Origin: a virus
Virus record (IMG/VR): IMGVR_UViG_3300036761_003567
Coordinates: 1 to 64,000 of that record
Direction: 5' to 3' (one strand)
DNA length: 64,000 nucleotides
Shown: piece by piece, positions 1 to 64,000 of the stretch
Position numbering within the stretch: the first letter of the stretch is position 1
How the letters are laid out: every line of letters begins with the position of its first letter
The notes under the pieces: generated by a model
What the model saw: only the letters and a program-made list of their open reading frames with translations
Database searches by the model: none
What the model was told of the DNA's origin: nothing
Made by a program: the position numbers and the translations under genes

Positions 1-420
1 ATCGATTACTCGAGCCTTGATTCCCCACATACCCGCGAAGATGGGGAATTGGGCATTGTGATGGTTTTTATGGTCGCGCATGATATGGCAGATCTTGCCG
101 GACTTCATCCAGGCGTCCACAGCCGCCCTTTCCCTGACGTTAATCCGGCTATCGCTATCGCGGCAGACGACGAACTCGGCGTCCGGATCCGAAGCTGGCA
201 GGAATCTCCAGAACATGCCGCCCTTGATACTCTGGCTGTTCATGTCCACGACCGTGGCCCCGAGTTCGCTGAGCTTGACCACGAGATCCGGTGGCACGCT
301 GTGCACGAAGACTTTCAGCTTCCAGCCAGGATAGATCAGAGGCATGAGCTTGGCATTCTCTATGGCGCCGACCGTGTAAGTCGGATTGGCGCCATAGGTC
401 GACATAGAGACGATGTTCAT
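1..420 (-). CDS. Conserved hypothetical protein, glycosylation-cluster associated (partial, runs off window)
   Basis: Not in the ORF track; translated by hand as MNIVSMSTYGANPTYTVGAIENAKLMPLIYPGWK...MFWRFLPASD...RDSDSR...HIMRDH...AGMWG. ATGA overlap with the stop of 417..1154. Confidence 0.75.
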   Translation of the reverse strand, partial: MNIVSMSTYGANPTYTVGAIENAKLMPLIYPGWKLKVFVHSVPPDLVVKLSELGATVVDMNSQSIKGGMFWRFLPASDPDAEFVVCRDSDSRINVRERAAVDAWMKSGKICHIMRDHKNHHNAQFPIFAGMWGIKARVID

Positions 421-1154
421 ATGATGTCCTTTGACCAGTATGGGTGCTGGCGCAGGATTGGCGGAAGCAGGTTCTTATCGAAGGGCTGCGGGTTCCAGAT
501 GCCGACGCATGTCGGATGGACGTCGGCAATGGTCTTATCCTTCTCCCATCTCAAGAACTTCTCTGGGAACCAGTTTCTGCGCAGTTCATTACTGTGGCCG
601 TGGCAGGACATCTTGTATTCTACGTGTTTCGCTTCCCTGGCATATCCCATGTGGTAGAAGATTCCGACTTCCCTTGGTACGACGAGGAAGCCCTTCTGAC
701 CAGGCATGTAGAATCGGTCGGGCGCCATGCCGTCGTCGCAGATCCAGTTGAAGCTCCGCCAGGGCGTCCTCAAGTTTAATTTAAAGGCATTCCTGGGCGT
801 CTTGAGAGCAAACTCCTTGACTGCAGCAAATTGTTCTGGGTACCAGACCTCATCGGCATCTATGACGCAGACTAGCTTCGACTGCGGATATTTCTCCCAG
901 ACGACGGATCTGTGCTTCCCTTCATCAGACCAGGCACCTTCTACCCATTCTATCTTATTCTTGGGATCACCAAACGTGTAAATGGAATTCCGGCAGGCTT
1001 CCCTGGAATCCGGATTGCTCAAACCGCTGCGAAATCCGTGGGATGGTACAGGTGCGTAGGCTACGAGCATGTGATCAATCTGATCATATATGCTTTTTAT
1101 GGCGTATCCGGCATAGTCACTGCCATAGTGCATGATCATGAAGCCGACAATCAT
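417..1154 (-). CDS. GT-A fold glycosyltransferase (GT2-like)
   Basis: N-terminal GT2-like strand/helix, DxD motif VIDADEVW, C-terminal HMGY; coupled to neighbouring genes. Confidence 0.7.
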   Translation of the reverse strand: MIVGFMIMHYGSDYAGYAIKSIYDQIDHMLVAYAPVPSHGFRSGLSNPDSREACRNSIYTFGDPKNKIEWVEGAWSDEGKHRSVVWEKYPQSKLVCVIDADEVWYPEQFAAVKEFALKTPRNAFKLNLRTPWRSFNWICDDGMAPDRFYMPGQKGFLVVPREVGIFYHMGYAREAKHVEYKMSCHGHSNELRRNWFPEKFLRWEKDKTIADVHPTCVGIWNPQPFDKNLLPPILRQHPYWSKDII

Positions 1155-2023
1155 ATAGCCTCCAGCGCCATCTGTTTGACGTTGTTCTCGAACTTATATT
1201 TCTGCGTCCCCTTTTCCCACATCCGCCTGCCCATATCGGCCCATGGGCCATAATTGGATCTTACGGCTTCTTGTACAGTCTGGACCAGCATCTGAATAGA
1301 CGCGTCTGTGAAATCAACGTCTTCTTCGTAAGGGAATGGGTCAGCACACACTTCGCAGATGAGGGGTAATGCAAAAGCAGAGCAAACTGCGAATCTCAAA
1401 GGCTCGAATATAATATCGTTATCCTGGTGGACACAGTACATGAACTTCGTCGCCGAGAGGATCTTCTTCCTCTCCTCACCCCATGCGTTGGGAGATATCT
1501 TCAGACCCTTCATGCCGTTCAGGACCGGGACCCTCCGGCCGGCAACATAAGACATGTGCGTAATGTCGAACGTCTTCGTCGTGGGCGGAGTTCCGAGCCT
1601 CTCGTCACTGCCGACAGGAGCGAAAAGCGAGGGAATGTCGTTCTTGACCTTGTCGTAGATGGATCTGTCTGCGAACCAGAACTTGTCGAAGAGGTTAATG
1701 AGATCCAGCTTCCGTAGAACGCTCTTGAATTCTTCAATCGACCCATCTCCCGTCACTACGCCGCCGCCTTTCATGTCCAGGGGTGGCAAGATGCGTTCCA
1801 GGAATAACCAGACGATCTTGCAGGTCCTGGAAGCCTTCGGCCTCGCTTTCAGGGCCGAAATGACGCTCTCATTGACAGGACTGACGACATAGATACAATC
1901 CCTCTTGGGATCTATCTGGTTCTCGTTGCAGATCTCGAACCCGGACAGCTGCGTAAGGGATCTATAGTCCGCGTAGGACCCATACTCCTTGGCGGTGTGG
2001 ATGAAGACTACTTCCTTGGCCAT
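1151..2023 (-). CDS. Putative GT-B/CgeB-like glycosyltransferase
   Basis: C-terminal DITHMSY..GRR...NAWGEERKKIL...VHQD...EPLRF...ICE pattern resembles Glyco_trans_1_2-type domains. Confidence 0.55.
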   Translation of the reverse strand: MAKEVVFIHTAKEYGSYADYRSLTQLSGFEICNENQIDPKRDCIYVVSPVNESVISALKARPKASRTCKIVWLFLERILPPLDMKGGGVVTGDGSIEEFKSVLRKLDLINLFDKFWFADRSIYDKVKNDIPSLFAPVGSDERLGTPPTTKTFDITHMSYVAGRRVPVLNGMKGLKISPNAWGEERKKILSATKFMYCVHQDNDIIFEPLRFAVCSAFALPLICEVCADPFPYEEDVDFTDASIQMLVQTVQEAVRSNYGPWADMGRRMWEKGTQKYKFENNVKQMALEAI

Positions 2024-2049
2024 CTCTTATCTACTTCTGCCTGAATACA

Positions 2050-2078
2050 ACGATGGGGGCCTTGTGGGCCCCCATCGT
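2050..2078 (-). terminator. Stem-loop downstream of the tail sheath gene
   Basis: 12-bp perfect inverted repeat ACGATGGGGGCC/GGCCCCCATCGT with a 5-nt loop; U-tract is weak. Confidence 0.55.
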
Positions 2079-2099
2079 GTTCGGCGCGTAGGTCAGGGG

Positions 2100-5021
2100 T
2101 TACTGTGGAACAACCACTCCGCCGGCGATCAGAACTTCCTGCGCGGTGAAGCTCTGGTCCGTCCTCATGACCACGAGGTTGAGGACGACGAATTCTGCCG
2201 CGCGCGTCGGCTTGATGAATATCGAAACCCAGAGCTCGTTGCGGTCGATCCTCTCCGGCGTGTTGTTGGTGTCGTCGCAGACGACCTTGAAGCCGTACAG
2301 GCCGCGCCGGGCCTGGACGTCCGCCAGGAGCGGCTGGGAGACGTCGACCACCTGCGCCCGGGTGAACCTGTCGTTCGGCTCGAACACGAAGTTCCGGAGC
2401 GTCCTGACCAGGATCTTCTTGAGGTAGATCAGCAGCATCCGGACGTTGACCCGATCCAGCGCGCTCGCCTTGCGCTGCAGCGTCCTCTGGCCCCAGACCG
2501 TGATCCCATCCTGCGTGAAGTTCACGATCGGGTTGACCGCGTTCCCGCTCCCGTAGAGCAGGTTCCGCTCACCGAGAGTCGTGTTGTACTCGACGTCGAG
2601 CGGGGTCAGCAGGTGGCCGCGGTTGAGGCCCGCCGGAGCGAACCACACTTCCGCGACGTTGGCCGTCTTGGCGTAGACGCCTGCCACGTGGCCCGAGGGC
2701 GGAACCCAGATGTTCTGGCCGGAGAACTGGTCGAAGATCTTCAGCCAGCTGTAGTAGAGGGCGCCGTACGAGGAGTTGATCGCGGTCGAGAGGTCGCTCG
2801 AGAGCATCCCGTTGTGCCACTCGACGACCTGCTGTGGGCGGAGGCCGTAGGGCGGATCGACGATGTAGATCATGTCGCCGCGGGACTCGCACAGCTGGAG
2901 TCCCTGGCCGATGACCGCGCCAGAGCTGATGCCCGGGATCAGCAGGATGTTGGTATCGTACTCGTCCGAGTTCTGGAAGGCGAACAGCCCACTGGAAAGG
3001 GCCGGGTTCCCGATGATGACCCGGTCCAGCTCCGAGCTGAAGGCCGAATCGGTCGGAATTCCGTTTGCCGTACCGTTGGCGCCGCTGGCACGCTCCCACT
3101 GGAAGGTGCGGCGGATAAGAGTGCCGGGGTTCCTGACCTCGAAGGCGATGCCGCCGCTGCCGGTCACGGTGACCGCCGGATCACTCCCGAGGAAGGCCGG
3201 CCGATCCTCGTAATTGTAGAACGAGCTCCCGTTCACGCCACCGATGGCGGAATTCTCGTTCACGACATTGCCGATCCAGCGCTCGTTACTCTCGTCGAAG
3301 CTGATGTTGTCGATGCTGTCCTGCGCGACTCCGGAGCCGTCGACGAGCGTCAGGACGTATTTGCCGACGTCCCCTGCCGACGCGCGGTTGGTATCGATCT
3401 GGAGAGTCAGGTAGGTCCCGTCGATCCAGGTGCCAGGCGACTTTGCCACGACCCAGCCGACGATGTTCTGGAAGTACTCGGTGTCGGTCAGGCACTGCGC
3501 GCTGCCGGGCGCCGTCTCGCAGGAAAGCGGCACAGACGGCGTGATGTTGCCGGGGTCCGGTAGTGACACGCGCGGGTCGCTGAACCCGCGGAAATTGCGG
3601 TAATACGGGTAAGGGATGCCAACCTCCTCGGCGAACCTGAGCGTCTCGATGTTGCTCGCCGAGGCCAGGAGCTGGAGGAGATCATACTGCGTATCGTCGG
3701 CGGTGATGATCGCCACCCTGACATCCCCGTCGGCCACGGTGATGGGGAAGCTCTCGTAATAGCGCATCCCGAGATAGAGCCCGGATGCGTGAATCGCAGC
3801 CGCGATCATCGCAGCCGTGACGTTGGGCCCCACAGGAAGCGAGATGCTGAAGTTATGGACGTTCGTGCCGCTGGTAACGGAGAGCTTGATCCTGTCATCC
3901 GCCGTGGTGATGACGAAGGGGCTGGGCTCGGTGCCCACCAGGCTGCTCCGGGGGATGTCATATGCCCAGAGCGAGGTCCCCACTTCGAGAGCGAACCCCT
4001 CAGTGTCGATGATCTGAATGCGGTGTCCGGCCGTCTCGGTCACGATCTGGGGAATCCCACCGGACTCAATAGCGCGGTACCGCACCGCGCTTGGCGTAGG
4101 AGCTCCAGCGGCCAGATTGAATGCGGTCACGAAGTCCGCGTTCGTGGTGTAGGAAGCGACCGGCATCGTGTAGGGACCGCCGGAGCCACCACCACTGATT
4201 CCCTCGACGGCGACGTCGAACACCCTGTTGTTGGGTGCGACGCTGAAGGTGAAGATGTCCCCGGCCTCGATCGGGCATCCGCCGACCACCAGGACGGCCC
4301 CGGTCAAGCCGGTGGCGTCGGCACCGGAACCGATGGCAAAGGCAGCCGAAGCGCCGACTGGCGCCCCAGTGTCGGTCAGCGTGCCGGTCTGAATAACTGC
4401 ACCGTCGCTGTTCCGGATGATCTGGTAGGTGGCATCCTGGACGCTCGGCGCGCCATAGGAGCCGCCAGGCCCTTCCGTGATCAGGATGATGAAGCTGTCG
4501 TCGACCGCGCCGGTGTAAGTCCCGGTGACGACCAGCGTCGCATTCACCACGCCACAGGAACCCGACGGATCCACGTCCGTGAATTCGGGGGCGGAAACAG
4601 ACGCATCGTGGAATTCGTAAGGAGCGTCCACGGTGCATTCCCGCAGACGAAGGCGACCCAGGTCGATGCCCTGGAAGAGCGGAATGCGGCCGTACCCCTC
4701 GACATTCGCACCGCTCGTGTCGATGCAGATGTCCGAAAGCTCCGTCGGCTGCCCCTGCTCGCATTCGACGCCCACGCGCAGCGTGAACATCTGGTTCCCC
4801 TGCTCGAAATACCCCAGGGCCGCGAAGCCCATGTAGGAATCGAGAATCGGGGTTCCGAAGGTGTTCACCCACTGCTCGGACGTCGACGTGAAGATAGGCC
4901 TGCCCAGCTTCCCTTTCTGGGCCGTGCCGATCATCGCCGGCATCGTAGGACCTGCGGCAGCCGGAAGCAGACTGATGTCGATCTCGCGCGGGAAGACGCC
5001 GGGGGAGAGGAATACGGGCAT
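2100..5021 (-). CDS. Contractile tail sheath protein (T4 gp18-like), 973 aa
   Basis: N-terminus FLSPGVFPREID; C-terminus VPPSG, WFAPAG.NRG, VNPI, VWGQRTL, ALDRVNVRMLL, FEPND, VVCDDTNN, IKPTRAAEF. GGAG RBS. Confidence 0.97.
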   Translation of the reverse strand: MPVFLSPGVFPREIDISLLPAAAGPTMPAMIGTAQKGKLGRPIFTSTSEQWVNTFGTPILDSYMGFAALGYFEQGNQMFTLRVGVECEQGQPTELSDICIDTSGANVEGYGRIPLFQGIDLGRLRLRECTVDAPYEFHDASVSAPEFTDVDPSGSCGVVNATLVVTGTYTGAVDDSFIILITEGPGGSYGAPSVQDATYQIIRNSDGAVIQTGTLTDTGAPVGASAAFAIGSGADATGLTGAVLVVGGCPIEAGDIFTFSVAPNNRVFDVAVEGISGGGSGGPYTMPVASYTTNADFVTAFNLAAGAPTPSAVRYRAIESGGIPQIVTETAGHRIQIIDTEGFALEVGTSLWAYDIPRSSLVGTEPSPFVITTADDRIKLSVTSGTNVHNFSISLPVGPNVTAAMIAAAIHASGLYLGMRYYESFPITVADGDVRVAIITADDTQYDLLQLLASASNIETLRFAEEVGIPYPYYRNFRGFSDPRVSLPDPGNITPSVPLSCETAPGSAQCLTDTEYFQNIVGWVVAKSPGTWIDGTYLTLQIDTNRASAGDVGKYVLTLVDGSGVAQDSIDNISFDESNERWIGNVVNENSAIGGVNGSSFYNYEDRPAFLGSDPAVTVTGSGGIAFEVRNPGTLIRRTFQWERASGANGTANGIPTDSAFSSELDRVIIGNPALSSGLFAFQNSDEYDTNILLIPGISSGAVIGQGLQLCESRGDMIYIVDPPYGLRPQQVVEWHNGMLSSDLSTAINSSYGALYYSWLKIFDQFSGQNIWVPPSGHVAGVYAKTANVAEVWFAPAGLNRGHLLTPLDVEYNTTLGERNLLYGSGNAVNPIVNFTQDGITVWGQRTLQRKASALDRVNVRMLLIYLKKILVRTLRNFVFEPNDRFTRAQVVDVSQPLLADVQARRGLYGFKVVCDDTNNTPERIDRNELWVSIFIKPTRAAEFVVLNLVVMRTDQSFTAQEVLIAGGVVVPQ

Positions 5022-5048
5022 TTGCGCGCTCCTTATTAGCCTTCTGAT

Positions 5049-5057
5049 TATATTTGA
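5049..5057 (-). promoter_or_regulatory. Putative late promoter TCAAATATA (CAAAnnTA class)
   Basis: Lies 28 nt upstream of the sheath ATG; the same class recurs upstream of other structural genes. Confidence 0.55.
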
Positions 5058-5084
5058 TCAGAGCGGCTAATGGAGCTAATTCCC

Positions 5085-5357
5085 CTACGTCGTAGCAGTC
5101 CCGATGATTTTGATGTGTCCGCGCATCTGGAGGTTCTTGATCTGATCCAGGTCCAGGAAATTCTTCGGAATCTTTGCGGTGTGCTTCCCGCGGATGGAAA
5201 TGGTCTGCTCGGAAATAAAGAAGTCGCTCCCCGGCGGCCTCTGGCGGATGGAGACGACCTGGCTCCTGGGATTATAGAGCGTCACCAGGGGTCCTGCGGA
5301 AACGGCCTCCTTCTGCTGCTTCACTTCGCGCTGGCTAAGCGGCCTTGTCTTGCTCAT
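5085..5357 (-). CDS. Hypothetical protein (90 aa)
   Basis: GGAGG RBS; lies within the structural operon. Confidence 0.75.
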   Translation of the reverse strand: MSKTRPLSQREVKQQKEAVSAGPLVTLYNPRSQVVSIRQRPPGSDFFISEQTISIRGKHTAKIPKNFLDLDQIKNLQMRGHIKIIGTATT

Positions 5358-5366
5358 GGCTCCCTC

Positions 5367-6179
5367 CTAAGTCCCAAAGAGAGATACGTGACCCAGTCGT
5401 GCCTGTATGACCTCGCCCGTCTCGTCCTGTATCGTATGTACTTTCCCGAGGATCGCAGGCACCAACTTTTCTGGAAGCGGGAGCCAGGCTTCCGCGGTCA
5501 TGCTTATGTCATACCTCACCTTCGCAATCCTGTCGCGGCCTGCCTCTATTTCGCTGCTGTCCGTATATCCTCCTAACTTCATGATCAGGTTGCCTTGCAA
5601 GAAGGCATCGGCAATATGGATTTCGGCCAGGGGGTCAAACCGAGTCAGGATTTGATAGAGGATGTACTCCGCATCCTGCTTATGCTCTGTCCAATAAGAG
5701 AGCTGATATTCCACCAGGAATTGCCTAGGTCTGTAAGTGAGCGAGAGCCTGGAACCCGGCTTGTCCGCGAATCGCTTCCGGATTCTCCAATAAGGCGGAC
5801 TAAACTTTTCCGCATGGAAGGTCGCGCTTCCCCTGTGGACCGACATGACCGGCAACCCGATGCGACCCTCTTTCAGGTCCTGCTGCCAGACAAGAATGGA
5901 CCTATCACCGCGGGGTATCCGAACGGTCATCTTCTTCACGCCATCTTTCGTCGGAACCGTAATATCAGAAAGCCATTCCTTGATGGCGGCGTCTGTTGTC
6001 TGGAAGCCGATCGGAAGAATGTTCCTGACGTCTTCGACGCCGACGTTGATCTTGTCATAGGCGATAGTCGACCTGCCGGTCAAATCTGGCAGGCGGATCA
6101 AAGGAGAATACTGCGGAGCGTGCTCGGGTGCCCCGGGCGGCTGGTTGGTCCGTGCTCTGAAGTCAAAGTCGTAAAGCAT
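5367..6179 (-). CDS. Tail terminator / sheath stabilizer (T4 gp15-like)
   Basis: LPVMSVHR, YQLSYWT...ILYQILTRF.P and RYDISMTAEAWLP motifs; located upstream of the sheath gene. Confidence 0.7.
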   Translation of the reverse strand: MLYDFDFRARTNQPPGAPEHAPQYSPLIRLPDLTGRSTIAYDKINVGVEDVRNILPIGFQTTDAAIKEWLSDITVPTKDGVKKMTVRIPRGDRSILVWQQDLKEGRIGLPVMSVHRGSATFHAEKFSPPYWRIRKRFADKPGSRLSLTYRPRQFLVEYQLSYWTEHKQDAEYILYQILTRFDPLAEIHIADAFLQGNLIMKLGGYTDSSEIEAGRDRIAKVRYDISMTAEAWLPLPEKLVPAILGKVHTIQDETGEVIQARLGHVSLFGT

Positions 6180-6517
6180 TAGCTTATTCCCTGACCCTTC
6201 AGGATCTTCTTAAGCTCTTCCTTGCTCTGGAGCCTGTTCAGCACCGTCGCGAAGGGCCTCGTGCCCATCACCTCTTCCGTCTTGGCCATCATCGCGACTT
6301 CCGGGTTCGTGGCGGGGACGAAGATGGTCGCCCTGACGGCTTCCTTCTCCGGCCTCGATACGATGAATTCGGGATTTACCTTGTTGAACGAAATCTCCTT
6401 GATATCCTCAACGACTCCTATGGCGGCGGCCCGAGCAATCCCGTCCGCGCGATCGTTCACGTCGCGCCTCAGGTTGGCTTCCAATTCAGCCAGCGACTTG
6501 ACCGGGATCTTTCTCAT
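6179..6517 (-). CDS. Hypothetical structural-region protein
   Basis: Start revised to MRKIPVK, which has an ATGA overlap with the upstream stop. Confidence 0.65.
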   Translation of the reverse strand: MRKIPVKSLAELEANLRRDVNDRADGIARAAAIGVVEDIKEISFNKVNPEFIVSRPEKEAVRATIFVPATNPEVAMMAKTEEVMGTRPFATVLNRLQSKEELKKILKGQGIS

Positions 6518-7086
6518 TTGTGATCGATGTCCAGGGTCTTGTCGTCGGTGATGTTCTGGACGAGCGCCGAGAAATAGAGCCACCTGTACATGAAATTGCC
6601 CTGATCAGTGGCGTCGATGACCCGGAACCTGCGAGCAGCACCAGGCCCTGTCGAATTGTGGGGGATCTCCACCATGTCCCCCGCCCGGATCATCCTCTTC
6701 TCTCCGAACTGCTGCAGGATCTCTGACCTCGCAAACACGACCGTAGTCGTATTGGGCGCGTCGACGCCCCACTTCGTCAATTCGATCTGAACGGGTTCCG
6801 GCTTGAAGAAGGCCTTGAGCAGGATACCGTTCTTGTACGAAGGGTTCGGGTCCTCGTCATACACCTGATTGTAATCGGCGTTGTCCGTCCTTACAAAGAG
6901 CCTAATCCAGGCGCCAGAGATGTGGATGAGCTCTAAAGCCATCCTCTCCGCGTACCCCATGTCGGGCTTCAGAGGATTATAAATGGAGATCGGCGAGAAC
7001 ACCTTCTCAACGTCGCTCCTGTGGTCAGGAACGTCATCGATGCTTATGAGCCGCTCTGCTATTCCAAAATTGAAGTCGTGCAGCAT
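6514..7086 (-). CDS. Neck / head-closure protein (T4 gp14-like)
   Basis: VYDEDP..SY...LKAFF...LTKWGVD...F...I..GD pattern; synteny with gp13/gp15-like genes. Confidence 0.65.
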   Translation of the reverse strand: MLHDFNFGIAERLISIDDVPDHRSDVEKVFSPISIYNPLKPDMGYAERMALELIHISGAWIRLFVRTDNADYNQVYDEDPNPSYKNGILLKAFFKPEPVQIELTKWGVDAPNTTTVVFARSEILQQFGEKRMIRAGDMVEIPHNSTGPGAARRFRVIDATDQGNFMYRWLYFSALVQNITDDKTLDIDHK

Positions 7087-7087
7087 C

Positions 7088-8005
7088 TTACCTGGGCTCC
7101 GGTTCAGTAAGCGGCCTCATAGGACCGATCGCTTCCGGTTCTGCCTTGCCTTCCATGCCGGACACGTATTGCTCCACGTCCTGGAACGTGAGCCCGCTGA
7201 TCTCCTCGAGCGCGCGCTTCGCCTCCTCCAGGTTAACGGCTGAGATATCGAACGGACGCGAATAGCCGGGCAACTTCTCCAGCCACGTTTGGACGGCCAG
7301 CAGCATGATGTGAGGAATCGTCCTGTTCTGTTCAGCCAGCCGATTTACGACTCCCATGAAGTCAAAAACTGCCTTTTCCTTCGACTTCTGGTGTTCTGCT
7401 TCCTTTTCCTTCTGGATAGCCTCGATTTCCTTGGTATGCTCTTGTTCCCAAGGCTCATCCACCTTCGTGACGACCTGCCAGTAGCCGATCTCCGGAGAGC
7501 CTTCGATCCAGAACCATTTATCCTTGGGAGCCTTCTGGATGATCGCGTCGAACTTCTGTTCGTCCGTGACGCCCGGAACCTCCTTCGCGTGGGTCAGGAG
7601 CCTGTCGATCTCGATGTCCTGCTGGTCCTTGATGTCCGTCTCTTCGGGCCTCTCGAAGCCCGGAGTCTGCCTCGGCTGCTGTGGGTTGAGGCCGTATTCT
7701 TCCAGAGTGCTTCTCAACCAGGCTATGAAAAGCCGGTCCGGCCGCTTGTCTGATTTCTTCAGAACGTCCGAGAGACGCTTCCCTTCCGGGTCGAGCATGT
7801 GCCACTCGCCCTCTCTTCCTTTCCTGCCTTTCTCCTTCTCCCGGAAGCCGACCGTCCCTGTCGTCGTAGCCTTGAAATAAATATCCAGCCGGATGATAAG
7901 CTTCTCGGGCGTGAAGCCGGGCACGAGACGGATGTCGATAATGCCCTGGTTTATCACGACCTCAGTCAGCAACCGCTGGAAGGCTTCCACAAGCGGATGG
8001 GTCAT
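7088..8005 (-). CDS. Hypothetical protein
   Basis: Start revised to MTHPLVE (ATGA overlap); phage-like codon usage. Confidence 0.75.
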   Translation of the reverse strand: MTHPLVEAFQRLLTEVVINQGIIDIRLVPGFTPEKLIIRLDIYFKATTTGTVGFREKEKGRKGREGEWHMLDPEGKRLSDVLKKSDKRPDRLFIAWLRSTLEEYGLNPQQPRQTPGFERPEETDIKDQQDIEIDRLLTHAKEVPGVTDEQKFDAIIQKAPKDKWFWIEGSPEIGYWQVVTKVDEPWEQEHTKEIEAIQKEKEAEHQKSKEKAVFDFMGVVNRLAEQNRTIPHIMLLAVQTWLEKLPGYSRPFDISAVNLEEAKRALEEISGLTFQDVEQYVSGMEGKAEPEAIGPMRPLTEPEPR

Positions 8006-8397
8006 TTGCAAGTTTCTCCACAACTCATGTATCCACCAAAACCACAAGCTTCCTGAGTCTGCGGTTCAGAAACTGGCTCATCCGCAAAGGCAGCCTCTCG
8101 CAGGATCTTGTACCAGTCCGGGCCCGGGAAACAGCAAGTACCCACCTGCGGCGGCGGGCCACTCGGAAGGACGAAATACTTCCGGGTCATCGTGTCGCCC
8201 GTGTTCAGCATGATGACGACCTGTGCCTCCGGAATCACTTCCAGGGCCTTCGCCAGCCGGATGAACGTCTTTGGGCAGAACATGTTTATGTCCAGGGTAG
8301 GCGTCGTCATGGAGCTCGAAGGCTCGCACCCCGGGAGCATGATCACGTTCCCGGGCAACACTTCCAGCTTGTTGGCAATGTTGAAGTCCGGGTTCAT
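8002..8397 (-). CDS. Hypothetical Cys-rich protein
   Basis: Translationally coupled on both sides. Confidence 0.7.
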   Translation of the reverse strand: MNPDFNIANKLEVLPGNVIMLPGCEPSSSMTTPTLDINMFCPKTFIRLAKALEVIPEAQVVIMLNTGDTMTRKYFVLPSGPPPQVGTCCFPGPDWYKILREAAFADEPVSEPQTQEACGFGGYMSCGETCK

Positions 8398-9182
8398 GCT
8401 GGTGAAAATGTGCCGCCCATCCGCGGCGGCTTGGTGCCGGCCCTGACGAACTTCATGACGTCCAATCTGTTTTTCAGGCTCAGGCGGCCGGGATCTGGCT
8501 GATCTCCCGGATCACCGATATCCTCTTGTGGCGTTGCTTCTTCCTTTTCTTTTCTGCGTTCCGCCGCCCCCGCCTGCTTTTCATCGTGAGTCGGCGGGTT
8601 CTCCTTTTCTGCTTCCTTTATTTTCTTTTCCAGGCTTCCGAGGATGCCTGCCAGGGCAGAGGGCTTATCCTTGACGATCGTATTCCCCCGCCCGAGAAGG
8701 GCAGCGATCTCGTTAGGAAGCTCAACCGAGAGGTCGTCCGTGTCGTAGATCGTCACGCTTATCCACTGGGACTGCTGGAAGAGCCTGTTCTTGCCGACCT
8801 GGATCTCGACCACGAACGGGTGCGAGTGGACGTCTCCGGACGAAACCAGTTCGGCCGGAAAGCCACACTCCGCTGCACGTTTGACGATCCTGTCAGCGAC
8901 GCCCTTTATGATGCTGAAGTGGCGAGATTCGTCTTTCTCGATCCTGCCCCTCTGAGGCTTCTGCTTTTTCTTTACTTCGTCGAGCGCCTGAGCCACTTCC
9001 CAGAGGACGACCTCGTCGCCAAACCGCCAACTATCCGCAGGAAGGAGGATCTGGCCTTCGAATACGACGTCTTCGCCAAGCTCAGCATTCTCGAGGATGC
9101 GGGATGCCAGTTGAAGCGAGGCGTCAGAGACGACGACCTTCTCATTCCCGTCCAGGAGCTGTGCAATTTCTTCGGGAGTCAT
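8394..9182 (-). CDS. Hypothetical protein
   Basis: ATG directly follows the CGCAAAACT motif. Confidence 0.75.
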   Translation of the reverse strand: MTPEEIAQLLDGNEKVVVSDASLQLASRILENAELGEDVVFEGQILLPADSWRFGDEVVLWEVAQALDEVKKKQKPQRGRIEKDESRHFSIIKGVADRIVKRAAECGFPAELVSSGDVHSHPFVVEIQVGKNRLFQQSQWISVTIYDTDDLSVELPNEIAALLGRGNTIVKDKPSALAGILGSLEKKIKEAEKENPPTHDEKQAGAAERRKEKEEATPQEDIGDPGDQPDPGRLSLKNRLDVMKFVRAGTKPPRMGGTFSPA

Positions 9183-9199
9183 AGTTTTGCGTTCAACAA

Positions 9200-9940
9200 T
9201 TAATACATCATGAGCGGAAGGGGTTCTCCGAGAAGGATGGCGTCGTGCATCGCCTTTTCCTTTTCTTCAATCCCTTCCTTGACGAGAACATCGCCGTTCA
9301 GATTGATCTGGCCGCCATCCGGGCCCGGAATGGCGCCGAACTTCCGCCTAGCCTCTCCGATCATCTGCTTGGATTCTGCCAGCATGAAGCGCATGGCGAC
9401 CTCGCGAGCCTGCGGGGAGCGCCAGTTATAAATCACAGGAATGTAAAGCACGACCACGCCGAAGGCGCCCTTCGGGGTCGGATAGAGCCGGATCTTATTA
9501 TCCCCCAGGACTTCCCAGCCGCCTTCATTGCTGAGTATCCTCTGACTAAACTTGCGGTATTGCTGGAGGAGGTGATAGTCCGTCAACATGTTCTGGATGC
9601 CGGAGATGTTTCCTATATTAAAAAGGAAGCTCTCGGCCCCGAAGATGTTGTCGATCCGAGTCGTGCTGGGATCCCAGGCCACGTCCTGGATCCACCAGGC
9701 ATCCGCAGGCAGGTCGTAGGTCGTCTGGAGCGGCTGCGTCCGGAAATAGGCGAACTTCTGCTCCAGCGGGAAGTATCCGGCTGCAAAATCGCCGGTCGTA
9801 CGAAGCACGATCTCAAATGCCGCGTCATTTTGCTCGACCAGGACGTTGGGGCTGCCGAGCTTGGCGATAACGTACGCCTTCAGGTCCTCGGAGGCTACCT
9901 TGAGGACCTTCGGCATGTCTTTCGGGCCGAGGATGGGCAT
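9200..9940 (-). CDS. Neck / head-tail adaptor (T4 gp13-like)
   Basis: LKAYVIAKLGSPNVLVE N-terminus and GEARRKF..IPGPDGG.INLNG..L..EG..EKE C-terminus. Confidence 0.88.
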   Translation of the reverse strand: MPILGPKDMPKVLKVASEDLKAYVIAKLGSPNVLVEQNDAAFEIVLRTTGDFAAGYFPLEQKFAYFRTQPLQTTYDLPADAWWIQDVAWDPSTTRIDNIFGAESFLFNIGNISGIQNMLTDYHLLQQYRKFSQRILSNEGGWEVLGDNKIRLYPTPKGAFGVVVLYIPVIYNWRSPQAREVAMRFMLAESKQMIGEARRKFGAIPGPDGGQINLNGDVLVKEGIEEKEKAMHDAILLGEPLPLMMY

Positions 9941-9999
9941 AAGAGTTCTCCTGACATAGTTTTGCGGGGGCAGCCTGCAGGGACTATCAAAGATATGGC

Positions 10000-10218
10000 G
10001 TGAATAAGAGAGATGTGTTGTGGCTCTTTGTACTTACCCTGGCAGTAACTTGCACGACATTCCTGGTGTTATTCATCCGCTGGACATTCGGCAGCGGACT
10101 AGGATGGTGGTGATAGCCCCCGGCCGCCTTTGACCCCTTGGAGGCTCCGCGATGTGCGGGTTGCTACGTCTCGGCGGCCGGGATAGTTAGCCTCGCTAGA
10201 TTACCAATCTAGCGGGCC
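10000..10218 (+). ncRNA. Candidate structured non-coding RNA (about 220 nt)
   Basis: No credible ORF. Stems 10000-10007/10069-10076, 10076-10082/10092-10098, 10119-10128/10173-10182, 10194-10202/10206-10214. Promoter-like TCAAAGATAT at 9987-9996. Confidence 0.5.
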
Positions 10219-10225
10219 TGTTGGA

Positions 10226-10753
10226 CTAGGTCGGGAAGCTGCGCCCATCGATGCCGTAAGTCACGCCATTGAGTTCGATGTGGTAGATTCTTCCAGCCAG
10301 CCACGGCGAAATCGTCTCCAGGGTGGCCTTCAGCAGCCTCACGTCATCGTCCTGATCCGCGGTGGTGTTCACGCCGTCCCTAATGCTGCCGCCTGTCGTC
10401 GACGGACCTGTCAGCGTCTGATTCTGATAATCGACCTGCTTGTCCGTGAGAGGTGACCGGACGGGCTTCTCGCTCAGCATGAACCCCGTAAAGGTCAGAC
10501 GGGTCGGTTTCTGACCAAACTGCGGCGTGTGCATGACGGGACCGGGCATCTCGATCTGGATGCCAAAGCTCCCTACGACCATGCTCTTGATGTCGTCTTC
10601 GACCTGGTTGGCAATCTTCTCGATGTCCCTGATGATCTCGAAGCGACTGCCTTCGATGGGATCCACTCTCGAGAAGACAGTGAAGTTGGACCACTGCCCA
10701 TAGGTCGGCCCAGCAGGATTCGGGCTCCTGGGGTCGGTTGCCATCCTGGTCAT
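10226..10753 (-). CDS. Hypothetical protein (possibly virion)
   Basis: GAGG RBS and upstream GCAAATTTAT motif. Confidence 0.75.
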   Translation of the reverse strand: MTRMATDPRSPNPAGPTYGQWSNFTVFSRVDPIEGSRFEIIRDIEKIANQVEDDIKSMVVGSFGIQIEMPGPVMHTPQFGQKPTRLTFTGFMLSEKPVRSPLTDKQVDYQNQTLTGPSTTGGSIRDGVNTTADQDDDVRLLKATLETISPWLAGRIYHIELNGVTYGIDGRSFPT

Positions 10754-10796
10754 AGGATTATTCCTCTCATGGTTCCAATATAAATTTGCCAGATGA

Positions 10797-10825
10797 TTGA
10801 CGCAAAGGCGAAGCCCTGATATACT
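10797..10825 (+). promoter_or_regulatory. Host sigma70-type early promoter
   Basis: TTGACG-17 nt-TATACT with extended -10 TG; AAGGAG RBS follows. Confidence 0.8.
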
Positions 10826-10851
10826 ACTGGTGGAAAATTAAGGAGAAAGTC

Positions 10852-11316
10852 ATGCTCGACTACAACAAGTTCTACCATCTGATCCTGCGCCCAGACGCAT
10901 CAAAATGGAACACGGAATCCAGCGCCCGAGTCATGCTCCACGTCATCCTCGGCTGGGACCGCGATCTCTGTGCGAAAGTCGCCAGTGGCTTCATCAAGAA
11001 GAAGCCGCAAATCCTCCTCACGGCACCCCTGGAAACCGTCGAGCATCTCGCCGTCAAGATTTCTGACTGGGGTATGTGGGGCTTCAAGGTCTCCATCAAG
11101 CCCGTCGCCGGCAATCCTGACGACGAAGAGCGGACCTGGTCCAGAGGACCCTGTTGCGTCAGCAAGCTGGCGAAGCCCATCAAAGATTGCCCGCCCTGCA
11201 GCGGTCCGCCCATCCATTCCAAGACCAATCTCGTACACGGTCGGGCATGCAAGTATTGGTATTGCGAGACTCACGCCAAGTGGGCCAAAAACGAATGTGC
11301 TAAGCGCCCCTTTTAA
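10852..11316 (+). CDS. Putative ClpS-like domain plus Cys/His-rich C-terminal domain
   Basis: YHLILRPD...VMLHVILG.....A......PQILLTAPLETVE...KVSIKP follows the ClpS pattern; C-terminal CC/CxxC/C..C..H. Confidence 0.45.
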   Translation: MLDYNKFYHLILRPDASKWNTESSARVMLHVILGWDRDLCAKVASGFIKKKPQILLTAPLETVEHLAVKISDWGMWGFKVSIKPVAGNPDDEERTWSRGPCCVSKLAKPIKDCPPCSGPPIHSKTNLVHGRACKYWYCETHAKWAKNECAKRPF

Positions 11317-11403
11317 CACTCCCCAAATACAGCAACGGGCAGGCTCTGTGCCTGCCCGTTGCATCACGGTCAAATCACGCGGCTAAAAGTCGCTTACGCG
11401 ACT

Positions 11404-11787
11404 TTAGTCGCCGTCCACCACCATGGTCGCCAGGCCAGCCACCGTGCGGAGGTCGCCCTGGATGTCTTCCGCCCTGTGGACCTGATCCTTGACCAGGAAC
11501 ACATCGCGGCCGATCCGGACGGGCCACTGCAGCCCATTGATGGTCATCCCCGTCGCGAGCGTCGTCGCGGGGAGGGCGAAGCGGACCACCGGGTGACCGT
11601 AGCGGTGCGCGTCGGTGTTGAAGGCGTCGCGGGTCTGGCTCACGAGCACTTCCCGAGAGGGGACGCTCATGACCAGCGGGCGAAGCTTGCCGATGATGGC
11701 CTTGTCGGCCTCATGGCGCAGCTCCTGCCGATACGCCCTCACGCCCCTGAAGACCGAGATCGTTGCATTGACTGGTTGCTCGGCCAT
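11404..11787 (-). CDS. Hypothetical protein
   Basis: AAGGAGG RBS; phage-like codon usage. Confidence 0.8.
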   Translation of the reverse strand: MAEQPVNATISVFRGVRAYRQELRHEADKAIIGKLRPLVMSVPSREVLVSQTRDAFNTDAHRYGHPVVRFALPATTLATGMTINGLQWPVRIGRDVFLVKDQVHRAEDIQGDLRTVAGLATMVVDGD

Positions 11788-11822
11788 CGTCTGCCTCCTT
11801 GCATGCGCAAAATCGCGCTGAC

Positions 11823-12671
11823 TTATTTTTGCGCGGAGGCTGCAGGAAGAATAACGACATCCTCAAATCCGAAGGCCGACAGCTTATTGAGGTCCAGCTT
11901 ATACGACCTGTTCAGGTCGATGTTGTCGCTGATGAGGAGCAGACGCCGCTTCTCCTCATTGAGCTGTTCGATCATGACAGCGATCTTGTTGATCCTGTCC
12001 ACGTAGGTCCTGACGACGCTCCTGAGCGTATTCAAGCGCGCCAGGGCCTTGTTCTCCTCGTCGGAGAGCTCCGCATTCCTGCGGCCGGAATCGCCCACGC
12101 TGCCCTGGTAACCCTGCCAACCGCAATTGCCCTGATGACCCTGGATGCCCGTCCATCCCGACGCCATGCTGCGGGCCGACAGCGAGGCGATCTGCTCCTC
12201 AAGGAAGACTTCGTCCAGGAACTTGTCGACGGCCCTGAACTTGTCCTTGTAGTCGTCGAACTTATCCGCGAATGTCGAAGCCTTCTCGGCGATCTGCTTC
12301 TCGGTCTGCGAGTTGAACTCGAAGACCTTCATGCGCATCCGATGGCAGATCTCATCGATCTCCCGCCTCATCGGCGCTGTGACCGCATTCTTCTCGTCTT
12401 CCCGCGCGATGCGCAGGTCATCGAGGAGACGGATCTGATCTTCTTTTTCCTGGAGGAACGTGCGGACGGAGCTGATAACGCCTTCGCACTCTCCAATCCG
12501 CGAGTTGATGGCCTGGACTCTCTTGCCGATGACCTCCCTGATCTCAGAGCCCTTCTTATCGAACAGGACTCCGACGATTGTTCCTTCCAGGGTAGTCACG
12601 GAGCAGACGGGATCATCCGAGCGGATCTGAATCGGCCGCCTGTATGCGCGAAGTGCCTTAGACATCGCCAT
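11823..12671 (-). CDS. Coiled-coil protein with a short Gly-X-Y insert
   Basis: Helical heptads flank GWTGIQGHQGNCGWQGYQGSVGDSG; AGGAG RBS. Confidence 0.75.
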   Translation of the reverse strand: MAMSKALRAYRRPIQIRSDDPVCSVTTLEGTIVGVLFDKKGSEIREVIGKRVQAINSRIGECEGVISSVRTFLQEKEDQIRLLDDLRIAREDEKNAVTAPMRREIDEICHRMRMKVFEFNSQTEKQIAEKASTFADKFDDYKDKFRAVDKFLDEVFLEEQIASLSARSMASGWTGIQGHQGNCGWQGYQGSVGDSGRRNAELSDEENKALARLNTLRSVVRTYVDRINKIAVMIEQLNEEKRRLLLISDNIDLNRSYKLDLNKLSAFGFEDVVILPAASAQK

Positions 12672-12733
12672 TCTCCTGAAAGGAGGGTTACGAGAATGGC
12701 GACAGCGCGATTTTGTTCGTCTATCTGTCGCTT

Positions 12734-13363
12734 TTAGTCTACGCGAGGCATTACAATGCCTCGCTGATTTTGGTATTTACCACCTTTCCTTGCGTAATCT
12801 TTCTGCGGTTTGTATCCTCGGAAGAACAGGATCTGTGCGATGCCCTCCATCGCGTAAATCTTGGCCGGAAGCGGAGTCGCGTTGATGATCTCCACGACGA
12901 TCGTTCCGACGAATCCCGGTTCAATTGGGGTAGCATTGACGGCTATTCCGGCCCTTGCATATGTACTCTTGCCGAGGCAGACTCCGATCATGTTGTCTGG
13001 CATGCGGAACCGTTCCACGCTTTCTCCAAGCGCATAGGAATTCGGCGGGATAATACACGTCTTCCCGACGAAATCGACAAAGCAGTCGTCCGTGATCTTC
13101 TTGGGATCGATGATGGAGCTGCGGATGTTAGTAAAGATCTTAAAGTGCTTGGAAATCCTGATGTCGTAGCCATACGAGCTGTAGCCGTAGGAAATGGTGC
13201 CCTTCCGTTTCTCACCCTCCGCAGCCCTGTCTATGAATTTGAGCGCCTTCAGCTCATAATCACAGAGGATGCGCGGGCAGACTTTAGGCCAGGCAGAGAT
13301 CGGTATGGCACCTATCTGCTCCTGCGTCAGCCAGGCCGAATCGTCAGGTTGTCGCCTTCGCAT
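12734..13363 (-). CDS. dcd: dCTP deaminase
   Basis: ISYGYSSYGYDIR, IPPNSYAL, GKSTYAR.G, TPIEPGF.G, EGIAQILF, YQNQRG. Confidence 0.95.
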   Translation of the reverse strand: MRRRQPDDSAWLTQEQIGAIPISAWPKVCPRILCDYELKALKFIDRAAEGEKRKGTISYGYSSYGYDIRISKHFKIFTNIRSSIIDPKKITDDCFVDFVGKTCIIPPNSYALGESVERFRMPDNMIGVCLGKSTYARAGIAVNATPIEPGFVGTIVVEIINATPLPAKIYAMEGIAQILFFRGYKPQKDYARKGGKYQNQRGIVMPRVD

Positions 13364-13763
13364 CCGGAGTCCTTTCTACGACTTCGACTTGGATCCTATG
13401 GAAACGGAAGGATCGACAAATAAGACCCTCTTCGTGCCGGACCAGAATAGGCTTCGCTACGACGTTATAACCCTTCTTGATACTATCCTGTAAGAAGATG
13501 CCGGCAGGCGTATTCAGGATTTCCAGGTCCGCGATTATCTCCTCGCCGTCCAGCCGAATGCCGAGGACCTTGTGCGACGGATTGCTCGTATCGGCTATCC
13601 GATCCGGGTCCCGGTTCAGGATACTGCCCACCATCTCCTGCTGGATCCTCAAAGCGAGTCGGGGATCCAGCAAGGCTTTCTCTATGGCGGAACGCGTGAG
13701 CGTAATGCCGTCCCTCTCTCCAGGCTTGTCGGCAAATACGCCTGTCCTGGCCGTGACCTTCAT
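13344..13763 (-). CDS. Degenerate prohead protease (T4 gp21-like) paralog
   Basis: SHKV..IRLDG.EII...EIL.TP.G..L....G matches the gp21 core, but the GE..HP and SSRG catalytic motifs are absent. Confidence 0.5.
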   Translation of the reverse strand: MKVTARTGVFADKPGERDGITLTRSAIEKALLDPRLALRIQQEMVGSILNRDPDRIADTSNPSHKVLGIRLDGEEIIADLEILNTPAGIFLQDSIKKGYNVVAKPILVRHEEGLICRSFRFHRIQVEVVERTPDAKATT

Positions 13764-14014
13764 CCCTTGAGAATGTGTTTTGAGACGAATTTGGTCATCG
13801 TGAACATCGAGACTTGCGACGCCCCTTCGAATAGCACCTTCAGCTTGTCGTCGGCGTTGATGTTCGTCTTCTTCACCTTGTCCTGCAGTCCGTTCTTCTT
13901 GATGTACTCCCAGAGCTTCTTGGTGATCTCGGTCCTGGGCTTCGGCTCCGGACCCACCACGGCCCCGAGTGCCTCATCCACCTTCACCGGCGCCATGAAC
14001 TTGTTCACCGCCAT
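13760..14014 (-). CDS. SWIB/MDM2 domain protein
   Basis: L.AVVG..P.PRTEITKKLWEYIKKNGLQD......INADDKLK.LF.....VSMF.M.K....H. Confidence 0.93.
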   Translation of the reverse strand: MAVNKFMAPVKVDEALGAVVGPEPKPRTEITKKLWEYIKKNGLQDKVKKTNINADDKLKVLFEGASQVSMFTMTKFVSKHILKG

Positions 14015-14034
14015 GCCGAGCTCCTTAACTGGGT

Positions 14035-14490
14035 TTAAGCCTTCAAAGGGTTTTCATAGACACCAGGCGTACTGTTTGGGATTATCGTAGCGCCAACGAC
14101 CTTGCCGTAGAATTCCACGGGTCCGACGCCTCCAACGATGCCGTAGACGTAACCCAGTTCGCGCAAGCCGTGGAGGGCGGACAGCAGGAGAGCCCTCCCT
14201 ATGCCGCGCTTCCGATACGAACTGGAGACGCCTTCCGGACCCAGGAAAGCCCTCGCGGTGCATTCATAGGCGCAAAAGCCGCAGACCTTCCCATTGTCGA
14301 TGGCGATGAAGAGAGTCGACGGCTTCAACGAAAAGGCGACAGACGCCTCATCGGCCCAGCCTGGTCCGAAGTTTGACAGAATGAAATGAAGTACGGGCGT
14401 CATCTCGAATGGAAGCGCCCGGCGGATCACGATCCCCTGTACGCGTGGTATCGCCGGAATCTCTAACAGCTTGACCAGCATGTCTGCCAT
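14035..14490 (-). CDS. GNAT family N-acetyltransferase
   Basis: Motif A GV...YRKRGIGRALL; FY motif. Confidence 0.88.
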   Translation of the reverse strand: MADMLVKLLEIPAIPRVQGIVIRRALPFEMTPVLHFILSNFGPGWADEASVAFSLKPSTLFIAIDNGKVCGFCAYECTARAFLGPEGVSSSYRKRGIGRALLLSALHGLRELGYVYGIVGGVGPVEFYGKVVGATIIPNSTPGVYENPLKA

Positions 14491-14500
14491 ACCGTCCGAC

Positions 14501-15775
14501 TTAAATAGTTACGTGAATTTTGTCCGCGGTATTCGGTCCAGTCCCCAGGATGATGCACATTCCCATGTCCGGCCAGTTCGTATCGCTTTTGAAGACGTCG
14601 AGCACGTTCTCTTGCAGCCAGGCCATCACCTTCGGCGTGATGGTACCATCACGCCCGGACAGGGCGTCGTTCAGGCGTATATTACCGCGCCGGCCAGTCA
14701 TATCACCATCAAGATAGTTCACGAAATTGACGGACAGAAAGATCCAGCCGTTCGCGCGGTTGTATTCGATGGATTGCTTGAGATTTTGCTTGGAGAAGGT
14801 GAAGACGCGGCGTGGAAGCTTGGTGACGCTAGTGATCTCCGTAATAGGCGTCGGAGATCCGGAGATCTTGGTGACTTCTTCCCAGGTCGTCTCCACCTGG
14901 TCAGAATAACCTGGTCCGCTGTTATATTTCACGACTTGGTAGGGCTTCCCCTCCTTCTCGTACTTCTGGACCTCGTCCCACGTCATGTGTCTATTCCCGT
15001 CCAGATACTTGTTGCTGTTGATCCGGATCGGATAAGTCCTGAGGTTAATGATGACGTTCCCGGCATAATGGACCGGGAGCATCATGTCATCCAGTCCTGC
15101 CGCCGTCGTGCAGTTCCGGGACGTCGTGAAAGGGAACATTTCGGCTAGGAGGTAGGACAACTGGAAGCCCTGCGCGATTTCCAGGAGTCCAGACTGTCCA
15201 TCCTTCAGCCTTTGTATGATCTCACCTGGCACGTCGCATAGGAATTGCTTCAGCTCCGGAATGTCCCTCGCGTACTTGGCTTCCTTGCGCCGCAAGACTC
15301 GCCTGGCGCGACACGCGCCGGCGCCATGGGCGGTACTGCCCGCCTTCATGGTCCCGTCGTGCTTCTCTGTGGGGAATCCTTCAAAATCCAGCACGCCGCG
15401 CTCGAATCCGGAGTCGATGTCCTGGAGGATGGCCGCGACCGGACTAATCCCAAGCTTGTGCGGGGGTACGTTGTTCTCCTTGATCTCTCTGAACAGGGCT
15501 GGCAGCTCGATGATCGCCCCCGGGCCGATGTAGAGCTTCTCGTACTTGTCGACCATGTAAGCACAGCTGTTGAGTGTCTGGTAGAAGAACTTCCGGCCGT
15601 CGTCCAGCTTCACCCAATGGCCCGCCTGCGGAGCGAAGGCATTACAGGCAAATTGCCAGTTCTTGGCATATTCGCAGAGATGAGATCCCAGTACGCCCTT
15701 CCCCGAGCTCCCAGCCTGACCGTCGAGCAGGACCGTGAGCTCGCCAGGACTAAAAGCGAATGATGTGTCGAACAT
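14501..15775 (-). CDS. purZ: Adenylosuccinate synthetase-family enzyme with PurZ signatures (N6-succino-2-amino-dAMP synthase)
   Basis: DGQAGSSGKG (Ser at E. coli PurA D13), AGH, GST..G.G, EIAQG, RTYPIR, SGP.YSDQ.E..W, TSVTKLPRRVFTFS (Leu at R303), NFVNY (in place of TKLD). Start revised to ATG 15775 with AGGAGG RBS. Confidence 0.8.
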   Translation of the reverse strand: MFDTSFAFSPGELTVLLDGQAGSSGKGVLGSHLCEYAKNWQFACNAFAPQAGHWVKLDDGRKFFYQTLNSCAYMVDKYEKLYIGPGAIIELPALFREIKENNVPPHKLGISPVAAILQDIDSGFERGVLDFEGFPTEKHDGTMKAGSTAHGAGACRARRVLRRKEAKYARDIPELKQFLCDVPGEIIQRLKDGQSGLLEIAQGFQLSYLLAEMFPFTTSRNCTTAAGLDDMMLPVHYAGNVIINLRTYPIRINSNKYLDGNRHMTWDEVQKYEKEGKPYQVVKYNSGPGYSDQVETTWEEVTKISGSPTPITEITSVTKLPRRVFTFSKQNLKQSIEYNRANGWIFLSVNFVNYLDGDMTGRRGNIRLNDALSGRDGTITPKVMAWLQENVLDVFKSDTNWPDMGMCIILGTGPNTADKIHVTI

Positions 15776-15783
15776 CGCGCCTC

Positions 15784-16113
15784 CTAGAATGATTTCTGCA
15801 ACCAGGCAACTGGGACCCAAATCAGAACGTTCCTCTTCCCCCGCCTTACCCTAATGCGCGCGTGGGCATAATCCTTCTGTATGACGGTTGCTGGCTCCAG
15901 GTTCAGCTCGTGGCCCTTATTGACGACGTAGACTTGCTCATTGACCAAGAAACGCGGAATGATCACTCTCCGTTTCTCGTGCCTTATGAAGACGACTTCA
16001 AAGAAGAACCCCTTCAAGCATGAGACACAATCCACCTGGAATGAGCGCTTTTCCTGTTGCTCGCTCTCCAGCTCGTTTTCTGTTCCGCAGTAAGGGCATC
16101 GAACGGTTTCCAT
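15784..16113 (-). CDS. Zinc-ribbon plus SH3/KOW-like small protein
   Basis: CPYC and CVSC pairs; beta-rich C-terminus. Confidence 0.6.
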   Translation of the reverse strand: METVRCPYCGTENELESEQQEKRSFQVDCVSCLKGFFFEVVFIRHEKRRVIIPRFLVNEQVYVVNKGHELNLEPATVIQKDYAHARIRVRRGKRNVLIWVPVAWLQKSF

Positions 16114-16116
16114 TAC

Positions 16117-16878
16117 TCATAACTTTTCTGTCTGATCCGGCACTTTCGCTTCTTGGGCAGATTCTTGCTTCGGAGCGAGAGGCTGTGCAGGCTGGTTCTG
16201 GATCTCCTGAGCCATTCGGAGAATGGACCGGGCCTGGTCCAGCGACACGCCGATCCTGGTTACCCCGGGGATCTTCAGCAACGCCGTCACCTTCTGGCAC
16301 TGCTCCCGCGGGTCCTTGGGGAGTCCGCAGACCTTCACGAGATTGGGCGCGTCGGCTCGGACCCTCTCCACGGCTGCGACGATGGCTGTGAGGGCAGGCA
16401 CGATGACGAGGCTCGTCTCCAGCCTCACGAGGGCGGGCCGACTGAATTTGAATTCCTCGCAGCAGGCCTTGATCTCGGCGTCGTTCCGATTGAAGATGCC
16501 CAGGACGAACCGAATCTCAGCAAGCGGGTTGTATCTCTTGATGAGGTCCGTGATGGCCCGGATCTCATTCTTGCAGTTGGCTTCGCCTCTGTTGGCGCTT
16601 AGGACGATTTCGAACCCATCTGCCTCGAACGCGTCCTGGGGGACGTCCCGGAGCTTGTCCAGCGCAAACTCCCTTCCGGCAGGAAAATCCACCGCCGCCA
16701 CGATCCTATACTGTCCGTCCCGAGTCGATTTGTCGACGATAGCCGCTTGGACGGCGGTCGGCGGTACCATGACGGCCTGACACCGATTTTTTGATGCGAA
16801 CATACCCGCATCGACCAGTTCCCGCTGGTTCAAGCCGCCGACCTCGATCTCGAGCTTGGACGTGATCTGGATCGTCAT
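16117..16878 (-). CDS. DeoC (deoxyribose-phosphate aldolase)-like TIM barrel with altered active site
   Basis: AVMVPP, VDFPAG, ADGFEIV, VKVCG and RIGVS align to DeoC motifs; the Schiff-base KTSTG region reads RLETS. Start revised (ATGA overlap). Confidence 0.6.
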   Translation of the reverse strand: MTIQITSKLEIEVGGLNQRELVDAGMFASKNRCQAVMVPPTAVQAAIVDKSTRDGQYRIVAAVDFPAGREFALDKLRDVPQDAFEADGFEIVLSANRGEANCKNEIRAITDLIKRYNPLAEIRFVLGIFNRNDAEIKACCEEFKFSRPALVRLETSLVIVPALTAIVAAVERVRADAPNLVKVCGLPKDPREQCQKVTALLKIPGVTRIGVSLDQARSILRMAQEIQNQPAQPLAPKQESAQEAKVPDQTEKL

Positions 16879-17513
16879 TTTTGCCCTTTCTGCGGCATCC
16901 AGGTCAAGAAAATCCACTTCTTCGGATCTATTGGCCGATTGCCTTCGTTAATATGTCTCACGGCCGTCAAGAGCTGATCCTCGTTCGGGAAGAAGACGTC
17001 ATCCATGTCGCTGATCTTATCTACGAACATCGACACCAGCCACATGGATGGGACGCCGTCAGGACAGATGAACATGACGGGGGCGCCGGCCCTGGACAGG
17101 AGCGCCAGCTCTTCAAACGTCCCCACCGTGAATGGGCTCTTGGGCAGTCGGCAGATACACCAGTTTGTCGCATGGACCATCCGAAGGCAGACGTCCCTCT
17201 GAATATGCATGTCCTGGAGAGCCGCCTCGGCTTCGCCCTTCTCCGTTTCCACTTCCGAAGGCGGGACCAAGCGGCCCACAAAATTTGAACAAACCCTTGG
17301 CGTGCCAGGTCGACAAAAGAATTTCTCGTTGATGTCTGCCTGCGGCCGACGACCTCGAGGGCCGACCCATTCCGGCTTGACGAGGGGGTTGAGGACGATA
17401 ACGTCCATCCCGGACAATTCCTGCGTCAGCCGACTGCGCCATTCAGCTGCGTGAGGGTCCGCCTCCACAGGTCCACCTAAGTATACTGTCGTCCCGCTTA
17501 AAATACCCATCAT
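16875..17513 (-). CDS. Nucleoside 2-deoxyribosyltransferase / DNPH1-like N-glycosidase
   Basis: VYLGGP, WR, VLNP, GTFEE (catalytic Glu) and S.WL motifs. Confidence 0.7.
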   Translation of the reverse strand: MMGILSGTTVYLGGPVEADPHAAEWRSRLTQELSGMDVIVLNPLVKPEWVGPRGRRPQADINEKFFCRPGTPRVCSNFVGRLVPPSEVETEKGEAEAALQDMHIQRDVCLRMVHATNWCICRLPKSPFTVGTFEELALLSRAGAPVMFICPDGVPSMWLVSMFVDKISDMDDVFFPNEDQLLTAVRHINEGNRPIDPKKWIFLTWMPQKGQK

Positions 17514-17890
17514 TGTCTCATTTCTTTTAAGAATGCTTTCACTTCGTCATTGGTGTGCCTGTTTTTACCTAAATTTATAAATTGACAAACCAATTGCACA
17601 TTCCCGACGAGATATCCTCTCTTGCTGTCTATCCTATCAATAGAAATCGAAGCATGATTTCCGAGAGTGTGCATCATCTGCAAACCGCTTAAAGCACATT
17701 TTCCGTCTTGAGCTCCGTACAAGTCAATTAAATACTGGCATGTAATTGTGTCAGGTGCCGACCCTATTCTCGGCTTCGCTATTATGAATCTGTTTGTGAT
17801 AAAATTATGGGCTGACCGCTCTACCCATGCCGCTACTCTCCGTCTGTGTTCGGCTTTTTTCTCGGGAGTTAATTGTTTATACTTACCCAC
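17510..17890 (-). CDS. HNH-like (His-Me finger) endonuclease
   Basis: C..SG..M...SIDRIDS..GY..GNVQLVC.FIN..K; AT-rich. GTG start is uncertain. Confidence 0.7.
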   Translation of the reverse strand: MGKYKQLTPEKKAEHRRRVAAWVERSAHNFITNRFIIAKPRIGSAPDTITCQYLIDLYGAQDGKCALSGLQMMHTLGNHASISIDRIDSKRGYLVGNVQLVCQFINLGKNRHTNDEVKAFLKEMRQ

Positions 17891-18464
17891 GCCGCAATCC
17901 GGCCAAGAACTCCTTGGCGGCCTCATTGGTTCCAGAATACTTACCAAGATTTACAAATTGACACACAAGCTGGATATTACCACGCACATATCCAATACCA
18001 TTATCGATTCGGTCTATGGATATAGCATTAAGCTTTCCAATTTGGTGTACAAGCTTGACGCCAGACAGCGCACACCTGCCGCTTTGTCTTGCGTACAAGT
18101 CAGCTAAAAATCTCAGATCAACGTCCAACTTCAACGGCCTCCGAAACACATAGCGTCCGTCGGGTTTTTGATGCTTGCGAAGTCTAGTGCGTTTCTTGAT
18201 GCTACCATATAAACCTGCCAAGAAAGAGAATGGCGTCTTCTCTATGTTGTGCCTGTGCTTGAGCTGATAATATTCTCTCCTGGCAAAATAGCATTTACTC
18301 TTCGCGTGCGATATTCTCTCCTTATTTGCAATCCTATAAAGCTTCTTTTTGTTATTTGTACAAGTCTTGCACACAGATCCGTACCCACGCTCGTTCAATG
18401 AAAAATCCAGCGTTTGTTTGACAAACCCACACTTACTACACACCTTTGTATCTTTTTGTTCCAT
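17883..18464 (-). CDS. HNH-like endonuclease with N-terminal CxxC zinc finger
   Basis: CSKC/CKTC; CALSG...SIDRIDN..GY..GNIQLVC..VN..K; AT-rich. Confidence 0.75.
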   Translation of the reverse strand: MEQKDTKVCSKCGFVKQTLDFSLNERGYGSVCKTCTNNKKKLYRIANKERISHAKSKCYFARREYYQLKHRHNIEKTPFSFLAGLYGSIKKRTRLRKHQKPDGRYVFRRPLKLDVDLRFLADLYARQSGRCALSGVKLVHQIGKLNAISIDRIDNGIGYVRGNIQLVCQFVNLGKYSGTNEAAKEFLAGLRRG

Positions 18465-18510
18465 CGAATCTGACCCAGAATCGAATTAAACGACTATGAT
18501 ATTTAGGTGG

Positions 18511-18687
18511 TTAACCCTTCTTCGGAGTGCTAATCTTCTGGTCGATGTTGGCCTGCTGGTTGCGCTTCTGGATCTCGAAGGCATCCTTGATCGTCATCTG
18601 GAAATAGGGGTTCCCGCCACCGTGGGCGCCCTTCGCAGAAGACGACTGGGTCGTACCTTCGGGCTTGATCGGCTTGACGTTTGCCAT
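18511..18687 (-). CDS. Small hypothetical protein (58 aa), missed by the ORF track
   Basis: MANVKPIKPEGTTQSSSAKGAHGGGNPYFQMTIKDAFEIQKRNQQANIDQKISTPKKG; GGGAGG RBS; upstream GCAAATATAG. Confidence 0.8.
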   Translation of the reverse strand: MANVKPIKPEGTTQSSSAKGAHGGGNPYFQMTIKDAFEIQKRNQQANIDQKISTPKKG

Positions 18688-18710
18688 TGTTTTCCTCCCG
18701 CCTATATTTG

Positions 18711-19709
18711 CTAGAGGTGGGACGCAGTTTCGAGGATGGTATCCACCGCGGTCTTTTGATCTAATCTGGAAAAGAATTGCAAGAAAGGGAAAGGGTTGTA
18801 CGTCGAACAGAATACGTATCGGCTTCTTTCCATTTCATTCAGATGTTTTGCGGCATACATGTAGCTGTCAGCTTCCTTTTCGAAGCGCGCCTTGCGGTTC
18901 CTATCGTCGACGTCCGGATTTGCTCCCCAGGGGTAGAGCTTCCCGTTGACGGCAGTCATATCGCAGCCGAAGATGTAGACCTTCGCGAAGTCCATGAAGT
19001 AAGCAATCTGCATTGCCGAATAGACGCTCGACCGACCGATATAGAAGCCCGCCTGGAGGTCCTTTGAGAAGCCTATGCCGGCGATGTGGCGTGCGATAAC
19101 CTGTCCCGGCCTCCTGTCGCGGACCGATCCGGAGTTGATGGGCGTACCAGTGAACGAGTTCCAGAGCTCTCGGTGCCTATCCAGTTGATTCTGGTCCACG
19201 AAGCACCAGTATTTCGTCGGCCAGATCCGCTTGTCTGGCTTATTAATGCTCATCAAGTCGATCCTGCTGTTGCCCTTCAGCCTCTCTAACGGTGCCTCCG
19301 TGTGTGATGGGCCATTGCCCACGATGACAAGGATCCGACCGTGGCCTATTCCCTTGAGCGCTGCGATGACCGGCCTGTAAGTCTGGAACATGTGGTCGCG
19401 GTCGCGTGCAACTTGAGAAAGTGCGCTGGACCGGCGAGCCACGTTGATGACGCTAGTCCTGAAGTTAGGCGGCGGCCGCGTCTGAAAATGGTGAGGAGGC
19501 GGGATGATGCCCATCCTCGGGCGCTGGAGCGTGGGAACCGCAGTACGACGAAACGAGACGGTCTGATTTACCGTCGGCGGCCTTGGGGCAGGAGGCGTCG
19601 GGAGGGCCAGAGCGAACGGGACCGGACGCTGAACGATGATTACAGCACCGGACCGTCTTACGGCTGGACGCGAAATGCGATATTGAATGACACTAGGTGC
19701 CTTAGGCAT
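18711..19709 (-). CDS. Maf/DUF115 (MptE-like or sialyltransferase-like) domain protein with Pro/Arg-rich N-terminus
   Basis: IVGNGPS, SIN, SSVYSAMQIAYFM.F..VYIFGCDM. Confidence 0.65.
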   Translation of the reverse strand: MPKAPSVIQYRISRPAVRRSGAVIIVQRPVPFALALPTPPAPRPPTVNQTVSFRRTAVPTLQRPRMGIIPPPHHFQTRPPPNFRTSVINVARRSSALSQVARDRDHMFQTYRPVIAALKGIGHGRILVIVGNGPSHTEAPLERLKGNSRIDLMSINKPDKRIWPTKYWCFVDQNQLDRHRELWNSFTGTPINSGSVRDRRPGQVIARHIAGIGFSKDLQAGFYIGRSSVYSAMQIAYFMDFAKVYIFGCDMTAVNGKLYPWGANPDVDDRNRKARFEKEADSYMYAAKHLNEMERSRYVFCSTYNPFPFLQFFSRLDQKTAVDTILETASHL

Positions 19710-19941
19710 GCTTTACGGTGCCGAGGCTCAGAACGTCCCCCGCAATCTTAGAGAGCGCTCCCGCCAGCCTCGAGGACTTCACGTCAGACGCCCGCGCGAC
19801 ATAAACCTTAAGTCCGCCTTCCTTGACGGTGATCATGAAGCTCTCTTCGGCGTTCTTTGCGATGGTGTTGAAGAGGTCCTCCTCCGTCGCGGGCGGAGCA
19901 AGACGCGCAAGAGCTTCTGTTATGGCCTTCTTAACGCTCAT
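19702..19941 (-). CDS. Hypothetical protein
   Basis: Start revised to MSVKK; overlaps both neighbours. Confidence 0.65.
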   Translation of the reverse strand: MSVKKAITEALARLAPPATEEDLFNTIAKNAEESFMITVKEGGLKVYVARASDVKSSRLAGALSKIAGDVLSLGTVKHA

Positions 19942-20395
19942 TATTTGACTTTTGATCAGGGTAATACTTGACAAGAGGCGTTCGGCATGTTAAAATGCGC
20001 CCAGTTTGAGGTTCGTTGAAGTGAGACAGGTTTTCGAAGGCTCGCCGGCCGTATTTCACAATCTTGCTGTTCTTGCGCTTTTCCGTTGTCTTGTGCGTAT
20101 AAAGGCAGCGGAACACGGCAGTCGTCAGCAAGTTGAAAACCGGCGCGCGTCCTGGGGTGAAAGTGAGAGTGCCCGCCCTGATCTTTCCCATCGTGTGGGC
20201 GAAGGCATGGTGAGCGAGCTCATCCAACTCATCTTCTGACTGCGGGTGAAATTGTGTTGCGACTCCTCGACAGATCTTATACACGTCATCTGACAGTGTC
20301 TTCCATGCCCGTCGGCTGTTCGTCCTATGGTAGGGATGCGTCAGCAGACACTGACTCCAATTCGCTTCCAGCATCTTCGTGTCTACGTAAGCCAT
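19931..20395 (-). CDS. Late-transcription sigma factor (T4 gp55-like)
   Basis: MAYVDTKML..., YKIC..VA..F, DEL...A, FTPGRAPVFNLLTTAVF..L....EKRK resembles the gp55 region-2 pattern; no region 4. Start revised to ATG 20395. Confidence 0.6.
   Translation of the reverse strand: MAYVDTKMLEANWSQCLLTHPYHRTNSRRAWKTLSDDVYKICRGVATQFHPQSEDELDELAHHAFAHTMGKIRAGTLTFTPGRAPVFNLLTTAVFRCLYTHKTTEKRKNSKIVKYGRRAFENLSHFNEPQTGRILTCRTPLVKYYPDQKSNNER
19968..19996 (+). promoter_or_regulatory. Near-consensus sigma70 promoter, antisense to the gp55-like gene
   Basis: TTGACA-17 nt-TAAAAT with extended -10 TG at 19988-19989. Confidence 0.75.
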
Positions 20396-20479
20396 GCTAT
20401 TGTCCTCAGGACTGAAATACCTAAAGCAACACAAAAGTTTCCTGTTTTATAGAGGTGGGGAAGAGGAGGAGGAGAGGGT

Positions 20480-21487
20480 ATGCAGCTAGCCCGTCTTTTT
20501 CTGCGCGGCTCTCTATGCAACAAGACGATGCGGGGTCTCTCGCGTACGCAGCAGCAGAATGTCCAGGGCATCGTAAACATGATCCTGTCGGATCCTGCCC
20601 TCACGCCGGCAAGACAGTCCTTCCTCCGCGCCCTTGGCAACACGATAGGGAACGAGTACAAGGACCCTTCGTTTGCCGACGAGGAGGCGATTATCGCAAT
20701 CTGGCGGGCCGTCGTCTCGGCGCTCTACCACAAGCCGATTCCGGGCGTGATAGAGAATGGGAAGCAGCGAAAGAAGTTCTTCCAGGAGTGGATCTTCAAC
20801 GCGCTCCGGCAGATCCTCAATGAGAACAAGATCCCACAGATCCGGACGACCAACACCGTCTGTGGCCTCAATACGAAAGTCGGAGCTCAGGTTCTCAGCG
20901 GGTTCCTCATGGACAGGAGCGTGCCGGTCACCTGCGTCCTGGCCCGGTCGGACAAGCATGTCGAAATCACGGCCGAAGTCCTTCGGCTCTCACTCAACGA
21001 GCTCCAAAGCCTCTGGCGCATTGAAAAGGTCCTGCGCAATAACGGCGTCAAGGTCGTCTATGACGACAAGCATTACAACGTCGTGCATATCAAGGCCGAC
21101 AAGGCCGAGGTCGTCGAAATGCAGATCCCGGCCGCGATCAATATCAAGCTCGTGAGCTTCGAGTCGAAGAAGGCTAATGAGGAAGACGACCGCCTTCGCT
21201 ACACGCTCGAGTACAAGATGGCGTCCGAGACGAGCGCCGCCGACCAGAGAAGGGTCGAATTCAACGACTTCGTCGAGCACCTCAAGGGTACGCTTCCTTC
21301 GGATGCCAAGGAAGTCCTTAAGATCATCGTGAAGCCGCCCCAGGTTTATGTCCGGAAGCACGGCGACGACGTCCGACAGAAGACCGTTGCCAATTTCCTG
21401 CGGAAGACGCCCAAGGAGATGGCCCGGATCTTCGACCTCATCCGGCTGCAGTGCTTGGGGGCGGGCTACACGATCGACAAGACATGA
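20480..21487 (+). CDS. Putative sigma70-family factor (region 2 plus region 4 HTH)
   Basis: EEAIIAIWRAV...KKFFQEWIFNALRQIL (region 2-like); LPSDAKEVL...QKTVANFL.KT.KE...I (region 4-like); strong GGAGG RBS. Confidence 0.5.
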   Translation: MQLARLFLRGSLCNKTMRGLSRTQQQNVQGIVNMILSDPALTPARQSFLRALGNTIGNEYKDPSFADEEAIIAIWRAVVSALYHKPIPGVIENGKQRKKFFQEWIFNALRQILNENKIPQIRTTNTVCGLNTKVGAQVLSGFLMDRSVPVTCVLARSDKHVEITAEVLRLSLNELQSLWRIEKVLRNNGVKVVYDDKHYNVVHIKADKAEVVEMQIPAAINIKLVSFESKKANEEDDRLRYTLEYKMASETSAADQRRVEFNDFVEHLKGTLPSDAKEVLKIIVKPPQVYVRKHGDDVRQKTVANFLRKTPKEMARIFDLIRLQCLGAGYTIDKT

Positions 21488-21675
21488 AGACCGTCGGCAT
21501 ATACCGCTGGTCCGGTGATCCTTTCGAATTCGTAGAGATCCTATGTCATTGTGTCAAGAAATTCCTACGGAGGCTCACGCCAAGAAATCGCGTCTGGACA
21601 AAAGAGGATAAATACTGGGATGAGAGATCTTCGGGATGCGAAAGGTGGCAGTTGCCTTTTGAGTGGGACGATTAG
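21484..21675 (+). CDS. Small hypothetical protein
   Basis: ATGA overlap with the upstream stop. Confidence 0.45.
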   Translation: MKTVGIYRWSGDPFEFVEILCHCVKKFLRRLTPRNRVWTKEDKYWDERSSGCERWQLPFEWDD

Positions 21676-22178
21676 AGGACAGGTCTACGCTTCTCGTAAT
21701 AGCTGCCACCAGACGAACCGGTCCGCGGTCTCTGCATCGGCACCATGGGGATGACCGACGTAGAGACATTTACCGTCTCGTTTTCGTCCTCGAAGACGCT
21801 CAATAGGAACCGGATCACCTTCCTCGGGGTCGCGTTCAGTTCCAGGATGCTACCAGCGGGAGCCGTCGTCTGCTTCAGCTCCATCAGGTTCTTGTGCATC
21901 GTCTTACCCAGGAACATTCGCTTCGTCCCCAGGGCGAACATGTTCCAGCCCAGCTTCACGATGCCCACCTTCGGATCGATGTTTTCGACGTAGGGAATAA
22001 CTTCGATCTTCTCCGCGAGCGCCGGGATCTGCTTGGGAATGTCCTGGAGGGTAGGCGGGTAGACGTGAATGTCGAAGTTGCTCTTAAAGCCTCTCTCCAC
22101 GAAATACTTCACCAGCGACCGCATGACGAATTCGCGGCTAAGATTCTGGCGGATCTTTTCGATCATATCGGAGCGCAT
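21672..22178 (-). CDS. Hypothetical protein
   Basis: Phage-like codon usage; GCAAAAGTAG motif just upstream. Confidence 0.75.
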   Translation of the reverse strand: MRSDMIEKIRQNLSREFVMRSLVKYFVERGFKSNFDIHVYPPTLQDIPKQIPALAEKIEVIPYVENIDPKVGIVKLGWNMFALGTKRMFLGKTMHKNLMELKQTTAPAGSILELNATPRKVIRFLLSVFEDENETVNVSTSVIPMVPMQRPRTGSSGGSYYEKRRPVL

Positions 22179-22196
22179 AAACTACTTTTGCGCTCA

Positions 22197-23990
22197 TTAG
22201 CGGGCCTCCACGATCTTCGAGAACCCGCCTTCCTTGATGACCTTGATCTTGGAGGGGAAGGCATCCCTCATCTCGTCCTTGTGGGAGATGACGAAGACGG
22301 CATCCGGCCGGTTCTGGTTGCCCTTCTTGACGAAGTCCTTCTCGATGACGTCCACGAAGGCCTGGACGCCGACGGTGTCCAGCCGGCCGTCGACTTCGTC
22401 CAGTACCATGACGTTGCACTGGATGCCGTAGATCGCCACATAGAGGTCATAGAGGGCGAACATGACCGCGAGGTCGATCCGCTTTCTCTCGCCTCCGGAG
22501 CAGTAGTCATAGTCCCATTTGCTGGTCGAGTCCTGGAGCGTCGGAGTGAATTTCAGGTCGAACTCGCAGCCGAAGGCCTTCAGATAGTATCCGACGCGCT
22601 CGTTGAGGAACGGGACCAGGTCGCCCAACATGAAGCTCTTGAGCTTCTTCTTGTCGTTATAGGCGTTGAAGATGTACTGGAGATGACGCAGGAGGATGTT
22701 GTATTTCTTGACCTGGTCTGTCTGATCCTGGACGGTGGTCTCGCCGAGGCGGATGCTCGCCTCGCCGCGCTTGATCATGTCCCCGTAAGGATTCTGTTCC
22801 GTCTGGATGCGCTTGATCTCCCCGCCGACTCCCTCAATCTGCTGTCGGATGCGCTCGATCTCCCGGCAGACGGCCTCCGCCTCCGCCACGGTCTGCTTTG
22901 GACCGGCACTTTCAACCTTCTTCCGGGTTATTTCGATGAGGCCATCTATGCGAGCGACTTCCTTCTGGAGAGCGTCTATCTGGCCCTGCAGCTCTTGCTT
23001 CTTGCCAGAGAACGGCTCGCAGACGCTGGCGACGTGATCCTTGCCAATAGCTTGCTTACAGCTTGGACACGTCGTGCCAGCTTTGGCCTTCCAGGCAGAC
23101 TCCTCTCCAGCGATCCTGCTTATGTCCCTGCCGAGGCTGAATACGAGGGCAGCCTTCTTCCGCTTCTCTGTTTCGTATTCGCTTAGCTTGTCCTGGATCT
23201 TCTCGATGACGGCCCACTGCCGCTTAAGCTCGATGACGTCGGGCGCCTGCTTATTCAGGAGTTCCGACTGGAGGGCCTTCTTGCGAGCCTCGGCCTGCGA
23301 GACACGCGAAGCGCAATCCTGTTCCCACTTAGCTTGATCCGCTCGTCTGGCCTTTATCTCCTCTTGCAAGCGAACAAGCTCTTGCTGCTGGGAGTCCAAA
23401 GCCACGGAAAATCTGGCCTGCTCTATCTCGCAGGCAGAAATCTTCTCCTTGGCGACCTCGGCCCAGACGTTGATACGATGGAGGTTGAAGACGCGCTCGA
23501 GGATGGCTCGGCGCTTCGCATCCGTCAGCTCCAGGAAGGACTTCCCGAGCTGCCCGAAGAAGACGCAGCTGGTGAAGATCTCGAAATCCAGACCGAAGAG
23601 CTTGATGACATACTTCTGGGTATTTTCCGTAGTGGACTGCGTGATGTCCGCGCCATCCTTGGCGATGGATAGCTCGGCGACTCCCTTCGACTTCCGGGTC
23701 CTCGTGATGACATATCCGTCCACCGTCTCTATTTGGACGAAGCAGTCCTTCCCGGTGAACCAGTTGATGACTCCGTCGCCAGGACGATCCTTGTTGATGG
23801 TACGCCCGAAGAGACACCACAGGATGGCCGCGGCCAGGGAGGACTTACCCGCCCCGTTGGAGCTTCCTTCCTCGTCGCCCAGCTTCTCGCCGACGATAAG
23901 GGTCGGTCCGAGATCAGCCACTTCAATGCGGCTGATCTCGTCTCCGTAGGATAGGAAGTTTTTGAGCTCGACGCTCTTGATACGGATCAT
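22197..23990 (-). CDS. SbcC/Rad50/gp46-like ATPase
   Basis: KNFLSYG, Walker A NGAGKS, CPSC zinc hook, SGGE signature, Walker B VLDE, ISH. Confidence 0.95.
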   Translation of the reverse strand: MIRIKSVELKNFLSYGDEISRIEVADLGPTLIVGEKLGDEEGSSNGAGKSSLAAAILWCLFGRTINKDRPGDGVINWFTGKDCFVQIETVDGYVITRTRKSKGVAELSIAKDGADITQSTTENTQKYVIKLFGLDFEIFTSCVFFGQLGKSFLELTDAKRRAILERVFNLHRINVWAEVAKEKISACEIEQARFSVALDSQQQELVRLQEEIKARRADQAKWEQDCASRVSQAEARKKALQSELLNKQAPDVIELKRQWAVIEKIQDKLSEYETEKRKKAALVFSLGRDISRIAGEESAWKAKAGTTCPSCKQAIGKDHVASVCEPFSGKKQELQGQIDALQKEVARIDGLIEITRKKVESAGPKQTVAEAEAVCREIERIRQQIEGVGGEIKRIQTEQNPYGDMIKRGEASIRLGETTVQDQTDQVKKYNILLRHLQYIFNAYNDKKKLKSFMLGDLVPFLNERVGYYLKAFGCEFDLKFTPTLQDSTSKWDYDYCSGGERKRIDLAVMFALYDLYVAIYGIQCNVMVLDEVDGRLDTVGVQAFVDVIEKDFVKKGNQNRPDAVFVISHKDEMRDAFPSKIKVIKEGGFSKIVEAR

Positions 23991-24856
23991 GTGGTTGGGA
24001 AGTCAAATTCCTGTCCACGCGTGACGAAACCCAGGAAGCCATCGGCCTTCGGATCCTGCGTCGGCTTCGGCTGATAGTGGTACAGCCACATCTTCTTCTT
24101 GATGTCAGAGTGGAGCGTCTTGAGGTCATCGTAATGAGCGTGGACCTTGGAGTAGTAAGGCGCCGTCTCCGTGTCGTGGAAGATGAGGTCAGCAGACTGG
24201 TAGAACTTCGTGATCTGGTTCGGGCAGAACTGCGTGTCCGTCGTGAAGAAGATCCGTGGACCGAACACCGCGTATTCAGCCCCACGAAGCTCTTTCAACG
24301 AAGAAATACTAGGAATGTTATTCTGGTCGACAATACAGCCGGTCGCCATTCTGTGCTTGCATTGCTGAATCATGAGTCCATAGCTGTGTGTGATCTTGAA
24401 GCCACTCATGATGTGGACTGTCTGGACCGGCGTGAACAAGATGCCTTCCCATACGAAACTGCTATTGATCGGTACCGGGTGGCATTCGAAGTAATCGGTG
24501 ATGTTCATCACCTTCTCTTCGAGGCTCTCGAGCCCACCGCACAGGCTGTGTTCCCAGAGCTCCTTCATGAGCTCCGGGACGCAGAAGAGAAGAGGCCGTG
24601 GATCGCCCGGCTTCTTGGTGAAGTAGCGGACGAACGCCAGATATTCCATCCCGCCGATGTGGTCTGCGTGGAGGTGCGAGATATAAGCGGCATCGATGTT
24701 TCGCGCGTCCAGACCCAGCTTGCCCAGAGCGAACCGAATGTCGCTCCCGCAGTCGATGAGCAGCCTCTTACCCGAGGCAGCCTGCACGATCGCGTTGGAC
24801 TGGAAGTACTCTTCCGTCGTAAACGCGCTACCGCATCCCGCAAAGGTGAGTTTCAT
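23987..24856 (-). CDS. MBL-fold cyclic-nucleotide phosphodiesterase, Apyc1-like
   Basis: GCGSAF, LLIDCG, HLHADH.GG.E, LWEHSL.GG, DYF, TVH, DTQF, IFHD, VHA, HY. Start revised to MKLTFAG. Confidence 0.75.
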   Translation of the reverse strand: MKLTFAGCGSAFTTEEYFQSNAIVQAASGKRLLIDCGSDIRFALGKLGLDARNIDAAYISHLHADHIGGMEYLAFVRYFTKKPGDPRPLLFCVPELMKELWEHSLCGGLESLEEKVMNITDYFECHPVPINSSFVWEGILFTPVQTVHIMSGFKITHSYGLMIQQCKHRMATGCIVDQNNIPSISSLKELRGAEYAVFGPRIFFTTDTQFCPNQITKFYQSADLIFHDTETAPYYSKVHAHYDDLKTLHSDIKKKMWLYHYQPKPTQDPKADGFLGFVTRGQEFDFPTT

Positions 24857-24857
24857 G

Positions 24858-25925
24858 TTAGTCCTCGCTGATTTGGACGCTGATCCGTTCCTCTGCCTCT
24901 GCGATGATCTGCGCATTCAACTTGGCCAGGATCTTGTAGTTCAAGCCTTCCGGCTTCTCCTTCTCCAACCATCTCTCTAGGAGCTTCTCGGGGGTCTTCA
25001 TGTCCACTTCACTCTTGCGGGCGGCCTCGATCTCGACATCCTTCTCTTTCGGTCTGATCCAGCTGACACCAAGAGCCCCACGCTCCCGGGCCATCTTGTC
25101 CAGCTTGGACAGGTCTTCCTTGGTATAGTCCTTCGTGAGGATCAGCCTAACGTTGTTCCCCTTGAAGAACTCGGGAGGCTTCTTGTCGGCATCGGCATCC
25201 AAGACCGTGAGATAAAGGGGCGGCGGCTCGCCTTCCGCACCGATGGACCGGATGTTGATGAACTCCCACTTCATCTTGTCCGTGTCGCAGACGATGAAGC
25301 CGTGCGGGACGAGCCCCTCATCGAACCTGAACGCGACCGGGCTTCCGGGATAGGTGATGTTCCCGACCGTCTGATGGCAGTGAAAGTGGCCCGCAAAGGC
25401 GAGGTTGAATTTCGTCTTATCGAAGTTCACGAAGGACCAGTTCTTTAGCAGGAAGCATTCGTTCAGCTTCGCGCCGCAGACGCCGATGTGCGTCAGGAGG
25501 ATGTCGTCCGACTTGATCTTCTTCTCGACAGCGGCGAGCTCCTTCATGTACTGCTGCTCGTCGTAGATGAAGGGGATGATCCAATACTTGCCGCCGACTT
25601 TCTTGATGGATGGCTCAATGGTAACGAGGGATGAGAGCGATCTTAACGAATGAATGTCCCAGGAATTCTTCAAGAACATGTCGTGATTGCCAGGGAAGGC
25701 AAGCCATGACAACTGCTGGCTCTCTTCTTCCTCGAAGAATGCGTGAACGGCGTTGAGGACCTCAATGTTGAGATTGACACGGTCGTGAAAAAGATCCCCA
25801 AGGATAAGGACGTTCTTGATTCCCATCCGAATGGCGTAATGGCGAATAGCCCGCGCCGCCCAGAGCGTATAGCTCAGCTTCCGGGGGACTCCCGCGTGCC
25901 AATCCGCCGTTATGATGACCTTCAT
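24858..25925 (-). CDS. SbcD/Mre11/gp47-like nuclease
   Basis: ADWH, LGDLFH, GNHD, GHFH, YPGSP metallophosphoesterase motifs. Confidence 0.95.
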   Translation of the reverse strand: MKVIITADWHAGVPRKLSYTLWAARAIRHYAIRMGIKNVLILGDLFHDRVNLNIEVLNAVHAFFEEEESQQLSWLAFPGNHDMFLKNSWDIHSLRSLSSLVTIEPSIKKVGGKYWIIPFIYDEQQYMKELAAVEKKIKSDDILLTHIGVCGAKLNECFLLKNWSFVNFDKTKFNLAFAGHFHCHQTVGNITYPGSPVAFRFDEGLVPHGFIVCDTDKMKWEFINIRSIGAEGEPPPLYLTVLDADADKKPPEFFKGNNVRLILTKDYTKEDLSKLDKMARERGALGVSWIRPKEKDVEIEAARKSEVDMKTPEKLLERWLEKEKPEGLNYKILAKLNAQIIAEAEERISVQISED

Positions 25926-26095
25926 TTCTTCTGCTTCTTGTCCTCTTTCTTGCCATACTCCGCCTCAACGGCTTCCTCGGCGCCCCTGAGGATCTCGACA
26001 GACTTGGCAATGGCCTGGTCGATGGACCCCTCGCCATTGGCGCTGATGATCGCCGCCATCTTGGCCACCATCTTCACGGCTTCCTGCTTGTCCAT
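25922..26095 (-). CDS. Small hypothetical protein
   Basis: Coupled to the gp47-like gene; GTATTTTA motif upstream. Confidence 0.65.
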   Translation of the reverse strand: MDKQEAVKMVAKMAAIISANGEGSIDQAIAKSVEILRGAEEAVEAEYGKKEDKKQKK

Positions 26096-26158
26096 GTGGA
26101 TCATATTCAGCCTCCTGGACCCGTTCCACTAAAATACGCCACGTATTTCACTTTTCAC

Positions 26159-28972
26159 ATGAGCATCACAGACGCAGACATCCAGGCGAAATTCCCATTC
26201 TCCCAGTTCCGGCCTGACCAGCTCGAGGCCGTCCGCCTCACGCTTGACCAGTTCGACAAGGGCAAGAAGTTCGTCATCATCGAGATGCCCGTAGGCGGTG
26301 GCAAGTCCGCCATTGCCTATTCCGTCGCCCAGTTCTTTGCCAATTCCTATTACCTTACGATCCAGCGCTTCCTCCAGGACCAGCTCATGGGGGACTTCGG
26401 CCAGCCGCCCAGAGATGGCCTCCTTCCGATGGTGGACCTGAAGGGCCGCGGAAACTACCAGTGCACCCATGCCCAAAGAAACGCCTTCGCTCTCGTCCGG
26501 GGACTGCTTTCGTCCCTCGGCCATCCCGATACCATAGCAAAACAGGTAGCGGAATACTTCGTCAAGAATCGGAACTTCGAGGGCCTATCCATAAAGCTGG
26601 ACTTCGACGCCGTCTCCAAGATCGTCGAGATGGTCGAGAACAAGCCGGGCTGCGATAAGGGAGTCTGCCGGACTCGGGACGGCAAATCCAGGTGCAAGGA
26701 CTGCTTCCCGAACGGCCTTCCAGCGCTGTGTCCTTATTGGGCTAGGAATGCCCAGGCCCAAGCCGCCCAAATCTGCCTCATGAACTTCCGGGTGTTCCTC
26801 CACCAGACGGTCCTGACGAACGCCTTCGGCCACCGGGATCTGATGATCGTGGATGAGTGCTTCCACCCGCACACGAATATCGTAACCGACAGAGGAAGAA
26901 TCCCCATCGGCAAATTAGTGAACAAAAGAATTGATTGTTCTGTACTGTCCTATAACAAAAAGCTTCAAAAGCTCGAATTCAAGCCAATATCCCGCTTCTT
27001 AAAACGAGGAAAGCGACCAACTTTTAAAGTGATTGCCGGGAACAGGGTGATGTACCCAACAGCAGACCACAAGATCCATACGCCAAATGGCCTCAAGAAA
27101 CTCTGCGACCTTCGTGTCGGCGATTTGATCATCGTAAACGAACCAGAAATCTCCCACACACAACAACAAATCCTCCTTGGATCGTTATTAGGTGATGCGT
27201 CAGTACAAATAGTCCCATCGAAAAGGAAATCGTGGAAATATGCCCCCAAAGGGGCAAGAGCCCGAGTTCGATTCGTCCACAGCTCAAAACAGCTTACTTT
27301 CCTGCGTTGGAAGTACAATATTCTGAAGGAACATGTAAATACTGGCCCCAAGATTTTTAAAAGTAAGGGGTTCTCAAAACGTGTCGCACGATTCAACACA
27401 AAGTGCAACATGTTTGAACAAATTAAAGTCGTAATCCGGAACCACAAGAAAACTCCCAACAAAGCATGGTTCCAGAAAATAGAAGACCTTGGATTGGCTG
27501 TATGGTTTATGGACGATGGGTCTTGCAACAGAAACACAATCCACCTTCACACAGAAGGATATACCTTACAAGAAAATCGAAAAATTGCCTTCTGGCTGCG
27601 GGAAACTCTCGATATCCCAGCTAAGGTTCTGTCATACTGCAAGCGCGACCATGTGCTGTACTATATTACGCTTGGTAGAAGTGGCAGCAGGATCTTAGCA
27701 CAAAAGATAGCCAGGTTTATACCACCATTCATGCGATACAAGCTACCCAGTGGACAGTGGGATCCTTATAACCCAGAACTGGAAGTCAAAAGATCAAAGC
27801 CAGTTAGCGCACAGCCCGTCTTCTCTATTAACCCATACAAGGAAACTGTCACGTACGATCTAGAAGTAGCAGACAACCATAATTATTTTGCCGGTTCTAG
27901 CCTCGTCTCCAATTGTCATCAAATGGAATCGGAGCTGATGAACTTCATCGGCTTCAGCCTGAATGACAAGTCGCTCCGAGAATACGGCATCGTCCTGTCC
28001 GAGATGGGCTCCGCCGCCGAGTACGCAAGGTTCCTGAAGGATAAGGACATCCTGGCCGTCATCGAGAACATACTGAAGATGGCGCGCGCGGCCGGAGACC
28101 TTGAGAAGGAAGACGAGTGGATGGACATCGAGAGGCGGTGCGGGCACTTCCTCGCAACGGCCGAAGACGGTAACTGGGTCGCCCTCTTCAAGGATACGGA
28201 CCAGAGGAAGAAATACAAGGTCATCTGGAACACGGTAGAACTCAAACCCGTCTATGTCCGCAAGATGGCCCACGACTTCGTGTTCAACAGGGCGGACAAG
28301 GTCCTCATGATGAGCGCCACGGTCCTGTCGGCGAAGACGGTCTGCTCATCCCTGGGGATCGAAACGAATGACATGTACGCCATCCGGTACGGAAGCCGCT
28401 TCCCCGTCGAGAACCGCCCGATCTTCTTCACGCCGGTAGGTTCACTCAGCTATAAGAACAAGGCGGAGACCCTGCCCAAGATCGTGCCGGCCGTCGACAA
28501 GATCCTGAATAAGTATAAGGGCAAGAAGGGCATCATCCACACGCACAACTTCGAGATTGCCAGGTTGCTGATCAGCGAGTGCGAGACCAGGGACCGCATG
28601 CTCTTCCAGGAGGATTTCGAAAACAAGAAGGAAATGCTCAAGGAGCACGCCGAACGCGAGGACTCCGTAATCGTAGCTCCCGCTATGCACGAGGGGCTGG
28701 ACCTGAAAGACGAGCTCAGTCGCTTTCAGATCATTGTAAAGATGCCGTACCCGCCGATCAAGGGAAACCCACAGCTTGAAGCCCGGATGCAAGACTCGCA
28801 GGAATATTATGACTGGCTGACGGCTCTCAAGCTGGTCCAGGCAACGGGCAGGTCAGTGAGGTCAGAGACGGACTGGGCGCACACTTATATCCTGGATGCC
28901 GATTTTGAATGGTTCTTGCGAAAGGCTCGTGGAATTCTGCCGAAGTGGTTCAAGGAAGCGATCAGGACCTAG
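26159..28972 (+). CDS. DinG/Rad3-like SF2 helicase containing an intein
   Basis: Q motif RPDQ, Walker A PVGGGKS, Cys cluster, DE|CH after splicing, MSAT, EGLD, Q.TGR.VR. Start revised to ATG 26159. Confidence 0.9.
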   Translation: MSITDADIQAKFPFSQFRPDQLEAVRLTLDQFDKGKKFVIIEMPVGGGKSAIAYSVAQFFANSYYLTIQRFLQDQLMGDFGQPPRDGLLPMVDLKGRGNYQCTHAQRNAFALVRGLLSSLGHPDTIAKQVAEYFVKNRNFEGLSIKLDFDAVSKIVEMVENKPGCDKGVCRTRDGKSRCKDCFPNGLPALCPYWARNAQAQAAQICLMNFRVFLHQTVLTNAFGHRDLMIVDECFHPHTNIVTDRGRIPIGKLVNKRIDCSVLSYNKKLQKLEFKPISRFLKRGKRPTFKVIAGNRVMYPTADHKIHTPNGLKKLCDLRVGDLIIVNEPEISHTQQQILLGSLLGDASVQIVPSKRKSWKYAPKGARARVRFVHSSKQLTFLRWKYNILKEHVNTGPKIFKSKGFSKRVARFNTKCNMFEQIKVVIRNHKKTPNKAWFQKIEDLGLAVWFMDDGSCNRNTIHLHTEGYTLQENRKIAFWLRETLDIPAKVLSYCKRDHVLYYITLGRSGSRILAQKIARFIPPFMRYKLPSGQWDPYNPELEVKRSKPVSAQPVFSINPYKETVTYDLEVADNHNYFAGSSLVSNCHQMESELMNFIGFSLNDKSLREYGIVLSEMGSAAEYARFLKDKDILAVIENILKMARAAGDLEKEDEWMDIERRCGHFLATAEDGNWVALFKDTDQRKKYKVIWNTVELKPVYVRKMAHDFVFNRADKVLMMSATVLSAKTVCSSLGIETNDMYAIRYGSRFPVENRPIFFTPVGSLSYKNKAETLPKIVPAVDKILNKYKGKKGIIHTHNFEIARLLISECETRDRMLFQEDFENKKEMLKEHAEREDSVIVAPAMHEGLDLKDELSRFQIIVKMPYPPIKGNPQLEARMQDSQEYYDWLTALKLVQATGRSVRSETDWAHTYILDADFEWFLRKARGILPKWFKEAIRT
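26858..27913 (+). mobile_element. Intein with LAGLIDADG homing endonuclease (352 aa)
   Basis: Starts CFHPHT; block B TADH; LLGSLLGDA and LAVWFMDDG; ends YDLEVADNHNYFAGSSLVSN followed by Cys+1; AT-rich. Confidence 0.93.
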
Positions 28973-29246
28973 CCAGATTCGAGAAGTAGCTTTGAATTTC
29001 CTTCTCTGGCACTATGTCGACATTACTGCCTGGTTTGTCTATGCTCATAATATTACCAGCGTGTGGTGCAGTTACAAGCACATGGGACGGATAGAGAGTA
29101 CCTATGTTGTTCTTGATCGTATCAAGAGGTCCAAATGTAACCAACGTAAGATGGTCTGCAATATAGTCGAAGACAAAATAGATCTCACTAGCTCCCGATT
29201 CCGTCGGCTGCTCCATCGCCTTATTCAGCTTTTTCTCGAAGTCCAT
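28962..29246 (-). CDS. Small hypothetical protein (MDFEKKLNKA...)
   Basis: AAGGTG RBS; start region duplicated with the neighbouring gene. Confidence 0.65.
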   Translation of the reverse strand: MDFEKKLNKAMEQPTESGASEIYFVFDYIADHLTLVTFGPLDTIKNNIGTLYPSHVLVTAPHAGNIMSIDKPGSNVDIVPEKEIQSYFSNLARS

Positions 29247-29524
29247 TCTGCACCTTATCTCATCCCAACGTCGTACCACTTGCCGTTAAACAAGAAGACA
29301 ATTAGGCCACTACCACCGGCGGTGCCCCCGCTCTCGAGAGCGGGGATCATCGTGAACCCCTGCCCCTGGAGATCCGTAATAGACTGCGGAAGCGGCTTGC
29401 CATCCGCCTGAGGAACCGTCTCTGCCAGCGTATCCCCTGCGACGGGGTACTTCGCGTCCTGAATGGACTCAAAAGCCTCATTCAGCTTTTTCGCGAAGTC
29501 CATTTTGCACCTCATACCATTCCA
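29221..29524. repeat. 47-bp direct repeat (40/47 identical) covering RBS and first codons of two tandem genes
   Basis: 29221-29267 versus 29478-29524, aligned by hand. Confidence 0.85.
29255..29503 (-). CDS. Small hypothetical protein ([10 protein letters not shown]...)
   Basis: GAGGTG RBS; start revised. Confidence 0.65.
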
Positions 29525-30428
29525 GGGTCTTCTTAAGACCGTCATCGAACGTTGTCATAGCTTTGAATCCGAACTCCTCCTCGGCCCGGGTCGTATCCAG
29601 GCAGCGCCGCGGCTGGCCGTCCGGCTTGGTCGTGTCCCAGAAGATCTCACCATCAAACCCGACGAGGTCCCTTATCTTATTGACCAAGTCGAATATCCGA
29701 ATCTCGAAACCCGCCCCGATATTCACCGGTTCCGGCTTGTCGTACAGATCCGTGGCTAGGACGATGGCTCTAGCGGCGTCCTCGACATATAAGAATTCCC
29801 GCGTTGCCGTGCCAGTTCCCCAGATAGTAACCACTGACTCCTTCGCCGCCTTTGCCTCTACGAACTTCTTGATCAGGGCCGGAATGACGTGAGACGATTC
29901 CGGATTGAAGTTATCACCTGGACCGTACAGATTAACGGGCATGAGAAAGATCGCATTCAGACCATATTCCTGTCGATAAGCCTGGGACTGCACAAGAAGC
30001 ATCTTCTTGGCCAAACCATAGGGTGCATTCGTCTCTTCCGGGTAGCCGTTCCAGATATTTTCCTCTTTAAACGGGACCGGCGTGAACTTGGGATAACAAC
30101 AGATTGTCCCAAGGGCTACGAGCTTCTCGATGCCCGCCTTGCGGCCCTCTTCTATTATGTTAGCACCCATCATCAGGTTATCGTAATAGAACTTCCCTGG
30201 ATGGGCCTTGTTAGCGCCGATGCCGCCTACGACGGCCGCAAGATGAATGACAATGTCGGGCTTGGAGTCGTTATAGAGCTTCTTGACTGCCTCGGGATCA
30301 ACAAGATTATAGTTCTTGCTGCGGGGTACGAAGAGGTGGCAGCCAGCCTTCTCGAGCTCACGCCCTACGTAGCGCCCAAGAAACCCGCTGCCTCCCGTTA
30401 CCGTAACCCTCTTATGTTGTAGGCTCAT
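29478..30428 (-). CDS. fcl: GDP-L-fucose synthase (extended SDR)
   Basis: [71 protein letters not shown]. Confidence 0.93.
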
Positions 30429-31012
30429 GTAGATCCGGAGCCCCCAAACGACGGCAGGACAGGGAAATCGCTCTGACCCGTCGGATTATAGGCCACGACG
30501 ATATGCGAGGCCTCTGTAATGTAGAAGGCGTCTCCGGACTCGATCCTGGCCCTTATTCCCTTCTCTTTGATATATACCTGGAAGATGCCGTTCGATCCGT
30601 CAACGATGTAGGCAAGAATGCTACCAAAGGGGATGTTCAGGTAGGTTTCTGCCCTAGAGACGGCTATAAGAGCCTCGTCGTTGTCATAGAACAGGAAACC
30701 GTCTCGCCACACGTCAGTCACCAGGATCTCGTTCGTGGACGACATGCGCAAGAAAGTGACGATCTCGCCGGTCTGGGGAACATAAGTTCCCTCGCCGGCT
30801 ATGCTTATCGTCTCGACCTTGCGTAGATAATCGAAGAGGAAGTTCCCGCGAACCTCCAGCCGCGAATTGTAGTTCAGGATGTCCTGATCCGGCGACGAAA
30901 CTTTTGCGATCTCAAGGTCGCGCAGGCTTGAAAGCAGAAGGGGACAGAAGGCGCTTATGAACGACTTCGCGCGGGACTTCACGCTATACCCGACGTCGGC
31001 TATTGCTTCCAT
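30425..31012 (-). CDS. Hypothetical protein
   Basis: Start revised to ATG 31012; coupled to fcl. Confidence 0.7.
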
Positions 31013-31043
31013 GTTATTAGCTTTGATACTCAAAGTTTAAGAA

Positions 31044-31955
31044 ATGGATCATTATAAGAACCTCTTCTACGAGCGGATGATCGGCTGGAAGCCGGCCCAG
31101 TTCGGCAGTCGCGTCCACACCGTCTTCAGCTGCACGGATACCCTCTATCAGTACTGGCAATGCGAGCTTCTAGCCTATACTTATCGAAAGGTGGGCCAGC
31201 CAGGGCCTCTCACCCGCCTCGTCTCAACCAACAAGGAAGTAAAATACCCGTTCTCGGAGAAGACGTTCAAAGCGACTGACTATAGCATCCATCCGCGGTC
31301 CGGCGACAAGTACCTGGCCTACAATAAGCCATCCGCACTCATGGAATGGCTAAAGCAGGCCAAGCCCAAGGAATCCACCATCGTCGTCATCGATCCGGAT
31401 TGCGTGTTCCTCTCCAAATACGTCGGCGAAGCACTACCGGGCAAGCCAAAGGCAGCTTATTACTGCTATATGGAGCCGGGAGGCGACTTAGGTAAGTTGC
31501 TGATTTCCAGACATTGCCGGAGGAACAAGGAACTGGTCCAGTCCGTAGGCATCCCCGTCGTCATCCATAGGCAAGACCTCGAAATCGTCGCGCCAAGATG
31601 GCTGGAGGTAACCCGGGAAATCCGCGATGACAAGGAATGCCATAATGCCGTCGGCTGGATCGCCGAGATGTTCGGCTATACGATTGCCGCCGCGGAGGCC
31701 GGACTGAAAGGTGACGTAAAGCGGCTGTGCGTCTTCCCACCCGAAGATTCAGTGGACGCACCTTTCATGCATTATTGCGCCGCAAGCGAGAACGAGGCAG
31801 AGGGCTTCATGTGGCACAAGGGAATCTACAAGCCCTGGGAGCAGCCTCCGATGCCTCCTCCGGGTAGCCCAAAAGCAACCCTAGTCCTTGCTCAGCTCTT
31901 GAAGGAGGCTGCAGACGTTTATGGCAACGCAGCAGGCGTGGGCGTCCCCGTCTGA
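31044..31955 (+). CDS. Plant SERGT1/HPAT-like (GT96/GT95) protein O-glycosyltransferase
   Basis: HTVFS....Y..WQ......VGQPGPLTRL.S, HP.SGD.Y...NKP....WL, IDPD, GWI.EM.GY...AAE.GL, HY. Confidence 0.75.
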   Translation: MDHYKNLFYERMIGWKPAQFGSRVHTVFSCTDTLYQYWQCELLAYTYRKVGQPGPLTRLVSTNKEVKYPFSEKTFKATDYSIHPRSGDKYLAYNKPSALMEWLKQAKPKESTIVVIDPDCVFLSKYVGEALPGKPKAAYYCYMEPGGDLGKLLISRHCRRNKELVQSVGIPVVIHRQDLEIVAPRWLEVTREIRDDKECHNAVGWIAEMFGYTIAAAEAGLKGDVKRLCVFPPEDSVDAPFMHYCAASENEAEGFMWHKGIYKPWEQPPMPPPGSPKATLVLAQLLKEAADVYGNAAGVGVPV

Positions 31956-32761
31956 ACGACCGGCCCAAGGGCTTCCTTCACCACTTGCATGACCTGCTCG
32001 CGCGGGACGAATTCCGAGAAATGCTCGACGACTGGCGCAATATCCAACCCAAGCTCGGCATGTCCGATGACGTAATTGTAGAGCTTGTCTTCGATCCGGA
32101 CTGGATAACTCATGCCGTGCGGCCTATTAAACCTGTGCACCCACTTTAACCAGGGCATGCAAAGACACTTCCGACCCGCCTGTCTAAACTTCTCGTGAAT
32201 GTAGCCTTCCTCGCCGCCGAAGCCCCTGAACCTCGGATTGAAGCCGAGCCACGCAGATTTCTTGCAGGAAAAAGCGCCCATCCCCTGCATCGGGATCTCT
32301 TTTACGGCGCTGTCCAAGTTGTCTACGTGAACGCTATCACTCCAGATGCCCCACATCTCGCCACGCCAGACGGGATTGAAATGCGTCGCCACATATTTCA
32401 AGTCATCGTAAAGCAGAGGACCTTGAATGAGATCCTTACACTCCGGATTTGCCTCGTAGAAGGCCTTCAGACTTTCTATGGCCCCCGGCGGGAAGAGGAC
32501 GTGGCAGTCGCAGCAGAGTACAAAGTCGCCCCTGGCTTCCATAAAGACAGCGCCCTTCGCAGCCGCGGGGCCAGACCTGTTCATCAGGCGCATATATCTG
32601 CCGTCGACGCTCTTGACGAAGTTTTCCGTCGTCTTGCACCCGTAGCTGTCGATGACCAGAATCTCCGTATCCTTCAGGTTCTGATACATCCGGAGGGCCA
32701 TGATAGTGAAGAAGACGCCGTCATAATCGTCATAGACCGGGATGCCTATCGTCAGCTTCAT
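31919..32761 (-). CDS. GT2 family glycosyltransferase
   Basis: LTIGIPVY, ILVID, CDCH, FRGFGGEEG. Confidence 0.85.
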   Translation of the reverse strand: MKLTIGIPVYDDYDGVFFTIMALRMYQNLKDTEILVIDSYGCKTTENFVKSVDGRYMRLMNRSGPAAAKGAVFMEARGDFVLCCDCHVLFPPGAIESLKAFYEANPECKDLIQGPLLYDDLKYVATHFNPVWRGEMWGIWSDSVHVDNLDSAVKEIPMQGMGAFSCKKSAWLGFNPRFRGFGGEEGYIHEKFRQAGRKCLCMPWLKWVHRFNRPHGMSYPVRIEDKLYNYVIGHAELGLDIAPVVEHFSEFVPREQVMQVVKEALGPVVQTGTPTPAALP

Positions 32762-32768
32762 ACGATAG

Positions 32769-34226
32769 TTACGGTTGAGGCGTGGTAGACGACGACGTTG
32801 AAGATGAACTCGAAGTTGGCCTTCGTGTCGAGGACGAGGATGAGGTCCTGTAGCTCATGCCGCTACCCGAAGTATAGCTTCCGCCCTTTTCAACGAACGC
32901 AGGAATGACGGCGCCCCTTTCCGGAGGTATGAAGTCGCCCTGGATGCCGCAGGGCCCGTCGCCCACGTTCGGGCACCAGAAGAATTCCGCCTGGCAGCAT
33001 TGTTCCGGCGGCGGCGGGTCCAACAGGATCTCGAATGGGAGCGGCGTCTCGGCATTCGTAAACCAGTCGAACGTGAAGGACTGATAGTGTGCCAGGTCGA
33101 CGCAGCAGGATGCTGGTTGCCAATTCGGCAGATCCAGGGGCGGCGGCGTGAAGTCAGGCGGCGCGAAGAGGAACGACCAGATCGGCTTGCAGGACTTCAT
33201 GGTTACGGCAACGGCACAGAAGAGCGCTTCCCGGATGCCGCCAATGGGCATCGAATTAGACGATGGCGAGAGGTCGCTGACGCAGATGTCCCTCGGAAGC
33301 GTAGCCTTGACGAGGTACATCGTGCTCGAGATGGGCGATTTCCGCATTGATATGACGGCAGAAGTCGCCTTGATCGAGGCGTCATCAAAGAAACTCGTAA
33401 CGACTTCCAGGAAGCGAGTTCCGTCCTGTCCCGCCTGCCCTTTTGCGCCCTTCTGTCTTGCCTTAAACCGCCAGTCAGTCAGATTGCCGATATTACCCGT
33501 GAGCTTGACGGTTCCAGTAACGGCCCCCGTGGCGAAGATGAGGTCGCTCGAGGGATCAACGCCGATTGTCTCATCAACGACATTCACGGTAGAACCGGTT
33601 CCGCCGAGTGGTACCACGAATTCAATTGCGTACTCCGAAGCCTGACCTGATCTGAACAGCCTAACCGAAATGTCGGTTTCGATAGGCGTACCAACTAGCG
33701 CGTCGATCTTGATCGTATCCGGCTGTACGAAGACTGGCGTCTGGAATTCTTCGGGCGCCGCCGGCGTTCCGTCCTTCCCCGCGTCGCCTTTCTCGCCCTT
33801 TGGACCCTTGCATCCCACGCAGCAGCGGCTCATAACATTGTGGAAGAGCCGTGCCTTATCGACCTCGATGCGGAGGTTGGTGGACCCGTCGTCCAGCTTC
33901 TCTACGGTGAAGGCAATGAGCCTGTCGGACGAATAGAAATAGTAATAGTACGGTGAGGCGCTGTCCGTCCTGATCTTGAAGGCTTCGAAGGACGTGCCCC
34001 CTTTGATGAGATCCTGGACGAGCTTCAACAGCTTATAGATGTCGGGGGAGACGAGGCCGGATTCCTGCTCGGTGACCACCTGAAACGCGCGCAGGAGACC
34101 CCTTGCGTTCCAAGTCTTCGTGGAGCCGTTATACTCGAAGATGTTCCCGAAGAGGTCGGCTATTGCGTCGCCGTCCTTCGGACTGAGGGGCAGCTTCCGT
34201 ACGAATGGTGGATAAATGGCAGTCAT
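32769..34226 (-). CDS. Collagen-repeat protein with Ser/Thr-rich tail (putative virion fibre or decoration)
   Basis: GCKGPKGEKGDAGKDG and GAKGQAGQDG; CC pairs; C-terminus TSSSSSTRRPTSSSSSTSSSTTPQP. Confidence 0.7.
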   Translation of the reverse strand: MTAIYPPFVRKLPLSPKDGDAIADLFGNIFEYNGSTKTWNARGLLRAFQVVTEQESGLVSPDIYKLLKLVQDLIKGGTSFEAFKIRTDSASPYYYYFYSSDRLIAFTVEKLDDGSTNLRIEVDKARLFHNVMSRCCVGCKGPKGEKGDAGKDGTPAAPEEFQTPVFVQPDTIKIDALVGTPIETDISVRLFRSGQASEYAIEFVVPLGGTGSTVNVVDETIGVDPSSDLIFATGAVTGTVKLTGNIGNLTDWRFKARQKGAKGQAGQDGTRFLEVVTSFFDDASIKATSAVISMRKSPISSTMYLVKATLPRDICVSDLSPSSNSMPIGGIREALFCAVAVTMKSCKPIWSFLFAPPDFTPPPLDLPNWQPASCCVDLAHYQSFTFDWFTNAETPLPFEILLDPPPPEQCCQAEFFWCPNVGDGPCGIQGDFIPPERGAVIPAFVEKGGSYTSGSGMSYRTSSSSSTRRPTSSSSSTSSSTTPQP

Positions 34227-34426
34227 CAGTTTATCTTTTCAGGGACCAGTTCGAGCGTCCATCCCTTCTTGCGGCAATAGTCCTCGACCTGGCTTATCTG
34301 CCATCCGATCATGTACTTGACGATAGGCGGGGCTCTATGGACGACTTTATCTACCGAGATGCCAGCAGTGAAGTGAGGAGCCAGGATGCGGCACAGCACA
34401 AATACACGCCTCCCCCTCATCCGCAT
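34226..34426 (-). CDS. Small hypothetical protein
   Basis: APHF.AG...APPI.KYM.GW....V..YC.KKGW pattern; start uncertain. Confidence 0.6.
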   Translation of the reverse strand: MRMRGRRVFVLCRILAPHFTAGISVDKVVHRAPPIVKYMIGWQISQVEDYCRKKGWTLELVPEKIN

Positions 34427-34437
34427 GGGAGAAAGGC

Positions 34438-35080
34438 AGGATAAGAAAATCCTATCCCGCGAAAGACGTGAGAAGAGGAGCTGGCGCGGGATCTGATGAG
34501 GAGCCCAGGATGGCCCAGGCTATGTTCCCATTGTCCCCTCCGTACATGCGGCCACATGGTCCCAATGTGCATCGCACCAGTGGGTTTGTTCGGCCTGTAC
34601 GGCGCCAGCTCTTCTTCGTCACGTCCAGTTCTCCATTACGACCTTCAGGAAGGACAGTTGCCTCATGGCTTCCAGCAGCCGCCATGAGGGCAGTCCAGCC
34701 ATCCAGCCGACGGATGTCGCACTTCACGGTGGGACCCGTATTCCCGGCCACCATGACTCGGCAGAGGCCCTATCCGCAGCTCCCGCTGCAGGAGCTCTTC
34801 CATGCGTGCTGTACCGGGCTATGAGGCATTGAGTTCGCCCGGGGGCCTCCGTCCTGCCGAGATTCTACGATGCCGTCGTGGCAAAGGACCCGTCGCTTGA
34901 ACCGGCTTGTCAAGGTCAAGCCCACGCTGGCTTACTCCGTCGGTCTCATTCCACCGACATCTTTCAGCCAGCGCTCTTGTCCGCACTCCTCTGACCGGGT
35001 CGCGGGCGGACATGGAACGTTTTGGAAACCTGCCGCTTTCGCCCTCTTGTGGCAAATGCCCTTTTCTGGCGGCGGCGTCT
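34438..35080. ncRNA. Candidate large structured non-coding RNA (about 640 nt)
   Basis: No credible ORF; near-continuous nested stems including a roughly 23-bp long-range helix 34465-34487/34602-34625. Strand unresolved. Confidence 0.65.
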
Positions 35081-35129
35081 CTTATATACGTTTACACCGG
35101 CTACCCGCTTCCTCTCGTATTTCATCAAC

Positions 35130-35747
35130 ATGAAGGTGGAAGAACTCAAGTTTGGCGCGAAAGCCAAGGTCGTTAAGACGCTAGATGGCCTATCAGATAA
35201 AAGAAGATCTTCGTTTATAGGCCAAATCGGAGTCATCGTTGGCTTCTTTGCCCTAGATAACGCCATCGATAAAAAGACGAGATTCTCCGTCTCCCTGCGA
35301 TTTGATAACTCCTTAGGCATTGAAGAGTTCGATATGTGTGAGCTCGAACTAGATGCCGGTCCAGATGCCCTAATAAAAGCGATTGCAGAATTGGGCGGAA
35401 TCGAACAGAATAATAAGGTTTTCGTCGATGTGGCCGGTAAAGGCGATACGACGACAATTTCGAATGCTCTTGAGATAGTCCAGACTCAGCCATGGCTGGC
35501 CAGCGGAGCAATCCAGCCCATCGGAATAGCAGCTCAGCCCATCAAGCCAGGCGAGAGCGGATTCGTGAAGTTATTCGGCACTTTTGCAGAGGAGACGGAC
35601 CCTGAGAAATTAAAGAAAATGTCTGACCAATTCGGCTACGCAGGGGCTGTCGGCATCGACGGATTCGGCAACCCGATCGTCATCCCTCCGAAGCGTCCAC
35701 AGAAAAATAAGCCAGGCGAACTCGGGGAGAGAAAAGTCGAGGCATGA
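35130..35747 (+). CDS. Hypothetical protein
   Basis: Start revised to MKVEELK, 5 nt after GTATTTCA. Confidence 0.7.
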   Translation: MKVEELKFGAKAKVVKTLDGLSDKRRSSFIGQIGVIVGFFALDNAIDKKTRFSVSLRFDNSLGIEEFDMCELELDAGPDALIKAIAELGGIEQNNKVFVDVAGKGDTTTISNALEIVQTQPWLASGAIQPIGIAAQPIKPGESGFVKLFGTFAEETDPEKLKKMSDQFGYAGAVGIDGFGNPIVIPPKRPQKNKPGELGERKVEA

Positions 35748-35748
35748 C

Positions 35749-36030
35749 ATGCTTGGATGGTTATGGCGAAAGATAGTGGGGCAGCCAAGGCCTCTAGAGG
35801 TCAAGCTGACGCTCAATATTCCGCAAGGCGTCATCCACGTGAGGCATCACTTTGATAGAGAAGGATCCGCGGCTCAAAAGGCAGCGATACGACCAGGACC
35901 TGGGAATTCCCAAGGATCTATGGCCGATCCTTCTGCCGGAACCCGCGCGGAAGACTTGCCGATCGAATCGCTCTTCAAAGGCCAGAACCTCCCCGAAGTC
36001 CAGCTCGGCCAAGACACCGACGGCAAGTAA
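35749..36030 (+). CDS. Hypothetical protein
   Basis: GAGG RBS; adjacent to the upstream stop. Confidence 0.6.
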   Translation: MLGWLWRKIVGQPRPLEVKLTLNIPQGVIHVRHHFDREGSAAQKAAIRPGPGNSQGSMADPSAGTRAEDLPIESLFKGQNLPEVQLGQDTDGK

Positions 36031-36262
36031 GCCAGCACCAATAAGTATTTCAGATCCGATAACAAGAGCCCTGAAAGCCGAGGGCTGGACTCCTGGGAAT
36101 CTCAAGGTCATAAAGGACAGACACTTCGTACCGAAAAGCAAGATCGTAAAGGACAGGGAGAGGCAGGAACTCGTAAAGAAGACGGCTTATCTGATCACGA
36201 AGCCGCCGAGAGGCTTTGCAGAATATCAGAAGAACGTAGAGACCATTTTCAGGAGCGGTACG

Positions 36263-37267
36263 ATGGAACGCCTAGGACTTGATATGGGGACGAAGAACAT
36301 CGTCCTCGCCTATAAGAAGGACGGGCAGGTCTGCTTCCGTCGAGAGGTCAACGGATTCATTTCCGTGGTCAAGCAGGATAACTTCACCAAGGAAATGCTC
36401 GTCCAGTCGCAGGTTCCCTTCATCGAGCGGGACAAGGACTTTATCGCCATCGGCAGCAAGGCGGAGGACCTGGCCTACTCGTTCGGTAAGGAGCTCCAGA
36501 GACCGATGGTCAATGGAGTGCTCTCGGTCACTGAGCGGCAGGCGATGTCCATCATGGGCGTCATCGTGAAGTCCATCATCGGGAAGCTCAACGACGACGC
36601 CATCCTGTGCTACTGCATCCCAGGCCTGGCTATCAACCAGGACGTGAACGTCGACTTCCACAACAAGGTCATCCAGGCGATCCTGGCGTCCTTCGACGTC
36701 AAGGTCAAGCTCAAGGGAAGCTCGATCAACGAGGCACGCGCCATCGTCATCGCCCGCTCGCCGGACAAGGACAAATCCGGGATCGGCATCTCTTGCGGCG
36801 CCGGGATGATCAACATTTGCTACTGCCTCTTCGGCATTCCGGTCTACGAGTTCTCAATCGTCGGGGCCGGCGACTGGATCGATAAGGAATCCGGCAAGGC
36901 AACGAACGAGAGCCCCACGGCCATCGCCAAGGTCAAGGAGTCGCCAGAGACGCGGCTGGATGGCGGGATGCCCGCGGACTTCGTCCGCAGGGCGATCTTC
37001 CTGAACTACACGATCCTCATCGAGAGGATCGCCAAGAGCATCGCCGAGGGCTTCCGCAAGAACGAAGGCAAGGCCAGGGCGCCGAAGCCCATGCCCATCT
37101 ACATCGCCGGCGGGACTGCCTCCGTCGGCGGCTTCCTCGCGCTCTTCAAGGAAGTCTTCACGAAGCAAGAGATGCCGTTCCAGGTCGGCGAGATCTCGCT
37201 CGTGGACAAGCCGCTCTACGCAGTCGCCGAGGGGTGCCTCATCGCAGCCGAGAAGCACGAGGGATGA
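36263..37267 (+). CDS. Actin-fold ATPase (MreB/FtsA/ParM superfamily)
   Basis: GLDMGT (phosphate 1), RPM..G, INEARA (connect 1), ISCGAGM (phosphate 2), GAGDWID, AGGT..VGGF (adenosine), AVAEG. AGGAG RBS before ATG 36263. Confidence 0.85.
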   Translation: MERLGLDMGTKNIVLAYKKDGQVCFRREVNGFISVVKQDNFTKEMLVQSQVPFIERDKDFIAIGSKAEDLAYSFGKELQRPMVNGVLSVTERQAMSIMGVIVKSIIGKLNDDAILCYCIPGLAINQDVNVDFHNKVIQAILASFDVKVKLKGSSINEARAIVIARSPDKDKSGIGISCGAGMINICYCLFGIPVYEFSIVGAGDWIDKESGKATNESPTAIAKVKESPETRLDGGMPADFVRRAIFLNYTILIERIAKSIAEGFRKNEGKARAPKPMPIYIAGGTASVGGFLALFKEVFTKQEMPFQVGEISLVDKPLYAVAEGCLIAAEKHEG

Positions 37268-37461
37268 AAATCGTCCGTACTCATTGCGGAATGGCCCTGT
37301 GCCTCATTCGTATGGCCGAAAATGAGGCACGAACGGGGAGAAAGGCCATATTCATCTCGAAAGAGGCGTCCCTCGGACGGATGCGCGATTTCACGATCGC
37401 GGGAGGACAGCCGGTCCCCGGCGGGGAGGAGTCCGGGCCGGAATCCGTAGGTAGCCAGTGA
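37264..37461 (+). CDS. Small hypothetical protein
   Basis: ATGA overlap with the actin-like gene stop. Confidence 0.45.
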   Translation: MKIVRTHCGMALCLIRMAENEARTGRKAIFISKEASLGRMRDFTIAGGQPVPGGEESGPESVGSQ

Positions 37462-37528
37462 TTGCGCTGGCCTGATTGAGCGCCCCGAATCCGGCCATCC
37501 GTCCGAAGGACGCCTACTTGGGTGATGC

Positions 37529-38878
37529 GTGGCAGACCCGACTGACCGAGACAAGCAAATCGAGGCGGCCGAGAAGGCCTACCCAGGCCCGAAGGACTTC
37601 GTCCACCTCCATTCTCATTCCGTATTCTCGCCATTGGACGGCCTTCCTGATCCTGAGGATTACGCCAAGGAATGTCAGCTCCGCGGATTCCCTGCTATGG
37701 TCCTGACGGACCACGGCAGCATGGGAGGAATTCCGGATGCCTATCTGGCTGCAAAAAGCGCGAAGGTAAAGTTCATCGCGGGCTGCGAGATCTACTTCAA
37801 CGACAAGCACCTCGAGTGGGCAGAGAAACAGAAGCTCGGTATTTCTATCGGCACCATCAAGGCGCAGGACGCAGAACTACGCGACGAATATGTCCGCAAC
37901 AGGCACGTGACCGTGCTTACGAAGAACATGGCCGGCTACAGGAACCTGGTCATGATGCTCACGAACGCCTGGGAAATCGGGCATTATTACAAGCCCAGGA
38001 TCTGGCTGGACATCATGAAGCAGCACCAGGAAGGTCTAATCATCCTGTCCGGGTGCCTGAATGGCCCTATCTGTCATTATCTCCGGAAGGATAATACGAA
38101 GAAGGCGATGGAGTACATCAAGAAGTTCAAGGACATCTGGGGAGATGACTATTACCTCGAAGTCCAAATGCCTGGTAAGGAAATCCCGGACGGCGTAAAG
38201 ACCTTCATCAAGCTCATGACCATCGCGAAGTCAGTAGGCTTCAAGGCAGTCCTGACGAACGATACGCATTACCTGAGGCGGGAGGACTTCCAGGTCCAGA
38301 AGCTCATGATGGCCATCGACCAGAAGCTGAGGGTCGATGACCCGAATCTCTTCCACGTGAATTCGGACGAGCAGTTCTATAAGACGCGGGCGGAACTAAG
38401 GCAGACTTTCCAGGAACAGGGGTACGCCTATGGCGGACACATTACCCTGAAGGACTTCGAAGCCGCCTGTGATAACGCGCTAGAGGTCGCCCAGAAATGT
38501 GAGGGCTTCAAGCCGGACACGAGCCTGAAGCTTCCGGAAGTGCCCGACGCGGATAAACAGCTCGTCGCCCTGACGCTCCAGGGGCTCCGCCGGATCAATA
38601 AGCATGAAGATGAGGTCTACGTCGCCCGTGCGAAGCGGGAACTCAAGATGATCATCGAGAAGGGCTTCAGCTCTTACTTCCTCATCACGCGGGATCTGAT
38701 CGCCCACTCAAGGAGCCTTGGCTTCGAAGTGGGGCCTGGTAGAGGCAGCGTGGGAGGCTCGCTCGTGGCGTATCTAATCCAAATAACGACGATAGACCCC
38801 ATCGTATTCAAGCTCAATTTTGAAAGGTTCATCAGCCCGTCGCGCGGCGGCAACCTCCTTAGGGTGACCATGTCATGA
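37529..38878 (+). CDS. dnaE: DNA polymerase III alpha, piece A: PHP domain plus first palm segment
   Basis: FVHLHSHS, TDHG, GCEIY, YYKPRI, LSGC, TNDTHY, GPGRGS.GGSLVAYL.IT.IDP, FERF..P.R; stops before PDID. Confidence 0.9.
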   Translation: MADPTDRDKQIEAAEKAYPGPKDFVHLHSHSVFSPLDGLPDPEDYAKECQLRGFPAMVLTDHGSMGGIPDAYLAAKSAKVKFIAGCEIYFNDKHLEWAEKQKLGISIGTIKAQDAELRDEYVRNRHVTVLTKNMAGYRNLVMMLTNAWEIGHYYKPRIWLDIMKQHQEGLIILSGCLNGPICHYLRKDNTKKAMEYIKKFKDIWGDDYYLEVQMPGKEIPDGVKTFIKLMTIAKSVGFKAVLTNDTHYLRREDFQVQKLMMAIDQKLRVDDPNLFHVNSDEQFYKTRAELRQTFQEQGYAYGGHITLKDFEAACDNALEVAQKCEGFKPDTSLKLPEVPDADKQLVALTLQGLRRINKHEDEVYVARAKRELKMIIEKGFSSYFLITRDLIAHSRSLGFEVGPGRGSVGGSLVAYLIQITTIDPIVFKLNFERFISPSRGGNLLRVTMS

Positions 38879-39492
38879 CACAGGGTGCCATTGCTCTGAC
38901 ATCCGTGCCCCGAGACGAAATTGTGGCCATCAAGGCCCTCCTGGGTCAGGCCGTATCGACGCTCCGCGTCCTGACGATCCTGATCGGAAGCCCGAAGGAC
39001 TCCCCGAAAGAGAACGCGACCAAGATGGTCGGGCTCCTAGCCGTGTGGCCAGACATCGCGGACGAGTTTGCTGACGTCGTCCTCCAGCGGACCACCGTCC
39101 CAAACAACGCGGGTCAGACGACGCACAAGCTCATGCGCCGGATCGCGGATATCACGCTAGAGCCTCTAAAGGCTGCATTCGACGTCCTCCGCGACAGATA
39201 CAAGGACAGCCCTATCGTCGTCACTACGAACGACGAGCTCAAGACGAAGATCCTTTCGGCGCAATTTCCGACGCCGGAAGGACTGGTAGAGCCATTCGTC
39301 GATCGGGAGACCGACGGGTATCCTGAGGCGACTTCCGGCGTGCAGACCGTCGAGTCCGTCCGGAACGTACGCAGAGCCTATCTGGAAGCCATCGCCCGTG
39401 TCGTCCTCTGGGGGACTAGCAAGGATCCCCTAAAGGCGAACGAGGATGCGAGGCCGGCCTACGACGAGATCATGAAAGAGGTGAGAATATGA
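38875..39492 (+). CDS. Hypothetical protein
   Basis: Coupled on both sides. Confidence 0.75.
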   Translation: MTQGAIALTSVPRDEIVAIKALLGQAVSTLRVLTILIGSPKDSPKENATKMVGLLAVWPDIADEFADVVLQRTTVPNNAGQTTHKLMRRIADITLEPLKAAFDVLRDRYKDSPIVVTTNDELKTKILSAQFPTPEGLVEPFVDRETDGYPEATSGVQTVESVRNVRRAYLEAIARVVLWGTSKDPLKANEDARPAYDEIMKEVRI

Positions 39493-39929
39493 GCTTGAAG
39501 CCGATGATCTATCTGGCTGCCTTCTCGACTACGGGTAAGTCTCCGGTGAATGGGAAGGTGGACACTGGCGTAGCCGTCTGCGTAAAGGCCGAAGACGAGA
39601 CCAGGACGTGGCTTCTGCCATTCTGGTCGGCGACGATGAACCAGGCGGTGCTCATGGGGTTGAGGTTCGGCATCTTGGCGATCAATCCCAGGAACCGCGA
39701 CTTCCTCCAAGTTACCACGGATAGTCAATATCTCGGGAACGTGCTGGCGAAGAAGGGAGACAAGTACGGGTTCAATCCGGACTCGAACGTCGAGCTCATC
39801 AAAGAGGCACGCGACCTTTGCGCTACCGCAAAGGATATGACATGCTTGGTGTGTAAGACTGACGTACTCATCGCCGAGCTCCGTGAGAAGATTCGCGTGC
39901 TCGGCAAGAAGAGGCTGGCGAATGTCTGA
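39489..39929 (+). CDS. RNase HI-like fold protein, probably inactive
   Basis: T.NQA.L.G..., VTTDSQYL, N.EL; first Asp and the Glu are replaced. Confidence 0.5.
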   Translation: MSLKPMIYLAAFSTTGKSPVNGKVDTGVAVCVKAEDETRTWLLPFWSATMNQAVLMGLRFGILAINPRNRDFLQVTTDSQYLGNVLAKKGDKYGFNPDSNVELIKEARDLCATAKDMTCLVCKTDVLIAELREKIRVLGKKRLANV

Positions 39930-40308
39930 TTGGCAGAAGATCGCCGAATTCGCGCGCAAGAAAGTTGCAACGCTTTCCAAGGAGCATGCGACCCGGCTTG
40001 AATTCGAGATCAAGGAAATAGACAAACAGGGCGCGAACGACTACTGGATAAACCTGCTGAAGTCCATGCAGAAGTTCGAAGCGAACACCAACGGCCTCGT
40101 CCTTCCATTCCTCCTGGGCATCACGCCGGTCGACCCGGTCGATTGTGAATATGTTTTCAAAATTGATGAGACTGGTGAAGAAGATGATATTATGCGGCTC
40201 GTGCTAGACAATGGTAAGACAATATCGGTACCATCACGAGCGCTGATTAAGACGATAAATGGACCCATAATCGCGAAAGATTTGAAAGTTGAAGATGAGC
40301 TGACGTAA
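39922..40308 (+). CDS. dnaE: DNA polymerase III alpha, piece B: palm N-segment plus IntN-like tail
   Basis: RLEFEIKEI..QG...Y...LV..LLGITPVDP then Hint-like RLVLDNGKTISV......TING...AKDLKVED. Start revised to MSDW. Confidence 0.7.
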   Translation: MSDWQKIAEFARKKVATLSKEHATRLEFEIKEIDKQGANDYWINLLKSMQKFEANTNGLVLPFLLGITPVDPVDCEYVFKIDETGEEDDIMRLVLDNGKTISVPSRALIKTINGPIIAKDLKVEDELT

Positions 40309-41157
40309 AGTTGTCACATGTTTTAAATCTCTCTCTGTCATAACGCCAAAAGAATGGCGTTTTTTTGAGCACCACCGGCGTAATGCGGGTAATTTTCTCT
40401 TGCAAGATAGCCACATTGCGACACCCATGCGGTCTAAATTATTAGGTTTCTTGCCGGATATATATTTAGAATACTTTATTTCAATGATTAGGCGCTTATT
40501 AATCAGTAAATCTGGGACCATGAAGAATTCATTGCACTCTATTTGTAATGGTTCGTATCTTAGCGAGTGGACATCGCCTAATGATGCAAGAAGTTTTACG
40601 GCCTTCGCTTCCAGGGATGACTTAACTCTAAAAAGACCAAATCTGGTACGTATCGTTTGCACACGCGGCGATGTGGCAACGTAGTGCAAAGCGCTTATCT
40701 TTGACAAATGCTTTCTGTAATCGCCATAACGCATGTTGAGCGTGGCAATTCTTTTCCTGTTTGATTTTGGATTTTGAATAGAATACGCAACGCCGTAACG
40801 CTTCCGATGCGTCTTAATTATTCTCTCCCAAACGCCTGGTAGTTGAGTGTTGTGCGTAACGCCCAAATGTTCTTTTAGGGATTGCCGATAACGCGCATAC
40901 CCGGATTTGCTCTGCATGTAGTGCTCAGAGCCGTACCGTGACTTAAAAGTTCGCCTTCTATGGTCATCTATCTGTTTGTATATAGTCCTTTTGTCCTTAC
41001 AAATTCCATGCCTCTTCAAGGCGCGAACAACAGATGAGGTGCCGCATCCGACTCTTTCTGCTATCTGTATCTGTGAGAGGTTTTGGTCGACATACGCGTA
41101 TTTCAGATATGAAGAATTGAGCCTCTCACGCAAAGTTGACGTGGATTTTCTACCCAT
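40234..41157 (-). mobile_element. Free-standing PD-(D/E)xK (TnsA-N-like) homing endonuclease, antisense within dnaE
   Basis: N-terminal HTH, RYG repeats, SSLE...YEP...PDLLI...IEIK...TE.DL; AT-rich; TCAAATATA just upstream. Confidence 0.75.
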
Positions 41158-41169
41158 GGGGTATATTTG

Positions 41170-43403
41170 ATGAAGATTGTTAAGATAAACATCATTCGAG
41201 GGAATGTCCGGAAAGTCAGCGGTGGTGCCTATAACGCCAGCGGGATCACGGTCCTACCACAAGTCGGAATCCCGCACCGCGTTGAGTACCACGCTGACCT
41301 TCCGGACATATAGATGTGGATCTCCAGCCTGCCGCACGCCCCCTTATTAGGCAGTACGCCACAAAGAAATATGGGATGGAGAATGTCTGTAGCGTAGGCC
41401 TCTGGCAGACCTACAACCCAAAGCTCGCCTTGCAGGATGCGGCTCGGGCACTCGGAGCTGACCATCACGAAATCCTGAACATAACCAAGGAGCTTCCGGA
41501 AGACTTCGATGAAATGTCCAAGGAGGACGCACTCAAGGAGTTCGACGAGCTAGCCACTTACTATAAGGCGAATCCACACATCGTCGACATGGCTTATCGG
41601 ATCGTCGGCCGCATCAAGACGCAGGGCCGGCACGCCGGAGGCCTCATCATTTCGTCCGTCCCCATCAGGGAATATGTGCCCCTGATGAAGCTCGGCGGCG
41701 TGGAGTGGACGACGGCCTGGACCGAGGGCAAGAACACGCAGCTCAGCAAATTCGGCTTCGTCAAATTCGACATGCTCGGACTCAAGACGATCCAATACAT
41801 CGCCAACGCCTTGAAGCTCATCGAACAGAACCGCGGCGTCAAGATCGATTGGGAGAAGATCCCGCTGGATGATAAGGATACGCTTGCGCTTGCGGCCAGC
41901 CTGAAGACGGATTCGACGTTCCAATTCGATACGGATCTGGCCAAGAGTATCATCCTCCGCGGCGGCGTCAAGAGCTTTAACGATCTGATGGTCTATACGT
42001 CACTCGGCCGCCCCGGCCCCATGCCGCTTATTGAGAAATACGTAGAGCGGCGTGACGATCCGAAACAGACATGGCGGAATGAAATTCATCCGAAGCTGGC
42101 GGAAATACTTGGAGAAACGTTCGGCGTCTGCGTCTATCAAGAGCAGCTCCAGCAAGTCTGGATCGACGTCTGCGGCTTCACATTCGCGGAGGCAGAAGAG
42201 GCCCGCAAGATCATCGCCAAGAAATGGCAGGACAAGCTACCTGCACTCGGCCAAAAGGTCGTGAAAGGCGCGGTCCGATTGTTGGGCGGCAAGAAGGCGG
42301 AAGAGCTCTGGCAGACCATGGTCACCTTCGGCCGCTACGCCTTCAACATGGCTCACGCGACGGCTTACACTATCATTGCCTACCGGACGCTCTGGCTGAA
42401 GACGCATTACGCCCCGGAATGGTGGGCCGCCGTCATGTCGGACTGCGGTCGGGACAGGCTCGTCCGGTACATCGGGATCGCAAAGTCGGAAGGCGTTCAA
42501 CTGGGGACCCTCGACTGCAGGACGCTCACAGAGAGCTTCACGGTCTCGGGCGACAGAGTGCTGCCAGGCCTCAACCTGGTCAAGGGCATCGGCACGTCCT
42601 CCAAGAAGCTTGCGGAGAACAATGCCGACTACAAGTCCGTAGACGAATTCATCGAGAAGAACGGGAAGGGGCGCATCGTCATGGAGCGCCTCATTAAGCT
42701 AGGCGGCTTCGATAAGATCTTCCGGAACAGGAAGACGCTCTGGCTCTGGTATCTCTGGAAGCACGCCGGCGAGAAGCAGACGAAGGACCTGGTAAAGGCC
42801 ACGTTCGCCTGGCCGGAGAATCGCGTCGTCGCCGAGAGGCAGAAGCAGATCCAGGCCTTCAGAAAGCTTTACCCCAAGAAGAAAGTGCCGCCGAAGCTGG
42901 AGAACTGGAACCCGAAGATCGATCCGACGTTCGAGGATTTCGCCAAGAAGTTCAACGAAGACTTCATGGACCGGGAAATCCTAGCCTTTGAGAAGGCTCA
43001 TCTCGGGTTCTACTGGTCATCTCCTATGAGCCAGTTCGTGCACAAGAACCTGACAATAGCCCAGGCCAAGTACTCGAATAACCTGGAATGCGTCATCGAC
43101 TCTATTACCACGAAAAAGTCCGAGAAGACCAAAAACGAATATCTGAAGCTCACGATTACGGACGGCATCGAGACGGCGCCGCTCGTCGTCTGGTCCGATG
43201 CCTTGTCTGACAAGACGAACGCCGAGGCGCTTGCCGTCGGCGGAGGCATCTCCGTAAAGGTAGCCTGGTCAGACAAGTACAGGAGCTTCTCCATAGCTTC
43301 AGGGTCCATGATCATCCCGCTCATCAAGAAGGGGCTCGAGCCAGACGCGCCGGTTCTACCTGCCCCGGATGAATTAGAGGAAGCTTATGCTGCTGACGAG
43401 TAA
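41170..43403 (+). CDS. dnaE: DNA polymerase III alpha, piece C: IntC-like head, catalytic palm, fingers, HhH, OB; frameshifted at 41308-41313
   Basis: 41170-41313 reads MKIVKI...ADLPDI*; the +2 frame continues DVDLQP..., with RHAGG, KFDMLGL, RPGP, VYQEQ, YAFN.AHA..Y, LK.HY.PEW, KGIG. Confidence 0.85.
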
Positions 43404-43620
43404 GGATGGCATCGCCTGCGATCTATGCGGGAGAGAATACAAGCACAAGTTCTCGTATTACTCTGCGGAATTTACGAAGATCTCGGCCGACGCCGAGAAG
43501 AAGATCACTGGCCCAACGGAAGTGGACAAGAAGTATCTGAACCTGGACATCTGCCAGATCTGCTATGACGGCTTCGCAAAGAAGGTCGTAGAAGTCGCTA
43601 AGGCTAAGGGCATGGCCTAG
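43387..43620 (+). CDS. Small zinc-finger protein
   Basis: CDLC and CQIC. Confidence 0.7.
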   Translation: MLLTSKDGIACDLCGREYKHKFSYYSAEFTKISADAEKKITGPTEVDKKYLNLDICQICYDGFAKKVVEVAKAKGMA

Positions 43621-43629
43621 GAGATAAAG

Positions 43630-43977
43630 ATGGGAACCTATGATATGCTAGAAGTCGTCATCGGCGGCGAGACGATGCAGGCACGGCCCGTGGCCTGGGC
43701 TGAGGAAGTGCCCATCAAGTTCCAGACGACTTGCCCGAAATGCTCACAACTCATCGAGTTCGATGGGCACGACTTCGTCTGTGCCTCCTGCGGGACGCCC
43801 GGGGCCGTAAAGAATAACCCGCCGCCCCCGGTCGGGATAACGGTGGCGGTCTTTCCGGATCTCAAGAACGTGGGGATGGTGGAACAGAAGATCCCAAAGG
43901 GGCCTATCCTGGACCCCCTGGATGAGGGCCTGTTCCCGAAGGACTTGCTGGATCTCCAATACCTGGAAAAATCATGA
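43630..43977 (+). CDS. Zinc-ribbon protein
   Basis: CPKC and CASC; AGGAG RBS. Confidence 0.7.
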   Translation: MGTYDMLEVVIGGETMQARPVAWAEEVPIKFQTTCPKCSQLIEFDGHDFVCASCGTPGAVKNNPPPPVGITVAVFPDLKNVGMVEQKIPKGPILDPLDEGLFPKDLLDLQYLEKS

Positions 43978-44903
43978 AAGTCGTAATCCTAGGAAGCGGC
44001 TTAGTTGGCCTACTCGCCAAGGAAATCTTCGAAGATGCCGTAATCATCCCCTTCGGCAAGTCGCGATTCTTCTATTTCGCCCCACCCCTCGCTGATGACT
44101 TCATCATCCGTAGCGAGAAGATAGACCCTTTCATGGGCCCGTGCCTAAGACAGTTTTTTGGGCACCTCGCAGCCGCACCTCTCATCATGAAAAGGGTAAT
44201 TTCACTGGGCGGACAACTCGCAACTGATTCTATCGCAATCAAGCAGTATATTTCGAAGGTCTACGAGGATGCTCCAGCCTACGCGCAGGACCTACTGAAG
44301 ACGGAATTCGCTACTTATCCGATGACGTGCCACAATCTTTATAGGAAGCTTCTGGCGAAGCACATCAATGCCTTGAGGGCCGAGATAGAGGTTCGCGGCA
44401 TCCCATTGAAAATAGACCCGGGTATCGTCCATTGCGATCTCGGCACCGTGGAATATGACCGAATCATCTCGACAATCCCGCTGGACGTCCTGCTGGAACT
44501 TACTGGCGTGTTTCAGTCGCTCTCCGCGCACGATGAACACTGCTTCCACATTACGACGGATGCTCTGGACTTTGAGGGAGCAAGCCAGGTCCTAGTCGCG
44601 GACAATCCTATCGGCTTTCACAAAGTCGACAAAGTCGGCATTTATGACTACATCTTTCACAATCTGGGATCCATTGAGACGCCGCTCCCTTATTTCGATG
44701 CCTTTATTGCCCATAACCGTTATCGTATCGTCGGAGAGACGAAAATCCTTAAGGCGATCCCGAAATCGCCGCACGCTCCCCGGATTCCAGAACTAAAGGA
44801 CAAGTTCAAGATAGACCTGGTCGGCAGCTGTGCGCAATGGGACGACTTCATGGACATCGCTTCGTGCACCTGGCGGCTTCTCCAGCTGAAGGACAAGCCG
44901 TAG
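43974..44903 (+). CDS. FAD/NAD-dependent oxidoreductase-like protein
   Basis: VVILGSGLVGL Rossmann motif, YD.IISTIPL, VG.CAQW. Confidence 0.65.
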   Translation: MKVVILGSGLVGLLAKEIFEDAVIIPFGKSRFFYFAPPLADDFIIRSEKIDPFMGPCLRQFFGHLAAAPLIMKRVISLGGQLATDSIAIKQYISKVYEDAPAYAQDLLKTEFATYPMTCHNLYRKLLAKHINALRAEIEVRGIPLKIDPGIVHCDLGTVEYDRIISTIPLDVLLELTGVFQSLSAHDEHCFHITTDALDFEGASQVLVADNPIGFHKVDKVGIYDYIFHNLGSIETPLPYFDAFIAHNRYRIVGETKILKAIPKSPHAPRIPELKDKFKIDLVGSCAQWDDFMDIASCTWRLLQLKDKP

Positions 44904-45611
44904 ATGACTTTCACTCAGGACTTCCCTGAAACCTCCAGTCTCCTACAATACTACCTCTTTCTGGATAGAAATATGAACAAGGATAGAAGGCACAGGATGC
45001 TGTCGTTGCTCGGAGCAGTATGCCACGAATGCCAGATGTGCGTCCTCGGAGAGCATGCCCAGGAAGTCAGGGGGCACAAATTCGACCCGCATTGCTGGAG
45101 TTCGATGAAAGTCTCAAAGATCATGGTCATCGGACAGGGGCCTGGCCTGAATGAATGTCTGGAGGGGGTGCCATTCGTAGGGGATTCAGGCAAGAACTTC
45201 AATGAGGAGCTCGCGCGGCACGGCCTGACCCGGGACAATTTCTACATCAGCAACACGGTAAAATGCTATGCGCCTCAGAATCGTGCGCCGACGGAATCAG
45301 AAGTCAGTGCGTGTAAGCTCTTCTTACAGATGGAAATGGCCATTTTGAGGCCGGTGCTCATCGTGACCCTCGGGCAAGTCGCCTTCGACAGGATGTGTCC
45401 AAACCACGATTACTCGTCAAGCTTGGGGACGATTTCCAGAGATAACGGTTCGGGCCATGTGCCTGTCTTTGCGGTTTATCATCCGTCGCCGAGGAACTTG
45501 GAAGTGCCAGAACGGAAGGCGAGATTCAAGAGACAGATGGCCGTCCTTTGTGCTCTCGTTAAGAAGATTGAGGCTGGCGCTCTAAAAGATAGCCCTGAGT
45601 CGTTTTCTTGA
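44904..45611 (+). CDS. Uracil-DNA glycosylase, family 4-like
   Basis: CHECQMC, IGQGPG..E..EG.PFVG.SG, N.VKC..P.NR.P, LG..A, YHPS. Confidence 0.88.
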   Translation: MTFTQDFPETSSLLQYYLFLDRNMNKDRRHRMLSLLGAVCHECQMCVLGEHAQEVRGHKFDPHCWSSMKVSKIMVIGQGPGLNECLEGVPFVGDSGKNFNEELARHGLTRDNFYISNTVKCYAPQNRAPTESEVSACKLFLQMEMAILRPVLIVTLGQVAFDRMCPNHDYSSSLGTISRDNGSGHVPVFAVYHPSPRNLEVPERKARFKRQMAVLCALVKKIEAGALKDSPESFS

Positions 45612-45903
45612 GCTTCCAACCATCCTTCTCGACGAACTTCCGCAGCTTGCAGATGAGGGCGCTCGGGAAGCAGATTCCGAAGGCTTCTACCAGGTCCTTC
45701 GACGACACAGGTCCGCCCGCGGTCTGAAGCTTGTCCCTTAAGATCGTCAGCTTTTCCGGGCTATAAAGACAGAAGACTTCTCTCGGCTTGGACGCATCGA
45801 TGAGGGATTTTAATCTCGATTGGAAAGTATCTGAAAATACGGCGGGGACTATCGTCCTGACTTCCTCGTCAGTAATTAAGAATACGTTCAGTATGTTGGG
45901 CAT
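45559..45903 (-). CDS. Hypothetical protein, possible winged HTH
   Basis: VSSKDLVE...ICKLRK...QGYLL; GTATTTAA upstream. Confidence 0.55.
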   Translation of the reverse strand: MPNILNVFLITDEEVRTIVPAVFSDTFQSRLKSLIDASKPREVFCLYSPEKLTILRDKLQTAGGPVSSKDLVEAFGICFPSALICKLRKFVEKDGWKLKKTTQGYLLERQPQSS

Positions 45904-45918
45904 GGAGATTTAAATACC

Positions 45919-46692
45919 ATGGCAAAATGTTGCCTCTACTGCGGAACACAGGAGAAGATCGTCATAGACATGACGATGTCCCTCGTGGAAGGGGAATCGC
46001 CGGTAGCCATCTCCCTGTGCGAACAGCACCAGAACAAGACGCAACTTCCGTCTCTGAAGAAGGCCTACCTAAAGAAGAAACAGGCTATCGAGAAATTGAA
46101 GCAGCAAGCCAAGCAATACGGCTTCGACGTCATGGACACTGCCCCGGCAGGGCAGGCTATCAAAGTCTCAGTGCCCGCTAAGGCTGCTGGGCCTACTATC
46201 GTGCACGTCCAGAAATCTGGAGAGCAGACATCGCAACCTGCGCCCCAGGCTGCGCCGGCTTCACAGCAATCAGACGCTCAATCTGCCGTTTCTACGCAAG
46301 GAAGGCCTCTACTTGCCAATGTTCCGGAGGATACCGAGGCACCCAGATTCGCTGCTCACGAAATCGACAAGAAGAAGGCACCAAAGGTCCTATCAACCAC
46401 GGAGCAGATTTACGAGCGTGGAGACGGCCTGCCCATTAAATTGCCGAAGAAGATCGTGAGCGAGGCGGGCGAGACGAACATCCGGGTAGTCCAGACCGGT
46501 GGGGACGCTGCTATGCAGGCGCGGCTCAAGAACCTGAAAAGCCAACTGGACCAGAACGAGAACGCGCACTCCTTCAACAAGGACGGATACGCCCTGCGGA
46601 CATGCACGCTCTGCCAGGGAAAGGGGAAGACGGCCATCAACGGTCAGATATGTACGAAGTGCAACGGAGCTGGTGAGGTGTCGAAACTCTAG
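45919..46692 (+). CDS. Hypothetical protein with N-terminal Cys motif and C-terminal DnaJ-like zinc finger
   Basis: CTLCQGKG and CTKCNGAG. Confidence 0.7.
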   Translation: MAKCCLYCGTQEKIVIDMTMSLVEGESPVAISLCEQHQNKTQLPSLKKAYLKKKQAIEKLKQQAKQYGFDVMDTAPAGQAIKVSVPAKAAGPTIVHVQKSGEQTSQPAPQAAPASQQSDAQSAVSTQGRPLLANVPEDTEAPRFAAHEIDKKKAPKVLSTTEQIYERGDGLPIKLPKKIVSEAGETNIRVVQTGGDAAMQARLKNLKSQLDQNENAHSFNKDGYALRTCTLCQGKGKTAINGQICTKCNGAGEVSKL

Positions 46693-47012
46693 GGCCTGTC
46701 GAATTTGCCCTTCCTCTGAAGGAAGCCGGAGTGCCTTGAGCCCTTCCGCTTCGGTCCAGCGTCCCCGCCCATCAGATCCCCGCCTAATGGACTTCCGCGG
46801 CCAATCTTCCCCTGTACGGCGCCAATCGGCGCATTGAAGTAAATCCGATGCCTCGGCTTGAGCGGCGTATCTTGATTACCAGATCTCTGTGGCAGGAGCT
46901 TCTTTTGTGCGGGGTATGATCTAAGCGGGTCCTGCATTCTCTTGAAATACCGCAGACCCATGGCTTGCTTGAGGTCGCCTGCTGTGGATTCGAATAGCGC
47001 GGTCAGTCTCAT
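46689..47012 (-). CDS. Hypothetical basic protein (MRLTALFE...)
   Basis: Translation matches the minus strand (CAT at 47010-47012, CTA at 46689-46691), although the track lists it as plus; coupled to 47009..47527. Confidence 0.75.
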   Translation of the reverse strand: MRLTALFESTAGDLKQAMGLRYFKRMQDPLRSYPAQKKLLPQRSGNQDTPLKPRHRIYFNAPIGAVQGKIGRGSPLGGDLMGGDAGPKRKGSRHSGFLQRKGKFDRP

Positions 47013-47527
47013 TTTGCAGCTTTTAGGGCCTTGTCCCTCTCAGGTTGTGGGTTTGGCCCGCCCCCGGTCCAGGGCGGCTCGTGAGACATTTCGTGCTTGT
47101 CGGCATTGGAGGTGAGGTCGACCAGCTCGTCCATCCGCGGATTCCAGCCAGCAGCCCTCTCTCCGCCCTCCACCAGCTCCTTGATAACCTTGTCGACTGA
47201 CTTCAGGGCGAGGTCGCGGTCCTCTTGCGGGAGGCCCATGGAGCGCATTTCGGTGTCCATCGCCAGCTTGAACGTCGGATCGTCGATGTACTTGTGGCAG
47301 TGAACCTTGCTGAATGCGGCAGTGAGGGAGTCGGCGAACTTACTTTCGGAGATCGCAAGCTGGTACATATCGTCGATGGTCTCTCGATGGAACTGCATGA
47401 AGTGAGAAGACTCCCGCTTCACCTGGTCCGGCTTGTGATAAGCCAGACCTAGCCTAGCATCCTGGTGCAACATGTTGCGGACGGCTTCCAGGAGGAGCTT
47501 CTCACTAGCGTTCATGGCAGTCTCCAT
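47009..47527 (-). CDS. Hypothetical protein
   Basis: TCAAAGATAT motif upstream. Confidence 0.75.
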   Translation of the reverse strand: METAMNASEKLLLEAVRNMLHQDARLGLAYHKPDQVKRESSHFMQFHRETIDDMYQLAISESKFADSLTAAFSKVHCHKYIDDPTFKLAMDTEMRSMGLPQEDRDLALKSVDKVIKELVEGGERAAGWNPRMDELVDLTSNADKHEMSHEPPWTGGGPNPQPERDKALKAAK

Positions 47528-47559
47528 TTAATGGTCAACATATCTTTGAGGAAGGCTTT

Positions 47560-47805
47560 ATGTTTAGACAAAATGACATCGTCCGTTTGAAGGAAGAAAA
47601 GCACGTTAAATATGTCTCCGGCCCAAAGGGCAGGCCAGCCACGCCCAAAGGGGATTGGATAGTCGTCGGTTCCATGGGTGCGGATCTCATGCTGGCTAGA
47701 AACAATACTATCATCCGAATTCCCATGATCGACGTCGTCAAAATCGCTTCGTATGACATGGGTAGGATTCTCAAGGCAGTCGACGACGCAAAGCCAGTAT
47801 TTTAA
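47560..47805 (+). CDS. Small SH3-like hypothetical protein
   Basis: MF...DIV.L start; GAGGAAGG RBS. Confidence 0.7.
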   Translation: MFRQNDIVRLKEEKHVKYVSGPKGRPATPKGDWIVVGSMGADLMLARNNTIIRIPMIDVVKIASYDMGRILKAVDDAKPVF

Positions 47806-47833
47806 TTGAGCGCGGCCCCTTTAAGAGTATCCC

Positions 47834-48880
47834 ATGGCGAAAGAAAAAGATGAGTTCCAGGCCGAAGAGAAGGCGATCCAACATGCCTGGGATTCTGTCG
47901 AGAAGGACTTCGGCAAGGGTTCCGTCATGCACGGGCAGACGATCATCCGCGATATTGAGGCTATCCCGACGGGATCCCTTCGCCTGGACATCGCCCTCGG
48001 AATTGGGGGAGTTCCTCGTGGCCGTATCACGGAGATCTATGGTCCTGAGGCGTCAGGGAAGACGACACTCTGCATGGAAATTGTCAAGAACGTCCAAGCC
48101 AAAAAGGGCCGGGCAATGTTCGTTGACGTCGAGAACGCCTTCGACTCTGCCTATGCCAAGAGGATTAATTTAGACATGGACAAGCTCTACCTTTCCCAGC
48201 CAAACAGCGGCGAACAAGCCTTAACCATCGTCGAGAGGTTCGTAGCATCGAATGCCATGGACCTTATCGTCATCGATTCCGTCGCCGGCCTGGTCCCCCA
48301 GGCAGAATTGGAAGGCGACCTCATAGATAAGCAGATGGGCGCCCAGGCAGCCCTCATGTCAAAAGCCTTACGCAAGCTGGCGCCCATCGTAAACAAGACG
48401 AAGACCTGCGTCATTTTCACGAACCAGCTGCGAGAGAAGATCGGAGTCATGTTCGGAAATCCGGAGACGACATCCGGAGGCCGCGCTCTGAAATATTGGG
48501 CGTCTGTCCGGATCGAGATCAGGCGCCTTTCGACCGTCAAGGAAGGAGACGATGCCGTCGCCATCATCGTCCGCGCCAAGGTCCAGAAGAACAAGGTCGC
48601 CCCGCCGTTCCGCCAGGCCGAATTCAAACTCGTCTTCGGGAGAGGCATCCAAAGGGAAGCTTGCATTGCCGACATGGCGGAGCAGTGTGGTATCCTGAAG
48701 AGGGCCGGCGCCTGGATTTGCTTCAAGGACGAAAAGATTGGGAACGGCATAGATCAAGCTCTTAAATTCCTTGTAGAAAGGCCCGAGATAACAGCGGAAC
48801 TGGAGAACCTGGTCCGGGAGGAGATCCGGAAGAGGGACGTGATCATCAGCAAACCGGAGGAGGAAGCGCCGGAGGAATAA
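47834..48880 (+). CDS. recA: Recombinase A
   Basis: IPTGSL.LDIALGIGG.PRGRITEIYGPEASGKTT, IDSVA.LVP.AE, NQLREKIGVMFGNPETTSGGRALK, KNKVAPPF. Confidence 0.98.
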   Translation: MAKEKDEFQAEEKAIQHAWDSVEKDFGKGSVMHGQTIIRDIEAIPTGSLRLDIALGIGGVPRGRITEIYGPEASGKTTLCMEIVKNVQAKKGRAMFVDVENAFDSAYAKRINLDMDKLYLSQPNSGEQALTIVERFVASNAMDLIVIDSVAGLVPQAELEGDLIDKQMGAQAALMSKALRKLAPIVNKTKTCVIFTNQLREKIGVMFGNPETTSGGRALKYWASVRIEIRRLSTVKEGDDAVAIIVRAKVQKNKVAPPFRQAEFKLVFGRGIQREACIADMAEQCGILKRAGAWICFKDEKIGNGIDQALKFLVERPEITAELENLVREEIRKRDVIISKPEEEAPEE

Positions 48881-48911
48881 AAGATACGCCAGGCCCAATA
48901 GGAGTCTGGCT

Positions 48912-49304
48912 ATGGCTATTGTCAGCGCATTCCGGATCGATGACGTCGTGTATCTAAGGTCCTCGGCGCAGATCGGCTTCCTGGAAGCCTACAAGATCAG
49001 CGGGATCTTCCAGCTCAGGAACGACCGGTATGTCTACACGATCGACATCAACAGGAGGCCGCCGTCCGCTCAGACGCTCGGCGACCATATTGACCTGAAG
49101 CGCATCCAGACGCTCTACTTCACGGAGGATGAGCTTCTGACGTTCTGCGAGGCCGAGACGCTTGTCGTGCAGAATCTCGAGAGAAGGCTGCGGGAGGAGA
49201 AGGCTCGGTTCGCTGCCAGATGTTCAGTTTCACCAGGATCGGGAAGCACCGGTCCGACTCCGCCTGGAAGCGGGAGCGCCGGATCAACTGGGAGTGCCCC
49301 ATGA
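48912..49304 (+). CDS. Hypothetical protein with Gly/Ser/Pro tail
   Basis: AGGAG RBS; C-terminus SPGSGSTGPTPPGSGSAGSTGSAP. Confidence 0.75.
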   Translation: MAIVSAFRIDDVVYLRSSAQIGFLEAYKISGIFQLRNDRYVYTIDINRRPPSAQTLGDHIDLKRIQTLYFTEDELLTFCEAETLVVQNLERRLREEKARFAARCSVSPGSGSTGPTPPGSGSAGSTGSAP

Positions 49305-49750
49305 ACAGACGATCTCTTTTAAAAGCCCTCACACTCCTCCCATTTGCACCCCTGCTCGGACGCAAGACAGAAGCAGCCATTCCGAATGGAGAAGACGACC
49401 TAGCCTATTGGCGGCGCATTCCGAATGGAGAAGACGACCTAGCCTATTGGCGGCACAAAGTAGAGCATTGCGAATCGATTGGGGACCATAAGAAGGCAGA
49501 GCTTTACCGCAGGAGACTGCTGCTCGCCGAGGACGTCGCTCTAATCCACGACATCCAACGGGCCAGAAATGGTCGGAAATTCTCTATGCACGTGGAACGT
49601 GTTGGTCGGGAAACTCTTTGCGTCACGATTCCAGCCGACCTATCGCCCCAGGAGGCCGTGAAGTATCTCGATTCCATAAAGAGACACTTTCGAAAAGTTG
49701 GGTGTCGCAATGCACGACGAGGTCTGGCACAAGCATATCTATTTAGCTGA
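49301..49750 (+). CDS. Tat-signal-like protein with a portal-like C-terminal segment
   Basis: Start revised to MNRRSLLKAL (GGAG RBS, ATGA overlap); LLLAED.ALI..I.RA...R.F...L.P.EA..YL..IK..FRK. Confidence 0.55.
   Translation: MNRRSLLKALTLLPFAPLLGRKTEAAIPNGEDDLAYWRRIPNGEDDLAYWRHKVEHCESIGDHKKAELYRRRLLLAEDVALIHDIQRARNGRKFSMHVERVGRETLCVTIPADLSPQEAVKYLDSIKRHFRKVGCRNARRGLAQAYLFS
49378..49454 (+). repeat. In-frame 39-bp tandem duplication
   Basis: CATTCCGAATGGAGAAGACGACCTAGCCTATTGGCGGC twice, encoding IPNGEDDLAYWR twice. Confidence 0.95.
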
Positions 49751-49759
49751 ACAAAAAGA

Positions 49760-51172
49760 ATGTCAGACGAACAGACCCTTCACGATAAGGATTCTCGCAC
49801 GTTCGGCGAGAACGAAGAACAAGCCATCATAGCGCTAGCCTTCGACCTCCCGGAGTTTTTTAGCTCCGTCGTGCCCTACCTCCAGATCGATCACTTCAAG
49901 CACATCCCGTCCAAGTTCCTGTTCGCCATCATCAAGAAACTCATAGAGAAGCACCGGGTATCGCCGACCCGCGGCCTGGTAAAGGACATTGCCAGGAAGA
50001 ATCTCACGGTCGATGACGATTATGAGCCGATCATCTCCCTCATCGACAAGCAGTCTGATCCCCGGGAAGCTCCGGTTGTCAAGCAGTCCGTCGTCGAATT
50101 CGCCAAGCGTCGCGCCCTGGGACTCCTCTACTCCAAGGAAGTCATGGAGGAAGTCTCGCGCGGAAATTATGACCGCGTGAACGAGATCGTCGAATCAGCC
50201 AGGAAGATCACCGACGTCAGCCAGACGGGAATCTGGTTCTTCGAGCGCGCTCACGAGCTCTTCACGGTGGAGAATGAGATCAAGTTCACGACGGGCTTCC
50301 CGAAGCTGGATAGGTACATCAACGACGGCGGGCCTACGATAAGCGACGTCTTCGTCTGGATGGCTCCGACTAACGTCGGCAAGACTTACATGCTCTGCAA
50401 CACGGGCGAGGCTAACGTGCGGGCCGGGCACAACGTCGTACACTTCTCCTTCGAAGGAGACATCAAGAAGACCCAGGTCAGGTACGCCGGCGCATTCACC
50501 AATGTGCCGGTCGTCACGCATATGCATCGGATGGCGCACAAGGATCAGATCACGCAAATCCTGAGCCGATGCAAGGCCCATTATGGAGCGGAACTCGTCC
50601 TCTACAAGTTTCCTGCGGACGAGGTCAGCGTAGACACCCTCCATCAGGTCATGGACTTCCTGAGGCGGAACAAGGGCTTCAATCCGAGAGTCGTGATTAT
50701 CGACTACCTGGAACTCATGGTCTCGCGGAACAAGTTCATGAACCGGGACGATTACGCTAGACAGAAGTCCATCTCCACGGAGCTGTGCGGATTCGCCGAC
50801 AAGGAAAACGTGGCAGTCTTCACGGCGACGCAGACCAACCGGTACGGCATGAACGAGGAAGAGCAGTCCAGCAAGAAGACGGCCGGGACTGGCGGCGGGA
50901 AGTCAATCGACCTGGATAAGATCGCAGAGTCCTTCGGGAAATCTATGCCGCTTTCCTACGTCGTGAGTATCAATCAGACGAAGAACGAATACGAGGCCGG
51001 CTACGACGCGAGCCGGGCTGAAAACACAGCCGCCCGAGCGAGACTCTTCATCGCCAAGAATCGGAACGGTCCGAAGTCCGAGACAGTAGCTATCCGTATG
51101 AACTACGTCACCATGAAGGCCAAGGAGGACGAGCCGGCCGTCAACATTACGACGGTAGGCGGGAATTCCTAA
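49760..51172 (+). CDS. Replicative DnaB/gp41-like helicase
   Basis: TGFPKLD, APTNVGKT, SFE, IIDYLEL, TATQTNR, IAES, IAKNRNGP. Confidence 0.92.
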   Translation: MSDEQTLHDKDSRTFGENEEQAIIALAFDLPEFFSSVVPYLQIDHFKHIPSKFLFAIIKKLIEKHRVSPTRGLVKDIARKNLTVDDDYEPIISLIDKQSDPREAPVVKQSVVEFAKRRALGLLYSKEVMEEVSRGNYDRVNEIVESARKITDVSQTGIWFFERAHELFTVENEIKFTTGFPKLDRYINDGGPTISDVFVWMAPTNVGKTYMLCNTGEANVRAGHNVVHFSFEGDIKKTQVRYAGAFTNVPVVTHMHRMAHKDQITQILSRCKAHYGAELVLYKFPADEVSVDTLHQVMDFLRRNKGFNPRVVIIDYLELMVSRNKFMNRDDYARQKSISTELCGFADKENVAVFTATQTNRYGMNEEEQSSKKTAGTGGGKSIDLDKIAESFGKSMPLSYVVSINQTKNEYEAGYDASRAENTAARARLFIAKNRNGPKSETVAIRMNYVTMKAKEDEPAVNITTVGGNS

Positions 51173-51531
51173 TGCCAACTTACAACTACATCTGCGAACA
51201 TCACAAGACGGAAGATAGTCAGGATTTCGTCTTCGAAGTCAATCACGGCATGAACCAGAAGCCGGAAGTCCTCTGTCCCCAGTGCAAGAAGCCCTGTAAG
51301 AGGACTTGGCTGGGGATGACGTTCCAGTTCTTCTTCCCTGGCAATGGGCTGGTCAGAGATAAGGCAGGCGCCAGGCGTAGTATGAACCTACACCAACTCG
51401 AGAACGACGACCCCTATGGTTATATGCGCCAGCCGGGCGAGAAAGCGGACTTGGTGGACAAGCTCCGAAAGGGCGGCAAGCACCAGGGACACCCGAAGGT
51501 CATCGCGACCCACGGGATCAAGAAGAAATGA
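51172..51531 (+). CDS. FmdB-family zinc-ribbon protein
   Basis: MPTYNYIC...FEV.H.M.....CPQC. Confidence 0.8.
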   Translation: MPTYNYICEHHKTEDSQDFVFEVNHGMNQKPEVLCPQCKKPCKRTWLGMTFQFFFPGNGLVRDKAGARRSMNLHQLENDDPYGYMRQPGEKADLVDKLRKGGKHQGHPKVIATHGIKKK

Positions 51532-51854
51532 GCTACTGTGGAATGCGTTTTCCAGGGTCGCCAGGTCTACTTCAAATGAAAACGTGGTACAGCGCCATCT
51601 GTCGCAAATGTGGAGAGGGCGCGCAGATCTTCGTCTCAAATCCGAGCTGTACTATGGCCTACCTTGGAGAGAAGGATAAGGAGATTCAAGCCTTCCTAGA
51701 GAAGCACTTCGGATGTGAGCTCGAGCTCATCTGGCGGGATGACCAACTGGACGCACTCTTCAATTCGGGCTGGAAAGTCAGCATTCTCCCGGGCGTCTGC
51801 CGTTATTTCCGACCGGAAAGTATTTCATCTCCGTGTCCAAGCACGCCTTCGTAA
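51528..51854 (+). CDS. Hypothetical protein
   Basis: ATGA overlap; CRKC and H..C. Confidence 0.6.
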   Translation: MSYCGMRFPGSPGLLQMKTWYSAICRKCGEGAQIFVSNPSCTMAYLGEKDKEIQAFLEKHFGCELELIWRDDQLDALFNSGWKVSILPGVCRYFRPESISSPCPSTPS

Positions 51855-53017
51855 TGTGTCAGTACACGAAGCAGTCCTCTCGTCCGCTCATGGCTGCCTT
51901 CATGGACGACGGGAGTGATGCCGTCAGATCGTACCCCCTGCTTCTCTCTGGCGTCGGTCTCAGCTTGAAGACGGTCTGGGAGAGCGCAAAGGCCATCCTT
52001 GGAGAATTCAAAGGGAGTCCTCTTCCCGCCGTAACGATGAACGACTTCAAAACGGTCCTTGATTTCCTGGACCGCGAATGCAACCTACTGGCGCATCCGT
52101 TTAACGTCTGGGATTTTGGCATCCCGAAGCAGCCGAATTACGGCACGCTGTCCGCCGAGAGGGCAAGGGAGATCTGCGAGAAGCTCGTCCGCGGCGTTGC
52201 CAGCATCCAGCCCACCCCCTGGATGAAGCTGCTTGGAAGAGCCACGCAAGTCTACCACATGCTCCAAAAGCGCGGTCTCATGAATGGCCATCTTCTTACC
52301 TATCCTCGGTATGTCCTCAACACGGTCAGTGGCCGGTCGAAGACGCTGGGTTTCAACGTCCAGGGGACGGACGCATCCTATGACGTGAAGCACCCCGATG
52401 AAGAAAAATCCTATTTCATCCATCTGGACTGGATCTCAGCAGACCTTAAGGCTGGCCAGATCCTGAGCGGGGACGAGCTCCTTGCTGAAGCCTTCAGGAA
52501 GTCCGATCCCTACACCGTCATGGCGAAGGGAGACCTGACCCGGGCAGATTGCAAGGGCATGATGATCCGTGCGCTCTATGAAATGGATCAAGATAGTCCA
52601 GCCCTTCAGTTCTGGCCAGACCTTCAAAAATGGGTCGCGGTCGAAAAAGCCAAGTTGGAAGACAGAGGCTGGACGGAGTCCGTTCTGGGTAGAAGGTTCA
52701 GAATGGCCACAGAAGGCGATCCTCTCCACAATATGAGGAGCGTATTTAACGCCTCGCTCCAGGGGACGGTAGTGCACGCCATGCACAACGCCCTCTGGCA
52801 GATTTACAAAGTGATGCCTGATTGTATCGTGGCGGAGATGCACGACTCGATTACTCTGGCAGCGAACAGGCATGCGATTAAGGAAGTTCTGAATGTCGGC
52901 GTCGAAGCCATGCTCCATCCGTTCAAGGACATACTAGATAGCAATCCGACGTTTCCGCTTCGGATTTACGTCGGCCGTCATTGGAAGAAGTGGAAGCTTT
53001 ACAAGGAAATCCGATGA
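51833..53017 (+). CDS. Minimal family A DNA polymerase (polymerase domain only)
   Basis: TVSGR, motif A LDW.SADL, motif B R..CK......Y, S.LGRR, N..LQGT, motif C MHDS. Confidence 0.75.
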   Translation: MSKHAFVMCQYTKQSSRPLMAAFMDDGSDAVRSYPLLLSGVGLSLKTVWESAKAILGEFKGSPLPAVTMNDFKTVLDFLDRECNLLAHPFNVWDFGIPKQPNYGTLSAERAREICEKLVRGVASIQPTPWMKLLGRATQVYHMLQKRGLMNGHLLTYPRYVLNTVSGRSKTLGFNVQGTDASYDVKHPDEEKSYFIHLDWISADLKAGQILSGDELLAEAFRKSDPYTVMAKGDLTRADCKGMMIRALYEMDQDSPALQFWPDLQKWVAVEKAKLEDRGWTESVLGRRFRMATEGDPLHNMRSVFNASLQGTVVHAMHNALWQIYKVMPDCIVAEMHDSITLAANRHAIKEVLNVGVEAMLHPFKDILDSNPTFPLRIYVGRHWKKWKLYKEIR

Positions 53018-53514
53018 CAGCCCCCAAGAACAAATGGTTTGCCGACAATATTCCTGAGGACGTTGCGAATATCGTCGTCCGCATCCACGTTAAGGTGCCA
53101 GGTGGCGGCACCATCTCTCGAGACTTTAGGACTGATGTAGAAATAGACTACGACAATCTCGAAGAGCAGCTCGCAAGGACACCAAGCGCGTTTTCTTATT
53201 GGGCCGGAGTCATGAGCGAGCAGAAGATGGTGGTCGGCGTATTCGAGCGCAAGATAAAGAGACGCAGAGCCATAGTCGCAGAACAGATCCTTAATACAGC
53301 CAAGGCAGAAGGCGTTTCCCTGCGTGCCGCAGACATAAAGGAACTCATTGAGGCAGATGACATTCTGGAGAAGCTGGAAGCGGAGCTCCTGATCGCGCAG
53401 AGGTCCTCTGGCAAGCTTTACAACATCGTAGAAGCGATAAAGATGAAGTCTGAACATTTGCGGTCATTGGCGGGCTTTAAGAGACAAGAACTCAGGGACG
53501 CCGGAAGCGTGTAG
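53014..53514 (+). CDS. UvsY-like recombination mediator
   Basis: ID..NLE......P....YW, helical body, AI.MK...LR.L; located just before SSB. Start revised. Confidence 0.55.
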   Translation: MTAPKNKWFADNIPEDVANIVVRIHVKVPGGGTISRDFRTDVEIDYDNLEEQLARTPSAFSYWAGVMSEQKMVVGVFERKIKRRRAIVAEQILNTAKAEGVSLRAADIKELIEADDILEKLEAELLIAQRSSGKLYNIVEAIKMKSEHLRSLAGFKRQELRDAGSV

Positions 53515-53550
53515 GCCGTATTTCACGGAGAACCATTAAAGGAGGAAGTC

Positions 53551-54627
53551 ATGACAGTGATCCGGGAGAACGAGGACATTGCGCGAATCCGCAAGCTGAT
53601 GCAGGACAAGAAGGGCGGCGGCCAGAAGGATCCGAATGAGTTCCGGTTCCCCAAGGCCAAGGAAAACGAGACGCTCACTTACTACATCAAGTTTCTACCG
53701 CCCGTTCCGAGCATGGGCGACCTCTGGTTCTACATGAACGGCAGCCACTTCATCGACAACAAGCGGCTGGAATGCCCGCGCATCCACGACCAGGGAGCGG
53801 AATGCCCGCTCTGTCAGTTCGGCTTCCAGCTGATGGACGGGATGGACAAGGAGCAGAAGAGCAAGATTGCCAAGACATACCTCGCCAGGAGCTACTACGG
53901 CGTCAACATCTACTTTCCACAGTCCACCAACGTGCAGGAAGATCTCCGCGGCAAGGTCTTCTGGGCCAACATCCCGAAGACGCTCTACGACAAATGCGAG
54001 GAATGCATCCTGCGGGACGACGCAGGAAGCGAGGATGATCCCGCGCCGTTCGGCCTGTTCTACAGCGAAAAGGCCGGATACGTCATGAAGGTCGTCATCA
54101 AGAGCAAGGGCGGCTACAACAACTACGAAGAGTCCAAGTTCCTGGTCACGACCAAGGGGCCTCTGTCCAAGGACGAGGCCAAAGTCAAGGAGATCCTGTC
54201 CAGGCGGCATGATGTGCCTACGAAATTCGTTGCACGCGATCTGGCGGCGCTCCAGGCGAAGGTGGACCAGATCCTGAAGAAACCGTCGACCGTCACGGCG
54301 GGAGACGATGCCGGCTTCCACGAGGATCACACGGAAGAACAGCCCGTGGCAGCCAAGTCTGCGCCGGCCGCAAAGCCCGCGGCAGCCAAACCTGCCCCAG
54401 CAGCAGCCAAGTCTGCGCCGGCCGCAAAGCCCGCGGCAGTCAAACCTGCTCCTCCTGCGGAGGAATTCCAGGACGAGGTTACGGAGGAAGCTCCTGCCAA
54501 GCCATCGGCTAAGACAGCGGCCGCAAAAGCTGCGCCTGCGCCGGAGCCCGAGGAGTCTCCGGCAGATGGTGGGCCCATCGCGGACGCGGAAATCGACAGC
54601 CTACTGAAGGAAATCAAGGACGAGTAG
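53551..54627 (+). CDS. Single-stranded DNA-binding protein (T4 gp32-like)
   Basis: IKFLP, H...C.R...CPLC zinc site, YY..NI, GKV, NYE.SKF, acidic tail; AAGGAGG RBS. Confidence 0.85.
   Translation: MTVIRENEDIARIRKLMQDKKGGGQKDPNEFRFPKAKENETLTYYIKFLPPVPSMGDLWFYMNGSHFIDNKRLECPRIHDQGAECPLCQFGFQLMDGMDKEQKSKIAKTYLARSYYGVNIYFPQSTNVQEDLRGKVFWANIPKTLYDKCEECILRDDAGSEDDPAPFGLFYSEKAGYVMKVVIKSKGGYNNYEESKFLVTTKGPLSKDEAKVKEILSRRHDVPTKFVARDLAALQAKVDQILKKPSTVTAGDDAGFHEDHTEEQPVAAKSAPAAKPAAAKPAPAAAKSAPAAKPAAVKPAPPAEEFQDEVTEEAPAKPSAKTAAAKAAPAPEPEESPADGGPIADAEIDSLLKEIKDE
54349..54449 (+). repeat. 54-bp-period repeat in the SSB linker (AAKSAPAAKPAA.KPAP twice)
   Basis: GCAGCCAAGTCTGCGCCGGCCGCAAAGCCCGCGGCAG at 54349 and 54403. 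Confidence 0.9.
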
Positions 54628-54654
54628 CCGGTTCTGCTAAAGCGTAATCGGAGG

Positions 54655-54683
54655 CGGGCGCGGGACACCGCGCCCGTTTCTTT
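54655..54683 (+). terminator. Rho-independent terminator after SSB
   Basis: CGGGCGCGG-GACA-CCGCGCCCG followed by TTTCTTT. Confidence 0.85.
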
Positions 54684-55535
54684 ATGAAGCACCTCCTGGT
54701 AGACGGCCGCAACTCGATCTACCGCGCCATGTTCGCGGGAATGGCGGACCCTGCCTTCCGAAAGTCCGGGTTCCACACCATCATCATCTTCGTTCGGTTC
54801 CTCCACCACTACCTCCGCACGTTCAGGCCATCAGAGATCCACGTATTCTGGGATGACAAGCCAGAAAACCTCTGGCGCCGGAAATTCTTCCCGGCTTACA
54901 AGGCACAAAGAAAGGCGGAGCGCGACAAGAGGAACGCCTTTGACGTCGATAAAGTCATGGCAGATTGCGTCAATGTTGCCATGGCGATCATACCGGAAAT
55001 GGGCATCCGGATGTACTTCCGTGAGACACAGGAAGCGGACGACCTAATTTACGCGTTCATTCAGACCCTGCAGGACAAGGAGTCCGCGACGATAGTCTCC
55101 AGCGATAGCGATTTCGTACAGCTCGAGAAGGGAAATGTTCATGTCTTCAATCCGATGCACACTGGACACCGGAAGGAATATAGATATCCTCTCTTAATGA
55201 AGTGCATGATGGGCGACAAGGCCGACAACATTCCCGGCTATGTCGGCATAGGTCCCAAGAGGGCTGCGAAGCTCTGTGAGAATGATGGTGAAATGAAGGC
55301 CTTCCTGAAGACCAGGGGCATCAAGACGCTCGTCGATAATAGGTTCCTCATCGATATGTCGAAGTGCCCGTTCGTTGAGGACAATGTCAAGTACGTCAAG
55401 GCTATAAGATCCTCACGCCCTGTCTTCAACGGGCCTGCCATAGAGACGGCAGCAATGCGGCTCAAGATCCGGGGTCTCATAGGGGAATTCCATAGATTCG
55501 TCCTCCCATTCAAAAATCTAACCAGGATAAGTTAA
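54684..55535 (+). CDS. 5'-3' exonuclease / flap endonuclease (T4 RNase H-like)
   Basis: LLVDG....YRA, WR...P.YKA.R, EADDLI, SSDSDF.QL, GDKADNIPG..GIGPKRA. Confidence 0.93.
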   Translation: MKHLLVDGRNSIYRAMFAGMADPAFRKSGFHTIIIFVRFLHHYLRTFRPSEIHVFWDDKPENLWRRKFFPAYKAQRKAERDKRNAFDVDKVMADCVNVAMAIIPEMGIRMYFRETQEADDLIYAFIQTLQDKESATIVSSDSDFVQLEKGNVHVFNPMHTGHRKEYRYPLLMKCMMGDKADNIPGYVGIGPKRAAKLCENDGEMKAFLKTRGIKTLVDNRFLIDMSKCPFVEDNVKYVKAIRSSRPVFNGPAIETAAMRLKIRGLIGEFHRFVLPFKNLTRIS

Positions 55536-55546
55536 AGGAGAAAAAG

Positions 55547-55792
55547 ATGGCAAGCGTACACGTCGCCTCCACGATTATAAAGCCGATCGACGCCACGGGA
55601 AGCGTCGTAGACAAGAACAACACGACTATCAGCGTCATGACCAAGAGCAGCTCGGAGATCCGCGTCGACGTAGCTGGATTCCCGACTATCGAAGCGTATC
55701 TCGCGGCTGAGTATGCCAGCGGGTTCAGACTCATACACATGGATCAGACCTATATCATCACGGATGATACGCTAATCGGCAGCAATCCATAA
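55547..55792 (+). CDS. Hypothetical protein
   Basis: AAGGAG RBS. Confidence 0.75.
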   Translation: MASVHVASTIIKPIDATGSVVDKNNTTISVMTKSSSEIRVDVAGFPTIEAYLAAEYASGFRLIHMDQTYIITDDTLIGSNP

Positions 55793-55851
55793 CGAGCCAG
55801 CTCCCACTGGCTTGACCTAGCTGGCCCGCAGGTTCGTGCTTGCGGGCCAGC
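55793..55851 (+). other. Tandem stem-loops in the intergenic region
   Basis: 55793-55800/55807-55814 and 55820-55831/55840-55851; no U-tract. Confidence 0.55.
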
Positions 55852-55875
55852 AGCGTATATAAGTCAGGGTGAACA

Positions 55876-56445
55876 ATGGGTAATTCGTGGAAAGTCGCTG
55901 AGCGAAAAGTAGCCCGTCTCCTGGGTAAGTGGGCTTGTGGAAATGAAGATGCCCTCCGCCGGATGCCCCTCCAGGGGCGCATGATGGAAGAGTATCTCGG
56001 CGACATTATAGTAAACGAGGCGGCTCCGGAAGATGTCCGAAAGAAAGGCGCCGCCTTCCTCAGCAAGTTCATGATCGACGTCAAGAAGAGGATAACCAAG
56101 CAGAGCGCTACGGGATGGCATTTCGAGCAGTTTCTGACCAGTCCGAAGCACCAAATATTTGCCTGGTGGCGAAAACTCGAGGGAGCGGCAGAGAAGTACC
56201 AGAAAATGCCACTTCTGATCATTACCAAAGGGGACAGAAACTGGTTTATATTGGTAGATGAAAAATTGTATGGTAGGGTCAAAGTCAGAAGGCAGGGTCT
56301 AATGCCGAATTCCATCACTATTAAGTGCCTGGAAGCAAAGACACTTATGGCAATGAATCTCTTTGACTTCCTGAAGATACCCGTGGAGGCCATATGGCCT
56401 GTGGAGCCTGCGGCAAGCGCCGAGAGCAGCAAGGCGCAAGCGTAG
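55876..56445 (+). CDS. Holliday-junction resolvase-like PD-(D/E)xK nuclease
   Basis: G...ER.VA..L..W, GDI, IDVKK, WW, PLLI. Confidence 0.6.
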   Translation: MGNSWKVAERKVARLLGKWACGNEDALRRMPLQGRMMEEYLGDIIVNEAAPEDVRKKGAAFLSKFMIDVKKRITKQSATGWHFEQFLTSPKHQIFAWWRKLEGAAEKYQKMPLLIITKGDRNWFILVDEKLYGRVKVRRQGLMPNSITIKCLEAKTLMAMNLFDFLKIPVEAIWPVEPAASAESSKAQA

Positions 56446-56618
56446 CCCCAAAGGGCTCACATATTGCCATAGGTCGCCCTGTCATTAGCGTCGGCGTTGC
56501 CGAACGCTGCCCCAGGTGCGGCTGGCCTATGAGACGGGTACATAAGTTCGACAGGGAGAAGAGACAGCCGACGCTCGCCCTGGTATGTATCAACAACCAC
56601 TGTAGGTTCTCTCAGTGA
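56394..56618 (+). CDS. Small zinc-ribbon protein
   Basis: MACGACG, CPRCG, C....C; GGAGG RBS. Confidence 0.7.
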   Translation: MACGACGKRREQQGASVAPKGSHIAIGRPVISVGVAERCPRCGWPMRRVHKFDREKRQPTLALVCINNHCRFSQ

Positions 56619-57040
56619 CGCAACTATGCCAATCTCTCCTACTCTGGCTCATGGCCGCCCTGGCCGTCGAGGCCGTCACTGAGATTGTCGTATCATCCAG
56701 CCTATTCTTCGGCCTCCGTACCGGCATTTCGCGTCTTCCAGGCCGGATCGGGGCGTTCTTCGGCGAGCTCGTTTCCTGCGGCTACTGCTTTTCCGTTTGG
56801 GCAAGCGCAGCCGTGGCATGGGCCCTTCCGGGGGCCCTCTTCCCCGGCGAGTATGGCTGGGTTGCCGATATTGCCTTGCGCACGTTCGCACTTCACAGGG
56901 TATCTAACTTCATGCACGGCAAGATAAAGATGGCGTGTGACCGGCCACCCCAGGAGCATGTCCTGACGCTGTTCATCCGGGAGAAAGACGATGACCAAGG
57001 AACTGAAACTGGAACCAGTAATAGTCAAGAGCCAAGCTGA
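56615..57040 (+). CDS. DUF1360-like membrane protein
   Basis: Hydrophobic segments; ELVSCGYCFSVW motif. Confidence 0.65.
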   Translation: MTQLCQSLLLWLMAALAVEAVTEIVVSSSLFFGLRTGISRLPGRIGAFFGELVSCGYCFSVWASAAVAWALPGALFPGEYGWVADIALRTFALHRVSNFMHGKIKMACDRPPQEHVLTLFIREKDDDQGTETGTSNSQEPS

Positions 57041-57305
57041 CATCGTCCAGGCCCTCAAGCCTTTCATGGACGACAAGCATCAGCTCCGGGCTTCACTCCT
57101 GGAAGGCTTTGAGCTGGTCAAAAAGCGAAAGCTGTTCAACGAGAAGACGGATTCCGGTCTGGACGTGGACCAGATGCACTTCTGGGTCGATGATCTTATC
57201 AAGCAGCGGATGGGTGGCAAGCGCAAGGACATGGTCGTCGTCTGGGAGTTGCCAGAAGGGAAGTTCCAGTTCGAACCTCTAACAAAGAAGCTTTCCGATG
57301 CCTGA
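56991..57305 (+). CDS. Hypothetical protein
   Basis: GGAG RBS; in operon. Confidence 0.7.
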   Translation: MTKELKLEPVIVKSQADIVQALKPFMDDKHQLRASLLEGFELVKKRKLFNEKTDSGLDVDQMHFWVDDLIKQRMGGKRKDMVVVWELPEGKFQFEPLTKKLSDA

Positions 57306-57606
57306 TCAATCAGTGATGGTGGACCTCGCCCATTATGCCGCCATAAGCACTTGGCAGCCTAAGATGGGCGACATCGTAATCTGGCACGGCTGGTTTACGC
57401 ACTGGTATGGCGTCGTGAACCAGGTCCAGGCCAGTGGGCACGTTTCCGTTATCCGCGGCGGCCTTCCGCTCCTCCTGTTCACGATGGATCAGGATTCCAT
57501 GCAGAGGAAGACGAAGCTGGTTCACATCACGAAGATCAGGGCGTCCCGAGGCGGAGAATGGGCGGCTATTCAGACGGCCAACAATCAGATAACCTGGTTC
57601 GTATGA
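57298..57606 (+). CDS. Hypothetical protein
   Basis: Overlapping operon gene. Confidence 0.7.
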   Translation: MPDQSVMVDLAHYAAISTWQPKMGDIVIWHGWFTHWYGVVNQVQASGHVSVIRGGLPLLLFTMDQDSMQRKTKLVHITKIRASRGGEWAAIQTANNQITWFV

Positions 57607-58127
57607 CGCCAACCATCCTCCCCTATGTCCCGCTCCTCGAGCTGAAGGATGTCAAGCCAATTCTCGGGCGCCTTTGTTACTTCATAGAACCCTACAAGCT
57701 GGAAGGCGTCGCTGTAGTCATCTATCTGTCCAAAGGGCTCTTTCACGTAAAAGCCAGCAAGTGGAGTGGAATGACGGTCTCTGCTGACCTGGACGTTACG
57801 AAGATCAAGAAAGGAACGCTGGAAGCAGATATTCTGGCGAGGTGGATACCGCACATCATCAAGATTATGAAGTATGCGAAGATCATCCAGGCAGAGTACT
57901 ATTTCAGTGGGATGATGCTCGTGGACGTAAGGCTATCCGTGGACAAGTTCATCGGACCCGGCATGCTCCGGGACCTCTTTGCCAAGACCATTTCCACCCA
58001 GAAGATCTTGAAGGTCGCGGCTGCGACGGAAGAGGAAATGAAGGGCATAGCCGCGATTCTGAAGCCCTCTGTATACAAAACTATAGTAGCCGGAGATGAT
58101 ATGGTCCCCCTTTACTGCAAGATATGA
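57603..58127 (+). CDS. Hypothetical protein
   Basis: Start revised to MTPTIL (ATGA overlap). Confidence 0.7.
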   Translation: MTPTILPYVPLLELKDVKPILGRLCYFIEPYKLEGVAVVIYLSKGLFHVKASKWSGMTVSADLDVTKIKKGTLEADILARWIPHIIKIMKYAKIIQAEYYFSGMMLVDVRLSVDKFIGPGMLRDLFAKTISTQKILKVAAATEEEMKGIAAILKPSVYKTIVAGDDMVPLYCKI

Positions 58128-58238
58128 AACTCAAGAGACTTCACTCCAACATCGCGGGCGTAACCCTCGTGAGGCCGCTTCCGATGTTCCTAGAAGCGAA
58201 GCGAAAGCGAAAGGCGCGCCGCAACAAGTAGATATGTC

Positions 58239-60158
58239 ATGCCCCTCATCGAATTTGTCAATCCGAACCAGCATAGCGTACACTTGATGGGTCCGGACAA
58301 GAAGGTCATCGTCGTAGGCGGCAAGCAGAAGGTCGTCCTCCAGGATTGGTTTTCCAGGTATGCGCCCAACTTCATCCGACCGGTCCGCGGAGTAGAAAGG
58401 GATTCCATCTCCGTAATCAATCCCAATACGCGTCCGCAAGTCCAAGTCGCACGTGCCACCCGACCCAAGATCCCCACTGGCATAAAAGGAATTCGAGTAG
58501 AATATGCGAATCGTGCGATCAAGGTATTGAATGAGCGGCATGGCCATCCGCGCCAGCCAGTAAACATTAGGAACCATGGTCCTATCGTCGGAAAGACGAC
58601 CTTTCACGGGGAGGTCGCGACAAAGTATTTCCAGATGATCATTCCGTCTTTCAGAATTTGCCTTTCCAACGACATTGGCGTCGGCATCTTAAGTTACAAC
58701 AGGCTCGGATCCATCCAGCGACTTCTGGCGTCTATTGCGGCTCACACGAACCTCCAGAGAACAACCGTCTTCGTCAGCGATGAGTCATCCCAGCCGGAAG
58801 TGAAGCAATGGCTGCGGACCGTCGACTGGATCGTCCTTTTGGACAATCAGGAACGTCTTGGGGTTGCAGGGAATACAAATCGCCTCATCCAATGCCTAGA
58901 TAGGTTCAGACATAAGGTCATCCTCAATGACGACGTCGAGATCCTGGCCAATGGTTGGGAGCAGTTTTATCCGGTGGCTACGGCCGAATCCGGGATCCAT
59001 CATTTCTGCTTCAGACAGCTTGGCGTCTATGGCGCAGCAAAGACTGGCGTCGTAGAAACCAGAATCAAGGGCAGGCTCATCAAGTCGGTCCATGATAAGC
59101 CGCAGGGCGCCGTGATAGCCTACGACGATGCCGCGGCCAGGGCCGTCGGCTTCATGGACGAGTCTATGGGGCTCTATGGAATGGAGCACGTCGACTGGTC
59201 CAATCGCATATCCCTTTCCGGCATCCAGCCGCGAGGGTTCCACGACGTGGAGGGCTCGGAGCAGTTCTTCAAGCTCCATAATGAGTCTTCCGCCGTCGAG
59301 GGCAGGGTTCAGCTGCTGCTCAAGGCGCGAGAGCTCTGGGAAAGCGTAAAGACAAATCCTGCTCGAATTCACGTCCAGCGCACGCCGCGTTCAGACGTAC
59401 CGAGCGTAAGCTGCGTCATTCCCTGCCGCGGTTTGGAAAGACAGAAGTCTGTCGATGCGGTCATCGCCTGTATCAAGGGCCAGAACTTCCCCGCCGTAGA
59501 GATCCTGGTCGTCGAGCAGGACGAGACGGAGAAGATCCGCCTGAGCCAGTTCGCTCGGAAGTTATTCATCAGGGCACCACGCGAACAGCCTTTCTGCAAG
59601 GCAGTCGCCTTCAACAAAGGCGTAGCAGAGACGAAGCATCTACAGCTGGTCCTGCAGGACGGGGACATTATCTTCCATAGGGATTATCTTAGAAAGCTCA
59701 TGGGCGTGCTGAAAGGGCAGCAAGGAGCCCACATCGGCAAGGAAGTTATCTACATGGACAGCGCTAGCACGAGTGAGATTATTTCCCAATTCAGAATCAG
59801 CGAGAGCCTGAAGTCGAGCCAGGTCGTCGGTTATTTCGAGGGAGGCTCTCTGGCCTGCACAAAGCAGGCGTACTTCGCCTGCGGCGGGTTCCTAGAGGAG
59901 TTCATCGGCTACGGATGTGAAGACTGCGACTTTTTCAATAGGCTCAAGAACCTCGGAAAGTTCTTCGACGTGCGGACGGAGGCCTTCATCCATCTAGATC
60001 ATGGTCGCCCGCCGGGATGGAAGGAAATTCACGCGAAGAATAAGAAGCTCTTCGCCAATCTCAAGGTCGGGCATGACATGACCCAATTGTCGGGATATTG
60101 TCGCGGAAAGCTGCGTACTGCCGGGTACGGCCCCCTCATGGATAGCCTGGGCATTTAG
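58239..60158 (+). CDS. Tandem two-domain GT2 glycosyltransferase
   Basis: Domain 1: GILSYNR, NDD, YGMEH.DW. Domain 2: SCVIP.R, ILVVEQD, F.K..AFN.G, DGD, GGF.E.F.GYG.ED. Confidence 0.85.
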   Translation: MPLIEFVNPNQHSVHLMGPDKKVIVVGGKQKVVLQDWFSRYAPNFIRPVRGVERDSISVINPNTRPQVQVARATRPKIPTGIKGIRVEYANRAIKVLNERHGHPRQPVNIRNHGPIVGKTTFHGEVATKYFQMIIPSFRICLSNDIGVGILSYNRLGSIQRLLASIAAHTNLQRTTVFVSDESSQPEVKQWLRTVDWIVLLDNQERLGVAGNTNRLIQCLDRFRHKVILNDDVEILANGWEQFYPVATAESGIHHFCFRQLGVYGAAKTGVVETRIKGRLIKSVHDKPQGAVIAYDDAAARAVGFMDESMGLYGMEHVDWSNRISLSGIQPRGFHDVEGSEQFFKLHNESSAVEGRVQLLLKARELWESVKTNPARIHVQRTPRSDVPSVSCVIPCRGLERQKSVDAVIACIKGQNFPAVEILVVEQDETEKIRLSQFARKLFIRAPREQPFCKAVAFNKGVAETKHLQLVLQDGDIIFHRDYLRKLMGVLKGQQGAHIGKEVIYMDSASTSEIISQFRISESLKSSQVVGYFEGGSLACTKQAYFACGGFLEEFIGYGCEDCDFFNRLKNLGKFFDVRTEAFIHLDHGRPPGWKEIHAKNKKLFANLKVGHDMTQLSGYCRGKLRTAGYGPLMDSLGI

Positions 60159-61227
60159 ATTGATGTGCTCGGAGCATTCTTTTAAATTCAATTAACGCGT
60201 GATAGCTCCGAGCCAAATTGACCCACACGCATACCAATTGGATGTTATCCTTTAGATAGCCAGTCGAATTCTCTATCCTGTCGATGCTACAGGAATTTAG
60301 ATGACCTCCCTGGAGTCTCATCGGCACTTTCGTGATAGCGCATCGTCCTTTTTGACTCTTATAAAGATCACATAAGAAATCGAGCGTTAAGTTATGGTTA
60401 AAACCCTTTCGTCTTTTGAATATTTTGCTATGAATACGTTGTCTTATTACTCGGAATAAATGTCTGAAGTATGTTCTGATTTTGGTATCATTGGTATTGT
60501 ATTCCCGACCGCCGCCATTTCTAAACTGTTTTAGTGTTTCTCTAAATTCTCTGGCCGTATGTCTTCGACGGCCCAAATTTACCCATTTGCATACCAGTCT
60601 AATATTTCCTTTGTTATACCCCATATTGTTATCGATGCGGTCAATAGATACTGAAAGAAGATGTCTAAAGCAGTGTGTCATTTTAATGCCGGTGGCTTTA
60701 CATCTTCCATTTTGACGTTCCCATAGCTGCATTAGGTATTCAATGCCAAAATCGCAAGGTTTTCGTAGCCTTGCCAGAGCGGATCTGAGGAAGTTTTCCG
60801 GAGTGCTCTCTCTGTGCTGTTTTATGGAGTCGTTGTGCTGCCGTCGCCTAGCCGGGCTACTTTGCCTTTCTCTACTTTCTAGTCTTTTCTTTAATTTCCT
60901 ACACTCATAACAAATATTCTTGCGTTTTGGTCTGAAGCGGGATAACTCGGTAGTGCCACATACGTTGCACCTTGGGGTAAGATTAGTTTGGCTTCTTGAT
61001 AAATGTTCCCTTGCGCGGCACCCACAATGTGGCGGGTATGATTTTGCCACATAATTCACTTCTGATATGCACTTTACGCATTTATTACCACATTCGCAGT
61101 AGAATTTATAGAAAACGCGCTTTGGTTCATGTTGCATATGAAAAGGGCGACTCACCACTTTTAGATGGCCGACGATAGTACCTATCTTTAGTCGCCGATG
61201 CTGCGAATCTATTGGCAAAAAGTACAT
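60136..61227 (-). mobile_element. Free-standing endonuclease with two HNH-like domains, antisense between GT genes
   Basis: CECG, CGC, CNVC; SIDRIDN..GY..GNI.LVC..VN and SIDRIEN..GY...NI.LVC..VN; AT-rich. Start revised to MYFLP. Confidence 0.75.
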
Positions 61228-61234
61228 AGATGAT

Positions 61235-62221
61235 ATGCGCGTGCTATTACCACATAGACCCGGGGGCGCTTTCAGCTTCATATCAGATGGATGGCTCAAT
61301 GCCTTCATTGCCACGGGTCACCAAGCGCAACGCTGGGACGGCAAACAAAGCTCCTGGAATATATTTGATCCGGATCTGATAATCGCATGTTCTGGCCACC
61401 GCCAACCCATACCCGCACCGCGCGGCAGAACAAAATTGGCCGTCCATGTGAACCCTTACGGGCCAGAAAAAATTAAAGGCATTGATGAGCCACAGGAGGC
61501 TATAAACTGGACTCTCGCGCAACGGCCAGATGCCGTATTCGGATACGGCCACAAAGACGACGGGAGATTCTGGGAGTATTGGACTTCAAAACATGGCATC
61601 CCTTGGGTGCCGATGGCTACGGCCGGGGATGCCACTGTCTTCTACTCCAGGCAAGGTCTAACAAACGCCCCGGTGCCGCGCGACATCCCCATAGGGTACG
61701 TTGGCGGTCGCTGGGATTACAAGGCCAAGAATTTGGACAGATATCTGTTTCCCCTTTTCTCAAACAAGACGCTTGGCTGTAAGGTCCATGGCTGGGGCGG
61801 TTGGCAGCCCGGGATCAGCTCTGGTGTCATTCGGGACGAGGACGTGGCTGGTTTCTTTTCGAGATGCCGAGTCTGCCCCTGCGTTGCCGAACCCCATACC
61901 ACACAATGGGGTATAGACTTGCCGGAGCGCGTATTCAAGGTTATCCTCTGTGGCGCCCTGGCTATCCACGATCCTGTAAAGGGCCTGGAACGATTCTCGA
62001 CGAACATCGTCATGGCCAATGGCCCGATGGAATTCATAGAGCTCTGTGTCAAATGGTCCAGACCGGAGATGGAACCACAGCGGCAGGAACTCGCCCGGAA
62101 ACAGCGAAGGGACATATTAAACGGACACACTTACTTCCACAGGCTGGCAGGACTGCTGAGGACAGTAGGATTTGCAGGGGAGGCGGATAAGATGCTCGAG
62201 CACGCCAAATCAATAGTCTAA
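61235..62221 (+). CDS. GT-B (CgeB/Glyco_trans_1_2-like) glycosyltransferase
   Basis: IGYVGG, VHG.G, ERVF....CG...I.D, HTY.HR. Confidence 0.75.
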   Translation: MRVLLPHRPGGAFSFISDGWLNAFIATGHQAQRWDGKQSSWNIFDPDLIIACSGHRQPIPAPRGRTKLAVHVNPYGPEKIKGIDEPQEAINWTLAQRPDAVFGYGHKDDGRFWEYWTSKHGIPWVPMATAGDATVFYSRQGLTNAPVPRDIPIGYVGGRWDYKAKNLDRYLFPLFSNKTLGCKVHGWGGWQPGISSGVIRDEDVAGFFSRCRVCPCVAEPHTTQWGIDLPERVFKVILCGALAIHDPVKGLERFSTNIVMANGPMEFIELCVKWSRPEMEPQRQELARKQRRDILNGHTYFHRLAGLLRTVGFAGEADKMLEHAKSIV

Positions 62222-62568
62222 GCCGGCTTCTCTTCCCTCTGTTCCGCTTCCAGCTTCGCCACGAGCTTCTTCAAGTCCACGAGCGGTACCTTCTCCAGTT
62301 TGATGCCCTCATCCAGGAAGGCAAAGTCCACTTTCTTCTTTCCGATCCCGTCCAAGACCTTCCGGAGGGCCGCCCCAGAGGCCTTCATCCAGAATTGGGC
62401 CTTTTGCTGGCTAAGCTTCCTACGATATTCCGTCGCAAGCCTGATGATAATGAGATCCCCATCCGCGAGGGAAAGCTTTTCTATTACGGACTTCAGGAGA
62501 GCATCCTTGACGTCGGGCGCTGGTTCGCCGCCAGGCAGATAGGGTGGTTTCGGAGATCCGTTGTTCAT
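62218..62568 (-). CDS. Hypothetical protein
   Basis: GTATTTCA upstream; phage-like codon usage. Confidence 0.7.
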   Translation of the reverse strand: MNNGSPKPPYLPGGEPAPDVKDALLKSVIEKLSLADGDLIIIRLATEYRRKLSQQKAQFWMKASGAALRKVLDGIGKKKVDFAFLDEGIKLEKVPLVDLKKLVAKLEAEQREEKPA

Positions 62569-62584
62569 GGGGGTCCCTTTTGGA

Positions 62585-63097
62585 TTATGCGTGTGAAATA
62601 CAGGTAGCCATCGCTATCGTCCTTGCGGACACGAGGATGTTGCCGATATAGAGTTCCTCGACGAGGACAGCCGGCTTGCTCTTGTCGCTATGGAACCAGG
62701 ATTTGGCAAGGAGGAGGGCTTCGTTGGGCCTATACTGTCTTTCTGAGTGCGACCAGGCGAGATTTTGTGGCAGGAACGGATGGCCTTCTATGCTCGCCAT
62801 CTCGCGGTAAGCCCTGTAGTATCGTTCCTCTTTTCCCGTTGGGATGAATTGTGATCTGTCGAGATGCGCTGCAATGAAGACCTTTCCATTACCTGTGCCG
62901 CACGGAGAACCCGTATACCTGACAGTGTAAATAAGGGTACCGGCGCTTTTCATATCACTTATATCGGAAGAGCTACAGATGACGTCTTCTTTGGACGGAG
63001 GGAAGAGAGAACCATCCCTGACGTCGGCCCCCAGCCGGACGGCAAAATGGCTGATTTTCATACAGACATTTAAAACAGACTTGGATTCTGCTGTCAA
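62585..63097 (-). CDS. Hypothetical protein
   Basis: Only long ORF in the interval; start uncertain. Confidence 0.5.
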   Translation of the reverse strand: MTAESKSVLNVCMKISHFAVRLGADVRDGSLFPPSKEDVICSSSDISDMKSAGTLIYTVRYTGSPCGTGNGKVFIAAHLDRSQFIPTGKEERYYRAYREMASIEGHPFLPQNLAWSHSERQYRPNEALLLAKSWFHSDKSKPAVLVEELYIGNILVSARTIAMATCISHA

Positions 63098-63118
63098 TCA
63101 TTTGTGTATCTAATAAAT

Positions 63119-63472
63119 ATGGAACCACTTCGCCTCAGGCTCGTGAAGCAGGCAAAGGAAGAGGAATCAAAGTACTTTCAGAAGTATATCGTCATCAAGA
63201 GAGAGAAGATTGGCGGCCTATTTGCCAAGTTCATGAAGGCCGTCTTCAACGCAGACATCGGCCCCCGGGAAATCGAGACGTTCAAGAGTACGCTGGATGG
63301 CATGATGAATCTCCAGGGCCTCCACTATTTCGTCGTCAATCTGGATGAAAAAGAAGGCCGGGAAGCCATGATCCAGTACTGGCTCTTGAAAGGCTATCCT
63401 CGCGAAGAGATAGAGAAGTGCATCCCAAGTTTAAAGGAAGAAGCCAATGACCAAGCCAAAGGCAAAAGCTGA
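63119..63472 (+). CDS. Hypothetical protein
   Basis: Start revised to MEPLRL, just after GTATCTAA. Confidence 0.7.
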   Translation: MEPLRLRLVKQAKEEESKYFQKYIVIKREKIGGLFAKFMKAVFNADIGPREIETFKSTLDGMMNLQGLHYFVVNLDEKEGREAMIQYWLLKGYPREEIEKCIPSLKEEANDQAKGKS

Positions 63473-64000
63473 GCAGAAAAAGGAAGTCCCACCGTATCCG
63501 GTCGTCCCAGCAGACCTCCGGGAGATGGCAGGCCGGATTCAGTTTAGCCTGAAGCCGAGTCCCTTCGTAGCGGACAAGGCTGCGGACGACTTCGCTACCT
63601 TCGTGACAGCGAACATCAACCATAGCGCCCTCCGTATACTATCTCTGGAAGCTAAGATAAATGGCGACAACCCCACGGTTGCGATCCAGAAGGCGGATGA
63701 AGCCTTCGGCGGAGTTGCGGAATTCATTTTCGTACAATGCCCGTACTGCCACACCCCACTTCACATCATCGACAACATACACCTCGCGAATTGCCCCGAA
63801 GTCCAGAAGAAATATTCCGGCAAGACGGAGCTCTGGACGACTGGGCAGTGCCTGAAGGATTTCCCGGATACCCAGATGAGATCCTGGCTTGCTTCCTACA
63901 TTGCACATCTTTCAGTAATGGCGCCCGGCCCGGTTGCTGAGACGAGCCCGATTCCGCCGCGTCCGGCAGTCATCGACAAGCGCAAGGGGTTGAACGCGAT
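63447..64000 (+). CDS. Hypothetical protein (partial, runs off window)
   Basis: Not in the track; MTKPKAKAEQKKEVPP...CPYCH...; frame is open to the window end. Confidence 0.7.
   Translation, partial: MTKPKAKAEQKKEVPPYPVVPADLREMAGRIQFSLKPSPFVADKAADDFATFVTANINHSALRILSLEAKINGDNPTVAIQKADEAFGGVAEFIFVQCPYCHTPLHIIDNIHLANCPEVQKKYSGKTELWTTGQCLKDFPDTQMRSWLASYIAHLSVMAPGPVAETSPIPPRPAVIDKRKGLNA

Follow-up and report, generated by a model that had tools for sequence, protein, structure and literature searches.

The locus described here raises the question of whether a large myophage that replicates with a DnaE-type polymerase makes the precursor of 2-aminoadenine (Z) DNA, and by which route adenine would then be kept out. 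To our knowledge, all phages with documented Z-DNA are so far about 40 kb in size, replicate with PolA or PrimPol and carry DatZ/MazZ or DutZ/DmtZ helpers. The DNA analyzed (the window) comprises the first 64,000 nucleotides of the IMG/VR record IMGVR_UViG_3300036761_003567, a contig of 107,223 bp that lacks terminal repeats and has a CheckV completeness estimate of 29%. Within it, a previous sequence-only reading had singled out one gene as encoding a PurZ-signature enzyme:

14501..15775, minus strand: purZ-like gene of the 'long' PurZ subfamily, 424 aa (translation; Pfam, PDB and PHROG matches)

The translation of this gene is intact and stop-free, and its product is an adenylosuccinate-synthetase homologue. 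We took the ATG at 15775 as the real start, since it is preceded by AGGAGG at a distance of 5 nt and homologues share this initial Met (MF(D/N)T...); given this start, a longer ORF opening with TTG (to 15820) was superfluous and was discarded. The four motifs on which the sequence-only reading had relied are all encoded here, namely DGQAGSSGKG (residues 18–27), RTYPIR (246–251), TSVTKLPRRVFTFS (315–328) and NFVNY (350–354).

The protein matched Pfam PF00709 (Adenylsucc_synt) at 1e-12 and PHROG 1211 ('2-aminooxy adenylosuccinate synthetase') at 5.6e-35. The closest solved structure was phiVC8 PurZ (PDB 6FKO, 2.5e-23), S-2L PurZ and Pyrococcus PurA tied at 3e-18 in the PDB search, and bacterial and eukaryotic PurA of the E. 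coli type appeared at 1e-4 or worse; E. coli PurA compared with the window's PurZ gave E = 0.004. Among NCBIfam models, PurZ (NF038379) ranked first with 143.4 bits, which is below its cut-off of 300 bits, and archaeal-type PurA came second with 118 bits. On sequence grounds, neither the adenylosuccinate-synthetase homology nor the PurZ signature is a product of chance, because of the strength of the Pfam, PHROG and 6FKO matches and because the signature is invariant in 28 relatives.

Residues were mapped in a MAFFT alignment of 127 sequences, among them E. coli PurA, four reference PurZ/PurZ0 proteins and the protein of Flavobacterium phage MaF61. The hallmarks claimed beforehand (Ser at E. 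coli D13, Leu at R303 and NFxN for TKLD) were recovered as S23 at the catalytic Asp site, L320, and the motif N350-F351-x-N353-Y354, in which F351 and N353 occupy the positions of K331 and D333 of the GTP-specifying TKLD. An ATP-type NTP pocket is thus present (N350, F351, N353 and Y354, with the equivalents of phiVC8 F295 and Y298), and the PurA catalytic set is kept (K16, H41, T129, R143, Q224, T239, S240, T301 and R305). The signature positions did not vary among the 28 relatives, which are 53–84% identical to the window's protein; S23 was found in 28/28 family members and in 30/30 long-clade sequences. Yang et al. (bioRxiv 10.1101/2025.10.22.683976) described 12 phiVC8 residues by which PurZ on dZ-contigs can be told from PurA. 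Eight of these are identical here, S14, T262, F295, Y298, P233, Y244 and W252 among them, and one more (S273) is conservatively replaced by Thr. The others changed are F12 (to Ala), G256 (to Thr) and P144 (to Lys). In the dGMP site, T315 matches phiVC8 T262, while F12, which reportedly contributes to accommodating the 2-amino group (bioRxiv 10.1101/2025.10.22.683976), corresponds to Ala21, Ala being found in 16 of the 18 members of the window's own subfamily; other long-clade members, MaF61 included, keep Phe.

Compared with the PurZ enzymes of phiVC8, S-2L and SH-Ab 15497 (PDB 6FKO/6FM0, 7ODX), to which it is 28–30% identical over about 350 residues, the window's protein shares the fold, all catalytic residues, Ser at the Asp13 site, the Thr/Ser next to it, TxVTKLPRR and the NFxNY ATP pocket. 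It differs in belonging to a separate clade (100/99), in being 40–80 residues longer, with a 45-residue insertion after RTYPIRI (residues ~254–300) and a C-terminal extension that the short PurZ forms do not have, in carrying Ala for phiVC8 F12, and in reading QAGHW for NAGHT.

This form of the enzyme is widespread. A word-indexed search returned 518 clusters (at 90% identity) at E<=1e-5, and the best 120 of the 518 were all 400–460 aa long and located on contigs of up to 252 kb, the 252-kb contig itself carrying a PurZ homologue. When 1.84 billion representatives were searched exhaustively, 1388 matched; among the best 150 of these, every full-length sequence had Ser at the Asp13 site, bar one with Gly. 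The long clade as a whole (~400–480 aa) is abundant in metagenomes, on contigs of up to 320 kb. Several of its members reach 750–890 aa and carry Hint/LAGLIDADG inteins at differing positions, with insertion points near residues 57, 148 and 220 (metagenomic homologues P0122, P0124 and P0195). Inteins at several sites are typical of indispensable genes.

The sequence-only reading had proposed a phylogeny with PurA, PurZ0 and PurZ as a check. In addition to quick trees, a careful IQ-TREE analysis of 79 rows was carried out under LG+G4, with E. coli PurA as the sole outgroup. It resolved three groups, each with UFBoot/SH-aLRT values of 100/99: PurZ0, which includes Arthrobacter phage Wayne; classical PurZ, with S-2L, SH-Ab 15497 and a phiVC8-like Vibrio phage; and a 'long' clade of 25 rows, to which the window's protein and MaF61 belong. 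The long clade lies inside the Ser-bearing PurZ/PurZ0 radiation, on its NFxN (ATP-type) side, and the protein does not group with PurA; however, it falls outside the clade of characterized PurZ enzymes in this tree, whose only root, the long E. coli PurA branch, meets the Wayne branch.

With respect to the phage itself, a tail sheath gene at 2100–5021 indicates a contractile tail, and DnaE (PF07733) is split into two ORFs (37529–38878 and 41316–43403, plus strand) with opposite-strand genes between them. The earlier description of a DnaE-using myophage was therefore correct. The same two-piece layout occurs in three relatives (G004, G005 and G006), of which G005 is a complete genome of 320,399 bp with direct terminal repeats and a long-type PurZ; another relative, G001, measures 247 kb and is 91% complete. 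The epithet 'jumbo' is accurate for the complete relative, but for the window's own phage, of which 107,223 bp at 29% estimated completeness are available, the size is inferred. Other genes on the contig encode a DnaB-type helicase and UvsX-like, gp32-like and SbcCD proteins. An SF2 helicase of 958 aa (ResIII + Helicase_C_2) is encoded at 26096–28972 (plus strand) and harbours an intein that carries a LAGLIDADG endonuclease.

No DatZ or MazZ had been seen in the window, and a search beyond it for HD (DatZ) and MazG/DUF550 (MazZ) genes had been suggested. Across the whole 107-kb contig, no HD, YfbR-like, HD_3, MazG, DUF550, Lyase_1 (PurB) or guanylate-kinase domain scored over its cut-off, and the DatZ, MazZ and DUF550 proteins of S-2L and SH-Ab 15497 used as queries gave no match. 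The same held in the 91%-complete G001 for YfbR-like, HD_3, MazG, DUF550, PurB and guanylate kinase, and in the complete G005 for the domains searched there, HD_3, MazG, DUF550 and PurB. MazG and DUF550 gave no match over the cut-off in seven records, G001 showing one sub-threshold DUF550 of 15 bits. The sole HD match in G001 was considered as a DatZ and rejected, as it is SpoT/RelA-like. The absence first noted in the window thus extends to the rest of the contig and to a complete 320-kb relative. That no DatZ, MazZ or DUF550 was found in complete G005 counts against complete adenine exclusion in these phages. The earlier suggestion of a different route fits this absence, and candidate genes for such a route adjoin purZ.

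The purZ gene lies in a co-directional, tightly packed block that runs from 17513 down to 12734 and contains, besides purZ:

16875..17513, minus strand: NDT-superfamily (DmtZ/DNPH1-like) protein, 212 aa (weak Pfam Nuc_deoxyri_tr2 match, fold match)
16117..16878, minus strand: DERA-fold TIM-barrel protein (deoxyribose-5-phosphate-aldolase-like), 253 aa (AlphaFold/Foldseek)
15784..16113, minus strand: small Cys-rich (zinc-ribbon-like) ORF, 109 aa, between the DERA-like gene and purZ
14035..14490, minus strand: GNAT acetyltransferase, directly downstream of purZ
13760..14014, minus strand: SWIB/MDM2-domain protein
12734..13363, minus strand: dCTP-deaminase-like (DCD) protein, keeping the Dcd-type Glu (VVEIIN)

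Not all of these neighbours travel with purZ. The zinc-ribbon-like ORF occupies the purZ-adjacent position in only 2/12 related loci, and the GNAT acetyltransferase is not conserved across them. The DCD gene is also found near purZ in G001 and adjoins the NDT/DERA pair in complete G005. It was considered as a DutZ analogue and rejected, in view of its Dcd-type catalytic Glu and a match to the dCTP-deaminase PHROG at 5e-50, against 1e-6 for the Dut domain of Wayne.

The NDT-like and DERA-like genes are located upstream of purZ, past the zinc-ribbon-like ORF. The DERA-like ATG overlaps the NDT-like stop codon as ATGA and, judging by this overlap, the two genes are translationally coupled. As PDB profile searches with both families yielded no significant match, folds were predicted instead. 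The AlphaFold model of the NDT-like protein (pLDDT 88.8) matched NDT, DNPH1 and MilB in Foldseek with probability 1.0, and its homologues carry PF15891 and PF05014; a 95%-identical protein is encoded on a 284-kb contig. Conserved residues are Y11, E17, D117, E134/E135, S156 and W158, and the protein is predicted to adopt an NDT fold in which the catalytic Tyr/Asp(Asn)/Glu triad is present.

A precedent for such a protein comes from the PurZ0/DutZ/DmtZ systems of Arthrobacter phage Wayne and Gordonia phage Ghobes (Poubanne et al., PMC12884076), where full substitution is attained without DatZ/MazZ by means of an NDT-family dAMP hydrolase/transferase and a Dut-family dATP/dGTP pyrophosphatase. 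In DmtZ, roles have been assigned to a catalytic Tyr, a nucleophile Glu and a lid Trp (W124), and an Asp (Ghobes D12) is proposed to read the 6-amino group of adenine (PMC12884076). Aligned by hhalign with the DmtZ domain of Wayne, a weak match (E 5.7e-4, probability 30%), the NDT-like protein places Y11 at the catalytic Tyr, E17 at the acidic residue of Tyr+6, E134/E135 at the nucleophile Glu and W158 of its PS-W motif at the lid Trp. The systems also differ: the synthetase here is ATP-type (NFxN), whereas PurZ0 is GTP-type (GSE...D), an extra DERA-fold partner is present here, the phage is 7–8 times larger, and the similarity to DmtZ is weak.

The DERA-like protein had no Pfam, PHROG or PDB sequence match, although its AlphaFold model (pLDDT 92.6) matched DERA structures in Foldseek with E 3e-11 and TM 0.66–0.81, and two of its homologues are named DERA by JGI. 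It shares the fold with DERA/DeoC, yet the class I aldolase Schiff-base Lys (strand beta-6, K167 of E. coli DeoC) is absent by hhalign, an Arg (LVR) lying opposite it in an alignment of low statistical support that fits the strand positions of the model; the family consensus at this site is IRxD. The equivalent of Lys201 (K195) is kept, and K88, G81, G101 and E118 are invariant in the family. Without the Schiff-base Lys, the role proposed for this protein below is a weak one.

We then considered how closely this pair is linked to purZ. Related-locus searches were usable with two family alignments; two deeper alignments gave no usable pattern, and PurZ as a single-protein query found one distant locus. 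Among 12 viral loci found via PurZ, the NDT-like gene was present in 10 and the DERA-like gene beside it in 11. Searched from the NDT-like side, 13 viral loci with a close NDT-like protein all had the DERA-like gene directly after it, and all 13 genomes contained purZ, within 10 kb in 12 of them and about 26 kb away in G005. More distant NDT-like proteins (22–25% identity) had neither a DERA-like nor a purZ partner. Gene order in this neighbourhood, including SbcCD, a gp55-like gene and others, is largely syntenic across relatives, so inherited synteny could account for some of the linkage. In 2/13 loci purZ is a short form from other PurZ lineages of the tree, the pair thereby accompanying three separate PurZ lineages, which argues that its association with PurZ is not confined to a single phage lineage. 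Next after the pair in G005 come Dcd, thymidylate kinase and Dut, and Dut-type genes are also found in G001–G003; none was seen in the window's 29% fragment.

Two of the related loci deserve separate mention. In L033 (IMGVR_UViG_3300037264_003921), the pair lies beside a short PurZ, and the same record contains HD_3 (1.2e-10) and a split DnaE. In L037, the pair is near a short PurZ, with a dCMP deaminase between the pair and purZ.

The only cultured member of the long clade is phage MaF61, a 168-kb myovirus (PQ858689) whose ORF141 is 34% identical to the window's protein over 95% of its length and shares GSSGKG and NFVNY. It differs in having a family-B polymerase and in encoding MazG (24 bits, cut-off 22), HD_3 (29 bits, cut-off 22.5), adenylosuccinate lyase (PurB) and guanylate kinase (the ORFs concerned are ORF62, ORF95, ORF97, ORF141 and ORF149), a helper set that, by its domain matches, is the canonical Z toolkit. 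The paper describing MaF61 (PMC13269007) mentions neither the PurZ-like gene, nor the helper set, nor a possible Z genome. Since neither an NDT-like nor a DERA-like protein was found in the MaF61 genome, the two helper sets appear to be alternatives. Among the papers searched, a set without Tong et al. 2023 (PurZ0), none connected PurZ with myoviruses, with jumbo phages or with DnaE replicases. The hosts of known PurZ are sipho- and podoviruses of 40 kb with PolA or PrimPol, in contrast with the jumbo DnaE myophage without DatZ/MazZ to which the window belongs.

Homology, signature residues, clade placement, gene linkage and the absence of canonical helpers are directly supported by these results. 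The reading that we favour, and hold to be probable, is that the gene product is an N6-succino-2-amino-2'-deoxyadenylate synthase (a PurZ-type enzyme) from a separate, long subfamily carried by large/jumbo myophages, that this enzyme would make the dZTP precursor, and that adenine would be excluded by a route other than DatZ/MazZ. The enzyme would join aspartate to dGMP, with ATP or dATP donating the phosphate; Ser23 in place of Asp13 would make room for the 2-amino group, and N350-F351-x-N353-Y354 would replace the guanine-reading TKLD. As neither PurB (searched in the contig, G001 and G005) nor a guanylate kinase (searched in the contig and G001) was found in the window's branch, host PurB and host kinases are invoked to carry the product to dZTP, after which Z would be incorporated into DNA by the DnaE replicase that the phage encodes. 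The exclusion of adenine would follow a route resembling DutZ/DmtZ of PurZ0 phages rather than DatZ/MazZ, in which the DmtZ-like NDT protein would split dAMP into adenine and deoxyribose-5-phosphate, its coupled DERA-fold partner might handle the sugar phosphate in some way, and a Dut-type dNTP pyrophosphatase, seen in relatives rather than in the 29% fragment, would take part. All substrates, and Z in DNA, are what we infer; Z-DNA in the window's phage is plausible from the sequence. All of the sequence-level checks proposed with the earlier claim that the phage makes dZTP gave results that favour it. The claim gains from the PurZ substitutions at the dGMP and NTP sites and from the lack of clustering with PurA, but loses from the position outside the characterized clade, the score of 143 against 300 bits and the change of F12 to Ala, and it is here held to be partly supported.

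Alternatively, dZMP precursors could be made but lead to no more than partial substitution of the genome, or the product could serve to skew the nucleotide pool or to counter host defence. The missing adenine-exclusion enzymes speak for this (HD_3, MazG, DUF550 and PurB in G005 and G001, and YfbR in G001), and DnaE replicases are not known to select Z. PurZ0 phages, however, substitute fully with Dut- and NDT-type enzymes and no DatZ/MazZ (PMC12884076), and analogues of both are present here or in relatives, which makes the alternative unlikely.

A different substrate, such as ribo-GMP, a modified or deaza dGMP or another 2-amino-purine, leading to a base other than Z, is less likely still. 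The nearly fixed Ala21, which would widen the pocket relative to Phe/Trp, the 45-residue insertion and the unusual helper genes could be read in its favour, but all other ligand-contacting residues match PurZ, other members of the long clade, MaF61 among them, keep Phe, and no deazapurine or other modification genes were present among the genes examined. Finally, an ordinary PurA-like auxiliary metabolic gene that raises AMP/dAMP supply from IMP, as PF00709 membership and the JGI label 'adenylosuccinate synthase' on homologues might suggest, is highly improbable, given Ser for Asp13 in every family member, the loss of the GTP-reading TKLD, the E. coli PurA match of 0.004 and the tree.

Returning to the PurZ-type enzyme with adenine exclusion independent of DatZ/MazZ, a wider proposal can be put forward tentatively, as one that may well prove too broad. 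Jumbo DnaE myophages might form a large unrecognized group with Z genomes, with a third adenine-exclusion route composed of a DmtZ-like N-glycosidase, a repurposed DERA-fold protein without the Schiff-base Lys and Dut; a family-C replicase would copy Z-DNA, and NDT/DERA would be a portable module joined to at least three PurZ lineages. Should the long clade be active, Z-genomes would extend to phages of 170–320 kb with DnaE or PolB replicases, and with them would come an environmental group of great abundance (>500 clusters at 90% identity). Polymerases able to copy Z-DNA processively would be suggested as well, together with a new helper pair, NDT-like plus DERA-like, and cultured MaF61 makes the Z-genome question directly testable.

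Several further genes were observed. A metallo-beta-lactamase-fold protein encoded at 23987–24916 (minus strand), between the SbcC-like and SbcD-like genes, matches the Pfam Anti-Pycsar Apyc1 model at 4.8e-26 (92 bits, cut-off 50) and is a candidate cyclic-nucleotide-degrading counter-defence gene. A 639-aa protein with a glycosyltransferase domain (PHROG 2456, 1.9e-23) is encoded at 58239–60158 (plus strand). Two adjacent, overlapping ORFs at 17510–17947 and 17883–18464 (minus strand) both match HNH/endonuclease VII PHROGs and have paralogues at 60136–61314 and at contig position 105613–106278; together they look like scattered homing-endonuclease-like insertions.

Follow-up and report, generated by a model that had tools for sequence, protein, structure and literature searches.

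A conserved promoter antisense to one of two divergent sigma-like genes suggests an excludon-type switch in uncultured jumbo phages

Results

Organization of the locus

The window, that is, the whole stretch of 64,000 nt analyzed in this work, is part of a 107-kb contig (29% complete) of an uncultured giant phage. The locus of interest is composed of two divergently oriented genes separated by an 84-nt gap. According to the ORF list, gene A, encoding a gp55-like factor of 154 aa, lies on the minus strand (ATG at 20395, stop at 19931-19933), and gene B, encoding a sigma-like factor of 335 aa, lies on the plus strand (20480..21487) and is preceded by a purine-rich run readable as a Shine-Dalgarno sequence (GAGGAGGAGGAGA, 20463..20475, plus strand). 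Downstream of A are a small gene of 79 aa (19702..19941, minus strand), whose ATG at 19941 overlaps the last codons of A, and a gene of 332 aa (18711-19709); these two represent the conserved right-hand neighbourhood of A, and nearly all loci have a homologue of the 332-aa gene on the downstream side of A. Genes similar to gp46 and gp47 also adjoin gene A. All the sequence features listed in the first-pass annotation of this DNA were found exactly where it had placed them.

The A family, with at least nine member proteins, was found at 109 metagenomic loci; at the 50% identity level, the B family comprises 244 representatives. Of 87 related jumbo-phage loci, about 75 retain the divergent A/B pair and its gene order (332-aa gene and A, then in the opposite orientation B, the 168-aa gene and gp46), and the gap between A and B is short (40-100 nt) in nearly all loci. 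The genomes of this clade reach about 395 kb, which is the size of its complete relative. When 50,697 GenBank phage records were searched by tblastn with A and B, no match was retrieved.

Predicted folds of the two proteins

The AlphaFold2 model of A (pLDDT 78.9) consists of four helices (residues 6-125) followed by a disordered and poorly conserved tail (residues ~130-154, with pLDDT below 50 from residue 130). The best structural match of the model is T4 gp55 (7d7c_F; Z 11.4, rmsd 4.2, 119/137 residues aligned, model residues 3-132), and the top 50 structural matches, in a comparison for which Foldseek was also run, are all sigma region 2 structures. The predicted fold thus corresponds to sigma region 2 only, without regions 3 and 4, and the sigma identity assigned to A from the letters alone is supported at the level of the model. 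Sequence and profile searches gave a different picture, since neither A nor its alignment had a significant Pfam or PHROGs match, the family profile matched nothing in the PDB (which includes gp55), aligning the A family with T4 gp55 in hhalign gave an E value of 0.096 across 16 columns, and the global alignment of the two proteins scored no better than shuffled sequences (z = -0.5). It is therefore through its predicted fold, and not through sequence methods, that A appears sigma-like. By eye, A and gp55 have collinear motifs, YV[DN]xKxL near the N-terminus and LTTAxF...EKRK about 81-83 residues further on, a resemblance that we did not count as evidence. In T4, the late sigma gp55 works together with the co-activator gp33 and the sliding clamp gp45; profiles of the latter two (PF16805 and PF09116) had no match in the 29%-complete contig.

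The model of B (pLDDT 74.9) is more complex, and embeds a region-2-like helical domain (~20-119), a ferredoxin-like alpha/beta insert (~122-206), a disordered acidic linker (220-256) and a region-4-like helix-turn-helix (~252-331); no sigma3 domain is present in the model. Residues 252-331 match region 4 of sigma-H independently of Foldseek (3mzy_A; Z 8.6, rmsd 2.4, 19% identity), as well as SigF (rmsd 1.9) and region 4 of sigmaE on -35 DNA (Z 7.1), so that the helix-turn-helix of a region 4 appears to be present in the model. Residues 20-119 match the N-terminal domain of SigE (8b3z_A; Z 7.3, 80/80 residues aligned) and also SigR, SigW and pro-sigmaK, in a Z range that is common for helical domains; the same flag applies to the Z scores of B in general (7-8.6). 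The matches with the whole sigmaB, sigmaL and sigma28 span residues 18-333, and in the Foldseek "viral" library B gave only weak matches. As to sequence, B and its alignment had no significant Pfam, PHROG or PDB match, the protein of the window matched none of the Sigma70_r2, r3 and r4 profiles, and among 55 family members only isolated sub-threshold matches were found (Sigma70_r3 in two, 0.0025; Sigma70_ECF in one, 0.03). A search for PF04542 (Sigma70_r2) found nothing in the 29%-complete contig, and no similarity between the A and B families emerged from hhalign. Hence B, too, is linked to sigma factors by its predicted fold and by no sequence method; at that level the proposal that it is a sigma with regions 2 and 4 is supported for region 4 and, more tentatively, for region 2, also without Foldseek.

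A promoter antisense to gene A

A bipartite promoter, TTGACA-17-TGtTAAAAT, lies on the plus strand at 19968..19996, antisense to A and directed at B. Its -35 (TTGACA, 19968-19973) matches in six of six positions and is followed by a 17-nt spacer, an extended -10 TG (19988-19989) and the -10 TAAAAT (19991-19996); it lies within the last 22 codons of A, whose residues belong to the disordered tail. With a score of 11/12 plus the extended -10, it outranks every other sigma70-type match of the 107-kb contig, and exhibits the sequence features of the class, that is, TTGACA, a spacer of 17 +/- 1 bp, TG at -15/-14, A at -11 and T at -7. Sites scoring at least 11/12 are in 12-fold excess in the contig (4 vs 0.33 expected), and four other TG-extended sites of the contig are properly located upstream of plus-strand ORFan genes, -11 being always A in these four as in the promoter of the window. 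The neighbourhood of the locus is not enriched in promoter-like sites (4 vs 4.6 expected between 15 and 25 kb). The 84-nt gap of the window contains no sigma70-like site of 9/12 or more that is directed at B.

A transcript from this promoter is predicted to start near A20003, and the resulting leader of B (477 nt, 20003..20479, plus strand, as deduced from the promoter position) would be complementary to codons 1 to ~131 of A, to its ribosome-binding site and to its upstream motif. The leader embeds no terminator-like site and no hairpin followed by a T-run, and no antisense ORF behind the promoter is conserved among relatives. The route proposed in the first-pass annotation, according to which the transcript would cross almost all of A and then encode B, is supported: with no predicted terminator and no conserved ORF on the way, a transcript from this promoter would necessarily cross A and reach B.

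Conservation of the antisense element

The comparative analysis revealed that an antisense element of the form cTTGACA-N14-TG-n-TnnAAT is present at the 3' end of A in 38 of 74 distinct loci, vs five matches in 675 kb elsewhere (background rate 0.002 per window). In this count, -11 was left free in the search pattern, and the TG was not part of the pattern; the TG is present in 35 of the 38 carrier loci. When lineages were defined at the 70%-identity level, a near-consensus antisense promoter at the 3' end of A was found in 9 of 45 lineages, vs 6 of 1530 control windows, with a positional peak 0-100 nt past the stop of A. Both of the deep branches in the tree of A include carriers, and the form of the element does not change across phages whose G+C content ranges from 33 to 61%. 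It tracks the 3' end of A whatever the length of the gene, the leader ranging from 418 to 1085 nt. In the complete 395-kb relative, the element (at most one mismatch) is found only at the A/B locus, where it is in tandem, while a variant with a spacer of 18 is at background level in the same genome. The exact element is absent from about half of the loci.

Among carriers, TTGACA is kept at 91-100% and TG at 96-98%, and the spacer is fixed at 17 in length while being free in sequence. In nearly all carriers, the coding sequence of A contains the -10 and the TG, and in the window and in the group L039-L055 it contains the -35 as well; the codon under the TG varies as nCA, encoding T, A, S or P. 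The fact that the TG and the spacer length are kept whereas the overlapping codons vary indicates that the constraint acts on the DNA. The plus-strand promoter noticed inside A is a conserved and position-specific feature of the locus in many diverged relatives. Close relatives (97-99% nucleotide identity) also have the promoter and the two copies of GTATTTCA, and are too similar to inform. For the relatives P0002-P0004 (62-70% identity), the conserved tail peptide RI[IL][TA]C...LVK fits the promoter by back-translation only.

One position does not follow this scheme. About 75% of the carrier relatives have T or C at -11 (TTTAAT, TCTAAT, TCTACT), and about one quarter of the carrier lineages have A, so that A at -11 is not a property of the clade as a whole; moreover, -11 flips between close relatives in which the other positions are fixed. 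Canonical sigma70 is intolerant of T or C at -11. This composition is hard to reconcile with the host primary sigma and suggests that the reader of the element may be a phage factor. The search for covariation between the -11 base and the residues of the N-terminal domain of B yielded no clean column.

The GTATTTnA box

A single promoter-like box of the GTATTTnA class, GTATTTCA, is located on the minus strand at 20413..20420, 17 nt upstream of the ATG of A. The window contains 10 copies of GTATTTCA, vs 1.2 expected, often 5-50 nt upstream of same-strand starts. The motif that had been noticed upstream of A proved to be kept across the clade, GTATTTnA being present in 31 of 66 distinct relatives (about 2 expected) and variants in 19 more. 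It has no conserved -35 partner, a feature that fits B no better than it fits a factor with region 2 only, such as A.

A second copy of GTATTTCA lies inside A on the antisense strand (20051..20058, plus strand), where it is encoded by the V-K-Y codons of A. This copy is identical in relatives at 97-99% nucleotide identity; across the clade, antisense matches inside A number eight (four from one lineage), vs 6.8 expected. We thus rejected it as a conserved promoter, its frequency in relatives being at chance level, and it is probably a chance occurrence. The idea that the "middle" sigma amplifies itself through this site is left unsupported, because the site is not conserved outside the lineage of the window.

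Discussion

The picture emerging from these data is that of a conserved divergent A/B pair with an antisense element at the 3' end of A in many relatives, as found in the present comparison. In the window, the strong promoter behind A has the canonical form of the host sigma70-type with an extended -10 and points back through A; we suggest that a transcript starting near 20003 would run from it for 477 nt antisense over A and then act as the mRNA of B. Firing of this promoter would lead to the synthesis of B; at the same time head-on transcription and RNA pairing would be expected to lower the expression of A, whose own GTATTTCA box is opposed. Once the promoter falls silent, A could come on. 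The geometry of an excludon (divergent genes, one promoter located beyond the other gene, an antisense leader) is found here as DNA architecture, and on account of the conservation of the element at the 3' end of A we regard an excludon-like wiring, in this architectural sense, as well supported. The start site, the read-through into B, the repression of A, the temporal order and the pairing of motifs with readers are what we infer from it, and the labels "middle" and "late" attached to the two sigmas are assumptions. That the whole works as a toggle of the excludon type between two sigma factors, with a host-type promoter driving B antisense through A, is the explanation towards which we lean, with modest confidence. 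The same modest preference holds for the best explanation taken jointly, in which the locus is a transcription-factor control module and the clade one of uncultured jumbo myophages.

A first rival explanation concerns the reader of the element. According to this scenario, the element would be the cognate promoter of sigma B, or of another phage factor, mimicking the sigma70 consensus; the host sigma would provide at most the first spark and B would autoregulate positively, antisense through A. The -11 position speaks for this idea, being T or C in the majority of lineages and changing among close relatives as if A were not needed there, and so do the constancy of the element over phages of very different G+C content and the two domains of B, region-2-like and region-4-like, which would suit a promoter with -35 and -10 at fixed spacing. 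On the other hand, recognition of a TG is normally the task of region 3.0 in primary-type sigmas; the TG is conserved here, yet B lacks a sigma3 domain in its model; no residue of B tracks the -11 base, which is always A in the window and the four contig sites; and a regulon of one promoter, as the 395-kb relative would imply, is implausible for a sigma. On balance we judge this scenario unlikely. A related version, in which a near genome-unique promoter launches B antisense to A within a hard-wired two-sigma toggle, the tolerance of T or C at -11 indicating that it is read at least partly by the sigma of the phage itself, in a self-sustaining loop that would hold the second sigma off until broken, is a tentative proposal that we find somewhat easier to accept, while still doubting it.

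A different view is that the promoter is a real early promoter of B, whose location behind A is a consequence of packing, the antisense transcription of A being tolerated without a regulatory role. The space between the two genes is indeed taken up by the promoter box of A and two ribosome-binding sites, the element always occupies the first available stretch past A, and the arrangement appears to be dispensable, since about half of the lineages are without the element. This explanation does not easily account for the divergent pair being kept in most loci over deep divergence, nor for the promoter being kept even where it overlaps the coding sequence of A, and strong convergent transcription over a gene of 0.4-1 kb is known to interfere, as in the case of lambda paQ (PMC2327240); for these reasons it seems to us improbable. 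Much less credible still is the idea that the promoter match and the GTATTTCA words are due to chance in coding DNA and that the two proteins are not transcription factors. The lack of enrichment of promoter-like sites in the 10-kb neighbourhood and the lack of a sequence-level match of A and B with sigma families would fit it; it is contradicted by the position-specific occurrence of the element in 38 of 74 loci at such a low background, by the conservation of GTATTTnA upstream of A, and by the folds, with gp55 heading the structural matches of A and matches to sigma regions 4 and 2 obtained for B without Foldseek.

The toggle to which we give preference shares features with several known systems. 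Protein A resembles T4 gp55 in being small, in its predicted sigma region 2 fold without region 4 and in having gp55 as top structural match (PMC2988020, PMC7892883, PDB 7D7C); gp46/gp47-like genes lie near A as they do near T4 gene 55, and the candidate single-box class without a -35, GTATTTnA, recalls the 8-bp TATAAATA of T4. It differs from gp55 in lacking detectable sequence similarity, membership in a PHROG or Pfam family and a recognisable clamp-binding C-terminus. T4 gene 55 is not known to have a divergent sigma partner or an antisense promoter. As for B, the region-2-like and region-4-like domains on a flexible linker are reminiscent of ECF/group 4 sigmas and related factors (sigmaE, SigH, sigma28), from which it is set apart by a ferredoxin-like domain in place of sigma3 or the linker, by scores below significance on all Sigma70_r2/r3/r4 profiles and by the absence of relatives among GenBank phages. 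The pairing of A with B also resembles that reported for "group 2" jumbo phages, which are devoid of their own RNA polymerase and in which a "minimal" sigma is accompanied by a "more complete" one (PMC7824862).

Concerning the wiring, the long leader of B overlapping the divergent A in antisense is similar, as DNA architecture, to the excludon of Listeria, where a long mRNA leader is antisense to the divergent neighbour and one promoter raises one gene and lowers the other. Unlike the Listeria and lambda cases, both genes encode sigma-like factors here, and the antisense RNA would apparently be the mRNA of the partner regulator. In lambda, the antisense promoter paQ, located within/behind the late-activator gene Q, delays late expression and requires CII (PMC2327240); compared with this activator-dependent promoter, the one described here looks constitutive and consensus-like. 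A host-read promoter launching a phage factor that redirects RNA polymerase would also be in agreement with the logic of T7, in which the host promoters A1-A3 drive gene 1, and with the sigma cascade of SPO1, in which gp28 is followed by gp33/34 (PMC13401047). The 395-kb relative, with its near-unique strong host-type promoter before a master regulator, fits this comparison. Neither in SPO1 nor in T7 do the regulator genes lie head-to-head with an antisense overlap, and the order proposed here, B before A, is a deduction.

Beyond T4 and SPO1, little is known of how giant phages that do not encode an RNA polymerase time their gene expression. The two sigma-like families described here are new and were missed by standard annotation, one counting about 244 clusters (50% identity) and the other being present at 109 metagenomic loci, and the GTATTTnA box represents a candidate phage-specific promoter class that is useful for annotating these genomes. 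The anomaly at -11 offers a probe of promoter recognition, as it would reflect either a host sigma that tolerates a base other than A here or a phage sigma imitating the consensus of the host. Lastly, the locus points to a regulatory design in which one conserved promoter would be expected to raise one sigma and lower the other, and which may be common to dozens of uncultured phages.

The Two Divergent Genes and Their Genomic Context

Gene A (minus strand, ATG at 20395, stop at 19931-19933, 154 aa) and gene B (plus strand, 20480-21487, 335 aa) diverge in the sequence and ORF list across a gap of 84 nt, and a strong Shine-Dalgarno run can be read before the B start. Neither matched Pfam, PHROGs or PDB sequences, as single sequences or as family profiles, and no relative of A or of B was found among GenBank phages; members of the A family occur at 109 metagenomic loci, and the B family comprises 244 clusters at 50% identity.

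The AF2 model of A (pLDDT 78.9) is a four-helix domain, followed from residue 130 by a tail disordered in the model (pLDDT <50); the last 22 codons are poorly conserved. With this model, the top Foldseek rows consisted entirely of sigma region 2 domains and T4 gp55, and re-alignment of the structural matches placed gp55 (7d7c_F) first (Z 11.4, 119/137 residues, model residues 3-132), with no significant sequence similarity between the two proteins. As in T4, where gene 55 lies near gp46/gp47, A lies near gp46/gp47 homologues. The model of B (pLDDT 74.9) opens with an N-terminal helical domain; an alpha/beta domain (~122-206) and an acidic, disordered linker follow, and a second helical domain forms the C-terminus. 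In a Foldseek-independent search, which agreed with the other structure comparisons, residues 252-331 resembled region 4 of sigma-H (Z 8.6, rmsd 2.4) and of SigF, SigD and sigmaE, residues 20-119 resembled region 2 domains of SigE, SigR and SigW (Z 6.2-7.3), both ends jointly resembled sigmaB, sigmaL, sigma28, AlgU and sigma32, and the middle domain resembled ferredoxin-like folds. Thus, the description of A as gp55-like and of B as a region 2+4 sigma-like protein, advanced in the first-pass annotation, is borne out at the level of predicted fold, and the models support a sigma fold for A more strongly than for B. As a general point, jumbo phages without an RNA polymerase are known to carry one minimal and one fuller sigma (PMC7824862). 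Several relatives (P0009, L047, L029 and L038 among them) harbor a long A form of ~240-250 aa, in which the N-terminal KYCD..LE motif is followed by an insertion of ~70-100 residues, and some B homologues have zinc-ribbon inserts or a length of 400-600 aa.

The 107-kb IMG/VR record that includes the window, with an estimated completeness of 29%, derives from a jumbo myophage carrying tail sheath, PurZ-like, gp46/gp47-like SbcCD, helicase and DnaE-type polymerase genes. Nearly all the genes at 1-26 kb lie on the minus strand, and B is one of two isolated plus-strand exceptions. The analysis of 7 IMG/VR and 80 metagenome loci, with gene order established by tblastn, revealed a single organization in ~75 of them, i.e., a 332-aa gene, (a 79-aa gene), A, the divergent B, a 168-aa gene and gp46, on contigs of up to 395 kb and with a G+C content of 27-61%. 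The 332-aa gene (18711-19709, minus), a constant neighbor downstream of A in nearly all loci, gave at most weak MptE-like and sialyltransferase-like matches, and its first ~100 residues are Pro-rich and may be non-coding. At 17510-18464 (minus), a contig-trained codon-usage model failed to call two ORFs of 145 and 193 aa (the latter with a Cys-rich N-terminus), which may represent a mobile or foreign insert, e.g., a homing endonuclease.

A Conserved Promoter Antisense to Gene A

The host-type promoter claimed to lie inside the 3' end of A is present on the plus strand within its last 22 codons: TTGACA at 19968-19973, a 17-nt spacer, TG at 19988-19989 and TAAAAT at 19991-19996 (11/12 plus an extended -10), with a predicted transcription start near A20003. 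Promoter-like sites are not locally enriched (4 near the locus vs. 4.6 expected); over the whole contig, there are 4 sites scoring at least 11/12 vs. 0.33 expected. TTGACN followed by a 17-18 nt spacer, TG and A at -11 occurs at five contig positions, all on the plus strand, and the four other than 19968 (form TTGACN-17/18-TGnTAnA[A/C]T) are intergenic and directly upstream of plus-strand ORFans: 10797-10825 before gene 10852-11316, 71156 before 71212-71964, 95824 before 95899-96510 and 98945 before 98993-99400. None of these four genes had a convincing Pfam/PHROG match, the best being a PHROG of unknown function (E 0.0049). From this arrangement, the phage appears to use this promoter type, of which 19968 is the best example, and the other four sites are probably its host-read early class. 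At 1872-1899 (plus), a further site (TTGACA-16-TACAAT, 11/12, no TG) located within the minus-strand gene 1151-2023 is directed antisense into the tail sheath gene (2100-5021), and could represent either a second "anti-late" promoter or a coincidental match.

In the relatives, near-consensus sigma70-type promoters are likewise found antisense to A, right at its 3' end. A strict scan (score of at least 11.5 on a scale of 12 plus TG plus spacing, with A required at -11) identified carriers in 9 of 45 lineages (70% identity), vs. 1 on the sense strand and 6 in 1530 control windows (binomial P ~1e-13); promoters scoring at least 12.5 all clustered at the 3' end of A, and the positional histogram peaked 0-100 nt beyond its stop. 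When -11 was left free, exact TTGACA-N17-TNNA[AC]T was found there in 38 of 74 distinct loci (35 of the 38 with TG) compared with 5 hits in 675 kb of other sequence, including one at the same A 3'-end site that fell just outside the counting window. The consensus of 45 distinct elements is cTTGACA-N14-TG-n-T[C/T/A][T/A]A[A/C]T, in which the spacer is fixed in length and free in sequence, and TG, although absent from the search pattern, is retained in 96-98%.

The -10 box and TG fall inside the last conserved codons of A (I-[K/R/L]-x). The nCA codons overlying TG always keep CA but encode different residues of A (T, A, S or P), and in most lineages the -35 box lies 14-29 nt beyond the A stop; the constraint thus acts on the DNA and not on the A protein. 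The promoter looks embedded in the window lineage because the A reading frame there runs on across the -35 box. Each of the two deep branches in the A tree includes carriers, a distribution that, by the strict definition, needs a minimum of 6-8 gains or losses, and the distance from element to B (418-1085 nt) tracks the length of A. No antisense ORF downstream of the element is common to the relatives. In a complete, terminally repeated 395-kb relative, the element (at most 1 mismatch) occurs only at the A/B locus, twice in tandem, 213 nt apart; the related locus L018 has a tandem pair as well. Spacer-18 variants, and the element in other partial genomes, are at background level.

The GTATTTnA Box and Other Promoter-like Words

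The GTATTTCA copy said to precede A was found at 20420-20413 (minus), 17 nt before its ATG, and the word is 8-fold above expectation in the window. GTATTTnA is present upstream of A in 31 of 66 distinct relatives vs. ~2 expected, with near variants in 19 more. The form GTATTT[C/A/T]A precedes many starts on the same strand by 5-50 nt (in the window at 26130-26150, 35117, 45917, 47797, 51820, 53518 and 62601; in the contig at 65043, 67473, 68790, 75118, 75194, 87376 and 95811), and the several boxes in co-directional gene runs fix its orientation. No conserved -35 partner was found for the box, which brings its form closer to gp55-type late promoters than to those of two-domain sigmas. At 35117, 45917, 51820, 68790 and 26143, the gap to the predicted start is just 5-8 nt, leaving no room for a ribosome-binding site, which suggests near-leaderless messages. 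The second GTATTTCA copy, inside A (20051-20058, plus), is conserved only in the window's own lineage and was treated as a chance occurrence; the self-amplification of the middle sigma that had been attached to it is consequently dropped.

Other words were also observed. A-rich words of the CAAA[G/T]ATAT / CAAATATAAT type (5030-5045, 9985-9996, 10755-10775, 47520-47555), which precede structural or divergent genes, the tail sheath gene among them, may constitute a third promoter class. A repeated (C)TGCACGTTCACTCG (contig 83700-83745, 84495-84540, 85300-85330) precedes each of three small plus-strand genes by 60-80 nt, and the similar GTGCA(A)CGTTCAC lies 25-35 nt upstream of B in one subclade (L036, L037, L056, L075, L080). 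The palindrome GTATTTAAATAC at contig 70582-70600, inside the minus-strand gene 70128-70859, corresponds to two back-to-back GTATTTAA boxes.

The Reader of the Promoter and the Proposed Switch

As to the factor that reads the element, position -11 is A in the window and at all TG-extended sites of the contig, making the window promoter compatible with host sigma70, and we lean towards the host sigma as the reader. About three quarters of carrier lineages, however, have T or C at -11, and the base changes between close relatives with all else fixed, which suggests a reader indifferent to this base, possibly a phage factor such as B itself through autoregulation. We consider a phage factor less likely than the host sigma. 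Against it, the complete 395-kb relative has the element without a regulon, a crude covariation test of the -11 base against B residues gave no tracking residue, and the TG of an extended -10 normally requires sigma region 3.0, which the B model lacks.

By this architecture, any transcript from the element would have to traverse the whole of A in antisense, with its ribosome-binding site and GTATTTCA box, before arriving at B. The 84-nt gap has no B-directed sigma70-like promoter scoring 9/12 or more, and the 477-nt B leader contains no terminator-like site and no hairpin with a T-run. Together with the antisense geometry and the Shine-Dalgarno run of B, these features favor, on sequence grounds, an excludon-type switch. 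Transcription would start near 20003 and read through into B; firing of the promoter would yield B and repress A via convergent transcription and RNA pairing, and, once the promoter is off, the box of A would be able to act. B would be made early and A later, and GTATTTnA might be assigned to either of them. Functionally, the closest precedents known are the excludon of Listeria and the lambda antisense promoter paQ, which lowers the late activator Q (PMC2327240). We found no paper on the A/B pair or on the element.

The first-pass annotation had proposed that a host promoter makes B while silencing A, and that B then amplifies itself and turns on A. The observation itself is confirmed and the reading as a whole is partly supported: the excludon-like wiring stands as architecture, with an antisense promoter conserved across the clade and aimed at B and a conserved box upstream of A, without the self-amplification step. 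What was speculation becomes a well-founded, testable model through the predicted folds and, above all, through the conservation across the clade of both the antisense promoter and the box upstream of A.

Follow-up and report, generated by a model that had tools for sequence, protein, structure and literature searches.

A conserved, densely paired non-coding block of a huge phage, possibly the leader RNA of a leftward operon

Long untranslated RNAs of phages and plasmids are known in several forms. The late leader of lambdoid phages is the pR'-tR' 6S RNA of about 200 nt, which works with Q antitermination, and ColE1 RNA II and T4 oriF/oriG are origins that use a primer RNA or an R-loop. Large RNA classes such as GOLLD, ROOL, OLE, HEARO and raiA are 500–800 nt in size and contain many nested helices, some of them being phage-borne, and the block described here is like them in these respects. 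To our knowledge, huge phages are known almost only from metagenomes, and next to nothing is known of their origins, promoters and regulatory RNAs. The present locus offers three handles on them, namely a candidate for a phage-specific promoter motif, an origin-proximal locus that is conserved beside an actin-like gene in several huge-phage genomes, and a slowly evolving block of about 650 nt that belongs to no known family.

The source record is a 107,223-nt IMG/VR virus contig, and its first 64 kb, hereafter the window, is the stretch of DNA that was analyzed. CheckV rates this 107,223-nt contig as 29% complete, and it therefore belongs to a huge tailed phage; the genes include those for a tail sheath protein, an intein-bearing helicase, RecA, a DnaB-like helicase, a gp32-like protein and a split DnaE. 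The gap at 34400–35129 separates two divergent gene sets, with the 57-aa and 485-aa genes leftward and the 205-aa, actin-like and DnaE genes rightward. An earlier note on this DNA had described the largest ORF-poor gap of the window here, and 34400–35129 is indeed its longest stretch without a credible gene. The flanking genes are as follows.

32769–34226, minus strand: 485-aa gene with a short collagen-like run, assigned to no family
34226–34399, minus strand: 57-aa gene, codon score +0.29; its cluster members are 57 aa long and the 57-aa form is in the ESM Atlas
35130–35747, plus strand: clade-specific 205-aa gene with its ATG at 35130, codon score +0.30
35852–37267, rightward set: actin-like gene of the Volactin family (PF25216)

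The stop codon of the 57-aa gene overlaps the start of the 485-aa gene (ATGA). Neither the 57-aa nor the 205-aa protein gave a significant Pfam or PHROG match or a lead in the ESM Atlas, and the AlphaFold model of the 205-aa protein was unusable (pLDDT 34). The 485-aa gene is the neighbor of the actin-like gene in every relative (six loci, L013–L018). The two genes may diverge or run in the same direction, and a GC-skew minimum is always found within 2 kb of the pair, which suggests that they form an origin-proximal cytoskeletal module of these huge phages.

Several other features of the rightward region were observed. Between the actin-like gene and DnaE is a 260-nt gap with an inverted repeat (37364–37392/37487–37515) whose 29-nt arms are 83% complementary; the repeat region 37364–37515 is about 93% conserved in the homologous locus L009, and the preceding 95 nt are not alignable. 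DnaE (DNA polymerase III alpha) is split into an N-terminal part with the PHP domain (37529–38878) and a C-terminal part (41316–43403). The intervening 2.4 kb or so (38879–41315) carries three small genes on the plus strand and, on the minus strand, one of low GC (40234–41157), the product of which has a weak match to a TnsA-like endonuclease fold (E 9.8e-4, below the Pfam cut-off), and this insert looks like a mobile insertion. Another inverted repeat, with 18-nt arms (41204–41221/41292–41309), lies just before the C-terminal part. In addition, the helicase gene (ResIII / Helicase_C_2) at 26096–28972 on the plus strand contains an in-frame intein with a LAGLIDADG homing endonuclease.

One metagenome scan yielded three homologous loci, L007, L008 and L009. 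L007 is near-identical over the whole locus, with zero differences in the core, and is uninformative. The differences from the other two are listed below.

Core block 34402–35045 against L008: 11/644 differences, 1.7%
Core block against L009, which starts at 34745: 2/301 differences, 0.7%
Four-fold sites of the 485-aa gene, L008: 21/107, 20%
Four-fold sites of the actin-like gene, L009: 41/210, 20%
Four-fold sites of the 57-aa gene, L008: 7/18, 39%
Four-fold sites of the N-terminal part of the 205-aa gene, L008: 9/19, 47%
Codon positions 1 and 2 of the 485-aa gene, L008: 10/438, 2.3%

Since the flanking four-fold sites differ at 20–47% and the core at only 11 of 644 positions, the core must be under strong constraint. 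By this comparison, the block evolves approximately 10- to 25-fold more slowly than the neighboring synonymous sites, and at least as slowly as the replacement sites of conserved proteins. On the left, the conserved block is bounded by the start of the 57-aa gene, and on the right the constraint relaxes from 35046 onward.

Searches for more distant homologues were carried out in several collections. BLAST against GenBank phages found no match to the block, and nothing was obtained from IMG/VR with protein-anchored scans (two flanking proteins and an alignment) or with exact-pattern scans for the block. A scan of GTDB genomes gave only two chance matches, in Akkermansia MAGs, without similarity in the flanks. 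The homologue check proposed in the earlier note was answered in part, as near-identical loci came from the separate metagenome scan, but nhmmer gave no match under E = 2 in the remainder of the contig, in six loci of relatives or in two complete relatives. The element is known only from a narrow clade, in a handful of metagenome contigs that are nearly identical.

We examined whether the gap could encode a protein. ORFs of 100–118 aa exist in it, but their codon usage is non-coding: in a codon-usage model trained on 47 long ORFs of the same phage, real genes scored +0.27 ± 0.18 and all the gap ORFs fell between -0.04 and -0.23. Because of these scores, the called 36-codon 'N-terminal extension' of the 205-aa gene is regarded as conserved DNA and not as protein. 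None of the eight gap ORFs is found in a collection of 15 billion proteins, in which the small flanking gene is present, and they are not called in any collection. Conservation of a codon pattern in one of the short ORFs, which the earlier note had named as a sign against an RNA, was not seen, as all 7 of the L008 substitutions within the 118-aa (plus) and 100-aa (minus) ORFs change the amino acid in both frames and show no 3-periodicity. A 1-nt deletion at 35054 is also tolerated among the homologues. It is true that both of these ORFs remain open in L008 and that only TGA codons interrupt plus frame 0, but an alternative code is opposed by the long genes elsewhere in the window, which read through under code 11, and we regard a hidden gene of any of these kinds (the plus ORF, the minus ORF or one in another genetic code) as extremely improbable. 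A mobile element was ruled out, as there are neither terminal repeats nor other copies. The region 34400–35076 is non-coding DNA under strong purifying selection.

The dense pairing described earlier was well borne out by the folds. All 12 helices that had been listed are complementary (12/12), the longest of them (34465–34487/34602–34625) having 22 Watson-Crick pairs and two bulges, and the fold beats dinucleotide shuffles on both strands (z = -4.63 for plus and -4.44 for minus). When 320 windows of the same length from the phage's own genome were used as the control, with regression on GC, the minus-strand fold was at -3.1 SD, the second most extreme of the 320, and the plus-strand fold was unexceptional (-1.2 SD). 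The minus-strand ensemble is well defined (centroid -294.5 vs MFE -314.6 kcal/mol) and that of the plus strand is diffuse (-232 vs -293 kcal/mol). The lean of G-U pairs towards the plus strand, which the earlier note had reported, was not reproduced, since G-U accounts for 12 of 213 pairs in the plus-strand MFE structure vs 25 of 216 in that of the minus strand. The strongest helices are Watson-Crick on both strands and would therefore also form in DNA. Outside the window, the minus strand of the contig at 81.8–85 kb (L010/L011; GC 0.66–0.70, several gaps of 120–540 nt) is also among the most stable folds of the genome (-2.3 to -3.5 SD) and has no Rfam match.

The positions of the substitutions were compared with the two folds in a permutation test, in which the 17 L008/L009 substitutions were placed randomly at positions with the same base.

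Minus-strand fold: 4 substitutions in pairs (10.9 expected), P = 0.0002; 2 breaking a pair (7.3 expected), P = 0.0024
Plus-strand fold: 7 substitutions in pairs (10.6 expected), P = 0.05; 4 breaking a pair (5.5 expected), P = 0.24

RNAalifold on the minus strand gave 224 pairs, of which one terminal pair was broken and three had one-sided changes that kept the pair (C-G to U-G, U-G to U-A and G-C to G-U). Compensatory double changes were found in 0 of the 224 pairs, the homologues being 98–100% identical and too similar to show covariation. The minus strand is, in addition, purine- and G-rich (skew +0.09), like the sense strands of the genes of this phage. Taken together, the minus strand is favored over the plus strand as the RNA strand. 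The predicted parts of such a leftward RNA, from its 5' side, are these.

35046–35076, minus strand: predicted 5' end, more variable in relatives, with eight L008/L009 differences
35076–35032, minus strand: 5' hairpin domain predicted from the fold
34400–35045, minus strand: core block of 646 nt, non-coding and densely paired
34979–35011 and 34925–34973, minus strand: two predicted hairpins
34754–34870, minus strand: predicted multi-branched domain
34774–34791, minus strand: predicted 7-bp hairpin with a GGGA (GNRA-type) tetraloop, within the multi-branched domain
34661–34689, minus strand: predicted hairpin
34465–34625, minus strand: long hairpin domain with an outer helix of about 24 bp, two bulges and branched inner helices
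34436–34460, minus strand: predicted 11-bp hairpin, immediately preceding the ribosome-binding site of the 57-aa gene
34418–34409, minus strand: Shine-Dalgarno stretch GAGGGGGAGG of the 57-aa gene, inside the conserved block

All eight differences in 35046–35076 are in loops or change G-C to G-U in the minus-strand fold. The long hairpin of 34465–34625 ranked fifth among the 13 inverted repeats listed for the window (arms no more than 300 nt apart). The hairpin at 34436–34460 is followed by CCUUUCUCCC, which is not a U-tract, and was not scored as a terminator. The GUG start of the 57-aa gene (34399–34397) comes nine nt after GAGGGGGAGG.

These results bear on whether the block could be a functionless spacer, near-identical through a recent recombination patch and rich in helices through its GC-rich sequence. 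The phages are mosaic and divergence along the locus is strongly variable, four-fold divergence being low, for example, in the first third of the actin-like gene (5/67), and the unexceptional plus-strand fold would fit as well. The right end of the block, however, is kept in at least three further lineages in which the 205-aa protein is only 48–69% identical, which argues against a single recent patch, the mosaic genomes notwithstanding. The block boundaries also match functional landmarks (the 57-aa gene start and the predicted RNA start), and the extreme minus-strand fold and the avoidance of its helices by substitutions both speak against a spacer, which we consider very unlikely. The feature is real and looks functional.

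The right edge of the gap carries two promoter-like motifs back to back. They belong to a family, CGTAT[AT]T[ACT]A, with 15 copies in the 107 kb, 12 of them intergenic in a genome that is 13% intergenic; all 12 are upstream of the adjacent gene and point to it, at 5–682 nt. Column-shuffling the motif 400 times gave 2.0 hits on average and never more than 4 intergenic ones. The copies in the window are as follows.

26130–26138, minus strand: motif copy
26142–26150, plus strand: motif copy
35090–35082, minus strand: CGTATATAA, family member that points into the block
35116–35124, plus strand: CGTATTTCA, family member 5 nt before the ATG of the 205-aa gene
41097–41105, plus strand: motif copy
53517–53525, plus strand: motif copy
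55854–55862, plus strand: motif copy

The translation of CGTATTTCA is conserved in the called 'N-terminal extensions' of all relatives. The earlier note had drawn attention to a promoter-like 10-mer, CGTATATAAG, and both copies are present, on the minus strand at 35090–35081 and on the plus strand at 55854–55863, where it precedes a plus-strand gene by 13 nt. The second copy by itself is not significant, as about 0.2 would be expected in 2 × 107 kb, but the 10-mer does belong to the over-represented family. Judging from its distribution, the family is probably a phage-specific promoter element; the distant relatives G002 and G003 show no enrichment of it (2–4 per 100 kb). No copy points rightward into the block, and a scan for sigma-70 promoters and intrinsic terminators found nothing on either strand. 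In several cases only 5–14 nt separate the motif from the start codon, which suggests mRNAs that are leaderless or nearly so. Directly upstream of the CGTATATAAG copy and the gene at 55876, a GC-rich plus-strand hairpin (55820–55853, GCTGGCCCGCAGG...CTTGCGGGCCAGC) was observed, which may be the terminator of the preceding gene.

The best explanation, to which we give a little less than an even chance, is that the block serves the leftward operon as a giant structured 5' leader or RNA. Transcription would most likely run leftward from the motif at 35090–35082 and, from the spacing of motif and ATG at the other copies, would start near 35076, giving an untranslated and highly base-paired minus-strand RNA of presumably about 680 nt. 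The transcript would continue through the ribosome-binding site and GUG start of the 57-aa gene, with which the block is continuous, and then into the translationally coupled 485-aa gene. Such a leader could control expression of the leftward operon, its putative target, and might also be processed to a stable RNA, for which the helix of about 24 bp is a plausible site for a double-strand-specific RNase. The start region of the 57-aa gene could be occluded, because its Shine-Dalgarno stretch is mostly paired in the predicted ensemble (mean paired probability 0.80 for GAGGGGGAGG, with several alternative partners, none dominant).

In silico, the motif is upstream, no credible ORF or terminator lies between, and the block is contiguous with the ribosome-binding site; as there is no terminator between the two, a very long 5' leader is the simpler reading. 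Against it, 682 nt is by far the longest distance from motif to gene, the other eleven intergenic copies being at 5–303 nt, and a promoter nearer to the 57-aa gene is a possible alternative. In addition, the near-complete conservation of about 640 nt exceeds what a simple leader usually needs. Should the block prove to be a leader and nothing more, its length and its degree of constraint would still be unusual.

The earlier note had proposed a new large ncRNA or ribozyme, and its statement that hallmarks of tmRNA, RNase P and introns are lacking agrees with Rfam 15 and ARAGORN, which matched none of them. At gathering scores, Rfam gave nothing in the window or the rest of the contig, where tRNA and tmRNA genes are also absent, and at E ≤ 10 the region 34200–35300 had no GOLLD, ROOL, OLE, HEARO, group I or II intron, RNase P or tmRNA. 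Hammerhead_II (RF02276) scored 18.8 bits at 34457–34509 on the plus strand (E 0.7), far below its cut-off of 37 and hence not a member, and the matching segment belongs to the long helix in both folds. Nothing indicates a ribozyme. What stands of the proposal is a non-coding, structure-prone and constrained block that matches no family; a ribozyme signature was not found, and a free-standing status was not supported. A trans-acting large RNA or ribozyme of a new class, either cut from the leftward transcript or ended at the hairpin of 34436–34460, would account for the size, the dense pairing and the well-defined minus-strand domains, and conservation equal to or above that of codon positions 1 and 2 of conserved proteins is expected of a tertiary fold. 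We nevertheless think it unlikely, since neither a terminator nor a processing signal can be demonstrated, the next gene's ribosome-binding site follows on from the block without a break, and the clade is narrow, the block being absent from L013–L018, the two complete relatives, the GenBank phages and the IMG/VR scans. Unlike GOLLD, ROOL, OLE, HEARO and raiA, it has no covariance-model match at E ≤ 10 and no neighboring tRNAs, and its distribution is very narrow.

A structured replication origin was the other possibility raised earlier, to be checked by GC skew. Cumulative GC skew for locating origins in complete metagenome-derived phage genomes is discussed in PMC7111523. For the 107-kb contig the cumulative skew is V-shaped, with its global minimum at 35129, the last base of the gap. 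This gives positional support to an origin and is confounded by the switch of gene orientation; because the minimum coincides with that switch, it is no proof. Related loci were collected from IMG/VR by anchoring on the actin-like gene (L013 is G001 and L017 is G003), and the block is absent from all of them (L013–L018). The syntenic locus, within 2 kb upstream of the actin-like gene, is nevertheless the global skew minimum in the complete genome G003 (168,977 of 320 kb) and in the fragment G001 (at 6,374), and a near-global local minimum in the complete 395-kb G002 (at 177,294). At the syntenic site of L013 (4044–4246) there are six 20-nt iterons, three direct and three inverted, with AT-rich spacers, and they adjoin a 165-aa minus-strand gene (4270–4767) with a weak lambda-O-like match (phrog_678, E 1.4e-3; HTH_36, E 0.22). 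In L017, 16 tandem copies of TTTTAATC (4210–4345) are located exactly at the skew turn of the complete 320-kb genome. The shared minimum and these origin-like repeats at the syntenic site therefore make the locus a good candidate for the replication origin of the family, and in the present phage the block and the clade-specific 57-aa and 205-aa genes occupy the place of the relatives' repeat modules.

The block could accordingly be considered as part of the origin, either as a structured DNA element or as the template of an RNA made from a promoter, which opens or primes it, and in this clade it would then replace the iteron-plus-initiator module of a relative. Together with the 85-nt promoter region, it is the only non-coding DNA near the skew minimum, and the G-rich RNA-like strand would be in keeping with such a role. 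On the other hand, iterons, tandem repeats and a cluster of DnaA boxes are absent from the block, as is any AT-rich stretch (GC 0.61), no initiator gene was recognized nearby with Pfam and PHROG, and the origin could instead be in the 85-nt promoter region. This role is the main rival of the leader reading, and we judge it possible but rather unlikely. A classical iteron-type origin in the gap was rejected, as the gap has neither direct repeats nor an AT-rich region for unwinding, and no recognized initiator gene adjoins it. A search of the contig for RNase H was negative, which is uninformative for a contig that is 29% complete. Elsewhere in the window, a perfect tandem duplication of 39 nt (two copies, 49378–49454) was observed in the gap of 455 nt that immediately precedes the DnaB-like helicase gene (49760), and it could be a second replication-related site.

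The leader reading and the origin reading may also be combined. The leftward structured RNA might itself be the origin element, having replaced the iteron and initiator module as a primer of the RNA II type or as an R-loop activator, and a single ultra-conserved transcript would then couple firing of the origin to the expression of the adjoining operon beside the actin-like gene, although we hold this to be improbable. If the block were an RNA with a role in trans or in replication, it would define a new class of large functional RNAs and illustrate the replacement of an origin module.

Compared with known systems, the leader reading is closest to the lambdoid late leader and other long operon leaders of phages, in that an untranslated transcript lies between the promoter of a long operon and its first gene and provides a place to gate expression. 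The block differs from the lambdoid leader in its length (about 680 nt vs about 200 nt) and in being conserved over its whole length, and no intrinsic terminator or Q-like factor was found. With iteron origins that use a lambda-O-type initiator, the block shares the syntenic position of the L013 array and the same GC-skew signature, but it lacks the repeats, the AT-rich unwinding region and the neighboring initiator gene. In comparison with ColE1 RNA II, no RNA–DNA switch point, equivalent of the antisense RNA I or RNase H was identified, and, unlike the ColE1 and T4 origins, the block runs into a gene and not into an origin, a replication role being suggested by position. The likeness to ColE1 RNA II and T4 oriF/oriG lies in the promoter several hundred nt from the replication-related site, the long, untranslated and folded transcript, the G-rich RNA-like strand and the genome skew minimum. 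A transcript of this type is long, untranslated and highly folded, and its sequence must therefore be kept. By analogy, a transcript-dependent origin in the style of ColE1 RNA II or T4 oriF/oriG would reconcile both sets of facts.
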